From Micromonosporaceae bacterium (GTDB taxonomy: Bacteria; Actinomycetota; Actinomycetes; Mycobacteriales; Micromonosporaceae): DNA of 64,000 bases. The position numbers and the translations under genes are program-made. The stretch is taken from contig DASUXA010000040.1 of assembly GCA_036378155.1 (NCBI GenBank), positions 25,800-89,799 of the forward strand. The letters run 5' to 3'. The notes beneath the pieces were generated by a model, which was given only the letters and a program-made list of their open reading frames with translations, had not been told where the DNA came from and ran no database searches. Below are positions 1 through 64,000 of this stretch, piece by piece (within the stretch, counting starts at the first letter, position 1; every line of letters starts with the position of its first letter).

Positions 1-5
1 CCGCC

Positions 6-344
6 GTGTCCGACGACACGGCGACCGGGACCGTCGTGGACACCCGCGCCCGGTCCGGCGACACGGCGACCCGGACCGGCGTGACGACCTCGCTGTGGCC
101 GGACGGTGCGGCGGACAGCTACCGCAGCCGGTGGCGTGAGATCCAACTGCGGTTCGTCGACGACCCGCACGGGGCGACCGACGAAGCCGGGCACCTGGTG
201 GGCGAGGTCATCGACGCGCTCGCCGAGACGTTCCGCGCGCGCCACGAGGGTGCGCGGGAATGGCGGACCAGTTGGGACACCGAGGCGCTGCGCACCTCGG
301 TCCAGCGGTACCGGGACCTGATGGACCGGTTGCTCGGCATGTAG
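6..344 (+). CDS. conserved hypothetical protein (may extend upstream of the window)
   Basis: 112-aa ORF starting at GTG 6 with no upstream stop inside the window. Composition is non-repetitive (WREIQLRFVDDPHGATDEAGHLVGEV). The overlapping frames are Arg/Pro-rich shadows. Confidence 0.55.
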   Translation: MSDDTATGTVVDTRARSGDTATRTGVTTSLWPDGAADSYRSRWREIQLRFVDDPHGATDEAGHLVGEVIDALAETFRARHEGAREWRTSWDTEALRTSVQRYRDLMDRLLGM

Positions 345-430
345 CCGCCAGCCGCTCACCACCGAATCGCGACGCTACGCCGGTGGGCCGGGACGTCGTC
401 CCGGCCCACCGGCGTGTCCTGACCCGGTGA

Positions 431-1243
431 TCAGTCGAAGAACCGCGCCAGGTGCGTCTCGTCCGGCTCCGGTACACCGTCACGCAGCGGGGTGAGGTCG
501 GCGAACACCGTGGCGCCGTCGCAGCCGGCGTGCAACGGGTACCAGCGCAGCGGGCTGCCGAGCCGGCGGCAGATGCCCTTGATCGTCTGTACGTCGACCA
601 GCCGCACATGGGTCGGGTCCGCCACGGCGTTCACGCAGCGCCAGTACGGCGACAGCAGGTGCAGCACCCCGTCCGGTCGCAGGACGCGGTGACAGTCGTC
701 CACGACCGGGAGGAAGTCCGGCAGGTGTTCCAGCAGGTGTACCGCGAAGATGGTGTCGACGCAGCGGTCGGCGAACGGCAGCCGCCCGCGGGACAGGTCG
801 GCGCGGACGTCGACACCCGCCGACGGGCGCAGGTCGACGCCGATGTTCTCCGGGTACTGCTTGGTGTCCCCGCAGCCGAGGTCGACGATCACCGGCGCGC
901 GCCCCGCGAGGCGGACCCGGGACCAGACCGCGTACACCCCGTCCAGCCGACCCAGCAGGTCGCGGACCAGACGCAGGTCCTTCGGGTCGGCGACCTCCCC
1001 GGTCACGTGCGCCACCCCGCCACGGAACCGCGCCGCGACGGCGAGGGTGCGCAGCCGGTCGTCGTGGGCGAACAGGTCCGCCGCCGCCCGGTCGAGAAAC
1101 GCGTCGACCGCCGCCAGCCGCTTCTCGGACACGCCGACGCCGCCCCCGCTGACAAACACCCGCGCCTCCGCTCGTCCGCGTTCTGCCGGTACGACGGCAG
1201 CACTGCTTCCCGAGCGGGGCGGGGCGAAACGCGGCGCGGGCAC
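431..1243 (-). CDS. class I SAM-dependent methyltransferase with an N-terminal BON-like segment
   Basis: 270-aa ORF. It has motif I VIVDLGCGD and a Methyltransf_11-like stretch RLPFADRCVDTIFAVHLLEHL. The N-terminal GGVAHVTGEVADPKDLRLVRDLLGRLDGVYAVWSRVRL resembles a BON domain. Confidence 0.8.
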   Translation of the reverse strand: MPAPRFAPPRSGSSAAVVPAERGRAEARVFVSGGGVGVSEKRLAAVDAFLDRAAADLFAHDDRLRTLAVAARFRGGVAHVTGEVADPKDLRLVRDLLGRLDGVYAVWSRVRLAGRAPVIVDLGCGDTKQYPENIGVDLRPSAGVDVRADLSRGRLPFADRCVDTIFAVHLLEHLPDFLPVVDDCHRVLRPDGVLHLLSPYWRCVNAVADPTHVRLVDVQTIKGICRRLGSPLRWYPLHAGCDGATVFADLTPLRDGVPEPDETHLARFFD

Positions 1244-1294
1244 GCGAACGGGCTCCGGGTGGCACCCGGAGCCCGTTCGCCTCGAGCTTGTCGC

Positions 1295-3280
1295 TCAGGA
1301 GCCGGACAGCGCGGACAGGAACGCCGCTCCGTTCGGGGTACCGACACCGGTCACGTCGTCGTAGCCGGCGCGGGCGTGGATCGTCAGACCGCTGTCGTCG
1401 CTCAGCGAGCGCAGCGTGTACGAGTATCCGTTGCTGGCGTCGACGCCGTTGACGTAGTCGGAGCGCACCGCCGCCATCGCGCCCGCCGGGGGCGTCACGT
1501 CGTGGTACGCGGAGCTACCGGCGTGGCGGTAGATCAGCGGGTTGGCGAAGCCGATCACGTGGCCCGCCTTCTGCTGCGCCAGCGCCATGAACCCGGCCAT
1601 CAGCGGCGAGGCGAGGCTGGTGCCGCCGATGCGGTACTCGGCGTACTTGGCAGTCCCGTCCGGGAAGGTCTGGGTCTGCCCGACCAGCATGCCGGTGGTG
1701 GGGTCGCCGAGCGCGGCGATGTCCGGTACCACCCGCATCGGGGCGCCGCCGTGGTTGGTCGCGATCGCGTCCGGTACCACACCGGCCTGGTAGCCCGGCT
1801 GGCCGAACAGCCGGCTGGTGCCGCCACCCGAGCCGTACATGTAGGTGCCGGGGTAGGCGGGCGACCACGCGCCGCTGACCAGCTTCGAGCGGCCGGTCTC
1901 CCAGCCGGTCTCGAACAGGTACTGTCCGCTGCTGCCGACACCCAGCGAGGTGCCGCCGACCGCGGTCACCCACGGGCTGGACGCCGGCCAGTCCGGGGTC
2001 GCCGACGCGGCGTTGGCGGGGTCGCCGCCGGTCTCGTCGCCGTAGTCGCCGGAGGAGAAGTAGAGGCCGATACCGGTCGCCGCGGCCTGCAGCATGATGT
2101 CGATGTACGGCTTGATGTAGCCGGTCGGCAGCGCCTCACCGGAGAAGCCGTACGAGTTGGTGACGATGGTCGCCAGCCGCTGGTCCACGACGTGGTTCAG
2201 CGCCGCGTCCATGTCGTTGTAGTTGTTCGGCGAGCCCACGTACACGATGTCCGCGCCCGGCGCCATGCCGTGCACCGCCTCGACGTCGAGGGTCTCCTCG
2301 CCGTACCAGCCCTGCGGGTCCTGCACCGGTCCACGCGCGCCACGCGCGCCGGCGACCGGCATCCGGAACGTACCGGGGGCCACGACCTGCGAGAACTGCC
2401 CGCCGTTCATGGTCGGCTGACCGTGCAGAGTGGAGTACTGGTTGACGTCGTCGAGAATGGTCGGCGACGCGTACGCGTCGATGATGGCGACCTTCTCGCC
2501 GCGCCCGTCGTTACCGGCCTTGATCGCCGACGCCACGCCGTAGGCGCTCTGCAGCTGACCGGGGGTGTACCCGCACGGGGCGTACGGGGCGGGGGAACCG
2601 TTGAGGCCCGGCAGGGTGGTGCCGTCCGGGGTGCCGGTGGTGGCGGTGGTCTTCTGGCCCCAGTACGACGAGCAGGGCTGGGCGTTGAGGAAGACCGGCG
2701 ACGGCGGCGCGTGGCTGATCAGGGCGGCGGAGTCGTCCAGACCGACGACCGCGTCCACCATGCTCAGATCGGCGGGCACGGACAGCGCCGACTCGGGGGC
2801 GTGCAGGGTCAGTCCGTCCTTGGTGTACAGGCCGATCTTCGCGCCGAACGCCTTCTCAGCCTGCTCGACCGTGCCCTCGGCGGCGACGTAGTGCCCGTTC
2901 TGCGGCGTGTAGTCGACGGTGAAGCCGGCGTCGCGCAGCCACTTCTGTACCGCCGTGACGTCCGACTGCTTCGGGGCGAACTGGGCGCGGAACTGTTCCG
3001 GGGTGAGGAACTGTCCATAGCTGGACGATCCCGGCGTGGACACGTCGGTCGCCAGCTTCTGGGCCGCCGCCTCGTCCCGCCAGCCCAGGTATACCCGGAA
3101 GCCGACGTGGTCGGTCGACAGGGCGTCGCTCTGCAGCGACGCGGCCTTCGCCCAACTCGGCACGCTGCCGGAAAGTTCGTGCCGGGCGGACGCGCCGGCG
3201 ACGCCGTTCACCGCGAACGCGGCGACGGCGCCGAGCGCGACCACCCCGGCGATGATCGGTACGGGTTTGCGCATGAGCAC
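1295..3280 (-). CDS. secreted S53 (sedolisin/kumamolisin-like) serine peptidase with pro-domain
   Basis: 661-aa ORF with a signal-like N-terminus MLMRKPVPIIAGVVALGAVAAFA. It has a pro-kumamolisin-type activation region (YGQFLTPEQF, VQKWLRDAGF) and the catalytic-domain motifs SSGDYGD and GGTSLASPLMAG. Confidence 0.9.
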   Translation of the reverse strand: MLMRKPVPIIAGVVALGAVAAFAVNGVAGASARHELSGSVPSWAKAASLQSDALSTDHVGFRVYLGWRDEAAAQKLATDVSTPGSSSYGQFLTPEQFRAQFAPKQSDVTAVQKWLRDAGFTVDYTPQNGHYVAAEGTVEQAEKAFGAKIGLYTKDGLTLHAPESALSVPADLSMVDAVVGLDDSAALISHAPPSPVFLNAQPCSSYWGQKTTATTGTPDGTTLPGLNGSPAPYAPCGYTPGQLQSAYGVASAIKAGNDGRGEKVAIIDAYASPTILDDVNQYSTLHGQPTMNGGQFSQVVAPGTFRMPVAGARGARGPVQDPQGWYGEETLDVEAVHGMAPGADIVYVGSPNNYNDMDAALNHVVDQRLATIVTNSYGFSGEALPTGYIKPYIDIMLQAAATGIGLYFSSGDYGDETGGDPANAASATPDWPASSPWVTAVGGTSLGVGSSGQYLFETGWETGRSKLVSGAWSPAYPGTYMYGSGGGTSRLFGQPGYQAGVVPDAIATNHGGAPMRVVPDIAALGDPTTGMLVGQTQTFPDGTAKYAEYRIGGTSLASPLMAGFMALAQQKAGHVIGFANPLIYRHAGSSAYHDVTPPAGAMAAVRSDYVNGVDASNGYSYTLRSLSDDSGLTIHARAGYDDVTGVGTPNGAAFLSALSGS

Positions 3281-3507
3281 CTCATCGGATCTGGCTGCGG
3301 CCGACCTGAACGGCGCGCACGCAGATCACGGTCGGTCGGTGAGCAGAAAGCTCGCGACGATGGTTATACCTGGCAACGGCGACGCTCGGCGCCCTCGCCC
3401 GACGGCGATTGGCTGCAAACGAGGGTGCCGGCAAGGGTTACGAGGGCCTTAGCCAGCGCGAACGTCGACCGACCGGGCACCACACGGTCGACCCGAGGGG
3501 CGGCGGT

Positions 3508-4284
3508 TCAGGCGGGCGGGGCGAGCGGCAGGTCGTCCGAGCGCCAGGCGGTACCGTCGTCCGCGACCACGGCGACCCGGTACCCGACGAGGTCGGCGAG
3601 CCAGGTCAGCCCGGCGCGTCCCATCGCGACACCGGCGGTGGCGTAGGCGTCGGCGCGGCCCAGGTCGGTACCGACCACGGTCACCGAACACAGCCCGGCG
3701 GCGGCGGTGCCCCGGTGCGGGTCGACCACGTGGTGACCGCGCTCGTACGTGCCGGACGTGGCGACCGCCAGGTCGGTGCCTTCCAGCACCCAGCACACCC
3801 GATCCGCCTGCCGGGGGTGGCGTACCCCGATCCGCCACGGCTGCCCCGGCGCCTGGTGCCCGCGTACCCGCACGTCACCGCCGGCGTTCAGGCAGTGGTT
3901 CGGGCAACCGGCGGCGAGCAGCCGGTCCGACGCGACCTGGACCGCCCAGCCCTTCACGAATCCCGACGGGTCCAGCGCGCCGGTCGCGTACACGTCGAAG
4001 TAGCCCTCGGTGTCGCGCCACAGGTCGGCGCAGGCGTCCAGGACCAGCCGCAGGTCCGCGGAGCAGTCGGCGAGCGACGTCTCGCCGCGCGCCAGCCGGT
4101 TGACCTCGCTGTCGTGCCGGAACGTGCTGAACCGCCGATCCACCTCGTGCAGCCAGGCGAACACCTGGGCGGCGAGCCGGTCCAGGGTGTGCGCCGGCAG
4201 CGGGTCGGACAGGTGCAGGCTGACCGGCATGCCCATGACCTGCTCCACGCGGCGCAGCCCGGGCAGCCTGGTCACGCTAGGCAT
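3508..4284 (-). CDS. apbE: FAD:protein FMN transferase (ApbE family)
   Basis: 258-aa ORF with typical ApbE blocks (MGMPVSLHL, RFSTFRHDSEVNRLA, GYFDV..DPSGFVKGWA, AVATSGTYERG). Its ATG overlaps the stop of the upstream FMN-binding gene by 8 nt. Confidence 0.9.
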   Translation of the reverse strand: MPSVTRLPGLRRVEQVMGMPVSLHLSDPLPAHTLDRLAAQVFAWLHEVDRRFSTFRHDSEVNRLARGETSLADCSADLRLVLDACADLWRDTEGYFDVYATGALDPSGFVKGWAVQVASDRLLAAGCPNHCLNAGGDVRVRGHQAPGQPWRIGVRHPRQADRVCWVLEGTDLAVATSGTYERGHHVVDPHRGTAAAGLCSVTVVGTDLGRADAYATAGVAMGRAGLTWLADLVGYRVAVVADDGTAWRSDDLPLAPPA

Positions 4285-4816
4285 GCGCGGCGTCCAGCGC
4301 CGACTGCAGCGACGTCTTGTACGCGGTGCTGGTGTAGGTGGCGCCGGAAACGGTGGCGATGGCGGCGCTCTGCGCGGCGAGCGCCTCCTGGCGCAGCTTC
4401 GGAACGGCGTTCGCGTTGATCTTGGCGGAGGTCTCGGGTGACGTCGGATAGGTGGCGCTCACGTCGGTGACCCGGCCGCCGGAGACGGTGATGGTGACCT
4501 TGACCGTGCCGTACTTCTCGGTCACCGCCCGCCCGGCGAACGTGCCGTTCGTCAACCCGGTCGTCTTCGTCGGCGGGTTGGCCGACGTGCCGGTACGACT
4601 CGGGCGGGCGGAGGCCGATCCGCCGTGGGCGGCGGGCGGCGTCGGACCGCGCGAGGCGGAGCCGGTGGGCGTGGCGGTCGGATCGCCCGCCGCCCCGACG
4701 TCGCCGGTCGCGGCCGCCGCCTGCGGTGCCGTCAGCGGGTTGGTGCCCAGCTTCGCCCCGACGAGCAGGCTGGTGCCGGCGACGGTACCGAGAACAGCGA
4801 AGACGGCGCGACGCAC
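4277..4816 (-). CDS. membrane-anchored or exported FMN-binding domain protein
   Basis: 179-aa ORF. N-terminus MRRAVFAVLGTVAGTSLLVGA, then a Pro/Thr/Ala-rich linker, then a C-terminal FMN_bind-type domain with an SGAT core (IATVSGATYTS). Confidence 0.85.
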   Translation of the reverse strand: MRRAVFAVLGTVAGTSLLVGAKLGTNPLTAPQAAAATGDVGAAGDPTATPTGSASRGPTPPAAHGGSASARPSRTGTSANPPTKTTGLTNGTFAGRAVTEKYGTVKVTITVSGGRVTDVSATYPTSPETSAKINANAVPKLRQEALAAQSAAIATVSGATYTSTAYKTSLQSALDAAHA

Positions 4817-4831
4817 CGGATACCTCCAGGC

Positions 4832-6463
4832 TCAGAATTCGAACGGGTCGAGGTGGATCTGCTTGCGGGGCACGCGCAGCCGACGCAGCGTCTTGACCGA
4901 GGCGGCGATCAGCCCCTGCGGCCCGCACAGGTACACGTCGCGCCGGGTGACGTCCGGTACCAGCTGGCGCATGCCCTTCGGGGTGAACACGTGCTTCGGC
5001 CACGGGTCGTCCCGCGATCCGAGCACGTACCAGACGTACGCCTCCTTCTCGTACGCCAGCCAGTCCAACTCGGCGCGGAACACCAGTTCCTGCTCGCTCG
5101 CGGCGCGGTAGATCACCACCGCGCCCGGCGGTACCTCCTCCAGCAACGCACGGATCGGCGCGATCCCGCTCCCGGCGGCGATCAGCAGGGTGCGGTTGCG
5201 CCTGCGGCGGTCGGCGGTGAACACCCCGGACGGGCCCTCGGCGAACACCCGCACGCCCGGACGCAGCCGTCGCAGGTCGTCGGTGTGGTCGCCGACCACC
5301 TTGACGGTCAGGCGCAGCCACGATCCGTTGGGCGCGGCGGACAGCGAGAACGGGTGCGCCTGCCACCAGCAGCCACGGGTCAGGAAGCGCCACCGGAAGT
5401 ACTGCCCGGCACGTACCCGCAGGCCGTCGAGCCGGCGTCCGGTGATGTAGATCGAGATCATGTCGTTGCCTTCCGGCACGACCTCCGCGACCCGCAGCAG
5501 GTGGCGCAGGTTGAGCGCCAGCGGCGCGAGGACCCGACCCCACACCAGGCACGCCACGACCAGCAGGTACAACGCCGTCCAGTACCACCGGCCGAAGCCC
5601 GGCCGGAACAGTTCCTGACCGGTGGCGAACTGGTGCCCGTACCCGAGCAGCAGTACCAGGTAGCTGGACAGGTGGATGTAGTACCAGCCCTCGTACGGCA
5701 GCAGGCGGCGGATCGCGCGTACCGCGGTGACCGCCACCGCGACCAGGATCCCGGTCGCCACGAACGCGCTGATCATGTCCTCGTACGTGGTGAGCATCGT
5801 CCACGTCTCGCGGGCGATCGAGACCCGCTCGCTGTCGGCGTACCCGACGATGACGAGCGCGACGTGCGCCAGGACCGCCAGGAACAGGAATCCGCCCAGT
5901 TCGCGGTGCCACATCAGCAGGTCGTGGGCGCCGATCCAGCGTTCGAGCCAGCCCACCCGGCTCATCAGCAGGACTTGGACGACCAGTACGAACCCGCCGA
6001 TCAGCCCGGTGATGCGACCGGCCGCGGTGAGCACGTCGCCGAGGGTGTTCAGCGAGTGCGCCGGCGTGTCCAGCCACCACACTTCGAGGCTGGCGGCGAG
6101 GGCGAACCAGAAGAAGACGGTGATGAAGGTCCGTCCGCCGGCGCCGTCGCGGGCGCCCGCCGCAACCGGGGGGCGGATCGACGACGTGGCGACCGGCGGA
6201 GTCGCCCACTGGCTGCCCGGCTGTGCCGTGGCCTGCGCCGCGGTGGAGTCCACCGCCGGCTCGCCCACCCAGGGCGCCGGGACCGGCTCGACCCAGGGCG
6301 CCGGGACCGGCTCGCCGGCCCAGCCGACTGTCGCGCTCTCGCCGACCGGCGGTGCCGGTGTCGAGACCGCCGGTTCGGCGACCGCCGCCGTCGCCCACGG
6401 TTCGCCTACCCACGGCTCGTCCGGTGAGCGCACCACCGGCGACGCGTACCCGTATCCATCCAT
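4832..6463 (-). CDS. ferric reductase/NOX-like transmembrane flavocytochrome (FRD membrane domain plus FAD/NAD(P)-binding domain)
   Basis: Multi-TM region with conserved His residues (WHRELGGFLFLAVLAHV, YIHLSSYLVLLLGYGHQ), followed by ferredoxin-reductase-type motifs (HPFSLS, LLIAAGSGIAP). The track ORF extends to 6547, but its first 28 codons have poor GC3, so I started it at the in-frame ATG 6463. The start remains uncertain. The N-terminus is Pro-rich with a 24-bp tandem repeat (VEPVPAPW x2). Confidence 0.85.
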   Translation of the reverse strand: MDGYGYASPVVRSPDEPWVGEPWATAAVAEPAVSTPAPPVGESATVGWAGEPVPAPWVEPVPAPWVGEPAVDSTAAQATAQPGSQWATPPVATSSIRPPVAAGARDGAGGRTFITVFFWFALAASLEVWWLDTPAHSLNTLGDVLTAAGRITGLIGGFVLVVQVLLMSRVGWLERWIGAHDLLMWHRELGGFLFLAVLAHVALVIVGYADSERVSIARETWTMLTTYEDMISAFVATGILVAVAVTAVRAIRRLLPYEGWYYIHLSSYLVLLLGYGHQFATGQELFRPGFGRWYWTALYLLVVACLVWGRVLAPLALNLRHLLRVAEVVPEGNDMISIYITGRRLDGLRVRAGQYFRWRFLTRGCWWQAHPFSLSAAPNGSWLRLTVKVVGDHTDDLRRLRPGVRVFAEGPSGVFTADRRRRNRTLLIAAGSGIAPIRALLEEVPPGAVVIYRAASEQELVFRAELDWLAYEKEAYVWYVLGSRDDPWPKHVFTPKGMRQLVPDVTRRDVYLCGPQGLIAASVKTLRRLRVPRKQIHLDPFEF

Positions 6464-6867
6464 CGGGTTAGGTGGTACCAGCGGAACGGCCAGTTGCGCC
6501 AGTGCCGCGGGGCAGTCTGAAGGGACTTTTGACGTGGCAATGGACACGCGCGCCGAATACGTTCGCGCAGCGCTGTCAGATGATTGCCGTGCGCATTGGA
6601 GTCACCCTCCAATTACCGTGCGCCACATCGAGATCCGACCCCGGCGGAAATGGCGCCGCACCGCCGACCGTCGCGGGCATTGTCCGGTACGTACCACCGA
6701 TTCCGCACGACACAGCGGAAATGACCGAAACGTCGTGCGCAACTTACCCGCGCGCTCCGGTCGGCGAGCCGTCGGGCCCGTGCCACAATTCGCCATCAGC
6801 GAAAACGACGGGATGTCGGTCGCCGTGACCACGGCGCGCGTCGATAGCCGATGATACGATCACAGAC

Positions 6868-7344
6868 GTGGCAGCAGATAGAAATCAATTGATTTCTGAC
6901 GACGTTGTCCGATCCTCACTTCCGTTGTCGACCGCGGTCGCCGTGTGGCCCGGATTCGCGTTGCGCAAGGCGTCACAGCGCTTCGCCGCGATGGCTGAGG
7001 AGATGCTCGGACCGTCCGGACTGACCCTGCGCCACTTCGGCGTGCTGTGCTCGGTGCACGCCGAACCCGGACAGAACCAGCGGGTCATCGGCGAGCGGCT
7101 GCGCATCGACCGCAGCAGCGTGGTCACCATCCTCGACGATCTGGAGCGCGCCGGCCTGCTCCAACGCCGCCGGGCGGACCGGCGCACCTTCGCCCTGCAC
7201 CTGACCGACGCCGGCGCGGAACGCCTGTCCGAACTCGAGGCGATCATGGCGCGCCTGCACGCCGAGTTCCTCGCCCCGCTGTCCCCCGCCGAACAGACCG
7301 TTCTCCGCGAACTGCTGATCAGGCTCGCCGAGGGTCGCGCCTGA
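6868..7344 (+). CDS. MarR family transcriptional regulator
   Basis: 158-aa ORF with winged-helix MarR blocks (LTLRHFGVLCSV, NQRVIGERLRIDRSSVVTILDDLERAGLLQRR). The start is uncertain because the palindrome sits in codons 5-10. Confidence 0.85.
   Translation: MAADRNQLISDDVVRSSLPLSTAVAVWPGFALRKASQRFAAMAEEMLGPSGLTLRHFGVLCSVHAEPGQNQRVIGERLRIDRSSVVTILDDLERAGLLQRRRADRRTFALHLTDAGAERLSELEAIMARLHAEFLAPLSPAEQTVLRELLIRLAEGRA
6880..6897. promoter_or_regulatory. perfect 18-bp AT-rich palindrome AGAAATCAATTGATTTCT, candidate MarR operator
   Basis: Read directly from the sequence. It is the most AT-rich perfect palindrome in this divergent region. It lies 12 nt inside the longest marR ORF (GTG 6868). Confidence 0.5.
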
Positions 7345-7356
7345 CCGCCGCGCCCG

Positions 7357-8766
7357 CTACTCGGTGTGCGGCGCGCCGCCGCTTGCTGTGCCGGGTCCCA
7401 CCCACACCGTCTTGAGGTTGCAGAACTCGCGGATGCCGTGCGCGGACAGTTCCCGTCCGTACCCGGAGTTCTTCACCCCGCCGAACGGCAGCGACGGGTA
7501 CGACGTGGTCATCCCGTTCACGAACACCATGCCGGCGTCCAGATCGTCGACGAAGCGGCGCTGCTCGTCCGGATCGGTGGTCCAGGCGTTGGAGCCGAGT
7601 CCGAAGTCGCAGTCGTTGGCGATCGCGATCGCCTCGTCGTACGACGACACCCGGTACAGCCCGGCGACCGGCCCGAACACCTCCTCGTGCCACATGCGCA
7701 TGTCCGGAGTCAGGTCCGCGACCACCGTCGGCGGGTACCACCAGCCCGCCCGGTCCGGCACCCGTCCCCCGCACAGCACCCGGGCGCCCTTGGCGACCGC
7801 GTCGGCGACCTGCTCGTGTACCCCGTCGCGACCGGATTCCAAGGCGAGCGGCCCGACGTCGGTACCGTCGGCGGTCGGGTCACCGACCGACAGCCGCGAC
7901 ATCCTCGCCACGAACGCCTCGGCGAACGCGTCGTACACGTCGGCGTGCACGATGAACCGCTTCGCGGCGATACACGACTGACCGTTGTTCTGGCAGCGCG
8001 CCACGGTCGCCACGTCCGCCGCCGCCTCGACGTCCGCCGACGGCATCACCACGAACGGGTCGCTGCCGCCCAGTTCCAGGACGGTCTTCTTCAACTCCCG
8101 TCCGGCGATCGCCGCCACCGCGCGACCCGCCTGCTCGCTGCCGGTCAGCGTCGCGGCCCGTACCCGGCGGTCGGTGAGCACCCGCTCGACCTTGTCCGAA
8201 CCGATCAGCAGGGTCTGGAACGCGCCGGACGGGAAGCCCACGCGGCGGAACAGGTCCTCCAGGTACAGCGCCGTCTGCGGCACGTTCGACGCGTGCTTGA
8301 GCAGCCCCACGTTGCCCGCCATCAGAGCGGGCGCGGCGAACCGCATCGCCTGCCAGAGCGGGAAGTTCCACGGCATGACCGCGAGCACCGGACCGAGCGG
8401 CTGGTACCGGGCGTAGGCGCGGACCGCGCCCACGGCGCCCGCGTCGGACGGTTCGTCGGCCAGGAACGACTCGGCGTGCTCGGCGTAGTACCGGCAGGCG
8501 TTGGCGCACTTGCTCACCTCCGCCTTCGCCGACGCCAACGTCTTGCCCATCTCCGTGGTCATCAGCGCGGCCAGGTCGTCACGGTCGCCGTCGAGGAGGT
8601 CCGCGGCGCGGCGCATCCACTCGCCGCGCTGGGCGAACGAGGTGTCGCGCAGCGCCCGGAACCCGTCGACCGCTCGGCTGATGCAGGCGTCGACCTGCTC
8701 GTCCGGCATCGCGTCGAAGGTCTTGACCACCTGCCCGGTCGCCGGGTTGGTCGTCGTGATCGCCAT
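7357..8766 (-). CDS. NAD(P)+-dependent aldehyde dehydrogenase (succinate-semialdehyde dehydrogenase-like)
   Basis: 469-aa ORF with ALDH signatures VLELGGSDPF (catalytic Glu region) and NNGQSCIAAKRF (catalytic Cys). Confidence 0.9.
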   Translation of the reverse strand: MAITTTNPATGQVVKTFDAMPDEQVDACISRAVDGFRALRDTSFAQRGEWMRRAADLLDGDRDDLAALMTTEMGKTLASAKAEVSKCANACRYYAEHAESFLADEPSDAGAVGAVRAYARYQPLGPVLAVMPWNFPLWQAMRFAAPALMAGNVGLLKHASNVPQTALYLEDLFRRVGFPSGAFQTLLIGSDKVERVLTDRRVRAATLTGSEQAGRAVAAIAGRELKKTVLELGGSDPFVVMPSADVEAAADVATVARCQNNGQSCIAAKRFIVHADVYDAFAEAFVARMSRLSVGDPTADGTDVGPLALESGRDGVHEQVADAVAKGARVLCGGRVPDRAGWWYPPTVVADLTPDMRMWHEEVFGPVAGLYRVSSYDEAIAIANDCDFGLGSNAWTTDPDEQRRFVDDLDAGMVFVNGMTTSYPSLPFGGVKNSGYGRELSAHGIREFCNLKTVWVGPGTASGGAPHTE

Positions 8767-8873
8767 CGTGCCCTCCGTCCTGCCGCGCTCGCGCCGACGC
8801 CGTCGAGGTTATGCGAGATCCATCCACGGCTACCCGGGCGGGCGGGCGGACAAACCGGCGCTGGTGGCAGGCT

Positions 8874-9788
8874 GTGCGGGTGAGACGCGCCCGCACCCGC
8901 CGGCTCGTGACGACCGTTGCGCTGCTCGCCGCGTCGGCGCTGGTCGCGTCGTGTACCGGGGGACCGTCGCCACCCGCCCCGATCGGCGCCGGCACGCCGT
9001 CGCCGGATGCGACCGGGCCGGGCGGCGCCCGACCGGTACCGCGCGCCGAGCACGTCGTGGTCGTGGTCCTCGAGAACCGCGCCGCGACCCAGGTCATCGG
9101 CGATCCACAGGCGCCGTGGCTGAACGGGCTCGCCGCCCGCGGTGCCCTGTTCACCGACGCGCACGCGGTGACCCATCCCAGCCAGCCGAACTACCTGGCG
9201 CTGTTCTCCGGCGACACACACGGCGTCATCGACGACCACTGCCCGGTGTCGCTGTCCGGACCGACGCTCGCCGGGCAGCTACGCACGGCGGGGGGCTCGT
9301 TCGTCGGGTACTCCGAGGGGCTGCCCGAGCCCGGCTACACCGGCTGCTCCGCCGGGCGGTACGCCCGCAAGCACGCCCCGTGGGTCGACTTTCCGGACCT
9401 CGGCAGCGCCGTCGACCAGCCGCTGACCGCGCTGCCCCGCGACTTCGCGGCGCTGCCCACGGTCGCGTTCGTGATCCCGGACCTGTGCCACGACATGCAC
9501 GACTGCTCCGTGGCGACGGGCGACGCGTGGCTGCGCGACCACCTCGACGGGTACCTGACCTGGGCGGCGAGCCACCGGTCGGTGCTGGTCGTGACGTTCG
9601 ACGAGGACGACAGGGACCACGGCAACCACATCGCGACGATCGTGGCGGGCGCGCGCGTGGTCCCCGGCAGGTACGGCGACCCGGTGGACCACTACCGGCT
9701 GCTGCGCACCGTCGAGGCGCTGTGCGGGCTGGGCGGTATCGGCGAGGCGACGCGACGAACGCCGGTGACCGACATCTGGATCGGCTGA
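8874..9788 (+). CDS. phosphoesterase-family (acid phosphatase/phospholipase C-like) lipoprotein
   Basis: Lipobox LLAASALVASC after Arg-rich residues. Family blocks VVVVVLENR, HPSQPNYLALFSG and VVTFDEDD. The start is set at in-frame GTG 8874; the track ORF starts at 8811. Confidence 0.8.
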   Translation: MRVRRARTRRLVTTVALLAASALVASCTGGPSPPAPIGAGTPSPDATGPGGARPVPRAEHVVVVVLENRAATQVIGDPQAPWLNGLAARGALFTDAHAVTHPSQPNYLALFSGDTHGVIDDHCPVSLSGPTLAGQLRTAGGSFVGYSEGLPEPGYTGCSAGRYARKHAPWVDFPDLGSAVDQPLTALPRDFAALPTVAFVIPDLCHDMHDCSVATGDAWLRDHLDGYLTWAASHRSVLVVTFDEDDRDHGNHIATIVAGARVVPGRYGDPVDHYRLLRTVEALCGLGGIGEATRRTPVTDIWIG

Positions 9789-10489
9789 GCGCGGCGGCGA
9801 GCCGCGCGGATCTGCCGCGCCAGCTGCCCCGCCGCGGCGAGCAGCGCGCCGACGAGGACGCCGACCAGGTGCTCACGCTGGGTGGCGCCGTGCAGCGTGG
9901 CGCTCTCGACGACCTGGTACCCGACCAGTACCAGCGCGAGCCAGGTGACCCGGCGGCTGACCGCCAGGTACGCCAGCAGCGCCAGCACCGCCGCCGACGG
10001 CCCCGCGTCCGGATAGTGCAGGTACCACCGGCTGAGCCCGACCGGCGTGCCCAACCAGATCCACAGCCGTACCGACAGCGTGGCCGCGGCGTGCCCGGCG
10101 AAGCTGACCAGCACGGTACGTCGCGTGCCGAGTGCCGCCTGCGCGGCGGCGAACACCACGCCGACCTGGAGTACCGCGAACCAGAACGGCAGCAGGCTGG
10201 CGGGGGCGAAGATCGACAGCGGGAGCCTGGCGAGCAGTACCGGCAGCGGCAGGTAGTCCTCGACGACCGCGATGTGCCGGACCACGACCTCCCCGGACCG
10301 GGTGCGCGCCAGCAGGGCGAACAGCACCACGAGCGCCGCCCCGGCAGCCCCCAGCCACAGCTGCGACCAGCGACGCCGTCGCAGCGCCCGACCGAACGGA
10401 CCCAGCAGGCGGTCCACCTGGGCGGTCAACGCGACGCCGACGGCGCGACCCCCCGGGCCGCGTACTGCCGTCGGCGACCGTGCTGCCAT
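9692..10489 (-). CDS. integral membrane protein, function unknown
   Basis: 265-aa ORF with about 6 hydrophobic segments. Its 3' end overlaps the convergent phosphoesterase gene by 97 nt. Confidence 0.6.
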   Translation of the reverse strand: MAARSPTAVRGPGGRAVGVALTAQVDRLLGPFGRALRRRRWSQLWLGAAGAALVVLFALLARTRSGEVVVRHIAVVEDYLPLPVLLARLPLSIFAPASLLPFWFAVLQVGVVFAAAQAALGTRRTVLVSFAGHAAATLSVRLWIWLGTPVGLSRWYLHYPDAGPSAAVLALLAYLAVSRRVTWLALVLVGYQVVESATLHGATQREHLVGVLVGALLAAAGQLARQIRAARRRAQPIQMSVTGVRRVASPIPPSPHSASTVRSSR

Positions 10490-10604
10490 GCCGCCCGCCT
10501 TCTGATCACGATCCGTTACCGACCATTGTTGCCCAGTCAGCGCGCCGCGGAGGTGAGATGCTCAGGGAAACGCCGGGTGCCGGCGGCTGGCGAGAGGGGG
10601 CGGC

Positions 10605-11342
10605 GTGCGGGTCGGGCTGTTTCTGACGTGCTTCAACGACACGCTGTTCCCGCAGGTGGGCCGGGCCACGGCGACGGTACTGGAGCGGCTGGGGGTGAGC
10701 GTCGACTTCCCGGTCGCGCAGACCTGCTGCGGGCAGATGCACTTCAATTCCGGGTACCGGGCGGAATGCGTACCCATGGTCGACCGGTTCACCCGCGCCT
10801 TCGAGTCGTACGACGCGATCGTCACCCCGTCCGCCTCGTGCGCGGCGATGGTGCGCCACTACCACCCGACCGTGGCCGGTATCGCCGGCGGCGACCTGCC
10901 GGCGCGCGTGGAGCACACGCTGCCCCGGGTGTACGAGTTGACCGAGTTCCTCACCGACGTGCTCGGCGTGACCGACGTCGGCGCGTCGTTCCCGTACCCG
11001 GTCGCGTTCCACCCGACCTGCCACTCGCTGCGCCTGCTGCACGTCGGCGACCGCCCCCAGCGGCTGCTGCGCGAGGTGCGCGGGCTGACCCTGGTCGACC
11101 TGCCGCGCGCCCGGTCGTGCTGCGGATTCGGCGGTACGTTCGCGGTGAAGAACCCGGACACCTCGGTGGCGATGGGCGACGACAAGGTCCGCGACGTGCT
11201 GTCCACCGACGCCCCGGTGCTCACCGCCGTGGACACGTCGTGCCTGATGCACATCGGCGGGCGGCTGTCCCGGCTCGGCGCGAAGGTACGGGTGATGCAC
11301 CTCGCCGAGATCCTGACGCACACCGACGGGAGGTCGTCATGA
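10605..11342 (+). CDS. lutA: lactate utilization protein A (CCG-domain Fe-S oxidoreductase)
   Basis: 245-aa ORF with MRVGLFLTCFND and two CCG-type motifs (QTCCGQ, RSCCGFGG). ATGA overlap with lutB. Confidence 0.9.
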   Translation: MRVGLFLTCFNDTLFPQVGRATATVLERLGVSVDFPVAQTCCGQMHFNSGYRAECVPMVDRFTRAFESYDAIVTPSASCAAMVRHYHPTVAGIAGGDLPARVEHTLPRVYELTEFLTDVLGVTDVGASFPYPVAFHPTCHSLRLLHVGDRPQRLLREVRGLTLVDLPRARSCCGFGGTFAVKNPDTSVAMGDDKVRDVLSTDAPVLTAVDTSCLMHIGGRLSRLGAKVRVMHLAEILTHTDGRSS

Positions 11343-12868
11343 GTGTCGAGGCGCCGCGCCGGGCGGGCGGCACAGCGACCGGTACCGGCCGCGCCACGCC
11401 GACGTTCCTCGGCATGCCGCCGTTCCCCGAGGCGGCCCGCGTCGCGCTCGCGGACCGGCAACTGCGTGCCAACCTCGGCCGCGCCACCACGACCATCCGG
11501 GCGAAACGCGCCCGGGTGGTCGCCGAACGCGACGACTGGGAGGCACTGCGGCGCGCCGGTGAGGCGATCAAGGACGACGTGCTCACCCGGCTGCCGGAGT
11601 ACCTCGAACAACTCGAAGCGGCGGTGACCGCGGCAGGTGGGATCGTGCACTGGGCGCGCGACGCCGCCGAGGCGAACCGGATCGTCACCGGCATCGCCCG
11701 TACCCACGAGATCGACGAGGTCGTCAAGGTCAAATCGATGGCGACCCAGGAGATCGAACTCAACGAGGCGCTCGCCGAGGCCGGTATCGACGTGTGGGAG
11801 ACCGACCTGGCGGAGTTGATCGTCCAACTCGGCCACGACCTGCCGTCGCACATCCTGGTACCGGCGATCCACCGCAACCGCGCCGAGATCCGCGACATCT
11901 TCGCCGCCGAGATGGGCCTGGTCGGACGTCCCGCCCCGGACAACCTGTCCGACACCCCGACGGACCTCGCGGAGGCGGCCCGACTGCACCTGCGCGAGAA
12001 GTTCCTGCGCGCCCGGATGGCGATCTCCGGCGGCAACTTCGCGGTCGCCGACACCGGCACGATCGTGGTCCTGGAATCCGAGGGCAACGGGCGGATGTGC
12101 CTGACCCTGCCGGACGTCCTGGTCACCGTGCTGGGCATCGAGAAACTCGTACCGACCTGGGCGGATCTCGAGGTGTTCCTGCAGCTGCTGCCCCGCTCGT
12201 CGACCGCGGAGCGGATGAACCCGTACACCTCGACCTGGACCGGCGTGACGCCCGGCGACGGACCGCAGGAGTTCCACCTGGTACTGCTGGACAACGGCCG
12301 CAGCGACACCCTGGCGGACCCGGTGGGGCGGCAGGCGTTGCGGTGCATCCGCTGCTCGGCGTGCCTGAACGTGTGTCCGGTGTACGAGCGGACCGGCGGG
12401 CGGGCGTACGGGTCGGTGTACCCGGGACCGATCGGCGCGATCCTCACCCCGCAACTGCGCGGCATCAACCAGCACCCGGTCGACGAGCAGACCTCGTCGC
12501 TGCCGTACGCGTCGTCGCTGTGCGGGGCGTGTTTCGAGGTGTGCCCGGTCCGCATCGACATCCCCCGCGTCCTGGTCGAACTGCGCGCGAAAGTGGTGGA
12601 CCACAAGCGGGCGACCCACCGGGTGCCGACGCCGGAGCAGGCGGTCATGGCCGCCGCCGCCTGGACGTTCGACGACCCGCGCCGGCTGTCGCTGGCGCAG
12701 AAGGCGGGCGGCTGGGCGGGGCGGCTGGTCGGGCGGGGTGGACGGCTGCGCCGCCTGCCCGGGCCCGGCTGGATCTCCGCCTGGTTCGGCGCGCGGGACC
12801 TCGTCGCCCCGCCGACCGAGTCGTTCCGCGCCTGGTGGCGCTCGCGTACCCGGCGGAGCGGATCATGA
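11339..12868 (+). CDS. lutB: lactate utilization protein B (4Fe-4S protein)
   Basis: In-frame ATG at 11339 inside the 8501-12868 ORF. Two ferredoxin-type clusters are present (CIRCSACLNVCP, CGACFEVCP). The upstream 946 codons of that ORF are Arg-rich shadow. Confidence 0.9.
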   Translation: MSVEAPRRAGGTATGTGRATPTFLGMPPFPEAARVALADRQLRANLGRATTTIRAKRARVVAERDDWEALRRAGEAIKDDVLTRLPEYLEQLEAAVTAAGGIVHWARDAAEANRIVTGIARTHEIDEVVKVKSMATQEIELNEALAEAGIDVWETDLAELIVQLGHDLPSHILVPAIHRNRAEIRDIFAAEMGLVGRPAPDNLSDTPTDLAEAARLHLREKFLRARMAISGGNFAVADTGTIVVLESEGNGRMCLTLPDVLVTVLGIEKLVPTWADLEVFLQLLPRSSTAERMNPYTSTWTGVTPGDGPQEFHLVLLDNGRSDTLADPVGRQALRCIRCSACLNVCPVYERTGGRAYGSVYPGPIGAILTPQLRGINQHPVDEQTSSLPYASSLCGACFEVCPVRIDIPRVLVELRAKVVDHKRATHRVPTPEQAVMAAAAWTFDDPRRLSLAQKAGGWAGRLVGRGGRLRRLPGPGWISAWFGARDLVAPPTESFRAWWRSRTRRSGS

Positions 12869-13485
12869 GCGCCCGCGAGGAGGTGTTGGCGCGGGTGCGC
12901 GCCGCGCTCGCCGACCGGCCCGTCCCGCCGGCGGTACCGCGCGAGTACCGACGCTCCGCCGCACCCGGCGACGCGGACGTCGTCGACCTGTTCGTGGAGC
13001 GGGCCGCCGACTATCGGGCGACGGTGACCAGGGTGAGTCCGGACGGCGTGTCCGACGCGGTCGCCGCTGCGCTGGCCGGACGCGGGGCGCGCCGGGTGGC
13101 GGTACCGGACGGGGTACCGGCGGACTGGATCGCCGGTGCGGACGTCGACGCGGTCCGCGACCAGCCGCCGTTGACCGTCGCCGAACTGGACCGGTTGGAC
13201 GGCGTCGTCACCGGCTGCGCCGTCGCGATCGCCGAACCGGGAACGATCGTGCTCGACGGCGGGTCGGGTCAGGGACGGCGGGCGTTGACGCTGCTGCCGG
13301 ACTACCACCTGTGCGTGGTGCGGGTCGACCAGATCGTGGCGACGGTACCGGAGGCGCTCGGTCGGCTCGACCCGCGCCGTCCGCAGACCTGGATCAGCGG
13401 GCCGTCGGCGACCAGCGACATCGAACTCGACCGGGTCGAGGGCGTACACGGCCCGCGCACGCTGCACATCCTCGTCGTCGGCTGA
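12865..13485 (+). CDS. lutC: lactate utilization protein C (LUD domain)
   Basis: ATG 12865 overlaps the lutB stop (ATGA). LutC-like blocks are SAREEVLARVRAAL and GVTGCAVAIAEPGTIVL. Confidence 0.85.
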   Translation: MSAREEVLARVRAALADRPVPPAVPREYRRSAAPGDADVVDLFVERAADYRATVTRVSPDGVSDAVAAALAGRGARRVAVPDGVPADWIAGADVDAVRDQPPLTVAELDRLDGVVTGCAVAIAEPGTIVLDGGSGQGRRALTLLPDYHLCVVRVDQIVATVPEALGRLDPRRPQTWISGPSATSDIELDRVEGVHGPRTLHILVVG

Positions 13486-13515
13486 CCGCGGCGCGTCGTC
13501 GGCTGACCGCGGCGC
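13474..13515. repeat. exact 21-bp tandem duplication (x2) spanning the lutC stop codon
   Basis: GTCGTCGGCTGACCGCGGCGC occurs at 13474-13494 and again at 13495-13515. Confidence 0.9.
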
Positions 13516-13562
13516 GCCGACGCGGGTCCGACGGAGCCGGATCGAGGTGTACCGGCTCAGCG

Positions 13563-13602
13563 GTACAACGCTGGTGATGTGGCTACATCACCAGCGTTGT
13601 AC
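13563..13602. terminator. perfect 18-bp stem / 4-nt loop hairpin between convergent genes
   Basis: GTACAACGCTGGTGATGT-GGCT-ACATCACCAGCGTTGTAC. It lies between lutC (ends 13485) and the secreted-protein gene (ends 13684). There is no T-tract. Confidence 0.6.
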
Positions 13603-13613
13603 ACCGTGAGGGG

Positions 13614-13652
13614 CACGTGCCGACTCACGCCACGTGCCGACTCACGCCACGT
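13614..13652. repeat. 17-bp tandem repeat CACGTGCCGACTCACGC (2.3 copies)
   Basis: Copies at 13614-13630 and 13631-13647, plus a partial third copy. Each unit carries a CACGTG palindrome. Confidence 0.9.
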
Positions 13653-13683
13653 CGACCACATCCAGGTGTCGTGAGCCAACGGC

Positions 13684-14823
13684 TCACGACACGTTGACCG
13701 CGGTGTCGTCGATGACGAACGAGGTCTGCAGCATCGAGTCCTCGGTACCGGTGAACTTCAGGGTCACCGTCTGCCCGGCGTACGAGGCGAGGCTGAACGA
13801 CTTCTGGGTGTACCCGGAGTTGTGGTTGAGGTTGGAGTAGGTCGCCAGGGTCGCCAGCACCGAGCCGCTGGAGTTGAGCACCTGCACCTTCAGCGTGTCG
13901 TACGCGCTGGACGTGGTGGTCTCCGCCGTGTCGATGTGCAGGTAGAAGCTGAACGTGTACGTGGTGCACCCGGACGGCAAGCTCACCGCCTGCGACAGCG
14001 TGTCGGTGTGGCTGCTGCCGTACCCGTCGAGCCACGCGTACCACGACCCGGAGTGCGGCGATTCGCCCGACGAACTGGTGATCACACCACTGCTCGCGGA
14101 CCAGACGGTGTTGCCCGACTCGAAGCCGGGGTTGCCGAGCTTCTGCCCCGACCCGGAACAGCCGCCGCCGCCCGACCCGAACTGGACGTCGAGGACGGCG
14201 TGCAGTTCGATGCCGTTCGGCGCGACGCCGGTCTGACCGTGCTGGAAGTCGAAGAACCCGACGCCGGTCACGGTGACCGGGACGTTCGCCGTCTGGAAAC
14301 TGCCCGTCGGGGTGTACTTCGCGTCGAACTCGCCGCGCGCCGTCCTGATCCCGCTCAGCAGTGGACTGCCGGCGCCGACGCACGACGGGTCCGGGATCTC
14401 CGCGATCATGGTGCGCCCGGAGCTGTCCTTGAGCACCAGGTGGTAGTCCGAGTCGGACTCCAGCTTGTACTCGGTCAAGGTGACCTGGAGCCGGAAGACG
14501 GTGGTCTCGGTCGGCTTGATCCGGTTGTTGTCCGGCAGCGAACTCGGCGTGGGCAGCCCGGTCAGGTACGAGATCGTGGTCGAGGTGACCGACGACAGGT
14601 TGATCAGACCGGCGTCGGCGTCGGTGCCGGTCTTCACCGACCACCGCTCCACCCCGCAACTGCCGGTGGTGGAGTACGGGTTGAAGGTGACCGCTTCGGT
14701 CTCCTCCTCGTCCGGCTGCGCGCCGTGGCGCATCGCCGCGCCGACCGCGGTGGCGCTGGCTACCACCGCCAGGAACGCGGCGACCAGGATGGTGGCGAGG
14801 TTGAAGAAGCGTCTGTGCCGCAT
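13684..14823 (-). CDS. secreted two-domain protein (unknown N-terminal domain plus C-terminal jelly-roll/CBM-like domain)
   Basis: Started at ATG 14823 ([26 protein letters not shown] signal). The C-terminal GNPGFESG...WYAWLDGYG...[10 protein letters not shown] pattern is typical of carbohydrate-binding-like modules. Confidence 0.75.
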
Positions 14824-15046
14824 CGGGCCTCCAGAAGCTCGGGCCGCCGGATTCAGGGGTAGGTCGGCGGCGCGGGACGCCGATGCGACGCACACGACCG
14901 CGTCGCGGAGCCGCCGCCGCGCACATTAATAGCCATCTGTCGATTTGGACAGTGCGCTCTTGACAACGTCGCGGCACCGGGGTCGGTCGGGCCGCGCGCG
15001 TGCCGTTCACGCGCCGTCGGCGCGGATCCGGCATATGTTTGCCGCC

Positions 15047-16018
15047 ATGGCACGAACCCGGCTCTACCGCAGCGGTGTGCTGGAGGCAGAGAACTTCCCG
15101 CTCGCCGAGGTATCCGACCACGTCGCCGACCCGGCCGCCACGGTCTGGATCGACGTCTGTTCACCTGATCAGCGTGAGCTGACCGAGATCAGCGCGGAAC
15201 TCGGTCTGCACGAACTCGCGGTCGAGGACGCTCTCGCCCCGCATGAACGACCCAAGCTGGACCGGTACGACAGCCACCTGTTCCTGACCGCCTACGCGGT
15301 GCGTCTCGACGCGACGACCGGGGCGCTCGCGATCTGCGAGGTCGCCGCGTTCGTGACCCGCAACGCGCTGGTCACGGTACGCAGGACCGACGCGTTCGAC
15401 ATCGACGCCGTGGTGGCGCGCTGGGACGCGTCACGCGACCTGGCCAAGTTCGGGGTGGCGTTCCTGCTGCACGGGCTGCTCGACCACGTGGTCGACACCC
15501 ACTTCGACGCGGTCCAGGCGTTGGACCAGGAGATGGAGGCGCTGGAGGACGGGCTGTTCGTCGACCGGCCGCAGGAGCGCGAGACCCAGCGGCGCACCTT
15601 CGCGCTGCGCAAGAGCCTGGTGACCCTGCGCCGGGTGGTCCTGCCGATGCGCGAGGTGGTCAACGCGCTGCTGCGCCGCGACCTGCGCGTCGTCGACCCC
15701 GACATGCAGCCGTACTTCCAGGACGTGTACGACCACGTGCTGCGCGCCACCGAGTGGACCGAGTCGCTGCGCGACCTGGTCACCACCATTCTGGAGACGC
15801 ATCTGACGGTACGCGGCAACCGACTCAACGTGATCATGAAGCAGGTCACGAGTTGGGCGGCGATCATCGCGGTACCGACCGCGATCACCGGCTTCTACGG
15901 GCAGAACGTGCCGTACCCCGGGTACGGGCACGCGGTCGGGTTCTGGACGTCGACCGCGGTCATCATCGGACTGTCCGGGCTGCTGTACCTGATCTTCAAA
16001 CGCAAGGAGTGGCTGTGA
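15047..16018 (+). CDS. corA: CorA-family divalent cation transporter (GQN variant of the GMN motif)
   Basis: Started at ATG 15047. It has a CorA cytoplasmic domain plus two C-terminal TM helices. The signature loop reads FYGQNVPYPG. Confidence 0.9.
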   Translation: MARTRLYRSGVLEAENFPLAEVSDHVADPAATVWIDVCSPDQRELTEISAELGLHELAVEDALAPHERPKLDRYDSHLFLTAYAVRLDATTGALAICEVAAFVTRNALVTVRRTDAFDIDAVVARWDASRDLAKFGVAFLLHGLLDHVVDTHFDAVQALDQEMEALEDGLFVDRPQERETQRRTFALRKSLVTLRRVVLPMREVVNALLRRDLRVVDPDMQPYFQDVYDHVLRATEWTESLRDLVTTILETHLTVRGNRLNVIMKQVTSWAAIIAVPTAITGFYGQNVPYPGYGHAVGFWTSTAVIIGLSGLLYLIFKRKEWL

Positions 16019-16033
16019 CCGCGGGTGCGCCGG

Positions 16034-16987
16034 TCAGCGCGCGCCGCGCCCGCCGCCGATCGAGAACCGCACGACGGTACCGCCGTCGCCGGAACTGATC
16101 GACAGGGCGTCGCACGCGTGGCGGGCGAGCCACAACCCCATGCCGCCGTCCGCGCCGGGCGACGGCGGCAGGTACCCGGCGAGCGGGTCGATCGACGCGC
16201 GACCGGCGTCGCTCACCTCGCCCACCACCCGGTCGTCGACGAACCACAACGCGACGCGTGCCGGAACCGTGCCGTGGCGCAGGCAGTTCGTCGCCAGTTC
16301 GGTCACGGTGAGCGCCAGGTCGTCGACCTGCCGAGCCGGCAGCACCCGGGTCGCTTCGGCGACCGCGCGCACCCGGTCGCGCAGCGCGGCGAGATCGCCC
16401 GTCACCGGTACCGTCAGCGTCGGCTCGCCGCTCGTCGGCGGCACCGGATCGGCGATCTCGTCCAGCAGCGCCGCCGGGTCGAGGTAGGCGCCGCTGGCAC
16501 GGTGCTGCCCGTCCCACACCGTCGGGTGGGTGCGCAGCGCGTCGCCCAGCACCGTCGGGGGCAGCTGCCGGGTGGAGTAGGGGCAGACGATCCAGGCGGG
16601 GGCGTGCGCGAACACGCGGTTCAGCGCCGACTCGTATCGGGTCCAGGTGGCGTGCTCGTCCGGCTCGCCGAACACCACTTCGCCGACCACCCGCGTGTAC
16701 CGGACGCCCCGCGCGGCGAACTCGTCCAGTTGCCGCTGCCAGCCGGCGACGGTCCGGGCGGGGCGCGTGTACCAGTCGGCGTTGTCGACGAACACGACCC
16801 GGTCGGCGTCGTCGCCCAACTCGTCGCGCAGCAGCTCGATGTGCGCCTTGGTGGTCGCCGCCACCGCGCCGTGCCCGTCGGCGAGCGCGCCGCGCAGGAA
16901 CGGTGCGGTGAGAGCGACGAACCGCTCGTCCGAGTCGTAGAAGACCGCGTCGTGGCAGAAACTATCGCCTTCGGTCACCGTCATCAA
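16034..16987 (-). CDS. MEDS-domain / HATPase (RsbW-type anti-sigma kinase-like) fusion protein
   Basis: The N-terminal HDAVFYDSDERFV...FVDNADWY matches the MEDS pattern. The C-terminal LTVTELATNCLRHG ... GGMGLWLARHACD matches the N-box and G2-box of HATPase_c_2. Confidence 0.8.
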   Translation of the reverse strand: MMTVTEGDSFCHDAVFYDSDERFVALTAPFLRGALADGHGAVAATTKAHIELLRDELGDDADRVVFVDNADWYTRPARTVAGWQRQLDEFAARGVRYTRVVGEVVFGEPDEHATWTRYESALNRVFAHAPAWIVCPYSTRQLPPTVLGDALRTHPTVWDGQHRASGAYLDPAALLDEIADPVPPTSGEPTLTVPVTGDLAALRDRVRAVAEATRVLPARQVDDLALTVTELATNCLRHGTVPARVALWFVDDRVVGEVSDAGRASIDPLAGYLPPSPGADGGMGLWLARHACDALSISSGDGGTVVRFSIGGGRGAR

Positions 16988-17003
16988 TCGATCACCCGCC
17001 CCC

Positions 17004-17016
17004 GTACCCCCCGCAA
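17004..17016 (+). promoter_or_regulatory. motif GTACCCCCCGCAA (copy 1), upstream of the mocA-like gene
   Basis: A near-identical 12-13-mer recurs at 17955-17966. It is followed by CTGCCAC here and by the reverse complement GTGGCAG at copy 2. Confidence 0.3.
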
Positions 17017-17200
17017 GGGGCTGCCACGCTGTGCGCAGCGCTCACCAGGTCCCCTTCCGTCGGACGACATCACCGTAACCCGGCGCGCCGACCCCCGCCG
17101 GGCGCAGCCGGGGCGCACGGCATCGCCTGCGGCGAACGCGAGGATCAGTCTGCCGCGTCCCCCGATGACTCGGCTGCTCACGGATGGTGTACCCGGTCAC

Positions 17201-17929
17201 ATGGCGCGGCCGGCGAGGGATGCTGGGGCGGTGAGCGCCGCCGACGAGACACGAGCGGGGACCGGTGTCGGACCGGACGGGTCCGAGGGGCCCTCCGCCG
17301 GCGAGGGCGGGTCCGAGGCGTCCCCCGCCCGCGAGGGCGGGTCCGCTCGGGTCGCCGGGCTCGTGCTGGCGGCGGGGGCGGGTCGCCGGTACGGGCGCCC
17401 CAAGGCGCTCGTCGAGATCGACGGCCGTCCACTCGTGGCGCGCGCCGTGGACACCCTGGTCGCGGCCGGCTGCGATCCGGTGGCGGTGGTCGTCGGCGCC
17501 GCGTCCGAGAAGGTACGCGCCCTGCTCGCCGGGTTGCCGGCGGTCGCCGTCGACAACCCGGAGTGGGGCACCGGCATGGCGTCCTCGCTGCGCGCGGGTC
17601 TGCGCGCCCTCGCCGGTACCGACGCCGTCGCCGTGGTCGTGCTGCTGGTCGACATGCCGGGCATCACCGCCGCCGCGGTGCGCCGGCTGACCGGGTACGC
17701 CCGGTCGGACGTGCTGGCGACCGCGAGGTACGGCCGGCGGCGCGGGCACCCGGTCCTGCTCGGGCGCGCCCACTGGGACGCAGTCGCCGCGTGCGCGACC
17801 GGTGACGCCGGGGCGCGGGGGTACCTGGCCCGGCATGCCGACCGCGTGGTCGGCGTCGAGTGCGGCGACGTCGCCGACCCGACCGACCTCGACGTACCGA
17901 GCGGCGCGCCGGCTGAGCGGCGGAGGTAG
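17201..17929 (+). CDS. mocA: MobA-like NTP transferase (molybdenum cofactor cytidylyltransferase-like)
   Basis: Block LVLAAGAGRRYGRPKALVEIDGRPLV and later VLLVDMPG. The start is uncertain (ATG 17165, ATG 17201, or later). The N-terminal region is low-complexity and Gly/Ser/Glu-rich. Confidence 0.7.
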   Translation: MARPARDAGAVSAADETRAGTGVGPDGSEGPSAGEGGSEASPAREGGSARVAGLVLAAGAGRRYGRPKALVEIDGRPLVARAVDTLVAAGCDPVAVVVGAASEKVRALLAGLPAVAVDNPEWGTGMASSLRAGLRALAGTDAVAVVVLLVDMPGITAAAVRRLTGYARSDVLATARYGRRRGHPVLLGRAHWDAVAACATGDAGARGYLARHADRVVGVECGDVADPTDLDVPSGAPAERRR

Positions 17930-17954
17930 CCGACCGTGGTCGCACCGCCTCGCG

Positions 17955-17966
17955 GTACCCCCGCAA
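17955..17966 (+). promoter_or_regulatory. motif GTACCCCCGCAA (copy 2), upstream of moxR
   Basis: See 17004-17016. This copy lies 40 nt upstream of the moxR GTG. Confidence 0.3.
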
Positions 17967-18005
17967 TCGTGGCAGTTATCAGGAGAAACGCGGCATAGTG
18001 GGCGG

Positions 18006-18905
18006 GTGGACAGCCCCGCGTCGCCGCAGTCGCCCGCGCAGTTGGCGCACGCCCTGGAACGCGCCGGCTACCTCGCCGACGAGGGCCTCGCCACCGCCGG
18101 GTACCTGGCGCTGCGGCTCGGCCGACCGCTGTTCCTCGAAGGGGACGCGGGCGTCGGCAAGACCGCGTTCGCGCAGGCGCTGGCGACCGCGACCGGATAC
18201 CCGTACGTCCGGCTGCAGTGCTACGAGGGGCTGGACGCCTCGCAGGCGCTGTACGACTGGGACTTCACCCGCCAGATCCTGCACCTGCGCACCGTCGAGG
18301 CGACCGCGGTCGCCAGCGGCGACTCCCCCGACGCGCAGGCTCTCGAGGCGAGCCTGTACGACCGGCGGTTCCTGGTCGCCCGCCCCCTGCTGCGCGCCCT
18401 GGAACTGAGCCCCTGCGTCCTGCTGGTCGACGAGATCGACCGCGCCGACGACGAGTTCGAGGCGTTCCTGCTGGAGGTGTTGTCCGAGTCCGCGATCACC
18501 ATCCCGGAACTGGGTCGGGTGGTCGCCGAAACGCCCCCGCTGACGGTGCTCACCAGCAACCGCACCCGCGAGGTCCACGACGCGTTGAAGCGGCGCTGCC
18601 TGTACCACTGGGTCGAGCACCCCGGTTTCGACCGCGAGGTCGCGATCCTGCGTACCCGGCTGCCGCAGCTCACCGAGAAGCTGGCCGAACAGGTCGCGCA
18701 CGCCACCGGTCGGATGCGGCAACTGGACCTGGTCAAGCCGCCCGGCGTGGCGGAGTCGCTGGACTGGGCAAGCGCGCTGGTCGCGCTGGGCGCCTCCACC
18801 CTCGACCCGGACGTCACCGCCGCGACGCTCGGGGCGGTGCTGAAGTACCGGGAGGACGCCGAGCGGGTACGCGGCGCGGGTCTCGCCGAGTTGCTGGTGG
18901 GCTGA
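18006..18905 (+). CDS. MoxR-family AAA+ ATPase (CoxD-like)
   Basis: In-frame GTG 18006. Walker A is GDAGVGKT and Walker B is VLLVDEIDRA. An AGGAGA lies upstream. Confidence 0.9.
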   Translation: MDSPASPQSPAQLAHALERAGYLADEGLATAGYLALRLGRPLFLEGDAGVGKTAFAQALATATGYPYVRLQCYEGLDASQALYDWDFTRQILHLRTVEATAVASGDSPDAQALEASLYDRRFLVARPLLRALELSPCVLLVDEIDRADDEFEAFLLEVLSESAITIPELGRVVAETPPLTVLTSNRTREVHDALKRRCLYHWVEHPGFDREVAILRTRLPQLTEKLAEQVAHATGRMRQLDLVKPPGVAESLDWASALVALGASTLDPDVTAATLGAVLKYREDAERVRGAGLAELLVG

Positions 18906-18906
18906 C

Positions 18907-20019
18907 ATGGACGACGCTCAGGTCACCCGAGCCCTGCTGACCTTCGCCCGTACCCTGCGCGAGGCGGGCGTGGACGCCACGCCGGAGCGGGTCCAGGCCA
19001 TGTTCGCCGCCGCCGGGTCGCTCGGCGCCCACCGCCCCGACGGGGTGTACTGGGCGGGTCGGCTGACGCTGTGCGCGGAACCGGAGGACCTGCCGGTGTA
19101 CGACGCGGCGTTCGCCGCCTGCTTCGGCGACCGGGTCGCGCATCGCCCCACCGCGCCGACCCGACCCGCCGCGACCCGGCTGACCACCGTGTTCACCACG
19201 GACGGCGGTACCGCCGCCGGACCGCGGGACCGGTCGCCCGCCGTCGTCCAAGCGACCGCCAGCGACACCGAACTGCTGCGCCACCGCGACGTCGCCGCGC
19301 TGTCCCCGGTCGAGCGCGCGGAACTGCGCCGGTTGCTGGCGCTGCTCGCCCCGGCGACCGCCCCTAGGCTCACCCGGCGGTACCGCCCGGCGCCGCGCGG
19401 CGACGTGGACCCGGCTCGGACGGTACGGCGGATGCTGCGGCACGTCGGCGAGCCGGCGCGCCCGGTGTACCGGCGGCACCGCGCCCGACCCCGGCGGCTG
19501 GTGCTGCTGCTGGACGTGTCCGGGTCGATGGCGCTGTACGCCGACGCGCTGCTGCGCTTCGCGCACGCCGCGGTGCGCCGCCGACCGGCGTCCACCGAGG
19601 TGTTCACGATCGGTACCCGGATCACCCGGATCACCCGCCCGCTGCGGCACCGCGACCCGGACGCCGCGCTGCGCGACGCCGGTCGCGCCATCCCGGACTG
19701 GCAGGGCGGCACCCGGCTGGGCGAGGCACTCAAGGCGTTCCTGGACCGGTGGGGGCAACGCGGCACCGCACGCGGCGCGGTGGTGGTGCTGTGTAGCGAC
19801 GGCTGGGAGCGGGGCACGGCGGACCTGCTCGCCGCGCAGGTCGCCCGGCTGTCACGGCTGGCGTACCGGGTGGTGTGGGTGAACCCGCACCGGGGCAAGC
19901 CGGGCTACGCGCCGCTGGCTCGGGGCATGGCGGCGGCCCTGCCGTACCTGGACGACTTCGTCGCCGGGCACAGCCTGGCCGCCCTGGAGGAACTGGTAGA
20001 GGTGATCTCGCGTGCGTGA
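18907..20019 (+). CDS. VWA domain protein (CoxE-like)
   Basis: 370-aa ORF with a MIDAS-type LVLLLDVSGSM. It starts 1 nt after the moxR stop. Confidence 0.85.
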   Translation: MDDAQVTRALLTFARTLREAGVDATPERVQAMFAAAGSLGAHRPDGVYWAGRLTLCAEPEDLPVYDAAFAACFGDRVAHRPTAPTRPAATRLTTVFTTDGGTAAGPRDRSPAVVQATASDTELLRHRDVAALSPVERAELRRLLALLAPATAPRLTRRYRPAPRGDVDPARTVRRMLRHVGEPARPVYRRHRARPRRLVLLLDVSGSMALYADALLRFAHAAVRRRPASTEVFTIGTRITRITRPLRHRDPDAALRDAGRAIPDWQGGTRLGEALKAFLDRWGQRGTARGAVVVLCSDGWERGTADLLAAQVARLSRLAYRVVWVNPHRGKPGYAPLARGMAAALPYLDDFVAGHSLAALEELVEVISRA

Positions 20020-21142
20020 GGTGCTCGACGACCTGACCCGGTGGTGGCGCTCCGGGCAGCCGGTGGCGATGGCGACCGTGGTCGGTACCTGGCGCTCGGC
20101 GCCCCGGCAGCCGGGCGCGACGATGCTGGTCGGACCGGACGGTACCGCGGTCGGCAGCGTGTCCGGCGGCTGTGTCGAGGGCGACGTGTACGAGGTGGGC
20201 ACGGAGGTGCTCGGCAGCGGGCAGCCGGTGCTGCGCCGGTACGGCATCAGCGACGACGACGCGTTCGCGGTCGGGCTGACCTGCGGCGGCATCCTCGACG
20301 TGTACGTGGAGCGGCTGGACCGCACGTCGTTTCCCGACTTCGGCGCGGTCGCCGACGCGATCCGGCGGGGCGACCCGGTCGCCGTGGTCACCTGCATATC
20401 CGGGCCGGACCCGGACCGGGTGGGCCGGCGCGTGGTGGTCTGGTCGGAACGGGTCGGCGGCTCATTGGGCAGCGCCCGGCTGGACGACGCGGCGGTCGAC
20501 GACGCGCGCGGCATGCTCGCCAGTGGACGATCCGGGCTGCTGCACTACGGAGCCGACGGCGAACGCCGGGGCGAGGAGCTGACGCTGTTCGTGGCGAGCT
20601 TCGCCGCGCCGCCCCGCATGATCGTGTTCGGGGCGATCGACTTCGCCGCCGCCGTCGCCCGGCTCGGTGTCTTCCTCGGGTACCGGGTCACCGTGTGCGA
20701 CGCCCGCCCGGTGTTCGCCACCCGCAGCCGGTTCCCCGACGCGCACGAGGTGGTGGTCGAGTGGCCGCACCGGTACCTGCGTGCCGAGGCGGACGCCGGT
20801 CGCGTCGACCCTCGTACCGTGCTGTGCGTGCTCACCCACGACCCGAAGTTCGACGTCCCGCTGCTCGAGGTGGCGCTGCGGCTGCCGGTGGCGTACGTCG
20901 GCGCGATGGGCTCCCGGCGTACCCACGACGACCGGCTGCGCCGGCTGCGCGAGGCGGGACTGGGCGACGCCGAGCTCGCCCGGCTGTCCTCACCGGTCGG
21001 GCTCGACCTCGGCGCGCGTACCCCCGAGGAGACCGCGGTCAGCATCGCCGCCGAGATCATCGCGACCCGGTGGGGCGGCACCGGCGAGCGGCTCAGCCAC
21101 CAGAACGGACGTATCCACCACGAACTGCTGAATCTCGTCTGA
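20012..21142 (+). CDS. XdhC/CoxI-family molybdoenzyme maturation protein
   Basis: N-terminal XdhC_CoxI block (VATVVGTWRSAPRQPGATMLV, VSGGCVEGDV) plus a Rossmann-like MIVFGAIDFAAAVARLG. It overlaps the VWA gene by 8 nt. Confidence 0.9.
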   Translation: MREVLDDLTRWWRSGQPVAMATVVGTWRSAPRQPGATMLVGPDGTAVGSVSGGCVEGDVYEVGTEVLGSGQPVLRRYGISDDDAFAVGLTCGGILDVYVERLDRTSFPDFGAVADAIRRGDPVAVVTCISGPDPDRVGRRVVVWSERVGGSLGSARLDDAAVDDARGMLASGRSGLLHYGADGERRGEELTLFVASFAAPPRMIVFGAIDFAAAVARLGVFLGYRVTVCDARPVFATRSRFPDAHEVVVEWPHRYLRAEADAGRVDPRTVLCVLTHDPKFDVPLLEVALRLPVAYVGAMGSRRTHDDRLRRLREAGLGDAELARLSSPVGLDLGARTPEETAVSIAAEIIATRWGGTGERLSHQNGRIHHELLNLV

Positions 21143-21195
21143 CCCCGGCACGGGGTGAATTGCCGAACTTCCTGCGCTGATCGCCGGTACGCGGT

Positions 21196-21207
21196 TGGCT
21201 ATAGCCA
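21196..21207. promoter_or_regulatory. perfect 12-bp palindrome TGGCTATAGCCA upstream of coxS
   Basis: It has an AT-rich core in GC-rich intergenic DNA, 76 nt upstream of the coxS ATG. Confidence 0.35.
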
Positions 21208-21282
21208 CGGCCTGTGCGGCAGCCCCGGTCACGGCCATGGGCTGCGGACACGGGCAGGCCACGGCGGTATGCGGGAGGTGCC

Positions 21283-21864
21283 ATGACCCGAATCAGCCTC
21301 ACCGTCGACGGGGTGCGCTACGACGACGAGGTCGAGCCGCGCACGCTGCTCGTGTACCACCTGCGCGAGCGGCTGGGCAAGGTCGGCACGGTGGTCGGCT
21401 GCGACACCACCAGTTGCGGCGCGTGCACCGTGCTGATGGACGGCAGGTCGGTGAAGAGTTGCTCGCTGTTCGCGGTACAGGCGGACGGCGCGTCGATCAC
21501 CACAGTGGAGGGGCTGGCGGCGCCGGACGGCACGCTGCACCCGGTACAGCAGGCCTTCCACGACCGGCACGCGCTGCAGTGCGGGTTCTGTACACCCGGA
21601 ATGATCATGGAAGCGGTCGACCTGCTCAACGAGAACCCGGACCCGACCGACGAGGAGATCCGCGAGGGTCTGGAAGGCAATCTGTGCCGGTGCACCGGTT
21701 ACCAGAACATCGTGCGGGCGGTCCGCGACGCCGCTGACGCGCTGCGCGCCGGGCGGAGGCCGACCGCCGAGGAAGAGGTGGGCGTCGGTGTGCCCCACTC
21801 AGCCGCCGCCGAGCCCAGGGTGGAAGAGGTACCCGGCGAGGCGGTGCCCCGCCCGATGCCCTAG
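21283..21864 (+). CDS. coxS: (2Fe-2S)-binding small subunit of a CODH/xanthine-dehydrogenase-family enzyme
   Basis: ATG 21283 is preceded by GGGAGG. Cluster motifs are [12 protein letters not shown] and CGFCTPGM...CRCTGY. About 40 aa form a C-terminal extension. Confidence 0.9.
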
Positions 21865-21865
21865 T

Positions 21866-21953
21866 CCCGTGAGCGCGAGGAGCGAGCGCAGCGAGCCCCG
21901 CCGTCGCCAACCACGAGACCCGTGAGCGCGAGGAGCGAAGCGCGAGGAGCGAG
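21866..21953 (+). repeat. three copies of GCGCGAGGAGCGA (two within a longer 20-nt repeat) in the coxS-coxL spacer
   Basis: CCCGTGAGCGCGAGGAGCGA occurs at 21866-21885 and 21919-21938. A third GCGCGAGGAGCGA occurs at 21941-21953, just 5' of the coxL ATG. Confidence 0.85.
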
Positions 21954-21954
21954 C

Positions 21955-24354
21955 ATGACTGTCACCGAGGAACGGCCGGCCGGCGAAGTCGGGTCGGCGC
22001 GTCGCCGCAAGGAGGACGCCCGGCTGATCACCGGCCGGACGATGTGGACCGAGAACCTGAGTCTTCCGGGCATGCTGCACCTGGCGATCCTGCGCAGCCC
22101 GATGGCGCACGCCCGGATCACCCGGCTGGACGTGGGTCCGGCGCTGCAGGCGCCCGGCGTGGTCACCGCGTTCACCGGGCGGGACGTCGCCGACGTGCAG
22201 GGCAGCCTGGTGTGCGCGTGGCCGGTGACCGAGGACATCGTGCAGCCTGCGCACCCGCCGCTGGCGGTCGACGAGGTGCGGCACGTCGGCGAGGCGGTCG
22301 CGGTGGTGATCGCCCGTGACCGTGCCAGCGCCCTCGACGCGCTGATGAACATCGACGTCGAGTACGACGAACTGCCGCCGGTGCTCGACATGGAGGCGGC
22401 GCTCGCCGACGACGCGCCCCTGGTACACGCGGACCAGGGCACCAACCGGGCGTTCCACTGGGTGTACGACTCGGCGCAGGCGGGCGCGGGCGACGACTTC
22501 GAGCAGGTGGCGCGCGACGCCGACGTGGTGGTCCGGCGCCGGTACGTCCAGCAGCGGCTGATCCCGTCCTTCATGGAACCGCGCAGCGTCCTGGTCGACC
22601 CGACCTCCGACCAGATCACCGTGTGGTCGACGACCCAGATCCCGCACATCCTGCGGGTGATCCTGGCCCTGGTCACCGGGGTACCGGAGCACAAGATCCG
22701 GGTGATCGCCCCGGACGTCGGCGGCGGCTTCGGCGGCAAGCTGCAGGTCACCCCGGAGGAGCTGATCGCGTTCCTCGCCGCGCAGCGGGTCGGCAAGCCG
22801 GTCAAGTACACCGAGACCCGCTCGGACACGATGATCGCCGCGCACCACGGCCGCGACCAGATCCAGGACATCGACGTGGCGGCGCGACGCGACGGCACCG
22901 TCCTGGCGCTGCGCGCCCGGCTGCTCGCCAACATGGGCGCCTACCTCGGGCTCGTCGGGGCGGGTGTGCCGATTCTCGGCGCGTACATGTACAACGGCAT
23001 CTACAAGTTCCGCGCCTACCGGTTCGAGTGCACCGGGGTGTTCACCACCACCGCGTTCACCGACGCGTACCGGGGCGCGGGGCGACCCGAAGCCACGTTC
23101 GCCGTCGAGCGGATCATGGACGAGCTCGCGGCCGAACTGGGCATGGACCCGATCGAGTTGCGTCGGCGCAACTGGATCAGGCACGAGGAGTTCCCGTACA
23201 CCACGGCAGCGGGGCTCACCTACGACTCGGGCAACTACGAGGCGGCGACCGCAAAGGCGATGCAGCTGTTCGGGTACGACGACCTGCGCCGCGAACAGCA
23301 GGCGCGGCGGGAGTCGGGCGACCCGGTGCAGCTCGGCATCGGCGTGTCGACGTACACCGAGATGTGCGGGCTCGCCCCGTCGCGGCTGTGGGGGTCGCTG
23401 CGGTACACCGCCGGCGGCTGGGAGACGGCGACCGTGCGGATGCTGCCCACCGGGCGGGTCGAGGTGGTCACCGGCACGTCGCCGCACGGTCAGAGCCACG
23501 AGACCGCGTGGAGCCAGATCGTCGCCGACCAGCTCGGCGTGCCGTTCGAGGACGTCGAGGTGCTGCACGGCGACACCCGCAGCTCGCCGCGCGGGCTGGA
23601 CACGTACGGGTCGCGTTCGCTCGCGGTCGGCGGGACCGCGCTGGTACAGGCGTGCCAGAAGGTGATCGACAAGGCGCGTCCGATCGCCGCGCACCTGCTC
23701 GAGGCGGACCCGGGCGACCTGGAGTTCTCCGGCGGCGCGTTCCGGGTGCGGGGCACCCCGGAAGGCGAAGCCGGCAAGACGCTGGCCGAGTGCGCGCTGG
23801 CCGTGTTCGCCGCGCACAACCTGCCGCCGGGCGTCGAGCCGGTCATCGACGCCGACGCCACGTACGACCCGGCGAACTTCTCCTTCCCGCACGGCACCCA
23901 CCTGTGCGCGGTCGACGTCGACACCGAGACCGGTCGGGTCGCGATCCGGCGGTACGTCGCCGTCGACGACGTGGGTCGGGTGGTCAACCCGCTGATCGTG
24001 GAGGGACAGGTACACGGCGGCGTCGCCCAGGGCGTCGCGCAGGCGCTGTTCGAGGAGGCGGTGTACGACGCGGACGGCAACCTGGTCACCGGCTCGTTCG
24101 CCGACTACACCCTGCCCAGCAGCGCCGACCTGCCGGACTTCATCACCGACCGGACCGAGACGCCGGCCCTGGAGCACCCGCTCGGTACCAAGGGCGTCGG
24201 CGAGGCGGGCACCATCGCCTCCACGCCTGCCGTGGTCAACGCGGTCGTCGACGCGCTGCGCCCGTACGGCGTGACCGACGTGCGGATGCCGTGCACCCCG
24301 GAGCGGGTGTGGCAGGCGGTCTCCACCGCTTCCCGGAAAGGTGGGCAGCCGTGA
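21955..24354 (+). CDS. coxL: molybdopterin-binding large subunit, form-II CoxL-like
   Basis: ATG 21955 is preceded by GAGGAG. The active-site loop reads AYRGAGR (FTDAYRGAGRPEA), which is the form-II signature rather than the form-I VAYRCSFR. Confidence 0.9.
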   Translation: MTVTEERPAGEVGSARRRKEDARLITGRTMWTENLSLPGMLHLAILRSPMAHARITRLDVGPALQAPGVVTAFTGRDVADVQGSLVCAWPVTEDIVQPAHPPLAVDEVRHVGEAVAVVIARDRASALDALMNIDVEYDELPPVLDMEAALADDAPLVHADQGTNRAFHWVYDSAQAGAGDDFEQVARDADVVVRRRYVQQRLIPSFMEPRSVLVDPTSDQITVWSTTQIPHILRVILALVTGVPEHKIRVIAPDVGGGFGGKLQVTPEELIAFLAAQRVGKPVKYTETRSDTMIAAHHGRDQIQDIDVAARRDGTVLALRARLLANMGAYLGLVGAGVPILGAYMYNGIYKFRAYRFECTGVFTTTAFTDAYRGAGRPEATFAVERIMDELAAELGMDPIELRRRNWIRHEEFPYTTAAGLTYDSGNYEAATAKAMQLFGYDDLRREQQARRESGDPVQLGIGVSTYTEMCGLAPSRLWGSLRYTAGGWETATVRMLPTGRVEVVTGTSPHGQSHETAWSQIVADQLGVPFEDVEVLHGDTRSSPRGLDTYGSRSLAVGGTALVQACQKVIDKARPIAAHLLEADPGDLEFSGGAFRVRGTPEGEAGKTLAECALAVFAAHNLPPGVEPVIDADATYDPANFSFPHGTHLCAVDVDTETGRVAIRRYVAVDDVGRVVNPLIVEGQVHGGVAQGVAQALFEEAVYDADGNLVTGSFADYTLPSSADLPDFITDRTETPALEHPLGTKGVGEAGTIASTPAVVNAVVDALRPYGVTDVRMPCTPERVWQAVSTASRKGGQP

Positions 24355-25205
24355 TTCCCGAGGCGTTCGACTATGTCCGACCGTCCACGGTCGACGACGC
24401 GGTACGCGCGCTCGCCGCCGCCGGCGACGAGGCGAAGGTGATCGCCGGTGGGCAGAGCCTGGTCCCGGTGCTGCGACTGCGCCTGGCCGCGCCCACGGTC
24501 CTGGTCGACATCGGTCGGATCGCCGACCTGCGCGGCGTCCGCGAGGACGGCGACGACCTGGTGATCGGCGCGACCACCACGCACGACGAGGTCCTCCACG
24601 ATCCGCTGGTCGCCCGGTACGCGCCGCTGATCGCCGAGGCGACCGCGACGGTCGCGGACCGGCAGGTGCGGCACCTGGGTACCTTCGGCGGGTCGCTGGC
24701 GCACGCCGACCCGGCGGGCGACCTGCCCGCCGTGGCGGTGGCGCTGGACGCCCGTCTCGAGATCGCCGGTCCGAACGGGATGCGGACGGTTCCCGCCGCC
24801 GACTTCTTCCTCGACTACCTGACCACCGCGCTCGGCGTCGACGAGGTGCTGGCGGCGGTACGGGTGCCGAAGCTTCCCGGGTGGGGCACCCACTACGAGA
24901 AGTTCAGCCGGGTCGCCCAGGCGTGGGCGCTGGTCGGGGTGGCGGCGGCGATCGAACGCGCGGACGGCACGATCACCGGCGCGCGGGTGGCGCTGACCAA
25001 CATGGGTCCGACCCCGGTACGCGCCCGCGCGGTCGAGCAGGCGCTGGTCGGCGCGCCCGCCACCGCCGAGGCGATCGCCGAGGCGGCGAGCCGCGCCGGC
25101 GACGGTACGCAGCCCGGCAGCGACCTGTCCGCGTCCGCCGACTACCGCGCCCATCTGGCGACGGTACTGACCGGACGCGCGGTGTCCGCCGCGAGCGGAC
25201 TGTAG
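24351..25205 (+). CDS. coxM: FAD-binding medium subunit (CoxM-like)
   Basis: GTG 24351 overlaps the coxL stop (GTGA). FAD_binding_5-type block AGGQSLVPVLRLRLA. Confidence 0.9.
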   Translation: MIPEAFDYVRPSTVDDAVRALAAAGDEAKVIAGGQSLVPVLRLRLAAPTVLVDIGRIADLRGVREDGDDLVIGATTTHDEVLHDPLVARYAPLIAEATATVADRQVRHLGTFGGSLAHADPAGDLPAVAVALDARLEIAGPNGMRTVPAADFFLDYLTTALGVDEVLAAVRVPKLPGWGTHYEKFSRVAQAWALVGVAAAIERADGTITGARVALTNMGPTPVRARAVEQALVGAPATAEAIAEAASRAGDGTQPGSDLSASADYRAHLATVLTGRAVSAASGL

Positions 25206-25218
25206 CGAGGAGGTACCG

Positions 25219-26031
25219 GTGCGCCTCGATCACGACTTCACCGTCCCGGTACCAGCCGACGAGGCGTGGCGGGTGCTGCTCGACGTGCCCCGCGTCGCCC
25301 CGTGCATGCCGGGGGCGACGCTGACCGACAGCGACGGCGACCGGTTCGCCGGTACCGTCAAGGTCAAACTCGGACCGATCACGTTGAGTTACCGGGGTAC
25401 CGGGCACTTCGTGGACCGTGACGAGTCCACCCGCCGCGTCGTCATCGAGGCGCACGGTCGGGAGAGCCGGGGGTCGGGTACCGCCGCGGCGACGGTGACC
25501 GCCGTGCTCGAACCGGTCGGCGACACCACGCGGGTACGGGTCAGCACCGATCTGCACGTCACCGGCCGCCCCGCGCAGTTCGGTCGGGGCATGATCGCCG
25601 ACGTCAGCGGCAAACTGGTCGACCAGTTCGCGGCGTGTCTCGCGCAGGAGTTGACCGGCGGCGGCGCGGAAGCCGTCGGCGCGCGGGCGCCCACGCAAGC
25701 GGCTGTCGGCGCGCCGGCACAAGCCGGGATGGACGCGCAGGCGCCCGGGGCAGCCGCCGGGTCGCCGCCGCCCGGCGCCGGGCAGCCGGTGTCGCCGGCG
25801 GCGCCGGGCGCGGCAGCCGAGGTCGGCGTCGCGCCCGAACCGGTCGCCACCGCGCCCGGCCCGGCGCCGACGCAGCCCACGGCGACCACCGGGCGCGCTG
25901 CCGAGCCGATCGACCTGCTCGAGGTCACCGGACTGCGTGCGCTGCTGCGCGAGCACGCACCGACCGTCGCGCTGCTCACCGCCGTGGCGGTGGTGGCGTG
26001 GGTGCTGGGACGCCGCTCGGCGCGACGGTGA
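25219..26031 (+). CDS. coxG: CoxG-like SRPBCC protein with an Ala/Pro-rich linker and a C-terminal TM helix
   Basis: The N-terminal 150 aa fit the CoxG family (VKVKLGPITLSYRG, HVTGRPAQFGRGMI). The C-terminus is TVALLTAVAVVAWVLGRRSARR. Confidence 0.8.
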   Translation: MRLDHDFTVPVPADEAWRVLLDVPRVAPCMPGATLTDSDGDRFAGTVKVKLGPITLSYRGTGHFVDRDESTRRVVIEAHGRESRGSGTAAATVTAVLEPVGDTTRVRVSTDLHVTGRPAQFGRGMIADVSGKLVDQFAACLAQELTGGGAEAVGARAPTQAAVGAPAQAGMDAQAPGAAAGSPPPGAGQPVSPAAPGAAAEVGVAPEPVATAPGPAPTQPTATTGRAAEPIDLLEVTGLRALLREHAPTVALLTAVAVVAWVLGRRSARR

Positions 26032-26112
26032 ACAACCCGGCCGGGACGGTCCCGGTCGTCGATCGAGGGTCGGGGTCCCGACCCGCCGCATTCACACAAA
26101 CGGGGGTACAGC

Positions 26113-26340
26113 ATGGGAACTGTCGCGCGCGTGGTGGAGATCAGCGCGGAGTCCGACACCAGCTTCGAGGACGCGATCAACGCCGGTATCTCCCGCGCCT
26201 CGGAGACGCTGCGCAACCTGCGCTCGGCGTGGATCAAAGAGCAGGAGGTCACCGTCGCCGACGGTCGGATCTCCGGGTACCGGGTGCATCTGCTGGTGAC
26301 CTTCGTGCTGGAGGGGTCGGAAGGCGAGGGCGCGCAGTGA
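26113..26340 (+). CDS. dodecin-family flavin-binding protein
   Basis: 75-aa ORF. VARVVEISAESDTSFEDAINAGISRASETLRNLRSAWIKEQ matches the dodecin fold pattern. Confidence 0.75.
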   Translation: MGTVARVVEISAESDTSFEDAINAGISRASETLRNLRSAWIKEQEVTVADGRISGYRVHLLVTFVLEGSEGEGAQ

Positions 26341-26693
26341 CGCGCACGCCGCAGGAGGTGTTCGCGCACCACGTCCAGGCGCTCGGCGCGCAGGACCTCG
26401 ACGAGATCGTCGCCGACTACAGCGACGACGCGATGTTCATCACGCCGTCCGGGGTCAGACACGGACGCGACGGGGTCCGCGAGGGGTTCGCCGCGCTGCT
26501 CGCCGACCTGCCCGACGCGTCCTGGGAACTGCCCACGCAACTGTTCGACCAGGACATCCTGCTGCTGGAATGGACCGCGGACAGCCGCGCCAACCGGGTC
26601 GACGACGGCATCGACACGTTCGTCTTCCGCGACGGGCTGATCCGGGTACAGACGGTGCGGTACACCCCGGTTCCGAAGGGCACGGCGGGATGA
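26337..26693 (+). CDS. SnoaL-like / NTF2-fold protein
   Basis: GTG 26337 overlaps the dodecin stop (GTGA). 118 aa with DEIVADYSDDAMFITPSG ... GIDTFVFRDGLI. Confidence 0.7.
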   Translation: MTRTPQEVFAHHVQALGAQDLDEIVADYSDDAMFITPSGVRHGRDGVREGFAALLADLPDASWELPTQLFDQDILLLEWTADSRANRVDDGIDTFVFRDGLIRVQTVRYTPVPKGTAG

Positions 26694-27715
26694 AGGCTGT
26701 CCGGCTGCACGAGTACGAGCGGCAGCCGTCCGTCGACGAGATCGACGAGCCGCGCGTCGCCGGTCCGCTCGACGTCGTCGTGCGGATCGGCGGCGCCGGG
26801 CTGTGCCGTACCGACCTGCACATCGTGGAGGGTCAGTGGCGGCGCAAGGTCGACGTGGCGCTGCCGTACGTGCTCGGTCACGAGAACGCCGGCTGGGTAC
26901 ACGATGTCGGGTCGGCTGTCGAACACGTGGCGGTCGGTGACACGGTGATCGTCCATCCCCTGGTCACGTGCGGGTACTGCCGGGCGTGCCGGGCCGGGGA
27001 CGACATGCACTGCGTGGACCAGACGTTCCCGGGCATCGACGCGGACGGCGGGTTCGCCGAGTACCTGAAGACGGGCGCGCGGTCGGTGGTACCCCTCGAC
27101 CCCGCGGTACACCCGGAGGACGTCGCGGCGCTCGCCGACGCCGGACTGACCGCGTACCACGCGGTCAAGAAAGCGGTCGGGCTGCTGTACCCGGGAAGCC
27201 ACGTCGCGGTGCTGGGCGCGGGCGGGCTCGGGCACATCGGCATCCAGGTGCTCAAGGCGCTGACCCCGGCAACCGTGACCGTGGTCGACCCGACGCCGGA
27301 CGCGCTCGACCTGGCTCGCGGGTACGGCGCGGACCACACCGTGCCGGCGGACGGTCGGCAGCGCGACGCGGTTCTGGACGTCACCGGCGGGCACGGCTGC
27401 GAGGTGGTGATCGACTTCGTCGGCGAGGGCGGGGCGATCGAGGACGGCATCGCGATGCTGCGCCGCGCCGGCAGCTACTTCCTGGTCGGGTACGGCGGGA
27501 CGGTGTCGGTACCGGCGATCGACGTCATCTCCAGCGAGATCAACGTGGTCGGCAACCTGGTCGGCACGTACAACGACCTGGTCGAACTGATGACCCTCGC
27601 GGCGCAGGGCAAGGTTTCGCTGCACACCCGGACGTACCCGCTGGCCGCGGTCGCCGACGCGATGGACGACCTGAGCCGTGGGCGGCTGCCCGGTCGCGGC
27701 ATCCTCGTGCCCTGA
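26690..27715 (+). CDS. zinc-dependent alcohol dehydrogenase
   Basis: ATG 26690 overlaps the upstream stop (ATGA). Motifs GLCRTDLH, GHENAG, CGYCRACRAG, and a Rossmann GAGGLGH. Confidence 0.9.
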   Translation: MKAVRLHEYERQPSVDEIDEPRVAGPLDVVVRIGGAGLCRTDLHIVEGQWRRKVDVALPYVLGHENAGWVHDVGSAVEHVAVGDTVIVHPLVTCGYCRACRAGDDMHCVDQTFPGIDADGGFAEYLKTGARSVVPLDPAVHPEDVAALADAGLTAYHAVKKAVGLLYPGSHVAVLGAGGLGHIGIQVLKALTPATVTVVDPTPDALDLARGYGADHTVPADGRQRDAVLDVTGGHGCEVVIDFVGEGGAIEDGIAMLRRAGSYFLVGYGGTVSVPAIDVISSEINVVGNLVGTYNDLVELMTLAAQGKVSLHTRTYPLAAVADAMDDLSRGRLPGRGILVP

Positions 27716-27768
27716 GCTTTCCGGTCGCCGCGGCGGGTATCGGCGCGGCGGTCGCCGGGGCACGGCGG

Positions 27769-28761
27769 TCAGCGCAGCGGCACCGCCACACTGCCGTCGC
27801 CGTTCGCGACCACCGTGGTGCCCAGGTCGGCGCACGCGTCGGTGAACCGGTGGACGATCCACCGTGCCTCGTCGGCGTCGGCGAGCCGGGTACGGCAGTA
27901 GTCCAGCGCCAGCGGTACCGCCCGCGCCTGGACCGGACCGCGGTCGTCGACGGTGACCAGGAACAGCAGTCCGAGGTCGTTGCGCAGCCCCGGGTCGACG
28001 GCGTAGTCGTCGACGAAGTCGCCCAGGTCGTACAGCACCGGGGCGGCACCGCGCTGCGCGCCACGACCGGCGACGCCGTGGAACACGTGCGCCGAATGCC
28101 CGGCGACCAGGGTCGCCCCGGCGTCGAGGAACGTCTGCGCGGCGCGTCGCACGTACGGGCGGGGCTCGTCGACCATGTTCGGTCCCCAGTGCGGGGTGAC
28201 CAGCGCCAGGTCGACCTCGCGCGCCATCGCGGCGATCCGGTCGCACAGCCACTGCGGCACCCCGGCGCTCAGGTCCGCGTACGCGACGCCGGGGCTACCC
28301 GGACCGGCGGCGAAGTCCGCCGGGTGGTCCGTCACGCCGAGCACGCCGAGCCGTATCCCGGCGACGTCGACACCCTGCCAGGCGCGCGCCTCGGCGACGT
28401 GCGCCCCGGCACCCACCGCGGCCACCCCGGCGTCGGCGAGGTGGCGGCGGGTGTCCAGCAGCGCGACCGCGCCGTAGTCGAGGGCATGGTTGTTGGCGAG
28501 GGTGACGCAGTCGGTACCGAGCCACGCCAGCAGCCGCGCGGCGCGGGGCGGGGCGCGGAAGAAGAACGGCTTTCCGGGCGCCGGCCACCGGCTGCCCCGG
28601 TCGGACACGCAGCACTCGAGGTTGACCACGAATGCGTCCGCCGCGCTGGTCAGGTCGCGTACCTGCGGTGCCACCACGGACTCGAACGGCTCGCCGGCGA
28701 CCCGCTCGGCGACCATCCGGCCCAGCATGGTGTCCCCGGCGAGGGCGAGCGTGACCGCCAC
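27769..28761 (-). CDS. CapA-family (PGA_cap) metallophosphatase-like protein
   Basis: 330-aa ORF with LAGDTMLGR, VNLECCVS, LANNHALDYG and TPHWGPN. Confidence 0.85.
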   Translation of the reverse strand: MAVTLALAGDTMLGRMVAERVAGEPFESVVAPQVRDLTSAADAFVVNLECCVSDRGSRWPAPGKPFFFRAPPRAARLLAWLGTDCVTLANNHALDYGAVALLDTRRHLADAGVAAVGAGAHVAEARAWQGVDVAGIRLGVLGVTDHPADFAAGPGSPGVAYADLSAGVPQWLCDRIAAMAREVDLALVTPHWGPNMVDEPRPYVRRAAQTFLDAGATLVAGHSAHVFHGVAGRGAQRGAAPVLYDLGDFVDDYAVDPGLRNDLGLLFLVTVDDRGPVQARAVPLALDYCRTRLADADEARWIVHRFTDACADLGTTVVANGDGSVAVPLR

Positions 28762-28770
28762 GGTGTGCCC

Positions 28771-29568
28771 CTACCCCACCGGCGTGATCAGCCCGTAGTG
28801 CCCGTCGTACCGGTGGTACAGCACGCGACCGCGACCGCTGTCGCGATCAGCGAAGAACACGAACGGCCACCCGGTGATCTCCAGTCGGGCGACCGCCTGC
28901 GGCACGGTCGCCGTCGGCGCCGCCTGCCCGCTGACGGTCATCGGTACCTCGTCCGTGGTCGGCGCGGTCGGTACCGGGGTGAGTCTCGCCAGCCGGTACC
29001 CGGTGCCGCCGTCCCGGTAGAGCACGCTGTCCTGCCCCGTGTCCACCTCGGTGAACAGGTAGAAGTCGTAGTCCATCGCGTCCATCTCCCACGCCGCGTC
29101 GGCTGCGGTGAGCCGGCTCGGCGCCAACGACTTGTGCGCGACGATCTCGCGTTCCTCCTCGGGGCGCGGATAGTACGGCGGGCGCTGGGTGCGAGGCGCG
29201 CCGTGCCGCCAGGTGGGCGACCCCGCTTCCGGCCACCGGCCCCGCCGGGCCTGCCAGTGCTGGGCGAACCGGGCGAGGCGCTGGCGCACGGTCTCCTGCA
29301 GCAGGTCGACCGCGGCGTACCCGGTGGCCGCCGCTACCTGCGCGCGCAGCAGCCTGCCGTTGACATCCAGGTTGACCTGGGCGCGTACCGGGAGGGCCAC
29401 TGCCGGGTCGGGCTGCTGGGTGAGCCTGACCCGGGCGTACAGGATCGGCTGGTCGGTCCAATCGGCGACGGCGGCGATCTTTCTGCGCGCGTACCCGACG
29501 ATGCCGTTCGGCAGATCGCCACGCACGCTCACCGCCACGTCGAGAACGGCGGCGGACACCTCGCTCAT
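28771..29568 (-). CDS. hpf: HPF/RaiA-family protein with duplicated C-terminal domain (Rv0079-like)
   Basis: ATG 29568 is preceded by AGGAG. The C-terminal blocks MDAMDYDFYLFTEVDTGQDSVLYR and PFVFFADRDSGRGRVLYHRYDGHYGLITP are characteristic. Confidence 0.85.
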   Translation of the reverse strand: MSEVSAAVLDVAVSVRGDLPNGIVGYARRKIAAVADWTDQPILYARVRLTQQPDPAVALPVRAQVNLDVNGRLLRAQVAAATGYAAVDLLQETVRQRLARFAQHWQARRGRWPEAGSPTWRHGAPRTQRPPYYPRPEEEREIVAHKSLAPSRLTAADAAWEMDAMDYDFYLFTEVDTGQDSVLYRDGGTGYRLARLTPVPTAPTTDEVPMTVSGQAAPTATVPQAVARLEITGWPFVFFADRDSGRGRVLYHRYDGHYGLITPVG

Positions 29569-29579
29569 CCCGCGTCTCC

Positions 29580-30161
29580 TCACTGTGCGATCCGAGCCTC
29601 GGCGACGCCCGGCACGCTGCGGGCGAGGATGACGACGACATGCCGTTCCGCCTCGTCGTCGAACCGCCCCCCGATCGTCACCACCGCCTGGTCGACCGTC
29701 GCCGTCCACCGCCGCCGACCCCCGGCGTACTCGTCGAGCCGGTGCTGCACCTCCTGGGCGAGCACGTCGTCGTCGCGGACCACGCTGTGCACGATGTCGC
29801 GTCGGCTGACGATGCCGACCAGTTCGTCGTCGTCGACGATCGGCACGCTGTGCACGTCCAGGTCCAGCAGCGTCTCGGCGACGTCGCCGATGTCGGCGTC
29901 CGACGGCAGGGTCACCACGTCCTTGGTCATCACGTCGCGGACCGCTCGGGCGGTGGTGCGGACCGGACCCGCCGGGCTGACGGTCGTCGAGCGCTGCCAC
30001 AGCACGTCCGCCTCGCTGACGATGCCGACCAGATCGCCCCGGTCGTCGACCACCGGCGCCGCGGTGATACCCCGCTCGACCAGCACCGCCGCCGCCCGCT
30101 CCACGGGATCGTCGGCACGCACCGTGTACACCGGTCTGGTCATGATGTCCCGAGCCCGCAT
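29580..30161 (-). CDS. CBS-pair protein with C-terminal BON-like domain
   Basis: ATG 30161 is preceded by GGGAGG. There are two CBS repeats (IMTRPVYTV, VMTKDVVTL). The tail is VVTIGGRFDDEAERHVVVILARSVPGVAEARI. Confidence 0.85.
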   Translation of the reverse strand: MRARDIMTRPVYTVRADDPVERAAAVLVERGITAAPVVDDRGDLVGIVSEADVLWQRSTTVSPAGPVRTTARAVRDVMTKDVVTLPSDADIGDVAETLLDLDVHSVPIVDDDELVGIVSRRDIVHSVVRDDDVLAQEVQHRLDEYAGGRRRWTATVDQAVVTIGGRFDDEAERHVVVILARSVPGVAEARIAQ

Positions 30162-30221
30162 CGCGACCTCCCGAAGACGCTGTCCACCCCCGATCCTTTC
30201 CGGCGCCCGGAAGGTCACGTA

Positions 30222-30235
30222 GGGCCGAACGTCCC
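30222..30235. promoter_or_regulatory. DosR/DevR-like box GGGCCGAACGTCCC
   Basis: It has 5+4+5 spacing and matches 9 of 10 half-site positions of GGGAC-N4-GTCCC. It lies 61-74 nt upstream of the CBS gene start. Confidence 0.3.
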
Positions 30236-30262
30236 GCCGGAGGTGCCTAACCCGCACGCGGG

Positions 30263-30745
30263 TCAGCCGCCGAGCGCGGTGAAACCGCCGACCAGCGTGC
30301 CGTAGGCGACGTGCGCGGCGATGCTCACCAGCGGGGTACCCGACCCGTAGTTGAGCATCATGAAACCGGGCGGTTCGAGCAGCGCCGCCGAGACCGCCGC
30401 GGTGTCGGTACCGCCCATCCTCGGATGCACCACGGGCAGCAGCACACTGACCAGGGCCGTACCGGCGAACACGGCGTGCACCAGCCCGAACACCGCGCCC
30501 AGCGCCCAGCCGTCGCGCCCGATCGCCACGAACACCGCGTAGTACACCAGGGCGAACAGCAGCCCGAACGCGAAGTGCAGGGCGTAGCCGACCGCTTTCG
30601 CCCGAGCCCGGTCGGCGGTGACCGCGGTACCGAGCAGGAACGGCAGGTCCATCCGGGTCAGCCGCAGCTCGCTGCCGGCGCGCAGGGTGGTGGTCAGCAC
30701 GACGGTACCGACGAAGCCGCCGGCCAGGGCGCCCGCCACGCTCAT
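30263..30745 (-). CDS. small integral membrane protein (4 TM), function unknown
   Basis: ATG 30745 overlaps the GH15 stop (ATGA). 160 aa, hydrophobic. Confidence 0.65.
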   Translation of the reverse strand: MSVAGALAGGFVGTVVLTTTLRAGSELRLTRMDLPFLLGTAVTADRARAKAVGYALHFAFGLLFALVYYAVFVAIGRDGWALGAVFGLVHAVFAGTALVSVLLPVVHPRMGGTDTAAVSAALLEPPGFMMLNYGSGTPLVSIAAHVAYGTLVGGFTALGG

Positions 30746-32646
30746 CGCGACCGCCCCGGCGCGGCACGTCCCACCGTGGGGCTGACGACCGGCTCCGGGT
30801 GGGCGTCGATCGTGGTCGCCGCGCTGATCAGCGCGAGATGGCTGAGCGCCTGGGGCAGGTTGCCCAGCTGCTCGCCGGTGCCCGGGTCGACCTCCTCGGC
30901 GTACAGCCCGACGTCGTTGCCCAGCGCGAGCGCCTGGTCGAACAGGCGCGCCGCCTCGGACCGCCGACCGGTCAACGCGAGCGCCTCGACCAGCCAGAAC
31001 GTACAGGCGACGAACGCTCCCTCGGTGCCTTCGAGCCCGTCGTCCCCGCTGTACCGCCGCACGTACGCGGCGGAGGCGAGGTCGGCGCGGATCGCGTCGA
31101 CGGTGCCCGCCCAGCGGGGCGAGCGCGCGTCGCCGTACCCGTGCAGCAGCGCCAGCAGCACCGCGGCGTCCAGGTCGGTCGAGCCGGCGCTGCGCAGGTA
31201 CGTGCCGCGTCGCGGGTCGAAGCAGCGGGTCTCCACGAACTCCCGCACCGCGTCCGCCTCGTCGCGCCACCAGCGCATGCGGCGGTCCGGGATCACCCCG
31301 CGACCCGCCAGCGCGACGGCGAGATCCAAAGTGATCGCGCACATCATCTTCGACTGGGTGAAGTGCCGGCGCTCGCCCCGTACCTCCCAGATGCCGTGGT
31401 CGGGCTGGTGCCACAGTTCGCAGACCAGGTCGGCGATCCCCGCCAGCCGGCGACCGACGTCGACGTCGATGTGCCCGCAGCCGTTGGCGTACAGCCACGC
31501 GGTGCGCATCAGTTCGCCGTAGGTGTCCAGTTGGGTCTGTCCCGCCGCGTCGTTGCCCGCCCGGACGGGGCGGGAGTCCCGGTACCCGGACAGCGGCAGG
31601 GTCCGTTCGACCGCGCGCGCCCCGCCGTCCAGCCGGTACAGCACGCGCAGCTTCGGATGGGTGAGCTGGGACGCCTGCATCAGCCACCAGAAGTACGCCC
31701 GCGCCTCGGGCGCGCAGCCCAGCCGCAGGAACGCGGACAGCGCCAGCGCCGAGTCGCGGATCCACGAGTACCGGTAGTCCCAGTTGCGCTCGCCGCCGAT
31801 CTGCTCCGGCAGCGACGTGGTACCGGCGGCGGCGAGCGCCCCGCTCGGCGCGTACACCAGCAGCCGCAGCGCCAGGGCGCTGCGGGTCACGGTGTCGGTG
31901 TACCGCCCGCGGTAGGTCAGCCGCGCCGCCCAGTCCCGCCACAGGTCGGCGGTGGCGGACAGCCGCGCCTCGACTTCGGCGCGCGCCGGCAGCACGAGCG
32001 GCTCGCCGTCGGCGGCGCTGAGCACGACCAGCCCCGCCGAGCCGGGTCGGGCGACCAGGTCGCCGGTGATCTCCCCGGCGCCGATCTCGGGTTGTCCCGC
32101 GTCGAAGCTGAGGACCGCGAGCGCGTCGCTGCCGGCGGTCGCGACCGGCACGCCGAGCCGGCGGGCGATCCGGGTACCGGCGAGTCCGTACCCGAACCTG
32201 GGACGTACCCGCCAGCGCATCGGCACCTCGCCGTCGACGCCCTCGATCCGGCGGACCAGTTCGCGGGCGGGCGCGAGCCCGGACCCCGGTACGGTCAGCG
32301 CGTCCACCACGCGAGCGGTACCGGACGCCGTGGCGAACGTGGTCTCCAGCAGGTTCGTGCCGGGCAGGTACCGCCGGGTGGCGGTGTGCGCGGCGACGGG
32401 CGCGAGGCTGAACTGCCCGGCGTCGGGGTCGAGCAGCGCGCCGAACACGCTGGGCGAATCGAGGTCGGGCAGCGCCAGCCAGTCGATCGACCCGTCCTCG
32501 GCGACCAGGGCGAGGGTGCGACCGTCGCCGATCGCCGCGTAGCTGGCCAGCGGCGCGTACCCCGCGGTGCGTGGACCGGTCACGGCTCCCCCTTTCCGGC
32601 TGTCCATCCCCCACGATGTGCCGGTGCGGGTCGCGATGCGGCCCAC
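30742..32646 (-). CDS. glycoside hydrolase family 15 (glucoamylase/trehalase-like)
   Basis: 634-aa ORF with GH15 blocks YAAIGDGRTLALV, NWDYRYSWIRDSA and FWLVEAL. The start may be internal. Confidence 0.9.
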   Translation of the reverse strand: MGRIATRTGTSWGMDSRKGGAVTGPRTAGYAPLASYAAIGDGRTLALVAEDGSIDWLALPDLDSPSVFGALLDPDAGQFSLAPVAAHTATRRYLPGTNLLETTFATASGTARVVDALTVPGSGLAPARELVRRIEGVDGEVPMRWRVRPRFGYGLAGTRIARRLGVPVATAGSDALAVLSFDAGQPEIGAGEITGDLVARPGSAGLVVLSAADGEPLVLPARAEVEARLSATADLWRDWAARLTYRGRYTDTVTRSALALRLLVYAPSGALAAAGTTSLPEQIGGERNWDYRYSWIRDSALALSAFLRLGCAPEARAYFWWLMQASQLTHPKLRVLYRLDGGARAVERTLPLSGYRDSRPVRAGNDAAGQTQLDTYGELMRTAWLYANGCGHIDVDVGRRLAGIADLVCELWHQPDHGIWEVRGERRHFTQSKMMCAITLDLAVALAGRGVIPDRRMRWWRDEADAVREFVETRCFDPRRGTYLRSAGSTDLDAAVLLALLHGYGDARSPRWAGTVDAIRADLASAAYVRRYSGDDGLEGTEGAFVACTFWLVEALALTGRRSEAARLFDQALALGNDVGLYAEEVDPGTGEQLGNLPQALSHLALISAATTIDAHPEPVVSPTVGRAAPGRSR

Positions 32647-32661
32647 ACCGGCACATCCGCG

Positions 32662-33123
32662 TCAGTCGTGGTCCGTCCGGCGCTGCCAGGCGGGGTCGTA
32701 CAGGGTGGCGAGCCGGGCCAGGGTGAGCGCGGCGAGCATCAGCCCGAAGTCGCGCAGCGCGATGTCGTAGAAGCCCGGGTAGCTGACCAGGTTGACGACG
32801 ATGCCGGCGAGCCACGCGGCGACCAGCAGCGCGCCGTAGCGCGGCTTGACCGCCACGGCGATGCCGGCGACGACTTCGATGACGCCGACGACCAGCATCG
32901 TCTGGTGGGTGGACAGCGGCGACAGCCGGGCGATCCACGGCGCCAGGTAGGCGTCCCAATGGACCAGCAGATCGGTGAACTTGTCCAGCCCGAACACGAT
33001 GGGCAGCACGGTGAAACCGACCCGGAGCAGGGTGAATGCCCCGTACGCGGGTTCGGTGCGGACACGGTGCACGGCGCCGGTGCCGGCGTGTGCGGCCGGG
33101 ACGGGCGGGTTGACGGTGGCCAC
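32662..33123 (-). CDS. DoxX-family membrane protein
   Basis: 153-aa ORF with 4 hydrophobic segments and a DoxX-like LLRVGFTVLPIVFGLDKF. Confidence 0.75.
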   Translation of the reverse strand: MATVNPPVPAAHAGTGAVHRVRTEPAYGAFTLLRVGFTVLPIVFGLDKFTDLLVHWDAYLAPWIARLSPLSTHQTMLVVGVIEVVAGIAVAVKPRYGALLVAAWLAGIVVNLVSYPGFYDIALRDFGLMLAALTLARLATLYDPAWQRRTDHD

Positions 33124-33136
33124 GGGTACCTCCGAT

Positions 33137-33166
33137 GTCTAAAAGACGTCCTCGTTGTTTTTAGAC
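33137..33166. promoter_or_regulatory. inverted repeat GTCTAAAA-N14-TTTTAGAC in the divergent DoxX / HTH-regulator spacer
   Basis: 8-bp perfect arms, AT-rich, in a 94-nt intergenic region. Confidence 0.4.
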
Positions 33167-33217
33167 TCGACCCGCCGACCCGATTTTGTCAATGCTCGTT
33201 GGTGATAGATTTCAGCG

Positions 33218-34009
33218 ATGACCGACGCCGCAACACCGGGCCTCGACCCGCCCGCCGGACCCGAACCCGAAGCCGGACCCGACCGGCTCGCGGAACCGTC
33301 CGGGCTCGACCGGCTCGCGAAACTGCCCGGGCTCGACAGGCTCGCGGATCTCGCCAGCCTCGACGACCCGGTCCGGCGCCGCCTGTACGAGTACGTCTGC
33401 GCCCACGACGACCCGGTGACCAGGGACGCCGCCGCCCGCGCGACGGGGGTGAGCCGGTCGCTCGCCGCGTACCACCTGGATCGGCTCGCCGACAGCGGCC
33501 TGCTGGCGACCACGTACGCGCGACCGCCTGGTCGCTCCGGTCCCGGCGCGGGTCGCCCCGCCAAGCGGTACCGGCGCGCCGACACCGAACTGCGAGTCAG
33601 CCTGCCGCCCCGGGACTACCGGCTGCTGGCCCGGGTCCTCGCCGACTCGGTCGCGCGGGACGCGACCGGTACGGTGCGCACCGCGTTGCACGACACCGCA
33701 CGCGAGGTGGGCCGGCAGATCGCGAGCGGGGCGGACGACGGCACCGCAGACGAGGTCGCCCGCCCGGCACGCGAGCGGCTCATGGCGGCGCTGCGCGACC
33801 GGGGGTACCAGCCGGCGATCGCCGACGACGGGGCGATCGTGCTGCGCAACTGCCCGTTCCACGCGCTCGCCCGGGAGTACACCGATCTGGTCTGCGGGAT
33901 GAACGTGTCGCTGCTGGACGGGCTGCTGTCGGCGGTACCGGACGCGCACGCGCGCGCCGTGCTCGACCCGCGCCCCGGGCACTGCTGCGTGACGATCCGA
34001 CCGGACTGA
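33218..34009 (+). CDS. ArsR-type winged-helix (HTH_20-like) transcriptional regulator
   Basis: RRRLYEYVCAHDDPVTRDAAARATGVSRSLAAYHLDRLADSGLL. The C-terminal CPFHALA...CGMN...CCV is a Cys/His-rich region. Confidence 0.8.
   Translation: MTDAATPGLDPPAGPEPEAGPDRLAEPSGLDRLAKLPGLDRLADLASLDDPVRRRLYEYVCAHDDPVTRDAAARATGVSRSLAAYHLDRLADSGLLATTYARPPGRSGPGAGRPAKRYRRADTELRVSLPPRDYRLLARVLADSVARDATGTVRTALHDTAREVGRQIASGADDGTADEVARPARERLMAALRDRGYQPAIADDGAIVLRNCPFHALAREYTDLVCGMNVSLLDGLLSAVPDAHARAVLDPRPGHCCVTIRPD
33281..33361 (+). repeat. 3 x 27-bp in-frame tandem repeat (DRLAEPSGL / DRLAKLPGL / DRLADLASL)
   Basis: Units at 33281-33307, 33308-33334 and 33335-33361, within the regulator N-terminus. Confidence 0.9.
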
Positions 34010-34036
34010 CGCAGCACGGACGCGGACGTGCCCGGC

Positions 34037-34870
34037 TCAGCCGCCGCTTGATCGGTCGCCGTCCGGTCGGTCGGTGTCGTCCGGTACGCCGGTCAACTGG
34101 CGGGCGAAGTTCGCCAGTTCGATCTCGAACAGCGCTTCGGCGTCGGTGAGCGCCCACCTCAGGTGCCCGAACACCTCCATCGCGACCAGCCCGTACAGCC
34201 TGATCCACGCGGTCAGGAAGACGACGACCACGCCCAGGGGAAGGTCGTCGCCGCGCCGCGCCACGTACGGGCCGAGCTGCGGTCGCAGTCGCTGCTCGAG
34301 CAGGTCCGGCGACGGCACGGCGACCGGGTGCCGACGCCACAGTTCGGCGAACTCGTCGAGGAACGCCGACCCGAACCGGAACGTCGACTCGTGCGGCTGC
34401 TCGCGGTCCGCCCACATCCGGGTGACACCGGGCAGCCGGGGACCGAGCATCAGCCCGAATTCGGCGGGGTGGTCCAGCGCCCATCGGCGGAACGCCCGCG
34501 CCATCCGGGCGACGCGCGACGTCGGCTCGTCGGCGGTCGGCTCGTCGCCGCTCACCTCGTCGCGGGCGGCGTGCAGGGCGGCGGTCAACTCCTCGAACAG
34601 GTCGCCGCACAGCGCGTCGACCAGCCCGTCGAGGCTCGGGTAGTACCGGTACAGCGCACCGGCGGTCATGCCCATCTCCCGCGCGATGGCGCGCAGCGAT
34701 ATCGCGCCCGGTCCGCCAGCCACGAGTAGCCGTCGGGCGACCTGCTTGATCTCGGCAATCGTCGCGGTACGCAGCCGCTCGCGCCGTCCGGGAGTATCTG
34801 GGCCCGCCAACTGATCGACCTCCTCGCCATGAGTGCACGCCCGTTGACAAAGTGAACGGTGTTTACTCAA
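34037..34870 (-). CDS. TetR family transcriptional regulator
   Basis: HTH block IAEIKQVARRLLVAGGPGAISLRAIAREMGMTAGALYRYYPS. Confidence 0.85.
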   Translation of the reverse strand: MSKHRSLCQRACTHGEEVDQLAGPDTPGRRERLRTATIAEIKQVARRLLVAGGPGAISLRAIAREMGMTAGALYRYYPSLDGLVDALCGDLFEELTAALHAARDEVSGDEPTADEPTSRVARMARAFRRWALDHPAEFGLMLGPRLPGVTRMWADREQPHESTFRFGSAFLDEFAELWRRHPVAVPSPDLLEQRLRPQLGPYVARRGDDLPLGVVVVFLTAWIRLYGLVAMEVFGHLRWALTDAEALFEIELANFARQLTGVPDDTDRPDGDRSSGG

Positions 34871-35000
34871 TATGAGCGTACCCGTCGGGCGACATGGATT
34901 CTTCCCGTCGCCGCCGCGCCGGCTCCGCCTGCCCCGCCGGCGGCGCGCGCGAAGTCACCTGCCCGCCCCGACACCTCCGGACACGACGAAGGACGTTCAG

Positions 35001-35474
35001 ATGCCGATACCCGCACCGTGGCGCAAGCTGCTGCTCGCCGTCCACATCACCCTCGCCGTCGCGTTGGTCGGCACCGACCTGGCGCTGCTCGTGCTCGGCA
35101 TCGCCGGGCTGCACGCAGCCGACCCACGCTCGGTGTACCCGGCCGCCCGGCTGGTCGGCGCCTGGGTGCTCGCGCCGCTCGCGGTCCTCGCCCTGATCAC
35201 CGGCGTGGTCCAGGCGGTGACCAGCCGGTGGGGACTGCTGCGGTACTGGTGGGTCGGCATCAAGTTCGCCATCGCCGCGGTGCTGACCGCCCTGGTGCTG
35301 TTCGTGCTGCTGCCGGCGCTCGGCGCGGCAGCCGGCGGTACCGCGGAAGTCCCCGACACCCGCCGGACCGCGCTCGCCGTCGCTCCGGCAGCCGCCGCCA
35401 CGCTGCTCGTGGTCAGCGCCTTTCTCGCGGTGTACAAGCCGCGGTGGCGGATCCGCCCGCAGGCGGGCCGGTGA
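35001..35474 (+). CDS. integral membrane protein, function unknown
   Basis: Started at ATG 35001 (MPIPAPWRKLLLAVHITLAV). It has 4 TM segments. The upstream 43 codons of the track ORF are Arg/Pro-rich. Confidence 0.65.
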   Translation: MPIPAPWRKLLLAVHITLAVALVGTDLALLVLGIAGLHAADPRSVYPAARLVGAWVLAPLAVLALITGVVQAVTSRWGLLRYWWVGIKFAIAAVLTALVLFVLLPALGAAAGGTAEVPDTRRTALAVAPAAAATLLVVSAFLAVYKPRWRIRPQAGR

Positions 35475-35566
35475 CCAGCGGACAACCCGGTCCGACAATT
35501 AACCCGTACACCGGTGTTCAGATTCGCCGGATCGCGCTCTAGGCTATCCCTAACGCAACTGTAAGA

Positions 35567-35610
35567 GTTCCGGTTTCCCGGGGCGGCACGGGGCGCCCCG
35601 GGACCGGAAC
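35567..35610 (+). terminator. GC-rich stem-loop between the membrane-protein gene and the MFS gene
   Basis: GTTCCGG..CCCGGGGCG-loop-CGCCCCGGG.CCGGAAC. There is no T-tract, and it lies 20 nt upstream of the MFS ATG, so it could be a leader structure instead. Confidence 0.35.
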
Positions 35611-35630
35611 TCAGAGAGGCAGGGAACGCC

Positions 35631-37076
35631 ATGAGCGAACTCACCGCCGGTGTGCCGACGCGCCGCCACGCGCGCGCCGGCACACCGCCCGCCCTCCCGA
35701 TCCTCGTCCTGCTCAGCCTCGCCCAGTTCATGGTCATCCTCGACGTGTCCGTGGTGAACGTGGCACTGCCCACCATCGGGCGGTCCCTGTCGCTGAGCCG
35801 GGAAGCCCTGACCTGGGTCATCACCGCGTACACCGTCACCTTCGGCGGGCTGCTCATCCTCGGCGGTCGCCTCGCCGACGCCCTGGGGCGCAAGACCACC
35901 TTCCTGGCGGGGCTGACCCTGTTCACCCTGGCGTCGCTGACCGCCGGTCTCGCCGACAGCGGCGCGGCTCTGATCCCCAGCCGCGTCGCCCAGGGCGTCG
36001 GCGCGGCGATCCTGTCGCCGTCCGCGCTGTCCATCCTGACCACCGAGTTCACCGGTCGGGAACGCAACCGCGCGCTGGGCGTGTGGGGCGCGATCGGCGC
36101 CGCGGGCGCCGCCGTCGGGGTACTCGTCGGCGGCGTTCTCACCGCCGGTCCCGGCTGGCAGTGGGTGTTCTACGTCAACATCCCGGTCGGGGTGCTCGTC
36201 GCCGTCGGTACCGCCGTCGTCGTGCCCGCCCGCCCGCGAGACCCCTCGGCGCGGCTCGACGTGCCCGGCGCGCTGACCGGCACCGCCGCCGTGGCGCTGG
36301 TCATCTACGGGCTGGTCCGGGCCGGCGAGCGGGGCTGGACCTCGCCCTGGGCGCTGGCACCGATCGGACTGGGCGTCCTGCTCGCACTCGCGTTCGTCGC
36401 CATCGAGCGCGCCGCCGCCCATCCGCTGGTACCGACCCGGCTGGTGACCCGGCCGCCGCTGCCCGGCGCGGTGGTCGTGATGCTGGTCGCCACGGGCGCG
36501 CTGCTGGGCATGTTCTTCCTCAACTCGATCTACCTGCAGCACGTCATCCGGTACAGCCCGCTGAAGGTCGGACTGGTGTTCCTGCCGGTGGCGCTGTTCA
36601 CCGCGATCGGCGCGCACCTGGGCAGCCGCCACGTCGCCAGGATCGGTCCTCGTCCGACCGCCGCCGCCGGGCTGCTCGTCGCCGCGACCGGAATCGCCGT
36701 CATGGCATGGTGGGGCGTGGGCGGCGGGCTGACCGCGCTGCTGGTCGGCTTCCTGCTCGCCGCGCTCGGCATCGGCGCGACCTTCGTCACCGCCATCACC
36801 ACCGGACTGTCCTCAGTCGAAGAGCAGCACTCCGGCGTCGCGTCCGGGGTGTTCAACACCGGGCACGAGGTCGGCGGGTCGCTCGGCATCGCGACGCTGT
36901 CCACCGTCGCCGGCGCCAGCCTCGTCCAGGGTCCGGGCGGCGCGGCGCTCACCGGGTTCCAGCACGCGTACCTCGCCGCAGCCGTCGCCTCCGCCGTGCT
37001 CGCGGCGGCGTCAGCCGCCATACTGCTGCCCAGGGGACGCCTCGCGTCCGGCACCGGCCCGAGGTTCATACACTGA
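35631..37076 (+). CDS. MFS transporter (DHA2/EmrB-like, about 14 TM)
   Basis: 481-aa ORF with LPILVLLSLAQFMVILDVSVVNVALPTI and GRLADALGRK. Confidence 0.9.
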   Translation: MSELTAGVPTRRHARAGTPPALPILVLLSLAQFMVILDVSVVNVALPTIGRSLSLSREALTWVITAYTVTFGGLLILGGRLADALGRKTTFLAGLTLFTLASLTAGLADSGAALIPSRVAQGVGAAILSPSALSILTTEFTGRERNRALGVWGAIGAAGAAVGVLVGGVLTAGPGWQWVFYVNIPVGVLVAVGTAVVVPARPRDPSARLDVPGALTGTAAVALVIYGLVRAGERGWTSPWALAPIGLGVLLALAFVAIERAAAHPLVPTRLVTRPPLPGAVVVMLVATGALLGMFFLNSIYLQHVIRYSPLKVGLVFLPVALFTAIGAHLGSRHVARIGPRPTAAAGLLVAATGIAVMAWWGVGGGLTALLVGFLLAALGIGATFVTAITTGLSSVEEQHSGVASGVFNTGHEVGGSLGIATLSTVAGASLVQGPGGAALTGFQHAYLAAAVASAVLAAASAAILLPRGRLASGTGPRFIH

Positions 37077-37089
37077 GGTCATCGCCGAC

Positions 37090-37707
37090 ATGACCGACCG
37101 ACGTCAAGCGGAACGCGGCGCTGCCGGACGGCAGCGCCGCGCCGACGCGCAACGCAGCATCGACGCGATCCTCGATGCGGCGTTGGCGTGCGCGCCGAGC
37201 GACGGCGGGTTCAACATGACGGCGATCGCCCGGGCGGCAGGAGTCAGCCGGGTCACCCTGTACGCGCACTTCCCCACCAGGGAAGCGCTGGTCGACGCGG
37301 CACTACGCCGGGCCATGGCGCTCACCGCCGAGGCGTTCGACCGCCTGCGACTCGACGAGGGTCCGGCGACCGAGGCGCTGGACCGGATGCTGCGCTCCTC
37401 GTGGCGGATCGTGGAGCGGCACCGGAACCTGTACCAGGTGGCGTCGCGAACGCTGTCGCCGAGCGAGTTGCACGCCTACCACGCCGAGCACGTGCTGGGT
37501 CAGATCGACGCGCTGATCGCACGGGGTCAGGACACCGGCGAGTTCCGCACCGACCTGCCGCGCGAGTGGCTGGTCGGCACCGTGTACACCCTGATGCACC
37601 TGGCCGCCGAACAGCTCAACGCGGGTCAGCTCACCGCCGCGCAGGCGGGCGACGTGGTGAGCGCCACCGTGGTCTCCCTGCTGCGACGCGGCTCGGCGGC
37701 GGCTTAG
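37090..37707 (+). CDS. TetR family transcriptional regulator
   Basis: 205-aa ORF with the HTH NMTAIARAAGVSRVTLYAHFPTREAL. Confidence 0.9.
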   Translation: MTDRRQAERGAAGRQRRADAQRSIDAILDAALACAPSDGGFNMTAIARAAGVSRVTLYAHFPTREALVDAALRRAMALTAEAFDRLRLDEGPATEALDRMLRSSWRIVERHRNLYQVASRTLSPSELHAYHAEHVLGQIDALIARGQDTGEFRTDLPREWLVGTVYTLMHLAAEQLNAGQLTAAQAGDVVSATVVSLLRRGSAAA

Positions 37708-37742
37708 CGGGCACCGGCGGCTGGTCGAAGCGCGATGCGGGG

Positions 37743-39164
37743 CTAACCCGGCTGGGTCGCCGTGTCGGCGCGCGCGCGTGCCGCGGCGACCAGTACCGCC
37801 AACTCCCGCTCGATCGCGCCCGCCAGCAGTTCGACCTCGGGCGTGCTGTCGTCGTCCCAGGTGATGCCGAACGACAGTTGCCCGTGGTACGACAACATCG
37901 CGATCCCGGTGCGCAGCCGCAGGGCGATCGGCACGTACGGCAGGATCTCCACGATCGGGCGGCCCAGCGCGTACAGCGTGCGCGGCGGTCCCGGCACGTT
38001 CGTCGTGACCGTCACGATGTTGCGTTGCGGCAGCCGGGCGGCGAACCGTACCGCCCAGGAGATCGGCGCGAAAGGCTCGTGCCGGGCCAGGGTCGTCATC
38101 GCCTCGCCCGCCTCCGCCTCCTTGCTCGCCTTCAGCGCGGCGAGCCGCACGTGTACCACGCCCAGCCGCTCCACCGGGTCGGCGACGTCGACCGGCAGCA
38201 GCGGCAGCATCATCGAGATGCGGTTGTCGATGACGCCTCCCTGGTCCGGTGCCCGTACCGACACCGGCACCAGGGAGCGGACCGCGTCGGGTACCGGCTG
38301 CTCGTCGCGGTGCAGCAGCAGCGCGCGGAACGCCCCGGTGACGGCGGACAGTACGACGTCGTTGACGGTGACTCCGAACGCGCGGGCGGTACCGACGATG
38401 TCCGGCAGCAAGGCGCGGGCGACGCCGTACCGGCGCTGCGCGCCGATCGGGCCGCTCAGCGACGACCGGGTCACCGGTCGCAGCACCCCGGCGAGCTCGG
38501 TGAGTCCCCGCGCGGTGTCCGCGACCCGGCGCGCCAACGCCGCCGGGGTACGCATCGCCCGACCCACCAGCCGCACCTGCTCCATCGGGGTCCGCGCCAG
38601 GTCGGCGAGCGCCAGCACGGTCAGCCGGGTCGTGCTCGGCTCCGGCGGCGGGTTCCACGCGGGTGCCGGACCGCCGGGCGAGCGGCGGCGATCGTGCGGC
38701 GAGTCGTCGAAGGTCAGGCTGTACAACTGGTTGCCGGACAGCCCGTCAGCCATGCAGTGGTGCACCTTCGACAGGATCGCCCACCGCCCGTCCGCCAGCC
38801 CCTTGATCACCCAGCACTGCCACAGCGGCCGGTCCCGGTCCAGTCGCTGCGACATGATCCGGGCGACCAGGCGGCACAACGCGTCGTCGGTCGGCTCCGG
38901 AATCGCGGTCCACAGCACGTGCCGGTCGAGGTCGAATCGGGGGTCGTCGACCCACACCGGTTGCCCGAGGTCGAACGGGACGGTGCGGACCTTCTGCCGG
39001 TACCGGGGAATCGACGGCACCCGCTCGCCGAGCATCCGCAGGAACTCGTCCCGGTCCGGCATGGGACCCTCGACCACCGCGACCGAGGCGATCGCCAGCG
39101 ACGCGTGCCGATCCTCGTCCTCGGCGTCGAGAAAGCCCGCGTCGAGCGGGCTCAGGTGCTCCAT
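37743..39164 (-). CDS. wax ester synthase/diacylglycerol acyltransferase (WS/DGAT)
   Basis: Started at ATG 39164 (MEHLSPLDAGFL). The catalytic motif is HHCMADG. Confidence 0.9.
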   Translation of the reverse strand: MEHLSPLDAGFLDAEDEDRHASLAIASVAVVEGPMPDRDEFLRMLGERVPSIPRYRQKVRTVPFDLGQPVWVDDPRFDLDRHVLWTAIPEPTDDALCRLVARIMSQRLDRDRPLWQCWVIKGLADGRWAILSKVHHCMADGLSGNQLYSLTFDDSPHDRRRSPGGPAPAWNPPPEPSTTRLTVLALADLARTPMEQVRLVGRAMRTPAALARRVADTARGLTELAGVLRPVTRSSLSGPIGAQRRYGVARALLPDIVGTARAFGVTVNDVVLSAVTGAFRALLLHRDEQPVPDAVRSLVPVSVRAPDQGGVIDNRISMMLPLLPVDVADPVERLGVVHVRLAALKASKEAEAGEAMTTLARHEPFAPISWAVRFAARLPQRNIVTVTTNVPGPPRTLYALGRPIVEILPYVPIALRLRTGIAMLSYHGQLSFGITWDDDSTPEVELLAGAIERELAVLVAAARARADTATQPG

Positions 39165-39270
39165 CACGACCCCCGTGGCACCCCGCGTCAGCCACACGCT
39201 GACCGGCGCTCTCGGGTCCAGGCTCCCCGGTGGCGGCGCGCGGCGGGCAGGGCCGACCGGCCCTGCCGAC

Positions 39271-39341
39271 CCTTGCCGCCCGGCCTTGTCCGGTCGGCGC
39301 TGCCCACCTTGCCGCCCGGCCTTGTCCGGTCGGCGCTGCCC
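39271..39341. repeat. exact 35-bp unit duplicated in tandem (period 36)
   Basis: CCTTGCCGCCCGGCCTTGTCCGGTCGGCGCTGCCC occurs at 39271-39305 and 39307-39341, in the divergent WS/DGAT - hydrolase spacer. Confidence 0.9.
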
Positions 39342-39377
39342 GTTGTCCGGCGGCACACGGCCGGGCAGGCTTGGTCC

Positions 39378-40265
39378 GTGACGACGCTCGCGCGCACCAC
39401 GAACGGCACGATCGAGATCGCGTACACGGTGGACGGCCCCCCGCACGGCGAGCCGCTGCTGCTCGTCATGGGTCTCGGCATGCAGATGATCTTCTGGCCG
39501 GACGGCTTCGTCGCCGAGCTGGTGGCGCGCGGCTTCACTGTCGCCCGGTTCGACAACCGCGACGTCGGGCTGTCCACACACCTCACCGGGCACCGCCCGG
39601 CGAGCCTGCCGACCATGCTCGCCCGCCCGGCGGCGGGCGCGGTGTACGACCTGGACGACATGGCCGACGACGCGGTCGCGGTGCTCGACGCCCTCGACTG
39701 GTCCAGCGCGCACATCGTGGGCGCGTCGCTGGGCGGGATGATCGCGCAGACCGTCGCCGTGCGGCACCCGAGCCGGGTGCGTACCCTCACCTCGATCATG
39801 TCGACCCCGTCGCCCCGGATCGGTCGACCCCGGCCGCGTGCGCTGCGGGTACTCGTCGGACACGACGCCCGCGACCGGGAGCAGGCAGCCCGGCGGATGG
39901 TGCGGGTGTTCCGGGTGATCGGTTCGCCGGGATACCCGCACGACGAGGCGTGGCTGCGCGAGGCGGCGGCTCAGGCGTACGACCGGGCGCACGACCCCGC
40001 CGGGGTGCGTCGGCAACTCGCGGCGATCGCCGCCTCCGGGGACCGGCGTGCGGGGCTGGCGAACCTGCGCATACCCGCGCTCGTCCTGCACGGCGAGGCG
40101 GACCCGCTGGTACGCCCGTCCGGCGGTCGCGCCACTGCCGCGGCGATACCGGGCGCGCGACTGGTGACGTATCCCGGGATGGGTCACGACCTGCCCGGCG
40201 ACCTGTGGTCGACGTTCGCCGACGAGATCGCCGCCCTCGCCGCCACCAGCGGTAACGCACTGTAA
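39378..40265 (+). CDS. alpha/beta hydrolase
   Basis: In-frame GTG 39378. Blocks PLLLVMGLG and the nucleophile elbow GASLGG. Confidence 0.85.
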   Translation: MTTLARTTNGTIEIAYTVDGPPHGEPLLLVMGLGMQMIFWPDGFVAELVARGFTVARFDNRDVGLSTHLTGHRPASLPTMLARPAAGAVYDLDDMADDAVAVLDALDWSSAHIVGASLGGMIAQTVAVRHPSRVRTLTSIMSTPSPRIGRPRPRALRVLVGHDARDREQAARRMVRVFRVIGSPGYPHDEAWLREAAAQAYDRAHDPAGVRRQLAAIAASGDRRAGLANLRIPALVLHGEADPLVRPSGGRATAAAIPGARLVTYPGMGHDLPGDLWSTFADEIAALAATSGNAL

Positions 40266-40375
40266 CCGACGAAACACGGTCACATGGACCGCGAGCGCGC
40301 GGGGCACCTGTCATCCTGTACGCATCACCGGGGTGGCCGGCGTCACATCAGTGGTCACCGTCCTGGGAGGGCGCC

Positions 40376-41404
40376 ATGGCGACCACGCTTCGACCACGCG
40401 TCGGCTTGGTACTCGGAGCCGGCGGCGCCCTCGGCGCCGCGTGGACCGCGGGCGCTCTCGCCGCGTTGCAGGAACGGCTGGACCGACCGGTACCGGACGT
40501 CGACATGATCGTCGGGACCAGCGCCGGCAGCGTCGTCGCCGCCTCGCTGCGCTGCGGTGTCGGCGTCGACGAGATCGTCGCGTACCAGCGCGGTCTCGCC
40601 CTGGCGACCCTGCCCCACCTGGCGGACCTCGACAAGGAGTCAGGTGCGCTGCCCCCGCTGCCCCGGCTGCGACTCGGCTCGCCGCGACTGCTCGCCGCGA
40701 CGGCGCGCGCCCCGCACCGGGTACACCCGTGGGTCGCCGCCAGCGCCCTGCTGCCCGCCGGGCGAGCCGAACACCGCTGCCTCGCCGGACTGGTGAACTC
40801 GCTGGTCAGCCACGCCAACGGCGGGGCGGACGGCAGCGCCGTCGCGACGCACCTGGACGGGCGCGCCGTCGCGGCGGACGGGCGCACCTGGATCATGTCC
40901 GTGGACTACGGGTCGGGTCGGCGCGTGGCGTTCGGTCGTCCCGGCGCGCCGACCGCGTCGCTGTCGGACGCGGTGGTCGCCTCGTGTTCGATACCCGGCT
41001 GGCATCGACCCAAGATCATCGATGGTCGTCCGTACGTCGACGGCGGCGTCCGCTCGTCGACCTCACTGGACCTGCTGACCCGGGTCGAACTCGACGAGGT
41101 GTACGTGCTCGCCCCGATGGCCAGTTTCGACCCGGACCGACCGCGTCACCCGGCGGCCCGTGCCGAACGGCTGGTCCGGCAACTCGTCACCAAGGGGCTG
41201 GCCGGGGAGATCCGGGCGGTCCAGGCGACCGGTGCGACGGTGCGCGTGCTCACCCCCGGTCCCGAGGATCTCGCCGCGATCGGCGCCAACATGATGGAGC
41301 CGAGCCGTCGGCTGCGGGTCCTGGAGACCTCCCTCGCCACGTCGCCGATCCGACTCGCCGCGCTGGACAAGCGGTCGCACCGCGCGTCGACACGCGTCCT
41401 GTGA
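40376..41404 (+). CDS. patatin-like phospholipase
   Basis: GLVLGAGGALGAAW (oxyanion), GTSAGS (GxSxG), and a later DGG. Confidence 0.9.
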   Translation: MATTLRPRVGLVLGAGGALGAAWTAGALAALQERLDRPVPDVDMIVGTSAGSVVAASLRCGVGVDEIVAYQRGLALATLPHLADLDKESGALPPLPRLRLGSPRLLAATARAPHRVHPWVAASALLPAGRAEHRCLAGLVNSLVSHANGGADGSAVATHLDGRAVAADGRTWIMSVDYGSGRRVAFGRPGAPTASLSDAVVASCSIPGWHRPKIIDGRPYVDGGVRSSTSLDLLTRVELDEVYVLAPMASFDPDRPRHPAARAERLVRQLVTKGLAGEIRAVQATGATVRVLTPGPEDLAAIGANMMEPSRRLRVLETSLATSPIRLAALDKRSHRASTRVL

Positions 41405-41492
41405 CCCGCCTCACCCCGCCTCACGTGGGTCGCCCGGCGTCTCGTCCTCGCGGGTGAGAACGCCCGTACGGGCGACGCGAGGAGGCGTGAAG

Positions 41493-42734
41493 ATGGCAGG
41501 AACCACAGGTGACCGCCGGGTCGTGATCGTGGGCGGCGGATACACCGGAATGATGTGCGCGATCCGGCTGGCGCGCCGTACCCGCCGGCACGGCGTCGAG
41601 GTCGTCCTGGTCAACCCGTCCGACCGGTTCACCGAGCGGCTGCGCATGCACCAGATCGCAACCGGGCAGACGCTGTCCGACCGCCGGATCCCGGCGCTGC
41701 TCGAGGGTACCGGCGTCCAGTTCGTCCAGGGTCGGGCGAGCCGCATCGACCCGGATCAGCGCGACGTGTGGGTGGACACCGACCGTGGTCCGAGGGTGCT
41801 GCGGTACCACACGCTGGTGTACGCGATCGGCAGCGTCGCCGACAGCCGCACCGTGCCCGGGGTCGAGACGCACGCGTACACACTGGACGACCCGCACGCC
41901 GCGACCCGGCTGGCGAACCGGCTGGCGGAACTGGACGGCGGCACGGTCGCGGTGTGCGGCGGCGGGCTGACCGGGGTCGAGTCGGCCGCCGAGATCGCCG
42001 ACAGCCACCCACGGGTGCGGGTGCTGCTGCTGACCCGCGACGAACCCGGCTCCATGATGGGCGACCGGGCACGCGGGTACCTGCGCCGGTCGCTGGCCCG
42101 GCTGGGCGTCGAGGTGCGCGCCGGGGTCGAGGTCGTCAAGGTGCTGCCCGGCGCGCCCCAGCCGACCGACGGTCAACCGGTCGTGCTCGAGCTCGCCGAC
42201 GGCGAATCGGTACCGGTCGACGCCTGCCTGTGGACCACCGGTTTCGTGGCGTCGCCGCTGGCCGAGCGGTCGGGTCTGGCAGTGGACCCGCGCGGTCGCG
42301 TGGTGGTCGACGAGACGCTGGCGTCGGTGTCGCACCCGTCGGTGTACGCGATCGGCGACGCGGCGGCGGTGCGGCAGCCGTGGGGCGAGATCCACGGCAC
42401 CTGCCAGAGCGGCATCCCGATGGCGATCCACGCCGCCGACACCATCGCCCGCCGGCTGCGGGACCGTCCGGCGAAGCCGTTCCGGTTCGGGTACGTCCAC
42501 CAGCCGGTCAGCCTGGGTCGGCACGACGCGGTCATCCAGTTCACCCGACCCGACGACTCGCCGCGCCGGTGGTACCTGACCGGACGCGCGGCGGTCGCCT
42601 ACAAGGAGGCGGTCAGCAGCAGCCCGCCCTGGGCGTACCGGCTGTCCGCGCGGGTCACCGTGCCCGCCGCGTTCGTCGCGCTGCGCGGCGGTCGCGCCAC
42701 CCGGCGACCGGTCAGCGCCGCCGCAGGCCGGTGA
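41493..42734 (+). CDS. FAD-dependent pyridine nucleotide-disulfide oxidoreductase (NDH-2-like)
   Basis: ATG 41493 is preceded by GAGGAGG. Dinucleotide folds VVIVGGGYTGMM and VAVCGGGLTGVE, and a C-terminal AIGDAA. Confidence 0.85.
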   Translation: MAGTTGDRRVVIVGGGYTGMMCAIRLARRTRRHGVEVVLVNPSDRFTERLRMHQIATGQTLSDRRIPALLEGTGVQFVQGRASRIDPDQRDVWVDTDRGPRVLRYHTLVYAIGSVADSRTVPGVETHAYTLDDPHAATRLANRLAELDGGTVAVCGGGLTGVESAAEIADSHPRVRVLLLTRDEPGSMMGDRARGYLRRSLARLGVEVRAGVEVVKVLPGAPQPTDGQPVVLELADGESVPVDACLWTTGFVASPLAERSGLAVDPRGRVVVDETLASVSHPSVYAIGDAAAVRQPWGEIHGTCQSGIPMAIHAADTIARRLRDRPAKPFRFGYVHQPVSLGRHDAVIQFTRPDDSPRRWYLTGRAAVAYKEAVSSSPPWAYRLSARVTVPAAFVALRGGRATRRPVSAAAGR

Positions 42735-43587
42735 GCTTGTCCGGATTGTTGATCAGGTGGATGGCGTGGATCACGCCATCCACCACGTACAACGTCGCCG
42801 CGGCGGCGGGCTGGTCGGCGGAGTACATGACGATGGCCGGCCCGCCGTTGACGTCGGTGATCTCGAAGCTCGGCTGCTCCGGCATGCGCCCGGCGAAGGT
42901 GACCAGCGCGCGGGCGACGAGGTCCGGACCGTAGATCGGCTTGCGCGGCGCGGGCGCCAGACCGCCGCCGTCGCTGACCATGACCACGTCGGGCGCCAGT
43001 ACCCGCATCAGCCCCGCCAGGTCGCCGCCCGAGGCAGCCGCCAGGAACTGCTGGGTGACGGCGATGCGGGTCGCCCGGTCGGTGTCGTACCGCAGGCGAC
43101 GCTGCTCGACGTGCTCGCGGGCGCGGCGCGCGGTCTGACGTACCGACTCCTCGCTGCGACCGACGATGTCGGCGATTTCCGCGTACGAGTACGCGAACGC
43201 CTCGCGCAGCACGAACACCGCCCGTTCCAGGGGCGACAACGACTCCAGTACCAGCAGCATCGCGGTCGACACCGTGTCCGCCATGGTCACGTCCTCGGCG
43301 ACGTCGGGGCTGGTCAGCATCGGCTCCGGCAGCCACGACCCGACGTACGCCTCGCGGCGCGCCTGCGCGCTGCGCAACCGGTCGATCGCCAGCCGGGTGA
43401 CGACCCGGACCAGGTACGCCGCCGGATCGTCGATGGTCGAGCGGTCCGCGCCGGCCCAGCGCAGCCACGCGTCCTGGACCACGTCCTCGGCGTCGCCGAC
43501 CCGACCGAGCACCCGGTACGCCACCCCGTACAGCCGACCCCGGTGCTCCTCGAACACCCGCGTCGCCTCGGCCTCGTCGATGGTCAC
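42712..43587 (-). CDS. sigJ: ECF sigma factor, SigJ-type, with SnoaL-like C-terminal extension
   Basis: Blocks RLYGVAYRVLGRVGDAEDVVQDAWLRW and REAYVGSWLPEP. About 120 aa form an extra C-terminal domain. Confidence 0.9.
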   Translation of the reverse strand: MTIDEAEATRVFEEHRGRLYGVAYRVLGRVGDAEDVVQDAWLRWAGADRSTIDDPAAYLVRVVTRLAIDRLRSAQARREAYVGSWLPEPMLTSPDVAEDVTMADTVSTAMLLVLESLSPLERAVFVLREAFAYSYAEIADIVGRSEESVRQTARRAREHVEQRRLRYDTDRATRIAVTQQFLAAASGGDLAGLMRVLAPDVVMVSDGGGLAPAPRKPIYGPDLVARALVTFAGRMPEQPSFEITDVNGGPAIVMYSADQPAAAATLYVVDGVIHAIHLINNPDKLTGLRRR

Positions 43588-43641
43588 GCCGTCGCCTCCC
43601 GTCGCCCGGACTCCACTCTAGGGCCGGCGTACGGTGAGCCG

Positions 43642-45015
43642 ATGGACGATCTCGGTTCGCTGCTGCGCAAGGCCGCCGACGAGGCGGCACGGTACCGGGC
43701 GTCGCTGCCCGACGCCCCGGTCACCGCCGCGCTCGACCTGGACGCCGCGCGCCGCGCCTTCGACGGTCCGCTGCCCGACGCGCCCACCGCCCCGGACAAG
43801 GTGCTGGACGACCTGCTCAGGGCCGCCGAGGGCGGCCTGACCGGGTCGGCGGGACCGCGCTTCTTCGGGTTCGTCATCGGCGGGGCGCTGCCGGTCGCGA
43901 CCGCCGCCGACGTGCTCGCCGCCGGCTGGGACCAGTGCGCGTACAACGCGACGCTGGCACCCGCGGCGATCGCCGCCGAGCAGGTCGCCGGGCAGTGGCT
44001 GAAGGACCTGCTGGGCATCCCGCAGTCCGCGTCGGTCGGGTTCGTCACCGGGGCGCAGGCGGCGAACACGGTCGGGCTCGCCGCCGCCCGGCACCATGTG
44101 CTCGCCGAGGCTGGTTGGGACGTGGAACGCCGGGGAATGTCCGGCGCGCCTCGGCTGCGCGTGGTGGCGGGCGCGGAGCGCCACGCCACGATCGACCGGT
44201 CGCTGCGGCTGCTCGGGCTGGGCTCGGACGTGGTCGAGGAGGTACGCGCCGACGCCAACGGCGCGATGGACGTCGATCACCTGCGCGAGGTGCTCGCGCG
44301 CGGACCGGGCGGCCCGACGATCGTGTGCCTGCAGGCCGGCAACGTGAACACCGGCGCGTGCGACAACCTGCGTGCCGCGTGCGAGATCGTCCACCGGTAC
44401 GGCGGCTGGGCGCACGTCGACGGGGCGTTCGGGTTGTGGGCCGCCGCCAGCCCGGACACCAGGCATCTGGTCGACGGAGTGGAACTGGCCGATTCGTGGG
44501 GCTGCGACGGGCACAAGTGGCTGAACGTGCCGTACGACTCGGCGTTCGCGTTCTGTTCGCGTCCCGAGGTGCACGCGGCGGCACTGTCGTACACCGCCTC
44601 CTACCTGGTCGGATCGGGGACGGTACCGAGCGGCGGGGACTACACGCCGGAGTCGTCGCGCCGGGCGCGCGGGTTCGCGGTCTGGGCGGCGCTGCGGCAC
44701 CTGGGTCGCGACGGGGTCGCCGATCTGGTCGACCGGTGCTGCCGACTGGCTCGGCGGTTCGCGGACCGGTTGGCGGCGGCGGGCGTCGAGGTGGTCAACG
44801 ACGTGGTACTCAACCAGGTGCTGGTCAGCTTCGGCGACGACGCCCGCACCGACCGCGTCGTCGAGGCGATCCAGCGCGACGGTACCTGCTGGATGGGCGG
44901 TACCACGTGGCGCGGCAGGCGACTGATGCGCATCTCGGTGTCGAACTACTCGACGACCGAGGACGACGTCGACCGTTCGGTCGCCGCCATCGTGAGGCTG
45001 GCGGGACGCGACTGA
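43642..45015 (+). CDS. pyridoxal-phosphate-dependent decarboxylase (fold type I)
   Basis: In-frame ATG 43642. Blocks GFVTGAQAANTVGL, HVDGAFG and the Lys motif DGHKWLNVPYD. Confidence 0.85.
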   Translation: MDDLGSLLRKAADEAARYRASLPDAPVTAALDLDAARRAFDGPLPDAPTAPDKVLDDLLRAAEGGLTGSAGPRFFGFVIGGALPVATAADVLAAGWDQCAYNATLAPAAIAAEQVAGQWLKDLLGIPQSASVGFVTGAQAANTVGLAAARHHVLAEAGWDVERRGMSGAPRLRVVAGAERHATIDRSLRLLGLGSDVVEEVRADANGAMDVDHLREVLARGPGGPTIVCLQAGNVNTGACDNLRAACEIVHRYGGWAHVDGAFGLWAAASPDTRHLVDGVELADSWGCDGHKWLNVPYDSAFAFCSRPEVHAAALSYTASYLVGSGTVPSGGDYTPESSRRARGFAVWAALRHLGRDGVADLVDRCCRLARRFADRLAAAGVEVVNDVVLNQVLVSFGDDARTDRVVEAIQRDGTCWMGGTTWRGRRLMRISVSNYSTTEDDVDRSVAAIVRLAGRD

Positions 45016-45027
45016 GCCGCGGCGCGG

Positions 45028-45705
45028 TCACGCCTCGGCGAGCAGCCGGGTCAACGCGTCGGGCGCGGTGATCATGGCGTCGTGTCCGGTCGCGAGGTCC
45101 ACGCAGGACCAGCCGAATTCGCGTGCCCAGTCGGCGAACGGGATGCCCGCCGGGGTGCACAGCACCGCCCGGCACGGGAGGTCGTCGACCGCGCCGGTCA
45201 GCCGGGTCGGCTCGGCGAAGGTGTACCTGGGCTGCGGGGTCAGCAGCCCGGTCAGCCACGCGGCAACGTCGGGCTCGGTCACTCCGACCGCCGACGGTCG
45301 CGGCGGGCGGATCAGTCCGTCCACGGTCGCGGTGTCCACCCAGGCGCGGAAATACTCCGGAGCCCGGTCGTCGAGCGACTCGCCGTCCCGCCCAGCCCAG
45401 CCGTCCACCATGACCAGCCGCGCGACCCGGTCGGGCATCCGGTCGGCCGCCTCGCGCACCACGAAACCGGCGTAGCTGTGCCCGACCAGGACCACGTCAC
45501 GCAGGTCCTCGTAGCGCAGCACCCCGCACACGTCCTCGACGTGGGTGCGCAGCCCGGTCCCCGGCGTGACCAGGTGGGACCGCTCCCCCAGCCCGGTCAG
45601 GGTCGGCGTGAACACGACGTGTCCGGCCCCGCGCAGCCGGTCCGCCACCGCCCGCCAACACCACCCGCCGTGCCACGCCCCGTGCACCAGTACGTAGGTC
45701 GCCAT
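45028..45705 (-). CDS. alpha/beta hydrolase (small esterase-like)
   Basis: ATG 45705 is preceded by GGGGAGGA. Blocks YVLVHGAWHGGWCW and GHSYAG. Confidence 0.8.
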   Translation of the reverse strand: MATYVLVHGAWHGGWCWRAVADRLRGAGHVVFTPTLTGLGERSHLVTPGTGLRTHVEDVCGVLRYEDLRDVVLVGHSYAGFVVREAADRMPDRVARLVMVDGWAGRDGESLDDRAPEYFRAWVDTATVDGLIRPPRPSAVGVTEPDVAAWLTGLLTPQPRYTFAEPTRLTGAVDDLPCRAVLCTPAGIPFADWAREFGWSCVDLATGHDAMITAPDALTRLLAEA

Positions 45706-45853
45706 TCGTCCTCCCCGGCGGTCACCGTACCGGCACACCCCGACCGTCCGTCGGGTGGTGGACGCCGAGCGGGGAAGCGGTCGCCGCCGAGTGGCGCGCA
45801 GTACGGGACCTTGTGCTCTCCGGGCAGGTGCGCGGGTCTTCGACAATGAGGGC

Positions 45854-47020
45854 ATGCGGACGCCGTCGCCGGCCGGCGATCTGGAGACCAAGCTCGAACG
45901 CTGGGTCTCCTCCGGCATCATCACCGCCGAACAGGCGGCCCTGATCCGAGCCGACGAGGCCCGGGGCGACGGGGCGTCGGCGGGCGACCCGCGGGCGACG
46001 CCCGCGCAGCCCAGTCCCGAGGCGCACCGGGCGACCAGCGACCCGCCGGGTGGCGGTACCGCCGCGCCGACGCGTCCCGTCGACTCCGGCGACCAGGGGC
46101 GGCGGCGCACCTCGCTGGTGGCCGAGGCGATGGGGTACCTCGGCGGGGTCGTCATCCTGGTCGCCTCGGGCCTGGTCACCAGCCGGATCTGGGGTCAGCT
46201 GCCGGTCGGCGCGCGGATCGCGCTGCCCGCCGCGGTCGCCGCCCTGCTGCTGGTCGCCGGCGCGCTGGTACCGCCGAGTCTGGGCGCTCCCGGTCGACGG
46301 CTGCGCGCGGTGCTCTGGCTGGCGTCGTCGATCGCGCTGTTCACCTGCCTGGCGATCACCGGTACCCAGGGCTTCGGCTGGCGGGACCCGTCGGTGGAGT
46401 TGCTCGCCGGGGCGGGCACGGCGGTGTACTCGGCGGCGCTGTGGTGGGCGCACCGGCAGGTACCGCAGAATCTGGCGACCTTCGCGGCGCTGCTGGTGAC
46501 GATCGCGGCGCTGACCACGATGCTGCCCCACAGCCGGACGCTGCCCGAGGTGTCGATGTGGGCCGCCGGGGTGGTGTGGGCGGTCCTGTCGTGGGGGTCG
46601 CTCGTCACGCCGCGCCGCGCGGGGTTGATCCTCGGCTCGGTCGCCGCCGTGGTCAACGTGTTCGTCCTGATGTCCGAGACGTGGGGCATGGCGCTCGCGT
46701 TGGCGACCGTGGCGGGGTTGATCGTGGCGGCGGTCGCGTTCCGCGACCTCGCCCTGCTCGGGGTCGCGTCGGTCGGGACGCTGTTCGTGCTGCCCCGCGC
46801 CATGGCGCGGTTCTTCCCGGGTGTGCTGTCCGCCGCTTTCGCTCTGCTGCTGGTCGGGGTGGTGCTGGTGGCGACCGCGATCGTGACGGCGCGCCGTCGC
46901 CGGGAGGAACCGGTGGCGGGTAGGCGCGACTGGAGTGTGGGTACACCGGGAACAGCGACGGTGATCGCGGGAACGGTCGCGACGGTCACCGCGGTGGCGG
47001 TGGTGCTCGCCGGGCTCTGA
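45854..47020 (+). CDS. polytopic membrane protein (DUF2157-like N-terminus)
   Basis: ATG 45854. LERWVSSGIITAEQAALI, followed by about 9 hydrophobic segments. Confidence 0.65.
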   Translation: MRTPSPAGDLETKLERWVSSGIITAEQAALIRADEARGDGASAGDPRATPAQPSPEAHRATSDPPGGGTAAPTRPVDSGDQGRRRTSLVAEAMGYLGGVVILVASGLVTSRIWGQLPVGARIALPAAVAALLLVAGALVPPSLGAPGRRLRAVLWLASSIALFTCLAITGTQGFGWRDPSVELLAGAGTAVYSAALWWAHRQVPQNLATFAALLVTIAALTTMLPHSRTLPEVSMWAAGVVWAVLSWGSLVTPRRAGLILGSVAAVVNVFVLMSETWGMALALATVAGLIVAAVAFRDLALLGVASVGTLFVLPRAMARFFPGVLSAAFALLLVGVVLVATAIVTARRRREEPVAGRRDWSVGTPGTATVIAGTVATVTAVAVVLAGL

Positions 47021-47069
47021 CCGGACGACGCCGCCGGCCCCGGGACCCGCAGACGGAGGTACGCCGGAG

Positions 47070-47957
47070 GTGACGGTGGGACGGATACTGGTCGGCACGT
47101 CGTCGTGGACGGACAAGACGCTGCTCGCCTCCGGGTGGTACCCGCCGGAGGCGGACACCGCCGAGCGCCGGCTGGGGTACTACGCGGAACGGTTCCCGAT
47201 CGTCGAGGTCGACTCCACGTACTACTCGCCTCCCGCCGAGCGCACCGCACAGTTGTGGGCTCAGCGCTCCCCCGCCGGGTTCACCTTCAACATCAAGGCG
47301 TTCAGCCTGCTCACCGGGCACCCGACGAAGCTGTCCGCGCTGTACAAGGACCTGCGTCCGGACGTCGACAAGAAGAACGTGTACCCGCAGGACCTGAGTG
47401 CGCAGGCGTACGAGGAGGTGTGGACGCGGTTCCTGTCCGCCCTGGACCCGCTGGTCGCGGCGGGCAAACTCGGCGCGATCCTGTTCCAGTTCCCGCCGTG
47501 GTTCGGCATCCGGCGCTCGAACAAGGAGTACCTGGTCGAGATCGCGAAGCGGTGCAGTCCGCTGCGGGTGGCGATGGAGTTCCGCAACGAGTCCTGGTTC
47601 GCCGGGGACAACCAGCGTGAGACGCTGGACTTCCTGTCCAGGCACGAGTTGCCGCTGGTGTGCGTCGACATGCCGCAGGGGTACCGCAGTTCGGTCCCGC
47701 CGGTCCTCGCGGCGACCGCCGACCTCGCCGTGGTCCGGTTCCACGGGCACAGCAACAAGTGGACCAGTCACGACATCTACGAGCGTTTCGGCTACCTCTA
47801 TTCCGAGGATGAACTCGCCGAGTGGGCGCCGAAGCTGACCGGTCTCGCCGAGCAGACGAACGCGACGCACGTGCTGATGAACAACTGCTACTCGGACTAT
47901 GCGCAGCGCAACGCCGGTCAGCTGAATGCCTTATTGAACGGCGACGATTCCAGGTGA
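47070..47957 (+). CDS. DUF72 family protein
   Basis: ILVGTSSWTDKTLLASGWYP ... YYAERFPIVEVDSTYY. GTG 47076 is an alternative start 5 nt after GGAGG. Confidence 0.9.
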   Translation: MTVGRILVGTSSWTDKTLLASGWYPPEADTAERRLGYYAERFPIVEVDSTYYSPPAERTAQLWAQRSPAGFTFNIKAFSLLTGHPTKLSALYKDLRPDVDKKNVYPQDLSAQAYEEVWTRFLSALDPLVAAGKLGAILFQFPPWFGIRRSNKEYLVEIAKRCSPLRVAMEFRNESWFAGDNQRETLDFLSRHELPLVCVDMPQGYRSSVPPVLAATADLAVVRFHGHSNKWTSHDIYERFGYLYSEDELAEWAPKLTGLAEQTNATHVLMNNCYSDYAQRNAGQLNALLNGDDSR

Positions 47958-48074
47958 GCCGGACCGGTGCGGGTCGTTGACGAACTCAATTTCAGAAACT
48001 CTTCAGCTATTCAAGCGCGCCAACCAAATATCGGTACTGGGCGCATTGACGTCGGCGGACGGAGCATCCGCGCC

Positions 48075-48118
48075 GCCCGCGGGCGGTCGTTCCGGTCCCG
48101 GAACGGCCGCCCGCGGGC
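48075..48118. terminator. about 21-bp GC-rich hairpin between convergent DUF72 and DoxX genes
   Basis: GCCCGCGGGCGGTCGTTCCGG-TC-CCGGAACGGCCGCCCGCGGGC, with one G-U pair. Confidence 0.6.
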
Positions 48119-48129
48119 CGCAGACGCGG

Positions 48130-48576
48130 TCAGGCGAGCGGGGCGACCGCCGGCGCCTTTGCCTCGGACCTGGAACGCTCCTTGCGAAGGACGGCGTCGA
48201 TCGACCAGATGCCCGGGCCGACGACGGCCAGGAGCAGGAACGACCAGCTGAACATCGCCGCCAGCTCGCCGCCGTTCTGGATCGGCAGGAGCGCTCGCTC
48301 CTGGTGCACCGTGAAGTAGGCGTAGGCCATGGAGCCGGAGGCGAGCAGTGCCGCGGCACGGGTACCGAGCCCGACCAGAACCAGGATCCCGGCGACCAGC
48401 TGGATCACGGCGGCATACCATCCGGGCCACTCACCGACAGGCACCGTGCCGCCCTTGCCCATGGCGCCACCGAACACCCCGAAGAGCGACGCCGCGCCGT
48501 GGCAGGAGAATAGCAGACCGACCACAATGCGGAACAGTGAGACGGTAGCGCCGTGATAGCGATCAGCAAACCGCAT
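48130..48576 (-). CDS. DoxX family membrane protein
   Basis: Started at ATG 48576, 8 nt downstream of GGAGGG; the track ORF starts at GTG 48591. Block LFRIVVGLLFSCHGAASLFG. Confidence 0.8.
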   Translation of the reverse strand: MRFADRYHGATVSLFRIVVGLLFSCHGAASLFGVFGGAMGKGGTVPVGEWPGWYAAVIQLVAGILVLVGLGTRAAALLASGSMAYAYFTVHQERALLPIQNGGELAAMFSWSFLLLAVVGPGIWSIDAVLRKERSRSEAKAPAVAPLA

Positions 48577-48824
48577 GGGAAAACCCTCCACTTAGGACTT
48601 TCGGTCCGGGCTTGCTGAAGTTTACGCACCGGCGCAGTGCTCTGAAGACCATCGGTTGCCAACAATTTCTCTAATCAGCCCCGATATCGAGCGATCCTCG
48701 AGGCATCGACCAACGTGGAGTTGGTCGCGTTCGCGGCGCGGGGCGGCGACGAAACCGCGCCACCCGACTACACCCGGCGCAACACCCAGACGCCGACCGC
48801 CCCGCTCACGGGTGAGGGCGGGGA

Positions 48825-49187
48825 CTAGCCGCGCTCCTGCGGGATCTCCTCGATCTGGGACACCCCGCTGTCGGCGTGTGCCCCGTACCGCCGCCACACC
48901 TCGTGCAGCAGGATGCGTCCGTCCGGCAGGATCTCCGGCGTGCTGTGGCATTCACCGGAGATGATCCGACCGTCCTCGAGAACCATGCAGTAGGCGAAGT
49001 CGATCGAGCCGTCCGGCGCGCATCGCCCGGCGAGGGTGCCGCGCCGCGCGTGCCCGCCGGTGAACTCGCCCCACAGCAGGTCGCCGTCCTGGTAGTAGTG
49101 CGCGACACGGGTGTGTTCGCCGGTGCCGTCCTCGACCGGGCGGAACCGCCGCCCGTGATAGTCGATCGACGCGGCGGGTGCGGACAT
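48825..49187 (-). CDS. small conserved hypothetical protein (120 aa)
   Basis: ATG 49187 is preceded by AAGGAG. The sequence is non-repetitive (IDYHGRRFRPVEDGTGEHTRVAHYYQDGDLLWGEF). Confidence 0.65.
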   Translation of the reverse strand: MSAPAASIDYHGRRFRPVEDGTGEHTRVAHYYQDGDLLWGEFTGGHARRGTLAGRCAPDGSIDFAYCMVLEDGRIISGECHSTPEILPDGRILLHEVWRRYGAHADSGVSQIEEIPQERG

Positions 49188-49347
49188 GGCAGCTCCTTGC
49201 GACGTGTCCGTGCCGATCGCGGCGGAACAGCCGCGTCGGGCAGACCCTGGGATGCCGACGGCGCGGCGTACTGACGACGGGCCGTGATCGTAGCAGGCGC
49301 ATCGACGTCCCCACATGCCGCCGCCGGCGTGCGTACACTCGGCGACC

Positions 49348-50010
49348 ATGGTTGTCGCCGCGCCCACAGTGGACGTTCTTCGTGCCGCCGTGACCACCTT
49401 CGTCGGCGACGGCGGACCGGATCGTTCCTGGCTGCGGCTTTGTCGGCAGACCGCCCCGGCGATCGACCTGTCCACGGCGCAGCACCGCCGCGCGGTCCTG
49501 GTCTGGCTGAACGCCTGGGGCTGCCGGCTGCGCTACCCCCGCCCCGGTGAGGAGGACCTGTTCGACGTCGGTCTCGCCGGGTGGTGGAACCGCTGGGGCG
49601 GCGTGCTGCCGCCGGTGGACACGAGGCTGCCGGCGTTGCCGGAGGACGCGCTGCCCCTGCTCGGCGCGGCGTTCTCGGATCTCGCCCGGGTACGGGTGGC
49701 GCCCGGGGCGCGGGGTCGCTCGCTCGGCTCGACGGCAGCGAGCAAACTGCTGTACGCGTTGCGTCCCGCCGCGCTGCTGCCGTGGGACGAGGCGATCGCC
49801 CGTACCCTGCACGGCAGCCGCGACGGCGACGCCTACGTCGCGCACCTGCGGCTGGGACGCTCCTGGGCGCGGCGGCTGCTCGCCGAGACCGGGCTGGACG
49901 AGGCGGCGCTCGCCGACGCGCTCGGGCAGCCGGGACGGTCGCTGGCGAAGATGCTCGACGACTACTGCTACCTGGTGTGTACCCGGGGCGTCGACCCGGC
50001 GCCCCGGTGA
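49348..50010 (+). CDS. hypothetical protein
   Basis: 220 aa from ATG 49348. It has high GC3 and balanced composition. The overlapping minus-strand ORFs are Arg-rich shadows. Confidence 0.6.
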   Translation: MVVAAPTVDVLRAAVTTFVGDGGPDRSWLRLCRQTAPAIDLSTAQHRRAVLVWLNAWGCRLRYPRPGEEDLFDVGLAGWWNRWGGVLPPVDTRLPALPEDALPLLGAAFSDLARVRVAPGARGRSLGSTAASKLLYALRPAALLPWDEAIARTLHGSRDGDAYVAHLRLGRSWARRLLAETGLDEAALADALGQPGRSLAKMLDDYCYLVCTRGVDPAPR

Positions 50011-50026
50011 GGCGGGGCTGACGTGG

Positions 50027-50058
50027 GGCTGGGTCGGCCCGTACGGGCCGACCCAGCC
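50027..50058. terminator. perfect 32-nt palindrome between convergent genes
   Basis: GGCTGGGTCGGCCCGT/ACGGGCCGACCCAGCC. Every position pairs. It sits in the 53-nt spacer at the 3' end of the ADH gene. Confidence 0.65.
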
Positions 50059-50063
50059 GACCC

Positions 50064-51155
50064 TCAGTCGAACAGCACGACGCTGCGCAGGACGTCGCCC
50101 CGGCGCATCTTCTCGAACGCCGCCTCGACGTCGGCGACACCGATCCGCTCGCTGACGAACCGGTCGAGCGGCAACCTGCCCTGCAGGTGCAGGTCCACCA
50201 GCGTCGGCATGTCGCGCGACGGCAGGCAGTCGCCGTACCAGCAGGTCTTGTACGTGCCGCCGTGCAGGAACATGTCCAGCAGCGGCATCTCCATCCGCAT
50301 CGACGAGTCCGGCCGGGCGACCAGGACGAACGTGCCACCGACCGCGCGCGCGTAGAACGCCTGCCGCCAGGTCTCCGGGAACCCGGCGGCGTCGATGGTC
50401 ACGTCGGCGCCGAGCCCGTCGGTGAAGGTCCGGATCGTAGCGACCACATCGGTGTCCCGGCTGGCGTCGACGACGTGGGTGGCGCCGAGTTCCTCGGCGA
50501 CCGGCAACTTCCGCGCGTCGATGTCCACTGCGATGATCGTGGTCGCGCCCGCCAGTCGCGCGCCGGCGACCGCCGCGCTGCCCACCCCGCCGCAGCCGAT
50601 GACCGCGACGGTGTCCCCGGGACGGACGTTGCCCGCGCGCATCGCCGCGCCGAGCCCCGACATCACGCCACAGCCGAGCAGGCAGGCAACGGCGGGGTCG
50701 ATCGCCTTGTCCACCGGCGTGCACTGTCCGGCGTGGACCAGGGTGAGCGGGGTGAAGGCGCCGATACCCAGCGCCGGACCCAGCGGCTCCCCGGTGGTCA
50801 GCGTCATCGGCCGGCTCGCGCCGAGTTCGTTCAGGCACGCCTCGGGCACCCCGCGCCGACAGGGTCGGCACCGCCCGCACACCGCCCGCCAGTTGAGGAT
50901 GACGAAATCGCCCGGCGCTACGTGCTGGACGCCGTCGCCCACCTGCTCGACGATCCCGGCCGCCTCGTGACCGAGCAGGTACGGGTACCCGGAGCCGATG
51001 ACGCCGTCGCGGTAGTGCAGGTCGGTGTGGCAGACCCCGCAGGCCAGTACCCGTACCGTGGCTTCACCCGGCCCGGGGTCCGGAACCACGATGTCGCGGG
51101 TCTGCACGGGCTGGCCCGGGCCGAGCGAAACCACGGCCTCGACTGTCTGCGCCAT
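50064..51155 (-). CDS. zinc-dependent alcohol dehydrogenase (class III / mycothiol-dependent formaldehyde dehydrogenase-like)
   Basis: Motifs [25 protein letters not shown], and a Rossmann GCGGVGS. Confidence 0.9.
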
Positions 51156-51225
51156 GTGCCATGTGTCCTTGTCTGTTCGGTATCTGTGGTGGTCTGTCCG
51201 GCTGGCGTGACGGCGGTCGGTCCGG

Positions 51226-52470
51226 TCAGTCCGCGAAGTCCACGGTGATCAGGTCGGCGTACCGCATCATCGTGTCGAAGGCGTCGTCCTTGGACGTCCC
51301 GGTGGTACCGAGGAACCCGAGGATGGTGTTGCCGTGCGGCGGGCGCTTGACGACGTCGCCCGGTCGCGCGGTGATCTTGAGAAGGAAGGTCCGGTCCGAC
51401 TCGCTGACCTCGGCGGGTACGTGCACCTTCGCGATCGTCCCCGCGTCGCAGATCAGGCACATCGACGTGGTGTGGGTGCCGGTGGGTTGGAAATGGCGGA
51501 CCCGGGGGCGTACCCCACGGGCGATGTCCACCACCGCGGCGATCGGGTCGTGGTCGGCGGTCAGCCGCGCGATCATGTCGAGCCCGCCGCCGCCGACCCG
51601 CGCGGCGATCTCCAGCAGGTGCGGCTTGCCGTCGTGGAAGCGCACCTCGGCGTGTCCCACGCTGCGCCGCAGCCCCTGCGCCCGCATCCCGGCGGCGACC
51701 ACCTCGTGCACCGCGGCGAGATCCTCCGGGCTCATCGACGTCGGTGCGTGGTGCACGTCGTCGTCGAAGGTGTCGCGCTCGACGGTGATCCGGTCCACGA
51801 CCGAGCCGAGGTACACCTCGTCGTCCCAGATGACGACCTCCATCAGGTACTCGGCGCCGTCCAGGAACGACTCCACCAGCAGTCCGCTCGGTCCGAGGTC
51901 GACACCGTCCGGCTCGGACCTCGCCCAGAACATGTCGCGGCTGCCCGCCTCCGCCTGGGCGTACCGTTCGGCCAGTTCCGCCGGGGATTCGACCTTGAAC
52001 ACGAAGTTGCTGCCGGCGCCGTGCGTCGGCTTGACGATCACCGGGTAGCCGAACTCCTCGGCCGCGGCGTTCGCCTCGGCGAGACTGTGGGTCAGCCGGT
52101 ACCGGGGCGAGCGAGCGCCCGCCCGCTCGTACGCCTGCCGCATCAGGTACTTGTTGCGGCAGTTGACCGCCGTTTCCACGCCGATGCCGGGCAGACCGAG
52201 AGCCTCGGCGACCGCCGCCACGGTGATCACCGACGACTCGGAGAAGGTCAGTACCCCGTCGAACGCCTCGACCTGGTGCCACTGCTTGGCGGTGGCGATG
52301 ATCTCGTCGATGTGCCGCGAGCCCGCCACCCGGTACCGTTCGGCGGGCCAGAAGTCCGGCTCGCCTTCGCCGTTGAGCACGTACAGCGTCGCGCCCAGAG
52401 CCTCCACCTGTTCATACCGGGACTTGTAGTACGACAGGTACTGACAGGTCTCGATGGCGAGCAGCTTCAC
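51226..52470 (-). CDS. ATP-grasp ligase (L-amino-acid-ligase-like)
   Basis: 414-aa ORF with [30 protein letters not shown] and [12 protein letters not shown]. Confidence 0.9.
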
Positions 52471-52512
52471 TGGTTCTCCTACGTCAATCGCGGACCGGAC
52501 GCCGTCGACCGG

Positions 52513-54075
52513 CTATCCGAACGTGGTGGGCAGCGGCGGCAACCGGAACATGACGACCTTGTCCGGGGGCGCGTCCTGCAGTTGTAGCCGCACCCCTTCG
52601 GCGGTCAGCGTGCCGGTCACGTCGACGAGGACCGGCGCGGCGTACCCGAGCAGGGTCTGCAGTTGGGCGAGCACGTCGGCGGCGGTACCGACCTCGATCG
52701 GGCTGTCCGCCAGCCGCTCGAGATGGGTCGCGACGGCGTCCGCCACCGCGCTCGGGCTGAACCGCTCGTCGTCGTAGTGCCGGCGCAGCCGGTCGGCGAG
52801 GCGGCGGGCGCGGTCGTGTCCGGTCGCGCTCACCGGCAGCACCGTACCGTCGGCGATCGGCAGTGCGGCGAGCGTCGTGGCCAGCCGGTTCCACGGTCGC
52901 ACCAACCGGGCGGCGACCACCGCCTGCAGGTCCGCCTCGGTGAAATTGGCCCGCTGGAATTCCGGCGCGGTCAGCGCCAGGTAGAACCGCGCCAGGTCGC
53001 GGGGCACCCGGTCGAGCAGGTCGGTCGCCGAGATCAGATGGTTGCGGCTGGTGGAGAACTTCGACCGGTCCAGCTCGTAGAACTCGTTGGTGAACGTCGC
53101 CGCCGGAGTGGCGTACCCCGCCGGGTGCGACAGCAGCATCGCCAGGTCGAGCATGCCCCAGTGGAAGACGTTGTCGTATCCGTGGAAGTAGACGATCGTC
53201 GGGCGGGTGTCGGCGAGCCACCAGGCGTCGGTACGGTCGCCGCCGACTCCCAGCTGCCGCGCCGACCACCAGGTGCTGTAGATGACCGCCGGCATCGCCT
53301 CCAGCCACGGGTACAACCGCTGCCCCGGCGTCTCGGGGAACGGCGCCGGCAGCCCCCAGTCGCCGGGCACGGTCACCGGTACGTCCGGCAGCGGACCGGC
53401 CATCAGCTCCGCGATCAGGTCGCGGGCGTGCGGACGCCACGTCGGCAGGTGCCGGTCGTAGTAGTCGGTCAGCTTCCCGCGCAGCCGCTCCAACGGCAGG
53501 ACCAGGATCTCCACCTCGCGGTACTCGACGTCGTCGGTGGGATCGAGGGTGTACCGCGCGTCGAGCAGCTCGTCGAAGTTGTTCGGGTGCCCGCACGCCT
53601 CGCAGGCGCCGCCCGCGCTGCCCGCGAGGCACGTCGGGCAGGTACCGGACACCATCGCGTCGTACATCCACACGCCGGCGCGCCGGGCGAACGGAAACCG
53701 GACGGTACGCAGCTCGAACACGCCCGCCGCGTGCTGGGCGGTGACGAAGTCGACAACGGTTCGCCGGTACGTGTCGTCGACCGGTGGCAGCCCCACCAAC
53801 GTGGTGCCCAGCGCGGTGAACGCCTGCTGGATCCGGGCGGTCGCGTCGCGTACCAGTTCCGACGGGGTCACCCCGAGCTTCGCCGCGCGGGTCGCGACGA
53901 ACGTCTGGCTGTCGTCGGTACAGGTGGTGTAGACGGCGAACCGGTCACGGGCACGCTGGTACCGGGCGTAGATGTCGGCGGCGAGGTACGGACCGGCGAG
54001 GTGCCCGACGTGCAGACCTCCGTTGGAGGTGGGCGTGGCCGGTACCACGATCACCGGCGCGTCGGGCAGGCTCAC
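52513..54075 (-). CDS. methionyl-tRNA-synthetase-like protein (hydrazine synthetase component)
   Basis: In-frame GTG 54075 overlaps the cupin stop (GTGA). It has the HIGH-like PTSNGGLHVGH, the zinc knuckle CPTC..CEACG and the KMSKS-like KFSTSR. The upstream 97 codons of the track ORF are off-frame shadow of the cupin gene. Confidence 0.9.
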   Translation of the reverse strand: MSLPDAPVIVVPATPTSNGGLHVGHLAGPYLAADIYARYQRARDRFAVYTTCTDDSQTFVATRAAKLGVTPSELVRDATARIQQAFTALGTTLVGLPPVDDTYRRTVVDFVTAQHAAGVFELRTVRFPFARRAGVWMYDAMVSGTCPTCLAGSAGGACEACGHPNNFDELLDARYTLDPTDDVEYREVEILVLPLERLRGKLTDYYDRHLPTWRPHARDLIAELMAGPLPDVPVTVPGDWGLPAPFPETPGQRLYPWLEAMPAVIYSTWWSARQLGVGGDRTDAWWLADTRPTIVYFHGYDNVFHWGMLDLAMLLSHPAGYATPAATFTNEFYELDRSKFSTSRNHLISATDLLDRVPRDLARFYLALTAPEFQRANFTEADLQAVVAARLVRPWNRLATTLAALPIADGTVLPVSATGHDRARRLADRLRRHYDDERFSPSAVADAVATHLERLADSPIEVGTAADVLAQLQTLLGYAAPVLVDVTGTLTAEGVRLQLQDAPPDKVVMFRLPPLPTTFG

Positions 54076-54437
54076 GACGCGGAGCCGTGACGCTCGACGA
54101 ACCGGTCGGCCATCTCCCGGTCCCACCACACCGCGTACATCTGGAACGGCTCGTCGCCCCGGTTGACGACCTGGTGCCGCTCGTGCGGCGGGAAGTGCAC
54201 GACGTCGCCCTCGACGAACGGCGTGGTCCCGGCGTCGGTGACCAGCTCGGCGCGCCCGGTCATGGCGATCCAGATCTCGTACTCGTGGTGACCGTGCGCG
54301 CCCGACTCCGCGCCCGGCGGCACCACGCACCAGGAGCCCTCGAACGGGGCGTTGAGCACGTCCCACGGCATCAGCCGTTGGGCGCGCAACCCGTTGTCGG
54401 GTTTGAGACCGTCGCGGTCGAGCTTGCGAATCTCCAT
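54072..54437 (-). CDS. stand-alone cupin protein (hydrazine synthetase component)
   Basis: ATG 54437, 2 nt after the upstream stop. Cupin motif 1 is GAESGAHGHHEYEIWIAMTG and motif 2 is GDVVHFPPHERHQVVN. Confidence 0.85.
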   Translation of the reverse strand: MEIRKLDRDGLKPDNGLRAQRLMPWDVLNAPFEGSWCVVPPGAESGAHGHHEYEIWIAMTGRAELVTDAGTTPFVEGDVVHFPPHERHQVVNRGDEPFQMYAVWWDREMADRFVERHGSAS

Positions 54438-54439
54438 GC

Positions 54440-55747
54440 TCAGTCGTCCTCTCCCTGGATGGACACGGCGTCGACGCGCGCCGTCGTCGTGGCGGCGCGG
54501 TGGGCGAGCAGGTCGTCCACCATCTCGCCGGCGCGTACCGCGAGCACGCTGATCAGCGAGTCCGCGATGCCGTGACTGTCCTCGTTGACACCCTGCAGGT
54601 AGCAGCCGGCGGTGACGGAGGCCGGCGTGATCATGCGGTAGTGGCGGTCCACCGCGATGTCGCGCACCCCCACCGCCTCGGCGGTCTGCCGGATCAGCCA
54701 CGGCTTGTCCTGCTCGAAACCCGTGCCGAGGAGCACCATGTCGGCGCGTACCTCGCTGGTCGTGCCGCGCATCCGGTCGCGCACCGTCAGCACCACGTCG
54801 TCGCCGTCCATCCGGGTGGCGAGCACATCGGTCAGGGTGTGCATGACGATCCGCTCGCTGCCGGTCAGCCGGTCCTGGTACATCTGCCGGTACAGCGCGT
54901 CGAGCATGCCCGGCGCGAGCCCGGCGTAGTTGGTGCGGTGCATCTCCGCCAGCACCTGGGCGCGGACCTGCGGCGAGCCGGCGTAGAACTGGTCGACGAA
55001 GGACGGGTAGTACAGCTCGTTGGTGAACGCGCTGCTCTCGTAGCCGCGCAGCCCGGCGGATCTCATGATCATCCGGCATTCGGCGGCGGGGAACCGCTGG
55101 TACACCGTCCACAGCATCTCGGCGGCGCTCTGCGCGCCGCCGACGACCACGAGCCGGCGTACCGCCGCCGGGTCGATCAACTCCACGCGGCTGGTGAACT
55201 CGGTGCTGTGCACGACCCGCTCGCCGGGCAGGTTCCGGAACTCGGCGGGTACGGCGGGGGTGCGACCGATGCCGATGACCACGTCCCGGCAGCGCACGAC
55301 CTCGCCGGTGTCGAACCGGACCCGCCAGCCGTCCACGGTACCGTCGTCGCGCGACGAGACGGGCTCGACCGCGGTGACGGTTCGTCCGTACTCCACCTGC
55401 ACCCGCTCCAGCGACTTGGCGACCCACTGCAGGTACGCGGACACCTCGAGGCGGAACGGGGTGGCGGAGCCGAGGTTGATGAACTCGTCGAGCCGGCGGA
55501 CCGAGTGCAGGTAGTTGATGAACGAGTACTTACTGCGCGGATTGCGCAGCGTCGCGAGGTCCTTCAGGAAGCTGACCTGGCTCTGCGTCCACGGCAACAG
55601 CATGCCGCGCTGCCAGGCGATGTCGTCGTGCCGTTCCACTACGAGGGTCTCGTCGGCGAGCTGCGGAGCCATCTCCTCGGCCGCCACGGCGAAGGCGAGG
55701 TTGGCGGGACCGGCGCCTACCGCGACCACTGACATCTGTCTTTCCAT
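54440..55747 (-). CDS. flavin-dependent lysine/ornithine N-hydroxylase (SidA/IucD/PvdA family)
   Basis: Blocks VGAGPANL, FLKDLATLRNPRSKYSF, VVGGAQSAAE and LGTGF. Confidence 0.9.
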   Translation of the reverse strand: MERQMSVVAVGAGPANLAFAVAAEEMAPQLADETLVVERHDDIAWQRGMLLPWTQSQVSFLKDLATLRNPRSKYSFINYLHSVRRLDEFINLGSATPFRLEVSAYLQWVAKSLERVQVEYGRTVTAVEPVSSRDDGTVDGWRVRFDTGEVVRCRDVVIGIGRTPAVPAEFRNLPGERVVHSTEFTSRVELIDPAAVRRLVVVGGAQSAAEMLWTVYQRFPAAECRMIMRSAGLRGYESSAFTNELYYPSFVDQFYAGSPQVRAQVLAEMHRTNYAGLAPGMLDALYRQMYQDRLTGSERIVMHTLTDVLATRMDGDDVVLTVRDRMRGTTSEVRADMVLLGTGFEQDKPWLIRQTAEAVGVRDIAVDRHYRMITPASVTAGCYLQGVNEDSHGIADSLISVLAVRAGEMVDDLLAHRAATTTARVDAVSIQGEDD

Positions 55748-55756
55748 CGTGCGCCC

Positions 55757-56881
55757 TCATCCCCACGCTGTGTCGGCGCCCTGGACCGGGCAGGTCAGCA
55801 CCGGCGGGCTTGCGAAAAACGACGGCGACTGCCCGGACATCGCGGCGCCCAACGCGGTCGCGGCGAGCCGGCTCGACGCCAGGACACTCTTCGCGGCGCC
55901 CCCCGCACCACCGGTGAAGCTGTACACCCCGGGCATGCCCGCGACCGCGCGCAGCCGCAGCCCGCCGTCGGCGGCGAAACACTCCGTCGCGGCGGTCACC
56001 CGTCGCGGCGGCGGCAGCGGTCCGGCGAGCCCGAGGACGGTACGGGCGACATCGGACACCCGCTCGACGCAGACCGGGTCGGCAGCGATGTCGCCCGGCG
56101 CGACACCCCACGCCGACGTGGCGACCCCGAGCAGCACCGCGCCGTCGCCGTAGCTGCGCCCGTACAGCGTGGACAGGTCGTCGACGAGACAGCCGAGGTC
56201 GGGGCGTGCCAGCGGGTACACCCCGTACTGGATGCGCCGGGTGCGCAGCGGCACAGGCAGCAGCCTGCCGGTCCACGCGCCGGCGGCGACGACCACCGCG
56301 TCGTGCCGCCGGACGGTACCGCCGACCAGCGTCACCGCCGGTCCCGCGTCCGACGCCGGTACCGCCTGCACCGCCGCGACCGGTTCGTCGCGCACCCGGG
56401 CACCCAGGTCGGCGGCGCGCGCGGCGGCGTACCGGCGCATCGCGTCCGGATCGACGTACCCGGCGTACCGCTCGACCACGGCGACCGTGCCGTCCGGCCG
56501 GGGTCCTAGGTCGAGGGTCCGGGCGAGCTCGGCGGCGGGTACCACCCGCGCCGAACCGGCGACCGCCGCGTCCAGCACCGCGAGCTGGGGCTGGGGGTCG
56601 GCGTCCGGGCGCAGGAAGTAGCTGGAGCGCGTCTCGCGGTACCCGCAGGCGCGCGCCAGCATCGGGTCGCCGCGCAGCTCGGCGAGGCTGGCGGCAGCCA
56701 ACCGGCACTGGTCCAGGTCGGTCTCGAAGCCCCGGACGAACCCTCCGGACGCCCCGGTGGCGTCCATGCCCGACGTCGCCGGGTCCCGGTACAGGTCGAC
56801 GTGCGCGCCCTGTTCGGCGAGGCGCAGCGCGAGCATCGAGCCGGCGACGCCGCCGCCGACGACGGCTATCCGGGTGCCCAT
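55757..56881 (-). CDS. FAD-dependent oxidoreductase (D-amino-acid-oxidase family)
   Basis: Started at ATG 56881 (MGTRIAVVGGGVAGSMLALRLAEQG). GTG 56935 is an alternative start. Confidence 0.85.
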   Translation of the reverse strand: MGTRIAVVGGGVAGSMLALRLAEQGAHVDLYRDPATSGMDATGASGGFVRGFETDLDQCRLAAASLAELRGDPMLARACGYRETRSSYFLRPDADPQPQLAVLDAAVAGSARVVPAAELARTLDLGPRPDGTVAVVERYAGYVDPDAMRRYAAARAADLGARVRDEPVAAVQAVPASDAGPAVTLVGGTVRRHDAVVVAAGAWTGRLLPVPLRTRRIQYGVYPLARPDLGCLVDDLSTLYGRSYGDGAVLLGVATSAWGVAPGDIAADPVCVERVSDVARTVLGLAGPLPPPRRVTAATECFAADGGLRLRAVAGMPGVYSFTGGAGGAAKSVLASSRLAATALGAAMSGQSPSFFASPPVLTCPVQGADTAWG

Positions 56882-57134
56882 CAAGTCAGGTTCGGCCGGG
56901 AGGGGGACGCCGGCGCGCCTTTGCGCGCGGACCACCGGTCGAACCCACGCATGATCGACTCCGCTGGACGATGACGAACGCTGTCCTCTTCCACTGTGGA
57001 GGGGAGGATATGGTCGGCTCGGAGGGCGGGCAAGGGTTCACCGTCGCCCTCGACGCGCGTAGATGCCTCGGACGAGCGGTGTGACCTCGACCACCTCCAC
57101 CGATCGGTTGGTTCTCAGCTTTCGCTCAGGCACC

Positions 57135-57163
57135 CCGCCGCGCGCCGCGCGGGCGCGCGGCGG
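57135..57163 (-). terminator. 12-bp GC hairpin 7 nt downstream of the MFS stop
   Basis: CCGCCGCGCGCC-GCGCG-GGCGCGCGGCGG. Confidence 0.5.
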
Positions 57164-57169
57164 CGTGCT

Positions 57170-58426
57170 TCAGGCTTCGGCACCCGCCTGCGCCGGCTCG
57201 TCGGCGACGGTGGGCGCGGTCGGCACGGCGGTCGGAGCGGGCTGGACCGCGACGAGCACGACGGCGGCGGCGGTCAACGCCGCGGACGCGACGATCGTCG
57301 GGGTGTAGCTGTGCTCGATGTCCGCGAGCATCGCCCCCAGCTGGCTGGTGACCGCCACCGAGAGCATGTGCACCGCCCACAGCACCCCGAGCGCGGTGCC
57401 GCGCACCTCCGGCGGCAGAACGCGGCTCACCCACATGGTCGTGGCGACCACGGTGGCGAGGTAGCTCGCGCCGAACACCGCGCCGAACGCGATGACGGTC
57501 GCCGGGTTCGCGACGAACAGCAGCATGACCATCGCGGCGGCGCGCATCGCGTACGCCCCGGCCAACGAGGCGCGGATCCACCCCAGGTCGCACAGCCGTC
57601 CCACGACCAGCGACCCGATGATCTCCAGGGCCCCCAGCACCGCCACCGCCGACGCGCCGGTCGAGCTGGAAATGCCGTGGTCGTGCAGATAAGGGAAAAG
57701 ATGTACGTCGATGAATGCCATCGTGGTTCCGCACCCGATGAACGCCAGCACCAGAGCGCGGATCTGCGGGTGGCGGAACGTGGTCGCGGTCGCCTGCCAC
57801 AGCGACACCCGTGCCGGGCGCTCGGCGGGGGCCTGCCGGGTGGACAGTCGTACCAGCACCAGGGACAGCGGCAGCAGCACGACCAGGAAGATCAGCCCGA
57901 GGACGAACAGCACCTGGTTCCACGACGTGGTGTGGTCCAGGTGCGCCCACAGCGGAACGAGCACCATGAAGCCCACTGCCGCGCCGTTGGTCAGCACCGC
58001 GTACACCAGTCCGCTGTTGCGACCGCGGAACAGTTGATCGGCGAGCACTCCCAGCGGTACGTAGGAGAGCATGGTCACCGCGACCGCGCCGACCACCCCG
58101 TAGCTGACAATGAAGATCCACAGGTGGCTGGTGGTGGCGCTGAGCAGCAGCACCAGCCCGTTGAGCGCGGTGCCGACGGCGAGGACCGGGATCGCGCCGA
58201 TCCGGTCGGCGAGGTGCCCGACCACGGACGAGGACACGGCGGTGAACACCGCGAACAGCGTGGTCGCGATCGCCAGGCTGCCCCGGCTGACCTCGAAGCC
58301 GCCCGCGATGTCCAGGAAGAACACCTGGACGGTGCTCTTCAGGGACGACCCGGCGAGCGAGATCAGAAAGCTCGCCGTCGCCGCGAAGATCGCGAACGCG
58401 GTGCCTACCTTGGCGGTCCTGGTCAT
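57170..58426 (-). CDS. MFS transporter (12 TM)
   Basis: Started at ATG 58426 (MTRTAKVGTAFAIFAATASF). It has hydrophobic repeats throughout. Confidence 0.85.
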   Translation of the reverse strand: MTRTAKVGTAFAIFAATASFLISLAGSSLKSTVQVFFLDIAGGFEVSRGSLAIATTLFAVFTAVSSSVVGHLADRIGAIPVLAVGTALNGLVLLLSATTSHLWIFIVSYGVVGAVAVTMLSYVPLGVLADQLFRGRNSGLVYAVLTNGAAVGFMVLVPLWAHLDHTTSWNQVLFVLGLIFLVVLLPLSLVLVRLSTRQAPAERPARVSLWQATATTFRHPQIRALVLAFIGCGTTMAFIDVHLFPYLHDHGISSSTGASAVAVLGALEIIGSLVVGRLCDLGWIRASLAGAYAMRAAAMVMLLFVANPATVIAFGAVFGASYLATVVATTMWVSRVLPPEVRGTALGVLWAVHMLSVAVTSQLGAMLADIEHSYTPTIVASAALTAAAVVLVAVQPAPTAVPTAPTVADEPAQAGAEA

Positions 58427-58773
58427 TGAGCAGCCTCTGCTTCGGACGTACGGAGCGGTGTCGAGCCTTGCGTCGAGCGCGCGTCGACCACCGCCGTGGT
58501 GATCGCCGACCGGGTCATCCTGGCATGCGCGCGCATCGACGACCAGCACTGGTGTCGCGGCGCTGGCGGCGGTACGTTCTCCGGTTGCCGTGAGCGACGG
58601 CGATCCCGACGACGCTGCTCCCGCCGTGCTCGGGTACCGGCGCCGTCACCTTCAACCCGAAGCCGGCGAGCAGCACGTCGTAACCAGGCGACCGTGAAGG
58701 TCAGCTACGCCGGGCAGCCCTGACCCGACGACCGACCTGCGGCAACCCGGCACCTACGACGCGGACTGTCACA

Positions 58774-60096
58774 TCAGCGGGCGTGCGCGGGCGAGCGGGT
58801 CGCGGCGGCGGCGCGGACGAATTCGGCGCGGGGATGCTGCAGTTCGGTGAGCGACACGACGTCGTGCGGGAAGACCGCGTCGACCGCCCAGTCCGCCGCC
58901 ACCCGCACCTGCCGGCTGACCGTCGGCAACTGCCACCAGTGGTACGTCCGGTGCATCAGCCACGCCGGCAACCCGCACGCCTTGAACTGGTAGATCTGGG
59001 CGGTGCCCTGGAACCGGCCCAGGCTGGCGACCGACCCGAGGTACCGGTGCCGGTAGGTGCGCAACCGGTGCCCGCGCACCTCGGCGAGCAGGTTGTCCGC
59101 CAGCCGGCGAGCCTGGCGCATCGCGTGCTGGGCGGTCGGGCCGACCAGCGCGTCCGGGTTGTCGCTGGTGAGGTCCGGTACCGCCGCGCAGTCCCCCGCG
59201 GTCCACGCCGCCGGGGTGTCGACGACCCGCAGGTACGCGTCGGCGAGCAACCGACCCCGGCTGTCGCGCGGCAGGTCGGTCTCCGCCAGCATCGGGTTCG
59301 GTCGTACCCCGGCGGTCCAGATCAGGGTGTCGGCGTCGAACGACTCCCCCGGGTCCAGTTCCACGTGACCGTCGACGCAGGAGGTGACGCGGGTGCGCAG
59401 GCGTACGTCGACGCCGCGCGCGGCGAGCAGGTCGACGGTGTACCGGGCGAGGTCCGCGCCGACCTCGGGCATGATCCGCTCGGTCGCCTCGACCAGCACC
59501 CACCTGAGGTCCGTCGGTTCCAGCTCGCCGAACAGGTCGACCACCCGGCGGCTCATGTCGGACAGCTCGCCGAGCGCCTCGATGCCGGCATACCCGCCGC
59601 CGACCACGACGAAGGTCAGCGCGCGGCGTCGGGCGTGCGGGTTCGTGGTACCGGCGGCGAACGAGAGCCGTTCGAGGACGTGGTCGCGCAGGTACACCGC
59701 CTCGCCGAGGGACCGGAAGCTGATGCCGACCTCGGCGAGCCCCGGGATCGGCAGGGTACGGGCGACCGATCCGGGGCTGACGACCACGTGGTCGTAGCTG
59801 ATCTCCCGGTACTCGTCGCCGGCGAGCCGTACCGTCGCCCGGCGCGCGGCATGACTGATCCCGACCACCTCGCCACCGATGATCTGCGCGTGCGGCAGCA
59901 CCCGGCGCAGCGGTACCGCCACGTGCCGGGGCTCCACGTTCCCGGCCGCCGTCTCGGCGAGCAGCGGCTGGTAGGTCATGTGCGTGCGGGGATCGACCAG
60001 CACCACGTCGAGTTCCCCCGGCCGCATCCGGCGGTACAGCCGCAGCGCCGTGTACAGCCCGACGTATCCCCCGCCGATGATCAGTACCCGTGGCAT
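58774..60096 (-). CDS. ndh: type II NADH dehydrogenase (NDH-2)
   Basis: Blocks VLIIGGGYVGLY, FVVVGGGYAGIE and WTAGDCA. Confidence 0.9.
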   Translation of the reverse strand: MPRVLIIGGGYVGLYTALRLYRRMRPGELDVVLVDPRTHMTYQPLLAETAAGNVEPRHVAVPLRRVLPHAQIIGGEVVGISHAARRATVRLAGDEYREISYDHVVVSPGSVARTLPIPGLAEVGISFRSLGEAVYLRDHVLERLSFAAGTTNPHARRRALTFVVVGGGYAGIEALGELSDMSRRVVDLFGELEPTDLRWVLVEATERIMPEVGADLARYTVDLLAARGVDVRLRTRVTSCVDGHVELDPGESFDADTLIWTAGVRPNPMLAETDLPRDSRGRLLADAYLRVVDTPAAWTAGDCAAVPDLTSDNPDALVGPTAQHAMRQARRLADNLLAEVRGHRLRTYRHRYLGSVASLGRFQGTAQIYQFKACGLPAWLMHRTYHWWQLPTVSRQVRVAADWAVDAVFPHDVVSLTELQHPRAEFVRAAAATRSPAHAR

Positions 60097-60208
60097 CGGC
60101 TCGCCCTACCCGCGAACGGGACGCGGAAACCTGACGCGACCAGGCATGCGGCGCGGGGCTCACGGGTACCGCCGGAGTGTGCGCCCAGCGGAACCGACCC
60201 GCCGAGCC

Positions 60209-60260
60209 GGGCCCACGCCGGGCGCGCCGAAAGCGGGCCCACCTCGGGCGCGCCGAACGT
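60209..60260 (+). repeat. two 26-bp direct repeats (22/26 identical) upstream of a small ORF
   Basis: GGGCCCACGCCGGGCGCGCCGAAAGC and GGGCCCACCTCGGGCGCGCCGAACGT. Confidence 0.8.
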
Positions 60261-60281
60261 CAGTCAGGGGAGGCAGCGGCG

Positions 60282-60497
60282 ATGACCGACAGCAGCGGCG
60301 AGCAGCAACCGGAGCGGACCGACGGGTCGCGCGAGCCGGAGCCCGAGGTGCGGGTACGCACCGGGGCCGACCAGCCGTGGGATCCGGAGGACCTGACCGT
60401 GGCGAAGGGACAGGACCCGACGCCCGGCAACGTCGAGCGCAGCCGGCGCGAACTCGACGAGGAAGGGCCGTCCGCGATCGAGCGGACCGTGCCCTGA
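60282..60497 (+). CDS. small acidic hypothetical protein (71 aa)
   Basis: ATG 60282 lies 8 nt after GGGGAGG. The composition is charged and looks disordered, so coding is not certain. Confidence 0.5.
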   Translation: MTDSSGEQQPERTDGSREPEPEVRVRTGADQPWDPEDLTVAKGQDPTPGNVERSRRELDEEGPSAIERTVP

Positions 60498-60536
60498 CCG
60501 GCCACCGTCGAGCGGCGCGGTACCGGTCGGCGGCGG

Positions 60537-61523
60537 TCAGCTGAGCGCGGGGTACAGCGCCGCGGCGAACACGAGGTAGAGCAGCCCGGCGAGGGACAGC
60601 CGACGGACCGTCAACCGGCCGCGGCGCAGCAGCAGCCACAGGTACCCGATGGACGCCATGGTGACCAGCCCCGAGATCACCAGGACGGTGTCGAACCGCC
60701 ACGGGGTGAACAGCAGACCCAGCCCGCTCGGTACGGTCGCCTGGATCATCATCGCGCCCGACACGTTCGCCAGCGCCAACCTGGTCTTGCCCTGGCGCAC
60801 CCAGATGATCGCGTTCATCGTCTCGGGCAGTTCGGTCGCGATCGGGGACAGCAGCAGCGCGGTGACCGCGGCGGGCAGCCCCAGCATCGGGCCGATGGCG
60901 TCCAACTGGCGGACGAACAGTTGCGACGCCAGGAAGATCACCGCGAGGGTACCGAGGGTCTGCGCCACCACCGCCCAGCCGGCGGGTTGGGCGCGACGAC
61001 GCTGCAGCAGCAGCGGTTCGAGGTCCTCCTGCTCACCGGGGTCGCCGCCGCCGCGCAGCTCGCGCCAGAAGTACACCCCGTACACCGCGAAGAACACCAG
61101 CCCGAGCCAGGGTTTGACGGCGAACGCGACCAGCCCGAGGGCGACCTTGACGACGAACACCGCCATGAACCAGGACTGGTCGCGGGCGAGTTTGCGGGTG
61201 TCGCCGAGTTCCGCGGCGCCGGTGCGCCGACGCGCCAGCAGCATCCAGCCGACCACGCCGTACGCGATCGTGGCGAGCACCAGCGGTCCGCCCATGGCGG
61301 CGCCGACGCCGAGGTCCTTCTCGGACGGCGAGGAGCCGAACACCACGGCGACGAAGGTCACGACGCTCTCCGGCAGCGCGGTGCCGAACGCGGCGAGGAT
61401 GGTACCGACCGCGAGCGGCCCGACGTTGAGCCGCCGTCCGAGCCACTCCACCGCGTTGACGAACCACTCGCACGAGAAGTAGATGGCGACAGCCGCCACG
61501 ATCAACAGGATGACGTGAGTCAC
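60537..61523 (-). CDS. CaCA-family (sodium/calcium exchanger-type) cation antiporter
   Basis: Started at GTG 61523, 7 nt after GGAGGG. The two alpha-repeat signatures are GTALPE and ATELPE. About 10 TM. Confidence 0.85.
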   Translation of the reverse strand: MTHVILLIVAAVAIYFSCEWFVNAVEWLGRRLNVGPLAVGTILAAFGTALPESVVTFVAVVFGSSPSEKDLGVGAAMGGPLVLATIAYGVVGWMLLARRRTGAAELGDTRKLARDQSWFMAVFVVKVALGLVAFAVKPWLGLVFFAVYGVYFWRELRGGGDPGEQEDLEPLLLQRRRAQPAGWAVVAQTLGTLAVIFLASQLFVRQLDAIGPMLGLPAAVTALLLSPIATELPETMNAIIWVRQGKTRLALANVSGAMMIQATVPSGLGLLFTPWRFDTVLVISGLVTMASIGYLWLLLRRGRLTVRRLSLAGLLYLVFAAALYPALS

Positions 61524-61698
61524 TCGGGTCCCTCCGCGCCGCGGGTCGAGGCGCGGAGGGGACCTCGACCGCGGCGCATGTAGCGCCGACACATGGTCGA
61601 AGGTCTCGTCCGCCCACCATCGCGGCGGGCCCGGCCACCGGGAGCGCGAGCTCCAGCATGTCGACGACCGGCGGGAGGACTACTCCCCTTCAGCGACC
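61524..61698 (-). ncRNA. candidate yybP-ykoY-type (Mn2+) riboswitch plus SD-sequestering expression platform
   Basis: The minus-strand RNA reads GGUCGCUGAAGGGGAGUAGUCC...GGACGAGACCUUCGACC (plus-strand coordinates 61698 down to 61595). It carries the conserved GGGGAGUAG and AGACC elements flanked by complementary GAAGG/CCUUC. Downstream there is an 11-bp hairpin, CCCUCCGCGCC / GGCGCGGAGGG, whose 3' arm contains the SD. Confidence 0.5.
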
Positions 61699-61766
61699 AA
61701 CACTGTACGCGACGCCGCTGCCGGGCTGTCACCCCCGCACGGGCGACATGCGGCGTCGGTCACGCA

Positions 61767-61809
61767 CCCGCGGCCGAGCGAGACCCCCCGATCAAGGCTC
61801 GGCCGCGGG
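61767..61809. other. 13-bp perfect stem / 17-nt loop hairpin of unknown role
   Basis: CCCGCGGCCGAGC-N17-GCTCGGCCGCGGG, in the 476-nt divergent spacer. Confidence 0.4.
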
Positions 61810-61999
61810 TACGGCGGGCGCGGCATAGCCGAACCGACGCGGGCCATCGGGTACCCGGTGCCGAGGCGCGCCAAACGTGAGATGGGTACGCGTCGGATGC
61901 GTCAGCCGGGGCGCAGGGGGTAAACGCCGATCGACGGACCGGGCAGACGACGCCGTGCCGCGGTAGTGTGCCGGGACCAGGCGAGACGCTGGATGGCTG

Positions 62000-62734
62000 A
62001 TGAACGAGATCCACTGTCGGGTCGAGACCACGCTTCCGGTCGCGGTGGTGCGACTGGAGGGGGTACTCGGACTGGACAGCGCGTCCACGGTTCGTACGGC
62101 GCTGCTCAAGCGCCTCGCCGAACACCCGGACGCGTTGATCGTCGACCTGTCCCGACTGACGGTCGCCGACGAGTCCGCGTTGTCGGTGTTCGTCGCCGTG
62201 GCGCGACAGGCGGCGATCTGGCCCGGCATCGCGATGGCGTTGTGCGGGGTACCGGAACGGTTCGCCGCGATCGCGTCGCGTCTGGTACCGGTCTGCGACG
62301 ACCCTGGGCAGGCGCGCGACGTCCTGCGCCGCGTCCCGGTCCCGCTGCAGCGGGACCGGCGGCTGCTGCCGGTGACCGGGTCGGCGCGGCGCGCCCGCGA
62401 CCTGGCGACCGAGGCATGTCTGGACTGGGGGCTGTCCGACCTGGTGATCCCGAGTTGCGTGGTGGCCGGTGAACTGGTCGCCAACGCCGTCCAGCACGCC
62501 GGCACGCCGATGACGCTCAGTTTCCGCCGACTGCCCCGGTACCTGCACATCGCGGTGCGCGACGGCTCGGACCGTCCGGCGCTGCGCTGCGAGACGCACC
62601 CACTGGCACTGGGCGGCCGGGGGCTGATGATCGTCGACGCGACGTCGCGATGCTGGGGGTGCTCGCCGGCGACCGGCGGCAAGGTGGTCTGGGCGACGCT
62701 GGACGTCGGCGATCCGTGGCACGGCGACCGGTAA
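62000..62734 (+). CDS. STAS (anti-sigma antagonist-like) / HATPase (RsbW-type anti-sigma kinase-like) fusion protein
   Basis: The N-terminal VAVVRLEGVLGLDSASTVRTALL...IVDLSRLTVADESALSVFV fits STAS. The C-terminal VAGELVANAVQHA...GGRGLMIVDA fits HATPase_c_2. Confidence 0.8.
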   Translation: MNEIHCRVETTLPVAVVRLEGVLGLDSASTVRTALLKRLAEHPDALIVDLSRLTVADESALSVFVAVARQAAIWPGIAMALCGVPERFAAIASRLVPVCDDPGQARDVLRRVPVPLQRDRRLLPVTGSARRARDLATEACLDWGLSDLVIPSCVVAGELVANAVQHAGTPMTLSFRRLPRYLHIAVRDGSDRPALRCETHPLALGGRGLMIVDATSRCWGCSPATGGKVVWATLDVGDPWHGDR

Positions 62735-62805
62735 CGGCGAGCCGGGCTCTGCTTGCCCCGCCCTGCTCGACGCGGCGGTGTTCGCCCCGCGCCCTGCCGG
62801 CGCCG

Positions 62806-63993
62806 CTACGTGTCCACCGGACGCAGCACGGGACCCCGCGCGTCGGCGGACAGCAGGCGCCACACTCCGGCGCGGCGCAGCAGGTCGGCGACCACGGGTC
62901 GGGTGCGTACCACCGCGAACCGCGCGCCCGCGTGGCGGGCGGTGCGGCACCCGGCGACCAGCGCCGCGATGCCGGCCGCGTCGATCAGCGGTACCTGGGC
63001 GAAGTCGGCGCGCACCCAGCGGGGTCGCTCGGCCATCGCGGTACGGCACAGCGAGGCGCGCAGGTCGGCGGCGTTGTCGCGGTCGACCTCGCCGTGCACG
63101 GTCACGGTCACCCCGCCCGGCTCGCGGCCGATCTCGATCCGGGTGCCCAGCTCGTCGACGACCGGGTCGCCGAGCCCCGGCCAAACCGGGTCGATGTCGC
63201 TGGTCATCGCGGCTCTCAGCCACGCGAGCGCCTGGGACAGCAGCCGCGACACGTGCATCTGCGAGATGCCGATCTCGGCGGCGATCTGCGACTGTGTCAT
63301 GTTGCCGTAGAACCGCATGGTCATGATGCGCTGTTCGCGTGCCGGTAGCCGGGGCAGCAGGGTCGCGAGGGTGACCTGGTCGTCCATCCGCTCCAACGCC
63401 GGGTCCCGCCCGCCGAGCATGGCGCCCAGGTCGGCGGCGTCCTCCTCGTGCGAGACCGGGGCGTCCAGCGACACCGGCTGGTACGCCCGAGCCAGGTCCA
63501 GCCCTTCGAGCACCTCCTCGGCGTCCAGCCGGAGGTGGGCGGCGAGGTCGTCGACCGTGGGCGAGCGGCCCAACTGGTGCGTCAGGTGCTCGTTGGCGCG
63601 CGTCATCTCCAGCCGCAGTTCCTGCAGCCGGCGCGGTACCCGGACCCGCCAGCCCCGGTCGCGGAAGTGCTTCTTCAACTCGCCGCGGATGGTGGGCGCG
63701 GCGTAGTGGCTGAACGGACCGCGGGTCTGGTCGTACCCGTCGACCGCCTTGATCAGCCCGACGGTGGCGACCTGGACGAGGTCTTCGAACGCCTCGCCGC
63801 GACCCTGGTAGTGGCGCGCCATCCGCACCGCGTACGGCAGCCCGGCCTCGATCACCTGCTCGCGCAGCCGGGCCCGGCACACGTTCCCGTCGGGCAGCGT
63901 GACGATCCGGGCGAACAACGCGGCCACGGCATCGTCGAGGTCGTTGGCGACATTTGCGGGACTCATGGGGTTCGGCGGTGACGCCCCGGTCAC
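62806..63993 (-). CDS. SigB/SigF-type sigma-70 family factor with C-terminal STAS-like domain
   Basis: Region 2 is FEDLVQVATVGLIKAVDGYD and region 4 is RIMTMRFYGNMTQSQIAAEIGISQMHVSRLL. About 125 extra C-terminal residues (VTVHGEVDRDNAADL...ADFAQVPLIDAAGIAAL...VVADLLRRAGV) follow. Confidence 0.85.
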   Translation of the reverse strand: MTGASPPNPMSPANVANDLDDAVAALFARIVTLPDGNVCRARLREQVIEAGLPYAVRMARHYQGRGEAFEDLVQVATVGLIKAVDGYDQTRGPFSHYAAPTIRGELKKHFRDRGWRVRVPRRLQELRLEMTRANEHLTHQLGRSPTVDDLAAHLRLDAEEVLEGLDLARAYQPVSLDAPVSHEEDAADLGAMLGGRDPALERMDDQVTLATLLPRLPAREQRIMTMRFYGNMTQSQIAAEIGISQMHVSRLLSQALAWLRAAMTSDIDPVWPGLGDPVVDELGTRIEIGREPGGVTVTVHGEVDRDNAADLRASLCRTAMAERPRWVRADFAQVPLIDAAGIAALVAGCRTARHAGARFAVVRTRPVVADLLRRAGVWRLLSADARGPVLRPVDT

Positions 63994-64000
63994 GACGCGA

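Follow-up and report, generated by a model that had tools for sequence, protein, structure and literature searches.

What does the gene run that ends in an ATP-grasp ligase and a zinc alcohol dehydrogenase (ADH) make, and do both enzymes take part in making it? Natural products with an N-N bond are rare and useful in pharmacology. The first-pass annotation of the window (the whole stretch of 64,000 nucleotides analyzed here) had placed the two genes in an orphan hydrazine pathway, in which the ligase would acylate or condense a hydrazino acid such as hydrazinoacetate and the ADH would process an aldehyde by-product or intermediate. We favor with moderate confidence a different reading, in which the cluster makes a small hydrazide by means of a hydrazine cassette and the ATP-grasp ligase, the ADH being loosely attached and an avidin-fold protein acting as a binder.

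The genes lie in a self-contained orphan biosynthetic cluster of ~9.7 kb (48.8-58.5 kb), probably of a Micromonospora, with the following features:

57170-58549, minus strand: MFS transporter, related to monocarboxylate and oxalate/formate transporters (Pfam MFS_1, 6.4e-34)
55757-56881, minus strand: DAO-family FAD-dependent oxidoreductase, first gene of the tight run (Pfam DAO, 2.5e-27)
54440-55747, minus strand: flavin N-monooxygenase of the Lys/Orn type (Pfam Lys_Orn_oxgnase, PF13434, 1.9e-87)
54072-54437, minus strand: stand-alone cupin (Pfam Cupin_2, 1.9e-15)
52513-54075, minus strand: MetRS-like O-aminoacyl-hydroxylamine synthetase, 520 aa (Pfam tRNA-synt_1g, PF09334, 1e-58)
51226-52470, minus strand: ATP-grasp ligase of the L-amino-acid-ligase type, 414 aa, GTG start
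50064-51155, minus strand: zinc ADH in the equivalog family of MscR, S-(hydroxymethyl)mycothiol dehydrogenase, 363 aa
50027-50058, no strand: perfect palindrome of 16+16 (32 nt), 5 nt past the ADH stop
49315-50010, plus strand: convergent ORF, 231 aa, GC3 0.89
48828-49187, minus strand: avidin-fold gene, 119 aa, a conserved core member

The spacing between the DAO, N-monooxygenase, cupin and MetRS-like genes is 9, 2 and -4 nt, the GTG start of the last overlapping the cupin stop as GTGA. The ATP-grasp gene starts 42 nt beyond the MetRS-like stop at 52513, with AGGAGA 6 nt upstream of its GTG, and 70 nt separate the ATP-grasp stop from the start of the ADH, where AAGGA precedes the ATG by 10 nt. 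The packing is operon-like, with a ribosome-binding site before both the ATP-grasp and the ADH gene and a strong hairpin at the end, and the spacing by itself suggests that the run is co-transcribed. An inverted-repeat scan found nothing in the two intergenic gaps on either side of the ATP-grasp gene, and Pfam scans of the cluster and of further genes in the window showed no PKS, NRPS or ACP. On these points the first-pass annotation was accurate: it had described an ATP-grasp enzyme and a class-III-like Zn-ADH at these distances, the latter with its own AAGGA, no hairpin between genes, no PKS/NRPS/ACP, and, by implication, the hydrazine-type genes upstream, which Pfam identifies as the DAO, N-monooxygenase, cupin and MetRS-like families. 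An Rfam scan of 48.0-58.8 kb returned chance-level matches only, and a consensus promoter and terminator scan of this high-GC DNA returned nothing useful.

The four genes from the DAO gene to the MetRS-like gene have the composition of a split hydrazine-forming cassette. The DAO gene that heads the run (374 aa from the ATG at 56881 in the public gene call; found in 13 of 16 related loci) would, by its Pfam family, encode the FAD oxidase that releases the hydrazino acid. We infer that it releases 2-aminoadipate semialdehyde and an alpha-hydrazino acid by splitting a conjugate of the form Lys-N-N-amino acid, a role modelled on Tri27, AzsM and FuzF (PMC13149037, PMC10445470). The N-monooxygenase, 9 nt past the DAO stop and syntenic in all 16 loci, stands beside the synthetase genes, 2 nt upstream of the cupin, and would make N6-hydroxylysine, the donor for the N-N bond. 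The cupin, whose ATG follows the N-monooxygenase stop, matches 4RD7 (6e-57), plu4264 (2e-27) and the characterised zinc cupin RHS1 (5UQP, 6.5e-11) among PDB structures; the HxH...E and H motifs are seen in its sequence. Its Cupin_2 domain, its likeness to RHS1 and its motifs place it with the metal-binding cupins related to N-N-forming cupins, and it is the predicted rearrangement component that forms the N-N bond. The MetRS-like enzyme is similar to PyrN-C (crystal structures 9VQ4 and 9VR2, 1e-39) and carries HVGH and KFSTS motifs, that is, a MetRS-like core with HxGH and KFST(G/S) related to PyrN-C.

Which amino acid enters this cassette bears directly on the product. The pocket motif of the MetRS-like enzyme reads ATDQWANW, and that of the glycine enzymes Spb40 and AzsN reads TPDQWMNH; the two differ at positions 1, 2, 6 and 8. 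Because of this departure from the glycine code, hydrazinoacetate, the hydrazino acid proposed earlier, is unsupported, and the pocket suggests that the amino acid taken is probably not glycine. A full-text search of the accessible literature did not turn up ATDQWANW, which fits no amino acid code assigned there so far. The eight-residue motif is identical in the window and the 16 related loci, a set in which two pocket positions beside the motif each vary in one locus. Since the motif is the same in both of the cluster layouts described below, the same hydrazino acid would feed the same ligase in each.

The ATP-grasp protein has the fold and domain content of an L-amino-acid ligase, as annotated earlier, and the motifs quoted for it (stretches of 22 and 10 protein letters) are all found in its translation. 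Pfam matches are ATP-grasp_4 (1.9e-17), LAL_C2 (3.6e-10) and ATPgrasp_N (1e-9), and the best solved relatives are the L-amino-acid ligases BL00235 (3VOT, 1.4e-31, residues 19-390) and BacD (6e-16). BL00235, BacD/YwfE and RizA share this set of three domains; their NCRNK and E-x-x-AR-x-GG motifs align with those of the protein in the window, and acyl phosphate chemistry is presumed to be common to all. The similarity to these enzymes is distant, however, and unlike them the present ligase is always embedded in a hydrazine cassette; its nucleophile is probably a hydrazine, not an alpha-amine. Identity as LysX or another amino-group carrier protein ligase was rejected, because LAL_C2 is present, the best matches are L-amino-acid ligases and a LysW-like carrier is absent. 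A tblastn search of the 64-kb window for a second ATP-grasp gene found only this one.

To ask which genes travel together, we compared 16 related loci from at least six actinomycete genera (15 GTDB species loci and Microbispora rosea). The ATP-grasp gene lies downstream of the N-monooxygenase-cupin-MetRS-like genes in every one, and its orthologues are ~70% identical in many actinomycete genera. It is the best conserved protein of the module, with a mean pairwise identity of 71.9% and 36% invariant columns. Two layouts were seen. Type A is minimal and carries the ADH and the MFS gene; it occurs here, in other Micromonospora, in Peterkaempfera and in S. cinereospinus, and its cassettes from Micromonosporaceae and Streptomycetaceae group in a single clade. 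The seven genes of the Peterkaempfera locus are flanked by housekeeping genes, and in S. cinereospinus the avidin-like gene sits between the ATP-grasp and ADH genes. Type B loci are larger and also encode peptidases, a carrier protein and a second ligase. The conserved core comprises six genes, namely the DAO-type oxidase, the Lys-type N-hydroxylase, the cupin, the MetRS-like enzyme, the ATP-grasp ligase and the avidin-fold protein. On this comparative evidence the ligase is to be counted as a member of the hydrazine pathway, functionally tied to the cassette; within the module it is the fourth conserved gene, and it probably forms a hydrazide or amide bond.

The ADH behaves differently from the ligase: it adjoins the ATP-grasp gene in only six of the 16 loci and is missing from the other ten, which keep the rest of the core. 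Its Pfam domains are ADH_N and ADH_zinc_N, class III ADHs are nearest to it among solved structures (4DL9, 7e-57), and both zinc sites are apparently present when the sequence is inspected by eye. It scores 569.3 bits on TIGR03451, above the equivalog cut-off of 512.9 (NCBIfam), and shares 64-69% identity with mycobacterial and Nocardia enzymes named S-(hydroxymethyl)mycothiol dehydrogenase in their source records, the name that NCBI also gives to its homologues. Relatives 73-77% identical in Saccharothrix, Kitasatospora and Actinosynnema are paired with an MFS gene and have no hydrazine genes nearby; throughout this ADH sub-clade (73-90% identity) the pairing is always with one particular MFS.

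The MFS protein of the window is 54-62% identical to those beside the stand-alone ADH homologues (loci L022-L024). Its start is uncertain, the public gene call giving 418 aa; NCBIfam yields weak matches to L-lactate and oxalate/formate MFS families. It is found in every type A locus, here with a gap of 290 nt to the DAO gene. ADH and MFS form a two-gene module, also found without hydrazine genes, that this cluster lineage would have recruited; the MFS protein is the partner of the ADH in this separable pair and, probably, the exporter.

Could the ADH nevertheless be dedicated to the pathway, oxidizing or reducing either the by-product aminoadipate semialdehyde or an aldehyde on the way to the product, much as the first-pass annotation proposed? 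Thiol-dependent class III ADHs oxidize aldehydes via hemithioacetals, the spacing puts the ADH in the same transcription unit as the ATP-grasp gene, and their junction is kept in Micromonospora and Peterkaempfera and also, interrupted by the avidin-like gene, in S. cinereospinus. Against this, the protein scores above the equivalog cut-off set for a detoxification enzyme, the gene is missing from ten loci that hold the rest of the core, and the stand-alone ADH+MFS pairs show that cluster-linked and stand-alone ADHs are equally similar (73-77%), in a tree that tracks taxonomy and not cluster membership. We therefore regard a dedicated tailoring role as rather unlikely, although it survives best among the alternatives. 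What sets this ADH apart from other actinomycete MscR enzymes is that, in type A, it sits inside a hydrazine cluster. Its sequence fits a mycothiol-dependent formaldehyde dehydrogenase equivalog, found as an accessory in the type A layout only, and handling of a reactive aldehyde or protection of the cell is more likely its task than scaffold building.

The nearest precedent is fuscazine, whose hydrazino acid is made by the same type of four-gene cassette (PMC13149037). The fuscazine cluster of the actinomycete Microbispora fusca shares the split N-monooxygenase, stand-alone cupin, flavin oxidoreductase and MetRS-like enzyme, and there too the product is built by ATP-grasp ligases without NRPS or PKS: the ligases build a hydrazide peptide on the hydrazino acid, which FuzC acylates (PMC13149037, Nat Chem 2026), while FuzH is a pipecolate-specific ligase that draws its pipecolate from the cassette's own by-product (PMC13149037). 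The differences are that fuscazine has two ligases and this cluster one, a second being present in the type B relatives, and that the MscR-type ADH, MFS and avidin-fold genes are extra here. The Fe/2OG arginine hydroxylase and tRNA deacylase of fuscazine are missing from this cluster, with no Pfam match in the cluster, the scanned window genes or loci L016 and L019-L021. The earlier statement that the gene set matches no known pathway is thus only half true, because fuscazine logic provides a precedent; the cluster is still an orphan, a variant of an already known kind of pathway.

The hydrazinoacetate cassettes of s56-p1, triacsin and azaserine (Spb38-40, Tri26-28, AzsL-N) share the N-N logic, with a Lys N6-hydroxylase, a cupin, a MetRS-like enzyme and a DAO-type oxidase. 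Their enzymes are mostly cupin-MetRS fusions with TPDQWMNH, whereas here separate genes encode the cupin and the MetRS-like enzyme, the latter with ATDQWANW; and those pathways load the hydrazino acid on carrier proteins via AMP-binding enzymes, whereas no carrier protein is present here. The azaserine cluster also has an ATP-grasp (AzsJ) and an MFS gene (AzsK) beside its N-N genes, AzsJ having been judged dispensable (PMC10445470). Negamycin, a hydrazide of methylhydrazinoacetate, was rejected as a model since its N-N bond comes from a nitrite-dependent route encoded in a different, split cluster. In the accessible parts of the literature, ATP-grasp enzymes appeared together with hydrazine, hydrazide or hydrazino compounds only in the fuscazine, azaserine and thrazarine papers and in a preprint on a heme hydrazine-forming family.

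We propose the following pathway, the first four steps of which draw on the established enzymology of homologous enzymes. The N-hydroxylase would produce N6-hydroxylysine; the MetRS-like enzyme would adenylate an amino acid, probably not glycine, and esterify the N-OH with it; the cupin would convert the ester into an N-N bond; and the DAO oxidase would free the alpha-hydrazino acid and 2-aminoadipate semialdehyde. In a fifth step, suggested by synteny and the fuscazine precedent, the ATP-grasp ligase would activate a carboxylate as acyl phosphate and join it to the hydrazino acid, most likely at the terminal hydrazine nitrogen, to give a small, aza-dipeptide-like hydrazide that the MFS protein would export. 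The earlier idea of a ligase acylating a hydrazino acid is retained here, given the linkage to the cassette in 16 of 16 loci and the example of FuzC; what falls away is hydrazinoacetate as the substrate.

The donor of the acyl group may also come from the cassette itself. The ligase, directly after the MetRS-like gene, stands in the place of FuzH and not of FuzC, as judged by gene position and not by sequence, and the fuscazine ATP-grasp named after the MetRS-like gene is the pipecolate ligase that uses the by-product of the cassette. By analogy, the present ligase could couple the by-product acid (the semialdehyde, either cyclised and reduced to pipecolate or kept as a related acid) to the hydrazino acid, perhaps with the ADH as reductase, uniting both halves of the Lys conjugate in a single molecule. 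Such a role would account for the tight link of the ligase to the cassette, at ~70% identity, no matter what else the cluster holds, and type A, with its single ligase, has no other source of a building block. We nevertheless consider it unlikely, a little more so than a dedicated ADH: the agreement with FuzH is one of position, the ADH is an MscR equivalog, of a family that to our knowledge is not known for imine reduction, and type B loci keep the same ligase without the ADH.

A more doubtful alternative is cryptic protection, in which the ligase would transiently aminoacylate the reactive terminal nitrogen, as succinylation and acetylation do in triacsin and azaserine; the acyl group being removed later, the end product would not be a hydrazide peptide. 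Protection of the distal nitrogen is described in hydrazinoacetate pathways (AzsS, Tri31; PMC10445470), the title of a 2025 paper reports cryptic N-acylation in the formycin and pyrazofurin pathways, and M1 and M20 peptidases are encoded in type B loci, which have the same ligase. Type A, in contrast, has neither a peptidase or amidase nor downstream enzymes to use a deprotected hydrazine, which makes this improbable. That the ATP-grasp gene, or it and the ADH, are unrelated neighbors of the cassette is very improbable: the same ADH+MFS pair does occur elsewhere without hydrazine genes, but nothing comparable speaks for the ATP-grasp, for which synteny (16 of 16 loci, across several families) refutes the idea, and the type A clade includes ADH-bearing loci from two families.

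The sixth core gene lies downstream of the ADH. A 335-nt conserved segment that might have been non-coding proved to be a small gene, whose DNA is 75-86% conserved beside the cluster in loci L001-L004 and L009, with a CAAGGAG ribosome-binding site, and whose orthologues (59-87% identity) occur in 15 of the 16 loci. The protein collection searched has no entry with this exact sequence, and our local Pfam scan gave no match; its database homologues, the best 88% identical, all carry the precomputed domain PF26421 (Avidin_like). An AlphaFold2 model (pLDDT 91.2) has eight strands in a barrel of avidin topology, and Foldseek ranks zebavidin, avidin and xenavidin highest (TM 0.63-0.68, identity 9-16%). 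The modelled fold suggests a role in binding, immunity or as a carrier, and the protein probably binds the product or a reactive intermediate.

The small gene set is widely conserved in actinomycetes and, judging from its content, probably makes a hydrazide-type small molecule. As a more speculative extension, which we doubt will hold in all its parts, the six-gene core could define an undescribed family of actinomycete hydrazides with an unreported hydrazino-acid specificity, a ligase that may use the lysine by-product and an avidin-fold immunity or carrier protein, with type A as the minimal form that type B elaborates. The system is compact (seven or eight genes), its core is conserved across many actinomycete genera, and, given this size and the lack of NRPS and PKS genes, its expression should be easy. 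It could provide biocatalysis with a second hydrazide-forming ligase, hydrazine-accepting ATP-grasp ligases having a single published example, and could also supply a novel hydrazino-acid building block and a small protein able to bind a reactive hydrazine. Separating the pathway members (the ligase and the avidin-fold protein, both core) from the loosely attached ADH also sharpens the design of knockout and expression experiments.

The downstream boundary of the cluster differs from that drawn earlier: the perfect 32-nt palindrome is there, but the cluster does not end at it, since the avidin-fold gene lies further on. The palindrome folds as RNA at -41.8 kcal/mol (z = -4.56 versus shuffles), lies between the convergent ADH and the ORF at 49315-50010, and is probably a bidirectional terminator of the DAO-to-ADH transcript; the consensus terminator scan did not list it because it has no T tract. 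The ORF, which has no Pfam or NCBIfam match, is a strain-specific insertion between the ADH and the avidin-like gene and probably not a member of the system; in four other Micromonospora loci, which lack it, the avidin-like gene lies within ~110 nt of the ADH.

The window has a G+C content of about 72%, and genes were therefore called by third-position GC and ORF structure; the resulting models agree with a public gene prediction for an identical contig. The genes considered here are as follows.

57170-58549, MFS transporter, 290 nt upstream of the DAO-to-ADH run
55757-56881 (-), DAO-family FAD oxidoreductase
54440-55747 (-), Lys/Orn-type N-monooxygenase (NMO)
54072-54437 (-), stand-alone cupin
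52513-54075 (-), MetRS-like protein
51226-52470 (-), ATP-grasp protein
50064-51155 (-), zinc ADH
49315-50010 (+), ORF of 231 aa, convergent on the ADH gene, GC3 0.89
48828-49187 (-), avidin-like gene, 119 aa, with a CAAGGAG ribosome-binding site

The genes from DAO to ADH form a tight run with operon-like packing, the successive spacings being 9 nt, 2 nt, a GTGA overlap, 42 nt and 70 nt. Sequences resembling ribosome-binding sites precede the ATP-grasp GTG (AGGAGA) and the ADH ATG (AAGGA). A perfect 32-nt palindrome lies at 50027-50058 (fold of -41.8 kcal/mol, z = -4.56). This palindrome, the peptide motifs and both gene distances reported in the first-pass annotation were all confirmed in the sequence.

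The ATP-grasp protein carries the Pfam domains ATPgrasp_N, ATP-grasp_4 and the L-amino-acid-ligase C-terminal LAL_C2, and among solved structures it is closest to the dipeptide ligases BL00235 (1.4e-31, residues 19-390 aligned) and BacD. Its earlier designation as an ATP-grasp enzyme of the L-amino-acid-ligase type is therefore correct; a search of NCBIfam with this protein gave sub-threshold matches only. Orthologues at about 70% identity occur in Micromonospora, Saccharothrix, Streptomyces, Actinoallomurus, Microbispora, Actinomadura, Streptacidiphilus, Kitasatospora and others. We scanned one genome per GTDB species, which yielded 15 loci, and added Microbispora rosea. The ATP-grasp gene lies downstream of the NMO, cupin and MetRS-like genes on the same strand in 15/15 GTDB loci and in Microbispora rosea, with a gene of about 1.3 kb interposed in 2 of the 16 loci (an MFS-type membrane protein in one of them, L012). 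The proposed tie to the hydrazine cassette, which a lack of synteny among relatives would have broken, is thus borne out by strict and broad synteny (16/16). With a mean pairwise identity of 71.9% over the window and the 16 loci (36% invariant columns), the ATP-grasp is the most conserved module protein, ahead of the cupin (68%), the avidin-like protein (67%), the N-hydroxylase (64%), the MetRS-like enzyme (59%) and the DAO (50%). The ligase very probably belongs to the hydrazine pathway.

The loci show two layouts. Type A is found in the window, four other Micromonospora, Peterkaempfera griseoplana and Streptomyces cinereospinus, and comprises DAO, NMO, cupin, MetRS-like, ATP-grasp and ADH genes plus an MFS gene that is upstream in Micromonospora and downstream in the two Streptomycetaceae. 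The unit is flanked by housekeeping genes in Peterkaempfera, and its flanks vary from strain to strain in Micromonospora. In neighbour-joining trees, whether built from the ATP-grasp or from the four module proteins concatenated, all type A cassettes fall into one clade spanning Micromonosporaceae and Streptomycetaceae, which argues for a coherent cluster lineage moving between lineages. Type B, a larger and apparently uncharacterised cluster, occurs in several Streptomyces, Saccharothrix, Microbispora, Dactylosporangium and one Pseudonocardiaceae MAG; example loci are those of Microbispora rosea (L016), Streptomyces sp. NPDC059788 (L019) and Saccharothrix hoggarensis (L021). Here the module is surrounded by genes for an M1 peptidase, a glyoxalase-fold protein, a KASIII-like enzyme, a 612-aa protein without family match, a carrier protein, a DDAH-like protein, a solute-binding protein, a Na/H exchanger, a second, distant ATP-grasp (26-31% identity) and an M20 peptidase or MFS.

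When the window and the type A loci were compared at the DNA level, a stretch of about 335 nt stood out as conserved (48841-49196 in the window); it is located directly after the ADH gene in the other Micromonospora and between the ATP-grasp and ADH genes in S. cinereospinus. Its substitution pattern, judged by eye, is codon-like, and it corresponds to the avidin-like gene. The exact 119-aa sequence is absent from the protein collection searched, where the best match is 88% identical. Orthologues (59-87% identity) are present in 15/16 loci, directly after the ATP-grasp gene or one gene beyond in type B, and all are precomputed as PF26421 (Avidin_like). An AlphaFold2 model built with 39 homologues (pLDDT 91.2) has eight strands, and its best structural matches are avidins (TM 0.63-0.68, 9-16% identity). 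A predicted avidin-fold partner is thus conserved beside the ligase, a cluster member that the first-pass annotation had missed. The 231-aa ORF between this gene and the ADH gene has no Pfam or NCBIfam match and is absent from the four other Micromonospora loci, and so looks like a strain-specific insertion. The run had been taken to end at the palindrome; given the inserted ORF, this probably holds for the transcript but not for the gene set, which continues to the avidin-like gene.

The MetRS-like protein aligns at 1e-39 with crystal structures of PyrN-C, the half of a hydrazine synthetase that acts as aminoacyl-hydroxylamine synthetase. Published work defines the pocket of this domain by eight residues, which read TPDQWMNH in Spb40 and AzsN (Gly), SADQWYGH in ThzN (Thr) and SFVQALNR in PyrN (Glu). 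We mapped these positions through a HMMER alignment to PyrN-C, with consistent residue spacings and HLGH and FDN landmarks, and obtained ATDQWANW for the window enzyme (A13, T14, D54, Q57, W257, A260, N302 and W306, numbered from the GTG at 54075). This motif matches none of the three codes compared and gave no match in a full-text literature search. It is identical in the window and in 16/16 type A and type B orthologues, although overall identity is just 46-80%, so both layouts should make the same hydrazino acid, one that differs from those of the three codes compared. Since the motif differs from that of the glycine enzymes, the amino acid is probably not glycine, and hydrazinoacetate, put forward earlier as a substrate, is an assumption for which the sequence gives no support. 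The pocket also retains MetRS-like residues (TDD...Q and YPWLEAMP segments) that are lost in PyrN.

The cupin matches RHS1, a characterised zinc cupin (5UQP), at 6.5e-11 and PDB 4RD7 at 6e-57. The latter was deposited only as 'Cupin 2 conserved barrel domain protein'; it seems that a crystal structure of this cassette's cupin is already available, though not labelled by function. Photorhabdus plu4264 (4MV2) is also related (2e-27).

The ADH, initially called class III-like, can be assigned more narrowly: it scores 569 bits on TIGR03451, the S-(hydroxymethyl)mycothiol dehydrogenase equivalog (cut-off 513 bits), and NCBI gives its homologues the same name. These fall into an upper tier at 73-90% identity (Micromonospora, S. 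cinereospinus, Peterkaempfera, Kitasatospora, Umezawaea, Actinosynnema and Saccharothrix) and a lower tier at 64-69%, the general actinomycete MscR population. We looked up three upper-tier ADHs outside type A (Saccharothrix hoggarensis, Kitasatospora sp. RB6PN24 and Actinosynnema mirum) and found no hydrazine genes near them. The three stand-alone ADHs (loci L022, L023 and L024) are 73-77% identical to that of the window, and each adjoins an MFS that shares 54-62% identity with that of the window; in S. hoggarensis the type B cluster lies on a contig other than that of its ADH and MFS pair. The ADH tree tracks taxonomy, not cluster membership. Together with the stand-alone pairs, this indicates a separable two-gene module carried by the type A lineage, making a scaffold-building role for the ADH unlikely. 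The proposal of a pathway enzyme is weak, as the ADH adjoins the ATP-grasp gene in only 6/16 loci, every one type A, and the same pair occurs elsewhere without hydrazine genes. Aldehyde handling (of a semialdehyde by-product, or as protection against hydrazine-aldehyde chemistry), or plain detoxification and export, appears more likely.

In the literature searched, we found a single precedent in which a hydrazine cassette works together with ATP-grasp ligases, namely fuscazine. There FuzD, FuzE, FuzF and FuzG make hydrazino-arginine, FuzC joins alanine to its hydrazine nitrogen to give a hydrazide, and FuzH attaches pipecolate, which stems from the lysine by-product (PMC13149037). The window cluster shares the logic of a split cassette plus ligase, a likeness of gene content and described function. 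It differs in having an ADH, an MFS and an avidin-fold protein, and in that no dioxygenase, tRNA deacylase or second ligase was found among the cluster and window genes scanned. Next to its hydrazinoacetate genes, the azaserine cluster likewise carries an ATP-grasp, AzsJ, and an MFS, a resemblance in gene content; the authors of that study deemed AzsJ dispensable (PMC10445470).

On balance, we favour a pathway in which the hydrazine cassette and ligase yield a hydrazide, with the ADH as an accessory, the MFS as exporter and the avidin-fold protein as a binder. By the enzymology of homologues, the N-hydroxylase would carry out N6-hydroxylation, the MetRS-like enzyme would form an aminoacyl-adenylate and then O-acylate, the cupin would mediate the N-N rearrangement, and oxidative release would give a hydrazino acid and aminoadipate semialdehyde. 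The ligase would then couple the hydrazino acid through a hydrazide or amide bond, the MFS would export the product and the avidin-fold protein would bind it. That the ligase instead uses the lysine-derived by-product, as a variant of the pipecolate step of fuscazine, seems rather unlikely, and transient protection by the ligase more doubtful still. Of the first-pass interpretation, the ligase stands, whereas glycine is unsupported, the ADH role weak and the cluster boundary incomplete. The window cluster belongs, as an orphan variant, to a kind described recently, and is a good, compact target for genome mining; it is no categorical surprise, since over 1,200 hydrazine synthetases and many uncharacterised clusters with them are already recognised (PMC13149037).

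Elsewhere in the window, the gene at 61967-62734 (+) encodes a sigma-70 family protein fused to a C-terminal STAS domain, and its divergent neighbour at 62806-63993 (-) combines STAS with an anti-sigma-type HATPase_c_2 domain; by their domains, the two form a putative compact partner-switching set with an unusual fusion. In a 752-aa plus-strand ORF at 42712-45015, the PLP-decarboxylase domain is confined to residues 333-688, and a minus-strand gene for an ECF-type sigma factor (42712-43617, GC3 0.93) overlaps the opening 300 codons of the ORF; the true start of the decarboxylase is probably far downstream of the mechanical ORF start.

Follow-up and report, generated by a model that had tools for sequence, protein, structure and literature searches.

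The stretch of DNA analysed here (the window) spans 64,000 nucleotides of a Micromonosporaceae genome. At 52513-56881 it carries four genes, all on the minus strand, separated by gaps of 9 nt and 2 nt and then by a 4-nt overlap between the cupin stop and the start of the MetRS-like gene (Table 1). Each of them has a third-position GC content (GC3) of 0.91-0.94 in its own frame, and the motifs IAVVGGGVAGS, VGAGPANL, VVGGAQSAAE and LGTGF were all found in the predicted proteins. The four genes described by an earlier sequence-only reading, with their positions, spacing, lengths and motifs, are thus borne out by coordinates, GC3 and Pfam domains. The DAO gene starts with ATG, and an alternative in-frame GTG lies at 56935.

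Table 1. Features of the conserved block and its boundaries (positions in the window).
Feature	Position	Strand	Support
MFS transporter, probable exporter, upstream end of the block	57170..58549	-	Pfam MFS_1 6e-34
Terminator-like GC-rich hairpin right after the MFS stop codon	57135..57163	-	fold
DAO-family FAD amine oxidase (DAO), 374 aa	55757..56881	-	Pfam DAO 2e-27, full length
Predicted flavin-dependent amino-acid N-omega-hydroxylase (NMO), 435 aa	54440..55747	-	Pfam Lys_Orn_oxgnase 2e-87
Standalone cupin, 121 aa, predicted N-N bond-forming rearrangement component	54072..54437	-	Pfam Cupin_2 2e-15
Standalone MetRS-like predicted O-aminoacyl-hydroxylamine synthetase, 520 aa	52513..54075	-	Pfam tRNA-synt_1g 1e-58
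ATP-grasp L-amino-acid ligase, 414 aa	51226..52470	-	ATPgrasp_N + ATP-grasp_4 + LAL_C2
Zn-ADH, mycothiol-dependent formaldehyde dehydrogenase type, 363 aa, last operon gene	50064..51155	-	TIGR03451
Palindrome, arms of 25 nt, between ADH and an inserted plus-strand ORF that converges on it	50018..50067	.	inverted repeat
Small conserved avidin-fold protein, 120 aa	48825..49187	-	PF26421 homologues, AF2 fold

When six Micromonosporaceae genomes were compared, nucleotide similarity was limited to one block, at 48.8-58.5 kb of the window (about 48825-58549), which holds eight genes: the MFS gene, the run DAO-NMO-cupin-MetRS-like-ligase-ADH, and the gene of the avidin-fold protein. The compact four-gene cassette of the sequence-only reading is therefore real, but its limits were drawn too narrowly and the wider unit was missed. 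Within this block, strong hairpins follow only the MFS and ADH genes, the spacers, including that between the MetRS-like and ligase genes, are unstructured, and the genes from DAO to ADH form an operon bounded by hairpins. The first hairpin (fold of 57125-57172, -39.4 kcal/mol, z -3.7, 1 of 200 shuffles as stable) is terminator-like and would keep transcription of the MFS gene apart from that of the DAO operon, while the palindrome beyond ADH (fold of 50010-50075, -41.8 kcal/mol, z -5.2, none of 200 shuffles as stable) looks like a bidirectional terminator.

The MetRS-like protein scored 198 bits against MetRS equivalog models with cutoffs of 550-590, below all of them. It carries HVGH at residues 22-25 and, in place of KMSKS, KFSTS at residues 339-343; both motifs are invariant in 120 homologues, and K339 aligns with the essential K458 of PyrN. 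Among its 150 nearest cluster representatives KMSKS was absent, KFST was present in 124, and 50 were cupin-fused didomain proteins. On the low score, the replaced motif and the absence of KMSKS among the nearest representatives, we rejected a housekeeping MetRS. The family profile scored 217 bits against PyrN-C and 214 bits against archaeal MetRS in the PDB, and the AF2 model (pLDDT 84.6) best matched PyrN-C (TM 0.84/0.82, 27% identity). The clade is equally near to archaeal-type MetRS (1RQG) and to PyrN-C, by sequence and by fold, and was assigned by its motifs, relatives and context.

The cupin is 75% identical to PDB entry 4RD7 (E 2e-56), itself an exact match to the cupin of a Salinispora arenicola cluster over the 118 residues compared; it also matches plu4264 (3e-27) and the characterised RHS1 (5UQP, E 7e-11). 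Residues H48, H50, E54 and H88 align with H50, H52, E56 and H90 of PyrN, the metal/catalytic His/His/Glu/His site. The proposal that the cassette forms N-N bonds in the manner of Spb38-40, Tri26-28 and PyrN is supported by this PyrN-type site and by the non-housekeeping character of the MetRS-like protein. Judged by its sequences, the cassette is of the two-protein hydrazine synthetase (HS) type, with a Lys/Orn N-hydroxylase, a DAO-type oxidase, and cupin and MetRS-like proteins that each stand alone. The HS family counts more than 1,200 predicted members (PMC13149037), and the locus is an uncharacterised representative of an already well-known bacterial N-N bond-forming enzyme set. The NMO, cupin and MetRS-like genes are contiguous in every locus compared (Micromonospora, Saccharothrix, Actinosynnema, Microbispora, Salinispora, Planomonospora and a metagenome), so their arrangement is not due to chance.

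The best PDB matches of the hydroxylase are siderophore enzymes, namely PvdA (Orn, 253 bits) and MbtG (Lys, 234 bits), with KtzI (Orn) at 238 bits, a second Lys N6-monooxygenase at 186 bits and diamine hydroxylases at just 82-88 bits; FAD, NADPH and LGTGF motifs are present. These matches, like the equal scores of the MetRS-like protein against archaeal MetRS and PyrN-C, would also fit a locus devoid of any N-N pathway, in which the hydroxylase serves a hydroxamate siderophore and the MetRS-like protein is an additional methionyl-tRNA synthetase that has diverged, such as a resistance copy. We regard this as most improbable: a Pfam scan of the GC3-supported genes called in the window found no acyltransferase, IucA/IucC or NRPS, the motif, score and relatives of the MetRS-like protein speak against it, and its gene overlaps that of an HS-type cupin. 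The substrate of the hydroxylase is predicted to be lysine or ornithine, between which the sequence scores do not discriminate. N6-hydroxylysine as the donor is in this respect an assumption.

In the RHS and PyrN systems, the MetRS-like part forms an aminoacyl-adenylate and then an O-aminoacyl-hydroxylamine, which the cupin rearranges to an N-N bond (PMC8664883; bioRxiv 2025.08.22.671884; the HS mechanism is reviewed in PMC11705231). By analogy, the NMO would hydroxylate L-lysine, or possibly L-ornithine, at its side-chain amine, and the MetRS-like enzyme would adenylate an amino acid X and pass it to the N-OH group, not to tRNA, giving an unstable O-aminoacyl-hydroxylamine. The cupin, through H48/H50/E54/H88, would then convert this ester into an N-N linked X-Lys hydrazine.

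The nature of X may be approached through the eight-residue specificity code of the MetRS-like protein, ATDQWANW. The mapping was validated by the glycine code TPDQWMNH, which it recovered exactly in 20 other family representatives. The two codes differ at four of the eight positions, which makes hydrazinoacetate unlikely and disfavours a model built on glycine. The clade-specific changes are M260A, H306W and F310D, and all of 120 homologues share the same specificity-pocket residues. X is probably neither glycine, glutamate nor threonine. Given the enlarged pocket with its invariant Trp and Asp, our best guess is an amino acid with a long basic side chain, read from residue positions in a helix rather than from a ligand-bound structure.

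The DAO protein has weak NCBIfam matches to ThiO, the MnmC C-terminal domain and N-methyltryptophan oxidase, all of them C-N oxidisers, and we infer that it cuts the hydrazine adduct oxidatively, as do Spb39, Tri27 and FuzF. Acting on the Lys C-epsilon-N bond, it would release an alpha-hydrazino acid and aminoadipate semialdehyde. Homologous FAD oxidases are known with either regiochemistry (PMC11705231), and DAO is the most divergent gene of the core (61-70% identity in Micromonospora, 43-46% elsewhere), with no close characterised relative found. An oxidation of the X C-alpha-N bond, as by Apy10, would instead yield a keto acid and N-omega-amino-lysine or -ornithine, a side-chain hydrazine on which the ligase would then act. 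We give this little probability, because Spb39 and Tri27, in contrast to Apy10, release the alpha-hydrazino acid (PMC11705231), as does FuzF (PMC13149037), and because the Apy10 case has a DABA hydroxylase whereas the hydroxylase of the window is Lys/Orn-like.

A DAO gene is present in all related loci except that of Salinispora, where the hydroxylase, cupin, MetRS-like and ligase genes are found with no DAO gene within 10 kb. Members of this cluster family may therefore be able to do without cleavage. One could envisage the uncleaved X-Lys or X-Orn hydrazine as a scaffold extended by the ligase, with the DAO protein catalysing another oxidation such as hydrazine to hydrazone, and hydrazone-forming oxidations are known from related pathways. 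We find this quite unlikely, since DAO accompanies the cassette in all the other loci and, in the window, opens the operon, with 9 nt between it and the hydroxylase gene.

The ligase, whose best PDB matches are BacD and the L-amino-acid ligase BL00235 (3VOT, 1e-31), starts with GTG, preceded by GGAG 8 nt upstream. In all complete loci, from six genera and a metagenome, its gene comes immediately after the MetRS-like gene, and it is better conserved (84-91% identity in Micromonospora, 72-74% in other genera) than the MetRS-like protein (55%). The sequence-only reading had proposed a free hydrazino acid as the product. Indeed, the four HS genes suffice for a hydrazino acid in characterised pathways (PMC13149037; PMC11705231), and no further tailoring or assembly enzymes were found among the scanned genes of the window. 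A free alpha-hydrazino acid, whether it is the final product or is used elsewhere in the genome as a building block, would leave the ligase, the ADH and the barrel protein unrelated to the pathway. This is unlikely, since the constant position of the ligase, its conservation and its place within the sole conserved block and the hairpin-bounded operon make a ligated product more likely. From this conservation and the analogy with fuscazine, we infer that the ligase joins the hydrazino acid with a further amino acid, most likely as a hydrazide, as FuzC does, with a peptide bond as the alternative; the MFS protein would export the resulting N-N dipeptide.

The closest described system is the fuscazine (Fuz) pathway of Microbispora fusca (Nat Chem 2026; PMC13149037), set beside the window by the description of its genes. 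It too belongs to an actinomycete, and its four-gene hydrazine cassette encodes the N-monooxygenase, the cupin, the flavin oxidoreductase and the MetRS-like protein separately. In Fuz, a small peptide is assembled by one or more ATP-grasp ligases, with no NRPS, PKS or carrier protein involved, and FuzC forms a hydrazide with the hydrazino acid as nucleophile (PMC13149037). That the flanks lack PKS, NRPS and carrier protein holds in our scan of the window, but the statement that this sets the locus apart from characterised clusters is out of date, the Fuz cluster being NRPS-free, with separate cupin and MetRS-like genes and ATP-grasp ligases (PMC13149037). With an NRPS-free pathway as the closest system, a ligated N-N dipeptide is the likely product. 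We thus favour, with somewhat more than even confidence, a reading in which the block is a discrete NRPS-independent biosynthetic unit of eight genes, its HS cassette leading to such a dipeptide. The two systems also differ: the window has one ligase and Fuz two, no Fe/2OG arginine hydroxylase or tRNA deacylase was found among the scanned genes, and the DAO gene comes first, whereas the Fuz oxidoreductase gene lies between the cupin and MetRS-like genes. Relative to Fuz, the window adds the MFS exporter, the Zn-ADH and the avidin-fold protein.

[quoted passage not shown] The window shares with them the two-component enzyme type, the cupin H/H/E/H site and the HxGH and KFST motifs and, with R. 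jostii, separately encoded cupin and MetRS-like proteins. It departs from them in its low similarity to PyrN-C and RHS1 and in its code: PyrN and RHS enzymes use glutamate, with the code SFVQALNR and Arg390/Arg425, whereas the window has a Trp at the position of PyrN Arg425. Their pathways, moreover, employ a saccharopine-dehydrogenase-like enzyme and not a DAO-type oxidase. With Spb38/39/40 (s56-p1), Tri26/27/28 (triacsin) and AzsN (azaserine) the window shares an N-hydroxylase, cupin and MetRS-like parts and a DAO-type FAD oxidase, which in Spb and Tri releases an alpha-hydrazino acid (PMC11705231). In these systems, unlike the window, the cupin and MetRS-like parts are fused, glycine is used, and the product is passed on to carrier-protein, NRPS or PKS steps.

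True orthologues are found in the Salinispora cluster containing 4RD7 and in Saccharothrix, Actinosynnema and Microbispora clusters, with a common NMO-cupin-MetRS-like-ligase-avidin-fold core. Our literature search found no published function for 4RD7 or for the FkbH/KAS III/PCP-type clusters. Most relatives are larger and add an FkbH-like glyceryl loader, KAS III, a carrier protein (PCP), a peptide-binding SBP5, a second ATP-grasp protein and peptidases, often with a DDAH-like gene too. The window and the Micromonospora version lack all these additions and have MFS and ADH instead. Consequently, the cluster of the window may stop at a product resembling an intermediate, or may itself be a reduced remnant.

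The MFS protein is 75-82% identical in five Micromonospora loci, its gene adjoining DAO each time, and MFS genes also occur in the related clusters L015 and L018. The Zn-ADH (569 bits against TIGR03451, cutoff 513) keeps an identical position in all five Micromonospora loci at 85-90% identity; in other genera its slot is empty or occupied by a DDAH-like gene or by an unannotated gene of 310 aa. The avidin-fold protein went undetected in the window by the Pfam copy used. Its 111 homologous protein clusters all belong to PF26421, and all those with an organism name are actinomycete. The AF2 model (pLDDT 91.6) is an eight-stranded beta-barrel that comes closest, among PDB folds, to avidins (TM about 0.65, 9-15% identity). 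With 56% identity to its positional counterpart in locus L012 and a gene present in every complete related locus, this protein is a core partner of the cluster family.

The locus retains the outline drawn by the sequence-only reading, which had recognized four co-directional minus-strand genes as a compact hydrazine-forming cassette. Since the G+C content of the window is 70-75%, raw ORF lists are mostly noise, and genuine genes were separated from it by third-position GC (GC3), which is 0.91-0.94 for each of the four. They encode a DAO-type FAD oxidoreductase, a lysine/ornithine N-monooxygenase (NMO), a cupin and a MetRS-like protein, the last two overlapping by 4 nt, and their coordinates, spacing, Pfam domains and every motif quoted earlier agree with that description. 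The same holds for the reported lack of PKS, NRPS or carrier-protein genes nearby, as none of the genes of the 64-kb window scanned with Pfam carries a PP-binding, condensation or KS domain. A 23-codon ORF precedes the DAO gene, its TGA overlapping the DAO ATG (TGATG); this ORF may encode a leader peptide with coupled translation or may have arisen by chance, and its region shows no nucleotide-level conservation in the Micromonospora loci.

Features of the window and of related clusters (L005-L013, in other genomes; L013 is Salinispora arenicola KB896159.1)
Feature	Sequence	Positions	Strand	Remarks
tRNA-Ala(CGC) call	window	9739-9834	-	96 nt, ARAGORN
CO-dehydrogenase/xanthine-dehydrogenase-type operon	window	17802-26031	+	
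Wax-ester synthase/DGAT	window	37743-40307	-	854 aa
Small conserved protein	window	48825-49187	-	120 aa, avidin fold predicted
Window-specific insertion	window	49197-50063		~870 nt
ORF in insertion	window	49315-50010	+	231 aa, GC3 0.90
Zn-alcohol dehydrogenase (ADH)	window	50064-51155	-	
ATP-grasp L-amino-acid ligase	window	51226-52470	-	
MetRS-like protein	window	52513-54075	-	520 aa; domain by Pfam
Cupin	window	54072-54437	-	121 aa; domain by Pfam
Lys/Orn N-monooxygenase (NMO)	window	54440-55747	-	435 aa; Lys_Orn_oxgnase 2e-87
DAO-type FAD oxidoreductase	window	55757-56881	-	374 aa; Pfam DAO 2e-27, full length
23-codon ORF	window	56881-56952	-	ATG at 56952
MFS protein	window	57170-58549	-	
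Divergent partner-switching pair	window	62000-62734; 62806-63993	+; -	
KAS III + FkbH-like + carrier insertion	L012	5130-8275		
KAS III + FkbH-like + carrier insertion	L013	5145-8300		
KAS III + FkbH-like + carrier insertion	L005-L011	~4870-8140		
Cupin matching PDB 4RD7	L013	9637-10011		
DDAH/arginine-deiminase-superfamily gene	L005-L007, L009	~12990-13930		ligase-avidin slot
DDAH/arginine-deiminase-superfamily gene	L013	12992-13828		ligase-avidin slot

The MetRS-like protein defines the cassette, and its reading as a housekeeping methionyl-tRNA synthetase had to be weighed against membership in the hydrazine synthetase (HS) family. Structural databases bring the two readings close together. 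PyrN-C, the MetRS-like half of the pyrazomycin HS, and Pyrococcus MetRS tie as single-sequence PDB matches, a 26-sequence family profile again separates them hardly at all (217 and 214 bits, respectively), and the predicted fold nearly ties between PyrN-C (TM 0.84/0.82, 27% identity) and 1RQG (TM 0.82/0.71, 22% identity). Given these near-ties, we relied on an exhaustive representative search combined with motif and fusion counts. The protein was scored against 1.8 billion cluster representatives (50% clusters), and the best 150 matches, at 178-593 bits, all lie above any true MetRS in the PDB, the best of which reaches only 140 bits. Among these 150, KFST occurs in 124, and 50 of the 58 that are at least 600 aa long carry the cupin motif HxHxxxE at the N-terminus and thus show the didomain architecture of an HS. 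The motifs of the protein itself, HVGH (22-25) and KFSTS (339-343), are invariant in 120 homologues and correspond to HLGH and KFSTG of PyrN, whose K458A mutant is inactive (PMC8664883; bioRxiv 2025.08.22.671884). We therefore reject the housekeeping enzyme: the best NCBIfam MetRS equivalog score is 198.6 bits against a cutoff of 587 (equivalog cutoffs are 550-590), and the loop reads KFSTS where tRNA-charging enzymes carry KMSKS. The grouping with housekeeping MetRS that would have spoken against the earlier assignment was not seen, KMSKS being found in none of the 150 representatives. Judged by its sequence, the MetRS-like protein falls within the HS family, and would be a putative enzyme of ATP-dependent, tRNA-independent amino-acid transfer to an N-hydroxy amino acid.

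The cupin would complete this activity. It is related to RHS1 (5UQP; E 6.6e-11 over residues 25-105), a cupin that stands alone and has demonstrated N-N-forming activity (PMC8664883), as well as to plu4264, and its H48, H50, E54 and H88 are equivalent to H50, H52, E56 and H90 of PyrN, including the invariant catalytic Glu. Zn binding and rearrangement of an ester to a hydrazine are thus its predicted properties. The cupin is 75% identical to the solved structure PDB 4RD7, whose deposited name is only 'Cupin 2 conserved barrel domain protein'. Across 118 aligned residues, 4RD7 exactly matches the cupin of the orthologous S. arenicola cluster, so that a function as the N-N-forming component of an HS can be inferred for this structure.

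The NMO gene lies 2 nt upstream of the cupin gene, and its product would supply the hydroxylamine. In the PDB it scores 253 bits with PvdA (ornithine), 238 with KtzI (ornithine) and 234 with MbtG (lysine), and far lower with diamine hydroxylases; the predicted hydroxylamine donor is thus an amino acid, lysine or ornithine. A siderophore reading of this enzyme was rejected, since no acyltransferase, NRPS or IucA/IucC synthetase was found in any window gene scanned with Pfam. The DAO gene begins the series 9 nt upstream of the hydroxylase gene. Its product matches Pfam DAO over the full length, and no close relative of it was found in the PDB; by analogy with Spb39, Tri27 and FuzF, it is a putative hydrazine-cleaving FAD oxidase, with the C-epsilon-N bond as its predicted target.

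Which amino acid the MetRS-like enzyme activates was approached through its specificity code. The PyrN-C structure paper sets out the pocket residues and cites Matsuda's 8-residue code (bioRxiv 2025.08.22.671884), and the thrazarine paper gives TPDQWMNH for Gly and SADQWYGH for Thr. We transferred the code positions through an alignment with PyrN-C and read them from 135 family representatives aligned with mafft --auto; positions 1-2, distorted by an alignment gap, were re-read by anchoring on HxGH. The exact Gly code emerged in 20 of the 135, which validates the mapping. The window protein reads ATDQWANW, shared among these representatives only with that of its own clade; the nearest codes are of the form xxDQWGNW, and none of the three published codes compared is matched. 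All 120 close homologues keep these pocket residues unchanged, so that a single substrate is expected for the whole clade. Compared with the Gly type, its members carry Ala for Met260, Trp for His306, His for Phe305 and Asp for Phe310. Residue 310 lies one helical turn away from residue 306, whose counterpart in PyrN, Arg425, contacts the substrate side chain (bioRxiv 2025.08.22.671884). Because of this code and these pocket changes, Gly, Glu and Thr are unlikely to be the activated amino acid. The code, the clade-specific Asp310/Trp306 and the enlarged pocket are compatible with a basic side chain, and the substrate may perhaps be an amino acid with a longer, possibly basic, side chain. This would agree with the guanidino-modifying gene of sister clusters and with the arginine-using FuzG of the fuscazine pathway.

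The unit extends beyond the four genes of the sequence-only reading. Directly downstream of the MetRS-like gene, we found an ATP-grasp enzyme (ATPgrasp_N + ATP-grasp_4 + LAL_C2); among solved structures it is closest to BL00235 and BacD, both L-amino-acid ligases. In all complete loci compared, its gene comes next after the MetRS-like one, the comparison covering five Micromonospora strains, Saccharothrix, Actinosynnema, Microbispora, Salinispora, Planomonospora and a metagenome. With a cross-genus identity of 72-74%, the ligase is more strongly conserved than the MetRS-like protein (55%), by which the cassette is defined. When the window was compared pairwise, at nucleotide level, with the five Micromonospora loci, similarity appeared in one block only (48841-49196 plus 50064-58446), running in the order MFS, DAO, NMO, cupin, MetRS-like, ligase, Zn-ADH and a small avidin-fold protein. 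The flanks have nothing in common, and the block is therefore a discrete unit placed in differing genomic contexts. Between the ADH and avidin-fold genes, the block is split by an insertion present in the window only; its plus-strand ORF has no Pfam, NCBIfam or PADLOC match, and a search for signs of a mobile element gave no convincing terminal repeats.

Of the intergenic regions folded, those behind the MFS stop (-39.4 kcal/mol, z -3.7) and the ADH stop (-41.8 kcal/mol, z -5.2) alone gave strong hairpins; the MetRS-ligase and ligase-ADH spacers are unstructured, and a GGAG lies upstream of the ligase start. From the placement of the hairpins, DAO-NMO-cupin-MetRS-like-ligase-ADH most likely form one transcription unit. 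Consensus promoter and terminator scans returned nothing useful in this high-GC DNA, and no regulatory RNA was found by Rfam and tRNA scans.

The last gene of the block encodes a protein for which only the fold search was informative, no Pfam or PDB sequence match being obtained. It is predicted as an eight-stranded beta-barrel (AF2 pLDDT 91.6), and its best PDB folds are avidins (TM ~0.65, E ~1e-3, 9-15% identity). The family comprises 111 clusters, every organism-named member being an actinomycete, and its most distant homologue sits outside a hydrazine-cluster context.

Most related clusters are larger than that of the window. An FkbH-like glyceryl loader (TIGR01686, 3e-88), a KAS III and a carrier protein are set between their DAO and hydroxylase genes, and they also carry a peptide-binding SBP5, a cation exchanger, a second ATP-grasp, peptidases and, often, a gene of the DDAH/ADI superfamily. 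These relatives are unusual in combining glyceryl-ACP chemistry with a hydrazine synthetase, and our literature search found no paper on such a combination, nor any describing this cluster family. The Planomonospora locus has no carrier-protein module and the Salinispora locus no nearby DAO gene. Where sister clusters hold the DDAH-like gene, a pointer to possible guanidino-group chemistry in this family of clusters, the Micromonospora clusters hold the ADH. The version found in the window and in Micromonospora is thus the minimal one, with the core genes, the MFS and the ADH; the second ATP-grasp of some relatives is missing from the window.

Characterisation of standalone cupin/MetRS-like pairs dates back to 2021 (PMC8664883), the HS family is estimated to exceed 1,200 members, and an NRPS-free pathway combining an HS cassette with ATP-grasp ligases, that of fuscazine, was published in 2026 (PMC13149037). 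The window cassette is therefore a genuine uncharacterised member of an already known enzyme class. Like the fuscazine (Fuz) pathway, it combines a split HS cassette with an ATP-grasp ligase, no NRPS, PKS or carrier protein being present among the window genes scanned. Unlike it, the 48.8-58.5 kb region contains no domains of a tRNA deacylase (FuzB) or an Fe/2OG arginine hydroxylase (FuzA), and the window has one ligase, with no counterpart of the second, pipecolate-specific FuzH. The gene order differs as well, and MFS, ADH and avidin-fold genes are added. A Microbispora bryophytorum cluster (P0041) was checked as a candidate for the Fuz cluster itself and rejected, as FkbH, KAS III and PCP are present whereas the dioxygenase and deacylase are absent.

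Considering all the above, we propose that lysine or ornithine would be N-hydroxylated, that the MetRS-like enzyme would adenylate an amino acid X and pass it to the N-OH, that the cupin would rearrange the resulting ester to a hydrazine, and that DAO-type oxidative cleavage would release an alpha-hydrazino acid. These four steps are modelled on the family's established chemistry (PMC8664883; bioRxiv 2025.08.22.671884; PMC13149037; PMC11705231). The ligase would then couple this acid to a second amino acid, a hydrazide link like that made by FuzC being the most likely form; this step is suggested by the conservation of the ligase, the operon structure and the fuscazine precedent. The MFS protein would export the product.

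A more far-reaching reading, possible but in our judgement rather doubtful, is that the ATDQWANW clade activates an amino acid not yet reported in this form among its relatives in the family, perhaps a basic one with a long side chain, that the single ligase yields a hydrazide dipeptide antimetabolite, and that the avidin-fold barrel is a dedicated binding or self-protection protein. If this were true, the window would show, in its minimal natural form, a family of NRPS-free N-N peptide pathways that is widespread and uncharacterised, the clade being conserved across at least six actinomycete genera. The locus implies no new chemistry in principle; it is a compact, apparently self-contained six-gene operon with an exporter. 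N-N-forming enzymes are sought as biocatalysts and as markers of bioactive hydrazine, hydrazide, diazo and pyrazole metabolites, and the compact operon, together with an HS clade of unmatched code, makes a convenient heterologous-expression target for a new amino-acid specificity. The locus could provide a second case of ATP-grasp-dependent hydrazino-acid ligation and a role for the avidin-fold protein, and work on it would also supply the orphan crystal structure 4RD7 with a function.

Elsewhere in the window, the tRNA-Ala(CGC) called by ARAGORN overlaps two ORFs and, since Rfam at its gathering threshold reports no tRNA there, is probably a false positive. The CO-dehydrogenase/xanthine-dehydrogenase-type operon comprises a MoxR-like AAA protein, a CoxE-like VWA protein, XdhC, a 2Fe-2S small subunit, an 810-aa molybdopterin large subunit and CoxG, with no FAD-binding medium subunit among the genes scanned. 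In the wax-ester synthase/DGAT, the catalytic domains begin at residue 385, and the N-terminal extension of ~380 aa has no Pfam match. Finally, the divergent pair of fused partner-switching proteins joins a sigma-70-family factor to a C-terminal STAS domain (395 aa) and a STAS domain to an RsbW-like HATPase_c_2 kinase domain (244 aa).

Follow-up and report, generated by a model that had tools for sequence, protein, structure and literature searches.

A 64,000-nucleotide stretch of DNA from a Micromonosporaceae bacterium (GCA_036378155.1 DASUXA010000040.1:25800-89799), hereafter the window, carries on its minus strand a gene for a transporter of the CaCA family (60537-61523), preceded by a leader in which a manganese-responsive riboswitch had been suspected. 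This raises the question as to whether the leader belongs to the yybP-ykoY class of riboswitches and, if so, how it would control its gene and which cation the transporter would export. The account that best explains the locus as a whole, and that is likely to be correct, is that of a three-way-junction manganese riboswitch working through the competition of two RNA strands, A and B, which would turn on the translation of a CaCA Mn2+ exporter.

The CaCA gene encodes a protein of 328 amino acids (Pfam Na_Ca_ex, PF01699, E 1.3e-31) with two Na_Ca_ex repeats, whose alpha-repeat motifs GTALPES and ATELPET conform to the class motif G(T/S)xLPE. Its GTG start codon is at 61523 (GUG, 61523-61521), one base away from the position 61524 given in an earlier note on this DNA; 63 of 64 orthologues begin 13 codons ahead of an IY(F/L)(S/A)CEW motif, in agreement with a start at 61523. 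The protein is a distant match to NCX_Mj and reaches 88 bits against TIGR00367, the calcium/sodium antiporter equivalog (YrbG-type), whose cut-off is 179.65; as it falls below that cut-off, it represents a divergent subfamily whose substrate assignment is a prediction. The gene upstream of the leader, coding for a STAS/HATPase_c_2 protein (62000-62734), is on the plus strand and diverges from the CaCA gene, so that 61524-61999 constitutes a divergent intergenic spacer. The same spacer holds a perfect hairpin of 12-13 bp, CCGCGGCCGAGC...GCUCGGCCGCGG (61767-61809), located ~60-100 nt upstream of the riboswitch promoter and appearing in Rfam as a weak MIR9677 look-alike. Past the CaCA gene, within 58769-60702, both strands hold long open reading frames (464, 500, 180 and 188 amino acids), none of which gave a match in Pfam.

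When relatives were searched at the DNA level, the matches spanned exactly the aptamer (query positions 30-127). For 11 relatives (alignment A1), RNAalifold predicts a structure in which P1.1, an internal loop and P1.2 lead to a junction with P3.1 (holding a 7-nt asymmetric loop), P3.2 and P4; 17 of its 33 pairs carry compensatory changes. The covariance model derived from A1, here called R1, recovers the element in 111 of the 151 genomes that make up a sample of the same order. Two larger alignments were fitted to R1, and their counts therefore lean toward the R1 structure: A2, with 30 sequences of relatives, has 96.5% of its cells paired (35-46% when slid by 1-3 columns) and compensatory changes in 21 of 33 pairs, and A3, with 67 sequences from upstream of CaCA orthologues, gathered separately yet model-aligned, has 94.5% of its cells paired (36-52% when slid by 1-3 columns) and compensatory changes in 19 of 33. 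None of the shuffles of A2 matched the observed values, and the RNAalifold prediction on A1 was made independently of R1. The elements supported by covariation are P1.1, L1, P1.2, P3.1, L3, P3.2 and P4, with compensatory changes in all five helices; a covariation-supported P1/L1 in orthologous leaders, the check named in the earlier note, is found in A3.

Based on this conservation and covariation, as well as on its alignment to the Rfam model RF00080, the segment 61692-61598 of the minus strand is almost certainly a yybP-ykoY-type (manganese-type) riboswitch aptamer, on the strand and in the position, directly upstream of the CaCA gene, where the earlier note had placed it; the strings quoted there are all present on the minus strand within 61530-61698. 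The aptamer opens with the 5' strand of P1.1, UGAAGG (61687-61692), which pairs with 61603-61598 and has 99% of its cells paired in the 30 and in the 67 homologues alike. Next comes the 5' side of L1, GGAGUA (61681-61686), invariant in the alignments and part of a GGGGAGUAG that aligns to the identical RF00080 consensus, and then the 5' strand of P1.2, GUCC (61677-61680), which pairs with GGAC (61611-61608) and whose second pair alternates between U-A and C-G (31 vs 28 in A3). Across the junction, the 3' strand of P1.2, GGAC (61608-61611), is supported by covariation in A2 and A3 and runs into the 3' side of L1, GAGA (61604-61607), contained in a CGAGACC that is invariant in A1 and A2. The L1 hallmark of the class is therefore present as GGGGAGUAG at 61688-61680 and (C)GAGACC at 61608-61602, invariant in 11, 30 and 67 homologues and flanked by helices, P1.1 and P1.2, with 99-100% of their cells paired.

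The second hallmark, the P3/L3 leg UCGACAUGCUGG, was absent from the earlier note. The 5' strand of P3.1, CCGGUCGUCG (61662-61671), pairs with its 3' strand, CGGUGGCCGG (61631-61640); this helix has 96-97% of its cells paired and compensatory changes in 5-6 of its 9 pairs. L3 is the asymmetric loop ACAUGCU (61655-61661), which aligns to L3 of RF00080 with high posterior probability and lies in a region, CGACAYRCUG, that is almost invariant among homologues. In the yybP-ykoY family L3, with the consensus ACAUACU, carries a Mn-coordinating adenosine. The leg is capped by the P3.2 hairpin GGAGC-UCGC-GCUCC (61641-61654; 6 of 7 pairs compensatory in homologues), so that P3.1 and P3.2 covary on either side of L3, and it is followed by the P4 hairpin GCCCGCC-GCGAU-GGUGGGC (61612-61630; 5 of 7 pairs compensatory, 87-96% of cells paired). 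An 11-bp inner helix pairing GUCCUCCCGCC with GGUGGGCGGAC, proposed earlier, was rejected: it includes a U-C mismatch, and in 13-22 of the 30 homologues its four innermost pairs are broken. Only its outer 4 bp hold, as P1.2, and its GGUGGGC is the 3' arm of the covarying P4 hairpin.

The four-way junction of P1 to P4 is not found here, as P2 is absent: the RF00080 alignment deletes it, a 5-nt junction strand, UCCCG (61672-61676), takes its place, and neither the 30 nor the 67 homologues show a conserved hairpin at this position. Without P2, the element corresponds to the three-way-junction form known from E. coli alx, with P1.1-L1-P1.2 as one leg, P3.1-L3-P3.2 as the other and P4 completing the junction. 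In L056, a relative of the same order, the P2 hairpin is kept; its score is 34.5 bits against RF00080 and 45 bits against R1, and it thereby bridges the three-way and four-way forms.

A scan of the leader for the sigma-70 promoter consensus found nothing, and an actinomycete-style TANNNT box was used in place of that consensus. The predicted -10 box is TACAGT (61702-61707, minus strand); 36 of 39 homologous leaders have a single TANNNT at a distance of 16-22 nt ahead of GGGGAGUA, and this fixed spacing would place the 5' end of the riboswitch RNA just before P1. Judging from the sequence, the RNA would start ~6-8 nt past TACAGT, only a few nucleotides before P1.

The element lies in the 5' leader of a gene for a metal-transport membrane protein, here of the CaCA family, a setting characteristic of the class, whose genes encode TerC, MntP, GDT1/UPF0016, P-type ATPase or CaCA proteins, and its relatives are found in similar company. 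Of the 39 leaders inspected, most have the aptamer ahead of GDT1/UPF0016 genes (identity confirmed with Pfam GDT1) and 8 have it ahead of CaCA genes; UPF0016 genes have been reported under yybP-ykoY riboswitches in 328 of 333 strains (PMC7380456). In the sample of the order, the aptamer is present at 10 of the 14 loci of CaCA orthologues and missing from four, even with filters off. Across Actinomycetes, 65 of 80 CaCA orthologues taken from a species-level genome collection (64-77% identity) are preceded by it on the same strand, at a distance of 45-111 nt from the start, and 15 are not; the bearers include Streptomyces, Actinoallomurus, Sphaerisporangium, Dactylosporangium, Kibdelosporangium, Pseudonocardiaceae and Rhodococcus rhodnii, among others.

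Two weaker aptamers occur elsewhere in the genome of the window, at contig C7:36606-36719 on the minus strand (L053:1501-1614) and at C90:7977-8109 on the plus strand (L054:1501-1633). They score 44 and 37 bits with R1, RF00080 does not match them even at E ≤ 10, and each stands ahead of a TerC gene (PF03741, E ~1e-53); their L3 sequences are CCGCCAGUACGG and CGUCAGCACGG, that of the window being CGACAUGCUGG. In a Streptomyces sp. (L104:109-215, minus) and in Sphaerisporangium perillae (L081:43-151, minus), the CaCA riboswitch has just upstream of it, on the opposite strand, a further aptamer of this type, a layout suggestive of a spacer shared by two Mn-riboswitch genes that are transcribed divergently.

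Downstream of the aptamer, the minus strand runs through a series of complementary segments toward the start codon. Strand A, CCUUCGACC (61595-61603), consists of the 3' strand of P1.1 plus 3 nt and is the switching strand, able to pair with the 5' strand of P1.1 or with strand B, GGUCGAGG (61563-61570), its complement and hence an anti-P1 element. Between A and B stands a spacer hairpin, CGGCGC-UACAU-GCGCCG (61572-61588), present in every predicted fold and matched by a hairpin at the same position in homologous leaders. Strand C, the anti-SD CCCUCCGCGCC (61550-61560), pairs in every predicted fold with strand D, GGCGCGGAGGG (61530-61540), at -24 to -26 kcal/mol; D contains the Shine-Dalgarno sequence (SD) GGAGG, whose core ends 6 nt ahead of the GUG. 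A further segment, C' (CCUCGACC, 61544-61551), resembles A and may serve as a partner for B once the latter is freed.

The earlier note had claimed that a downstream GGUCGAGG competes for the 3' strand of P1, and this competition is well borne out by comparison: 28 of 28 leaders contain a complement of A, it covaries with A, and A:B of at least 7 bp forms in the minimum free energy (MFE) structure of 60 of 62 CaCA leaders. The two strands change together outside the core constrained by the aptamer (CCUUCGGCUG/AGCCGAGG, CCUUCGAUCC/GGAUCGAGG, CCUUCGGCCG/GGCCGAGG). In a crude, anchor-based covariation table, which picked the wrong CGRRG in some leaders and is clean at position 7 only, that position is A-U in 40, G-C in 17 and G-U in 5 cases, a result reached by none of 2000 permutations. 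The A:B duplex, at -11.6 kcal/mol, is stronger than P1.1 (-6.1 kcal/mol), and the unconstrained MFE structure always has A paired with B. These observations are in line with a competition between a P1 stabilised by ligand and an anti-P1 strand, and A:B is very likely the switching helix.

From this competition, the following sequence of events can be proposed. In the absence of ligand, A (CCUUCGACC) would be captured by B (GGUCGAGG) while C pairs with D, and translation would be off. Upon binding of Mn2+, the docking of L1 onto L3 would lock P1 and B would stay free; the freed B would then pair with C' (CCUCGACC) and hold the anti-SD in an 11-nt hairpin loop while the SD emerges, switching translation on. 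The ON logic put forward earlier, as suits a metal exporter, agrees with the comparative data and also with a published case, a CaCA exporter of manganese governed by the same riboswitch class (PMC8546581). As to the release of the SD, the earlier description is right in that B:C' only loops out the anti-SD, but the equilibrium fold keeps the SD paired: the B:C' hairpin of the proposed ON state amounts to -12.6 to -14.8 kcal/mol, against -24.3 to -26.3 kcal/mol for the C:D (anti-SD:SD) helix, and with the aptamer closed the platform reaches -28.3 kcal/mol in the ON fold and -49.9 kcal/mol in the equilibrium fold, so that the SD-paired fold is favoured by 21.6 kcal/mol. When the aptamer is forced closed in the window leader, the probability of the SD being unpaired falls from 0.20 to 0.00 and the SD helix is even extended; across 8 CaCA leaders treated in the same way, SD accessibility rises in 3 only and drops in the window. 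Thermodynamic ON/OFF modelling was accordingly dropped as support for SD release, given that accessibility rises in only 3 of the 8 leaders.

Since the SD is paired at equilibrium with the aptamer closed, the ON state of the window leader has to be a co-transcriptional kinetic trap. B:C' is the MFE structure of the platform prefix before D is transcribed, and the sole argument for the trap is a direct-path (findpath) barrier of ~20 kcal/mol, a heuristic value that ignores pseudoknots. Relatives can be read for signs of a relay from B to the SD: with the aptamer closed, B pairs downstream in 23 of 23 scorable leaders, and nucleotides that are SD-paired in one state and B-paired in the other number 102 in 27 leaders, where shuffles lead one to expect 22. 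The relay score exceeds expectation in 19 of these 27, the window's own score being at chance (1 vs 1.25). In the MFE structure the SD is mostly paired in 28 of 62 CaCA leaders and in 23 of 28 related leaders. No intrinsic terminator-like hairpin with a U tract was found in a scan of the leader, and without such a site translational ON control is favoured; SD release as the output may be held with about even confidence. An unlikely reading joins two points, namely that the anti-SD, which in most relatives is captured by direct pairing, is here only looped out (GGUCGAGG/CCUCGACC, 11-nt loop) in a purely kinetic trap working against an OFF bias of ~21 kcal/mol, and that the actinomycete three-way-junction subclass, with its CaCA and GDT1 partners, may be tuned to Ca2+ in addition to Mn2+.

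The main rival to translational ON control retains the same aptamer and the same A:B competition and shifts the regulated step to transcription elongation, through attenuation that is Rho-dependent or U-tract-independent. As long as no ligand is bound, Rho could load on the exposed C-rich tract that follows B, UCCCCUCCGCGCCUCGACCCGC; in the bound state, the freed, G-rich B would mask this tract. Such control would account for the failure of thermodynamics to predict any SD release in the window leader, it fits the C-rich character of the segment 3' of B both here and in many relatives, and without Mn the CaCA riboswitch of B. pertussis does give a transcript that ends early, at ~200 nt (PMC8546581). 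Against it stand the anti-SD:SD hairpin directly before the start codon, with the SD mostly paired in 23 of 28 related leaders, and the capture by B of the SD-pairing nucleotides in relatives, well beyond expectation; together with the lack of a terminator-like hairpin with a U tract in the scan, this makes attenuation improbable as the output, and translational ON control remains the preferred reading.

The identity of the ligand bears directly on the substrate of the transporter. The CaCA protein most likely exports Mn2+, and such export has direct precedent in BP3410 of B. pertussis (PMC8546581), the sole tested CaCA protein under a yybP-ykoY riboswitch, which exports Mn. The same fold might instead sense Ca2+, alone or together with Mn2+, in the actinomycete subclass, the CaCA protein then being a Ca2+ exporter, and it is true that the protein falls within the Ca2+/cation antiporter superfamily and that GDT1/UPF0016, the commonest partner of the aptamer, is annotated by Pfam as comprising divalent cation/proton antiporters. 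Yet L1 and L3 retain the family consensus, the TerC and GDT1 partners form an established Mn regulon (PMC7380456) and, in S. pneumoniae in vivo, Ca2+ induces more weakly than Mn2+; set beside the B. pertussis precedent, these points make a Ca2+ sensor very improbable and argue for Mn2+ as ligand and exported ion.

Some of the usual indicators carry little information for this element. The GGGGAGTAG 9-mer occurs once in the window where 0.25 occurrences are expected, and 24 of 100 shuffles contain at least one match; it is therefore not significant alone, as the earlier note had cautioned. Folded by itself, the aptamer adopts exactly the consensus structure as its MFE (-47 kcal/mol), with a folding energy no better than that of shuffles (z-score -0.05) and uninformative in this GC-rich background, so that fold stability is no evidence for the aptamer. 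The scan with RF00080 (Rfam release 15), which the earlier note had named as a check, gave a mixed answer. On the one hand, RF00080 is the best Rfam match at the leader and the sole one with E below 1 (E 0.0027 in 4 kb, 7e-4 for the whole genome), its alignment matching GGGGAGUAG, P3.1, L3 (ACAUGCU) and P4 with P2 deleted; on the other hand, the score of 22.3 bits is below the gathering cut-off of 45. The 177 positions of the model take in P2 and an extended 3' tail, and the 5' strand of P1 has no partner in it. At E ≤ 0.01 it picks up the subclass in 7 of the 151 genomes sampled; among 14 control genomes it exceeds its cut-off in just 2, and in Lactococcus lactis, whose yoaB is a published member of the class (PMC10197570), it does not reach E 0.01. 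Given this poor recall on relatives and controls, the sub-threshold score reflects the sensitivity of the model and not the RNA. The sole RF00080 match over the gathering score in the 151 genomes lies on a 1059-bp contig (L055; G094 contig C149), which at 38% GC and 1 kb within a high-GC assembly is probably contaminating low-GC DNA, and the use of RF00080 as a bridge across the order was dropped on this account. The weakest alternative, that a GC-rich leader with GGGGAGUAG and foldable helices resembles the class by chance and senses no ligand, could draw on the 9-mer expectation, the z-score and the sub-threshold Rfam score, but it is of negligible probability and effectively already refuted by the covariation counts over all five helices, an artefact of model fitting being argued against by the independent RNAalifold prediction, and by the fact that 111 of 151 genomes retain the element and 65 of 80 orthologues are preceded by it, at a fixed position between a conserved -10 box and Mn-related transporter genes.

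Publications already cover the riboswitch class, the three-way junction as one of its forms and its pairing with CaCA genes, and the present element does not change what is known of riboswitches. For the transporters, it predicts Mn2+ efflux, induced at high Mn2+, in a divergent subfamily of "calcium/sodium antiporters" widespread in Actinomycetes. For annotation, it exposes a gap: the RF00080 model as used systematically misses the actinomycete subclass; of the 151 genomes from the order, Rfam release 15 recovers it in 7 and the clade-specific model R1 in 111.

Among known systems, the closest in architecture is the E. coli alx aptamer, a three-way junction with a short loop in place of P2; predicted alx-like three-way-junction architectures are spread over several families (bioRxiv 10.64898/2026.02.18.706685). 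As in alx, the window element carries L1 and L3 on two docking legs and replaces P2 by a short single-stranded junction segment, and the translational ON control of a metal-export membrane protein by alx resembles the ON control proposed here. By comparison with alx, however, the window L3, ACAUGCU, follows the general family consensus ACAUACU rather than the L3 specific to alx, a CaCA gene lies downstream instead of TerC, the platform is a different relay of strands A, B, C and D, and nothing in the element suggests pH sensing.

With regard to the downstream gene, the nearest counterpart is BprK, the leader of BP3410 in B. pertussis, where a yybP-ykoY element precedes a calcium:cation antiporter (Capek et al. 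2021, PMC8546581) and the functional BP3410 protein lowers cellular Mn about five-fold (PMC8546581). Both leaders place the same riboswitch class ahead of a CaCA-superfamily gene, with a promoter -10 box just upstream of the aptamer. They differ in that BprK matches Rfam at E 8.5e-15 while the window element is sub-threshold, and in that BprK appears to act through premature transcript ending, unlike the mechanism proposed for the window.

For the output, the E. coli mntP riboswitch offers a parallel: according to PMC10197570, Mn2+ binding disfavors the stem that sequesters the ribosome-binding site, a translational ON logic that would be shared with the window. Unlike the window element, mntP keeps P2 and with it the four-way junction, and its gene encodes MntP, a LysE-type protein, not CaCA. 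The actinomycete GDT1/UPF0016 leaders share with the window essentially the same aptamer subtype, the spacing of the -10 box, the spacer hairpin and the GGGUCGAGG anti-P1 element; while in most of them B pairs with the anti-SD directly, in the window B is predicted to pair with the flanking A-like CCUCGACC, leaving the anti-SD looped out.

Follow-up and report, generated by a model that had tools for sequence, protein, structure and literature searches.

Classical partner switching, as represented by SpoIIAA/SpoIIAB/sigma-F and RsbV/RsbW/sigma-B in Bacillus and by RsfA/RsfB/UsfX/SigF in mycobacteria, brings together a SigB/F-type sigma factor, a STAS domain and an RsbW-like GHKL domain. The locus described here contains the same three domain types, with the same STAS fold, in a different arrangement. 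Antagonists such as SpoIIAA and RsbV stand alone and act in trans, whereas in the window (the whole 64-kb stretch of DNA that was analysed) the sigma factor and the anti-sigma factor each carry a fused STAS domain of their own, and neither of these domains has a phosphorylatable serine. A regulatory domain appended in cis at the C-terminus of a sigma factor is also found in the ECF41/42 factors with a SnoaL-like extension, although these factors are of another sigma class (group 4), differ in the domain that is appended and have no separate anti-sigma partner. The window itself encodes an ECF-type sigma factor with regions 2 and 4 and a SnoaL_2 extension (42712-43587, minus strand), which resembles the ECF41/42-like class.

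The closest described system is the sigma-SsdA/SipA pair (AMIS_54240/AMIS_54230) of Actinoplanes missouriensis, reported by Tezuka et al. (Nat Commun 2023; PMC10733313). Sigma-SsdA is a protein of 379 aa in which a sigma-B/F/G domain is followed by a C-terminal STAS domain, and SipA, encoded by the adjacent gene, is a protein of 243 aa with an N-terminal STAS domain followed by an RsbW-like domain. In two-hybrid analysis the C-terminal RsbW-like domain of SipA interacted with the SsdA STAS domain and not with the sigma domain alone; the RsbW-like domain also binds SipA's own STAS domain, and in an AlphaFold-Multimer model its two STAS partners occupy opposite faces (PMC10733313). Deletion of sipA renders SsdA hyperactive and the resulting phenotype is suppressed by ssdA mutations, while the substitution L372P in the SsdA STAS domain abolishes sigma function and purified SsdA transcribes in vitro from promoters of the form GnTT-n14-CGGGTA (PMC10733313). 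Our search of the literature turned up no later paper that takes SsdA/SipA further.

Here we report that the locus at the edge of the window is a divergent member of this sigma-SsdA/SipA kind, a design that had thus already been characterised in 2023. The first-pass annotation of this DNA had described a sigma factor covalently fused to a STAS domain and knew of no characterised example; the A. missouriensis pair is such an example, and it is homologous across both window proteins. The window sigma factor is 49% identical to A. missouriensis SsdA over 368 aa spanning both domains (E 7e-101), and its SipA-like neighbour is 45% identical to SipA (E 3e-53). The likeness extends to the architecture of each protein, with a SigB/F/G domain and a C-terminal STAS domain bearing D-A-A-G in one polypeptide, and an N-terminal STAS domain joined to an RsbW-like domain in the other. 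It also extends to the layout of the genes, which are convergent in both organisms and separated by 72 bp in A. missouriensis and by 71 bp here, and a promoter consensus matching that of SsdA occurs in the window. The window pair differs from that of A. missouriensis in its limited identity (only 49% and 45%) and its position in a separate clade of uncultured actinomycetes, in the absence of CheR-PAS and CheB genes downstream of the sipA-like gene, in having glutamate instead of proline at the Ser58 position of the SipA-like STAS domain, and in the absence of an evident sporangium context within the window.

The ssdA-like gene (62806..63993, minus strand) was identified from its open reading frame, from Pfam and NCBIfam matches and by homology. 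Its product has 395 aa if translation begins at the GTG at 63993, or 386 aa if it begins at the ATG at 63966; the frame remains open up to the edge of the window, 7 nt beyond the 5' end of the sigma ORF. Numbered on the 395-aa form, residues 48-116 match Sigma70_r2 (PF04542; 63646..63852, minus strand; E 8.6e-17), residues 127-187 match Sigma70_r3 (PF04539; 63433..63615, minus strand; E 1.3e-13) and residues 213-260 match Sigma70_r4 (PF04545; 63214..63357, minus strand; E 2e-15). The N-terminal part as a whole is assigned to the SigB/F/G group by NCBIfam TIGR02980, with 258.6 bits against a cut-off of 234.35. Residues 291-378 match the STAS domain (PF01740; 62860..63123, minus strand) with an E-value of 5.6e-11 and 42.6 bits against a cut-off of 22.6, and the protein also matches STAS_2 with 38.9 bits against a cut-off of 29.2. 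A complete sigma factor therefore continues, uninterrupted by a stop codon, into a STAS domain, as the first-pass annotation had proposed, and the three peptides that it had quoted are all present in the translation. Region 4 and the STAS domain are joined by a linker (63124..63213, minus strand) in which the Asp and Trp of a D..P.W.G motif are near-invariant across the family despite low model confidence over this segment.

Structural modelling supports the assignment of the C-terminal domain. In the AlphaFold2 model of the full-length protein the pLDDT over the STAS domain is 94-97, and the STAS part modelled alone gives a pLDDT of 88.7 and elements in the order beta-beta-alpha-beta-alpha-beta-alpha. 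Because the full-length model has a low pTM (0.41, with the arrangement of the domains undefined) and retrieved sigma factors only, the Foldseek search was repeated on the STAS part alone. The best matches in the PDB were then SpoIIAA (1th8_B, E 1e-7), RsbV (6m36, TM 0.91, rmsd 1.2), TM1442 and mycobacterial RsfB (8ih8), so that the STAS-like fold suggested at the C-terminus is borne out by a Pfam match above cut-off, by the model and by structural similarity to SpoIIAA, RsbV and RsfB.

Fusions of this kind call for care, as a stop codon lost through a sequencing or assembly error, or a frameshift, could merge a sigma factor gene with a separate antagonist gene. Among the database relatives one protein (P0032) does look frameshifted within its STAS part. 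Against an artefact stand the recurrence of the continuous architecture in independent sequences, a GC3 of 0.93 over the whole sigma ORF in a window of 72% G+C, and the conserved residues of the linker. Both domain types are present in approximately 110 of the best 120 database relatives, and in a scan of one genome per species, queried with an alignment of the STAS part alone, the sigma factor and the STAS domain lie in a single frame at all 80 loci, complete chromosomes among them. We consider the probability that the fusion is artefactual to be next to nil, and the continuous reading frame proposed by the first-pass annotation stands.

The same set of sequences supplies the survey of the architecture that the first-pass annotation had called for. 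The 80 loci, at most of which a convergent sipA lies immediately downstream, belong to Actinoplanes, Paractinoplanes, Phytohabitans, Krasilnikovia, Catenuloplanes, Couchioplanes, Asanoa, Micromonospora, Symbioplanes, Polymorphospora, Plantactinospora, Pilimelia, Pseudosporangium and Nucisporomicrobium, together with two unclassified MAGs. It is to proteins from metagenomes and from these two MAGs that the window sigma factor is closest (60-68% identity), and a neighbour-joining tree of the sigma domains, calculated without support values, places it at the base of this metagenome/MAG clade, apart from the Micromonosporaceae clade that contains SsdA. No named organism has a protein more than 60% identical to the Ndh-2-like protein of the window, the best named matches (57-60%) being from Planosporangium, Frankia/Pseudofrankia, Geodermatophilus and Pseudonocardia, and the DNA is therefore attributed to an uncultured actinomycete that lacks close relatives in culture. 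Many of the sigma-STAS proteins of the window's clade (clade A; P0003, P0005, P0006, P0008, P0009 and others) end in a conserved tail of the form ..[AV][AQ][HQ]TTLP[VRSCY], which is absent from the window protein and from the Micromonosporaceae SsdA proteins.

A subclade of SigF-like sigma factors that lack a STAS domain (P0033, P0035, P0036, P0038, P0040 and P0041) nests within the sigma-STAS clade of the window in the same type of tree, again one without support values. Two of these proteins, P0036 and P0038, are 66-68% identical in the sigma domain and were considered as split versions of the fusion, which was ruled out since their genes lie in an unrelated context, and they are better regarded as paralogues. 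The genes of the STAS-less factors are accompanied by MalT-like and SCP2 genes, and this different context together with the nested position suggests that the STAS domain was lost secondarily after a duplication.

At the position of SpoIIAA Ser58 and RsbV Ser56 the sigma-borne STAS domain has an alanine. The codon at 62977..62979 (minus strand) reads gcg, as the first-pass annotation had stated, and the gapless alignment with SpoIIAA sets "fmDSSGlg" (1th8_B, 1auz_A) over "plIDAAGia", so that the D-S-S/T-G of canonical antagonists is absent from this domain and D-A-A-G is found in its place. In the full-length AlphaFold2 model the alanine occupies the N-terminal end of helix alpha-2, the position taken by Ser58 in SpoIIAA. 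This is a property of the family, with alanine at the Ser58 position in 105 of 112 sigma-STAS proteins, SsdA included, and V-P-L-x-D-A-A-G recurring as a family-wide motif of the sigma STAS domain. Since alanine takes the place of the serine, we infer that the tethered domain cannot be phosphorylated. The phosphorylation site is not discussed in Tezuka et al. (PMC10733313), supplements included.

The first-pass annotation had mentioned a neighbouring kinase in passing, and an RsbW-like gene does adjoin the sigma factor gene; what that mention lacked is the STAS-RsbW fusion architecture of its product. This sipA-like gene (62000..62734, plus strand), recognised by Pfam and by homology, is convergent with the sigma gene and encodes an anti-sigma factor of 244 aa with an N-terminal STAS domain (62021..62278, plus strand; Pfam) and a C-terminal RsbW-like domain (HATPase_c_2, PF13581; 62381..62650, plus strand), the latter scoring 27.4 bits, exactly at the Pfam cut-off. 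A search of PDB sequences with the C-terminal domain yielded no usable alignment. Across 86 family members the RsbW-like domain keeps an N-box (E/N/H), a G2-like G-R-G-L and the sequence GGKVVW, the first two being invariant, while the G1 box of the window protein is degenerate, reading V-R-D-G-S rather than DxGxG. Alignment of the N-terminal domain with RsfB and 4hyl places Glu58 (codon 62171-62173) at the Ser58-equivalent position; this departs from the norm of the SipA family, in which 76 of 86 members have proline there. The loss of the phosphorylatable serine from both fused STAS domains, that of the sigma factor and that of SipA, argues that neither is under phosphorylation control. Elsewhere in the window a MEDS and HATPase_c_2 protein (16034-16987, minus strand) represents an RsbA-type anti-sigma regulatory protein, another component of the partner-switching type.

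We put the probability that the window locus encodes a sigma/anti-sigma pair working in the manner of sigma-SsdA/SipA at roughly three in four, reasoning by analogy with the A. missouriensis proteins. The window gene would then encode a SigB/F-class sigma factor that is functional and ends in a non-phosphorylatable STAS domain, on which the RsbW-like domain of the SipA-like protein would dock instead of on regions 2-4, and this docking would keep the sigma factor inactive. A signal would then free the sigma factor from the SipA-like protein, and the freed factor could guide RNA polymerase to stress and redox genes whose promoters have the form GnTT-N14-15-(C)GGGTA, the Ndh-2-like gene, 2.7 kb away in the window, being a candidate target. 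Binding mode, inhibition and regulon are all inferred here from the homologous pair, and the binding mode is an extrapolation because the window proteins are only 45-49% identical to their characterised counterparts and belong to a clade other than that of the Micromonosporaceae proteins. The expectation in the first-pass annotation that the fusion would entail an unusual mode of regulation is realised in sigma-SsdA/SipA, where, unlike in classical modules, the anti-sigma factor contacts the STAS domain and not the sigma domain.

One mode that the first-pass annotation had suggested, a self-protecting sigma factor, fares less well. It would have the tethered, non-phosphorylatable STAS domain act as a permanent cis antagonist that captures the anti-sigma kinase and leaves the sigma factor constitutively resistant to inhibition. 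The domain does have the fold of the antagonists SpoIIAA and RsbV. Moreover, Ser-to-Ala forms of SpoIIAA still bind SpoIIAB and escape inactivation by phosphorylation, which counts in favour of this reading, as does the binding of SipA to the STAS domain in the homologue (PMC10733313). In the homologous system, however, SipA shows no binding to the sigma domain, the sigma factor becomes hyperactive once sipA is deleted, and ssdA mutations act as suppressors of the sipA phenotype (PMC10733313). Binding at the STAS domain is thus inhibitory rather than protective, in contrast to the binding of stand-alone antagonists, and the tethered domain is best understood as a handle for inhibition. Permanent self-protection in cis therefore seems to us very improbable.

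How an SsdA/SipA-type pair might be released is suggested by the genes that surround it at related loci. In approximately 45 of the 80 genome loci, that of A. missouriensis among them, sipA is followed by a gene for a CheR-PAS methyltransferase, after which there usually come a CheB-like methylesterase gene and a gene for a second SipA paralogue (STAS/HATPase_c_2). These neighbours recur in both clades (for example L001 8003-10980, L004, and L085 4783-7702), although in the clade of the window (L004, L085/L086) cheR and cheB lie upstream of the ssdA-like gene instead. They are not mentioned in the 2023 paper (PMC10733313), and the CheR-PAS/CheB module could be the missing signal input. In addition, the closest relatives of the window locus carry a gene for a free, single-domain STAS protein beside the sipA-like gene and divergent from it (L003 2601-2981, L004 5246-5575 and L085 10076-10468, the last on the plus strand), and the copy in L085, the one that was translated, has the canonical phosphorylatable D-S-T-G.

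A free D-S-T-G protein in the relatives suggests a partner-switching variant with a free phosphorylatable antagonist, in which the unphosphorylated protein would displace the SipA-like protein and free the sigma factor, and the SipA-like protein would phosphorylate the free antagonist only. The N-box and the G2-like G-R-G-L retained in the SipA family are consistent with such a cycle. On the other hand, a free single-domain STAS gene is found neither beside the pair nor elsewhere in the 64-kb window, SipA has a degenerate G1 box and no known kinase activity, and the AlphaFold-Multimer model (PMC10733313), in which the RsbW-like domain is contacted by one STAS domain on each of two opposite faces, argues against simple competition. 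We consider the full variant, with phosphorylation of the free protein, unlikely for the window pair. For the clade of the window as a whole one may tentatively imagine, while regarding it as rather doubtful, that the non-phosphorylatable sigma STAS domain serves as a permanent docking handle, that a free D-S-T-G STAS protein competes for the SipA-like protein and so frees the sigma factor, and that CheR-PAS/CheB provides the input.

The sigma-SsdA/SipA-type reading of the locus also directs attention to promoters. Downstream of the sipA-like gene lie genes for a Na/Ca exchanger (60537-61592), the Ndh-2-like protein (58774-60096) and an MFS transporter; unlike in Micromonospora, there is no ctaD between or near the window pair. 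A candidate SigB/F/SsdA-type promoter, GTTT-N14-CGGGTA, at 60107..60130 (minus strand) ends 10 nt before the ATG of the Ndh-2-like gene, so that a transcript from this site is predicted to be nearly leaderless. In the relatives L087 and L088 its -35 and -10 elements are kept while the spacer has diverged, a pattern that amounts to a phylogenetic footprint. A second candidate SigB/F-type promoter, GTTT-N15-CGGGTA, lies between the sipA-like gene and the Na/Ca-exchanger gene, upstream of the latter (61852..61876, minus strand), and a third site, also GTTT-N15-CGGGTA, lies at 8831-8855 (minus strand), where it precedes an aldehyde dehydrogenase gene (7357-8766) by 65 nt. In the sipA mutant of A. 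missouriensis an aldehyde dehydrogenase, AMIS_50190, is raised 2.6-fold (PMC10733313).

All three GTTT-N14/15-CGGGTA sites in the window are upstream of genes and in the correct orientation, and their number exceeds the shuffled expectation, with two of the N15 form found where 0.02 were expected. As this consensus is common to many SigB/F-type sigma factors, it cannot tie the sites to this particular factor, and we regard them only tentatively as candidate targets of the ssdA-like sigma factor. Autoregulation was considered and rejected, since a SigB/F-type site is found upstream of only one of 81 ssdA-like genes. Elsewhere in the window, a lysine/ornithine N-monooxygenase (54440-55747), an ATP-grasp ligase (51226-52470) and an FAD oxidoreductase (55757-56935), all on the minus strand, are grouped in what resembles a portion of a small biosynthetic cluster of siderophore-like or amino-acid-derived type.

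On a practical level, the labels "sigma-B factor" and "hypothetical protein" for these two genes should be replaced by SsdA-like and SipA-like. The sigma-STAS design deviates from textbook partner switching, and our comparison adds to the account in PMC10733313 the family-wide D-A-A-G, the separate clade of the window, and the free STAS and CheR-PAS/CheB genes at related loci, which offer a free phosphorylatable STAS protein and a CheR-PAS/CheB pair as candidate inputs. Since the pair had been known only from sporangium-forming Micromonosporaceae and one Nonomuraea strain (PMC10733313), the clade of the window widens its known range. If the rather doubtful reading with a competing free STAS protein and a CheR-PAS/CheB input were correct, such a rewired partner switch would carry SsdA/SipA beyond the sporangium-forming Micromonosporaceae and make of it a general switch for redox and stress responses in uncultured actinomycetes of the soil.
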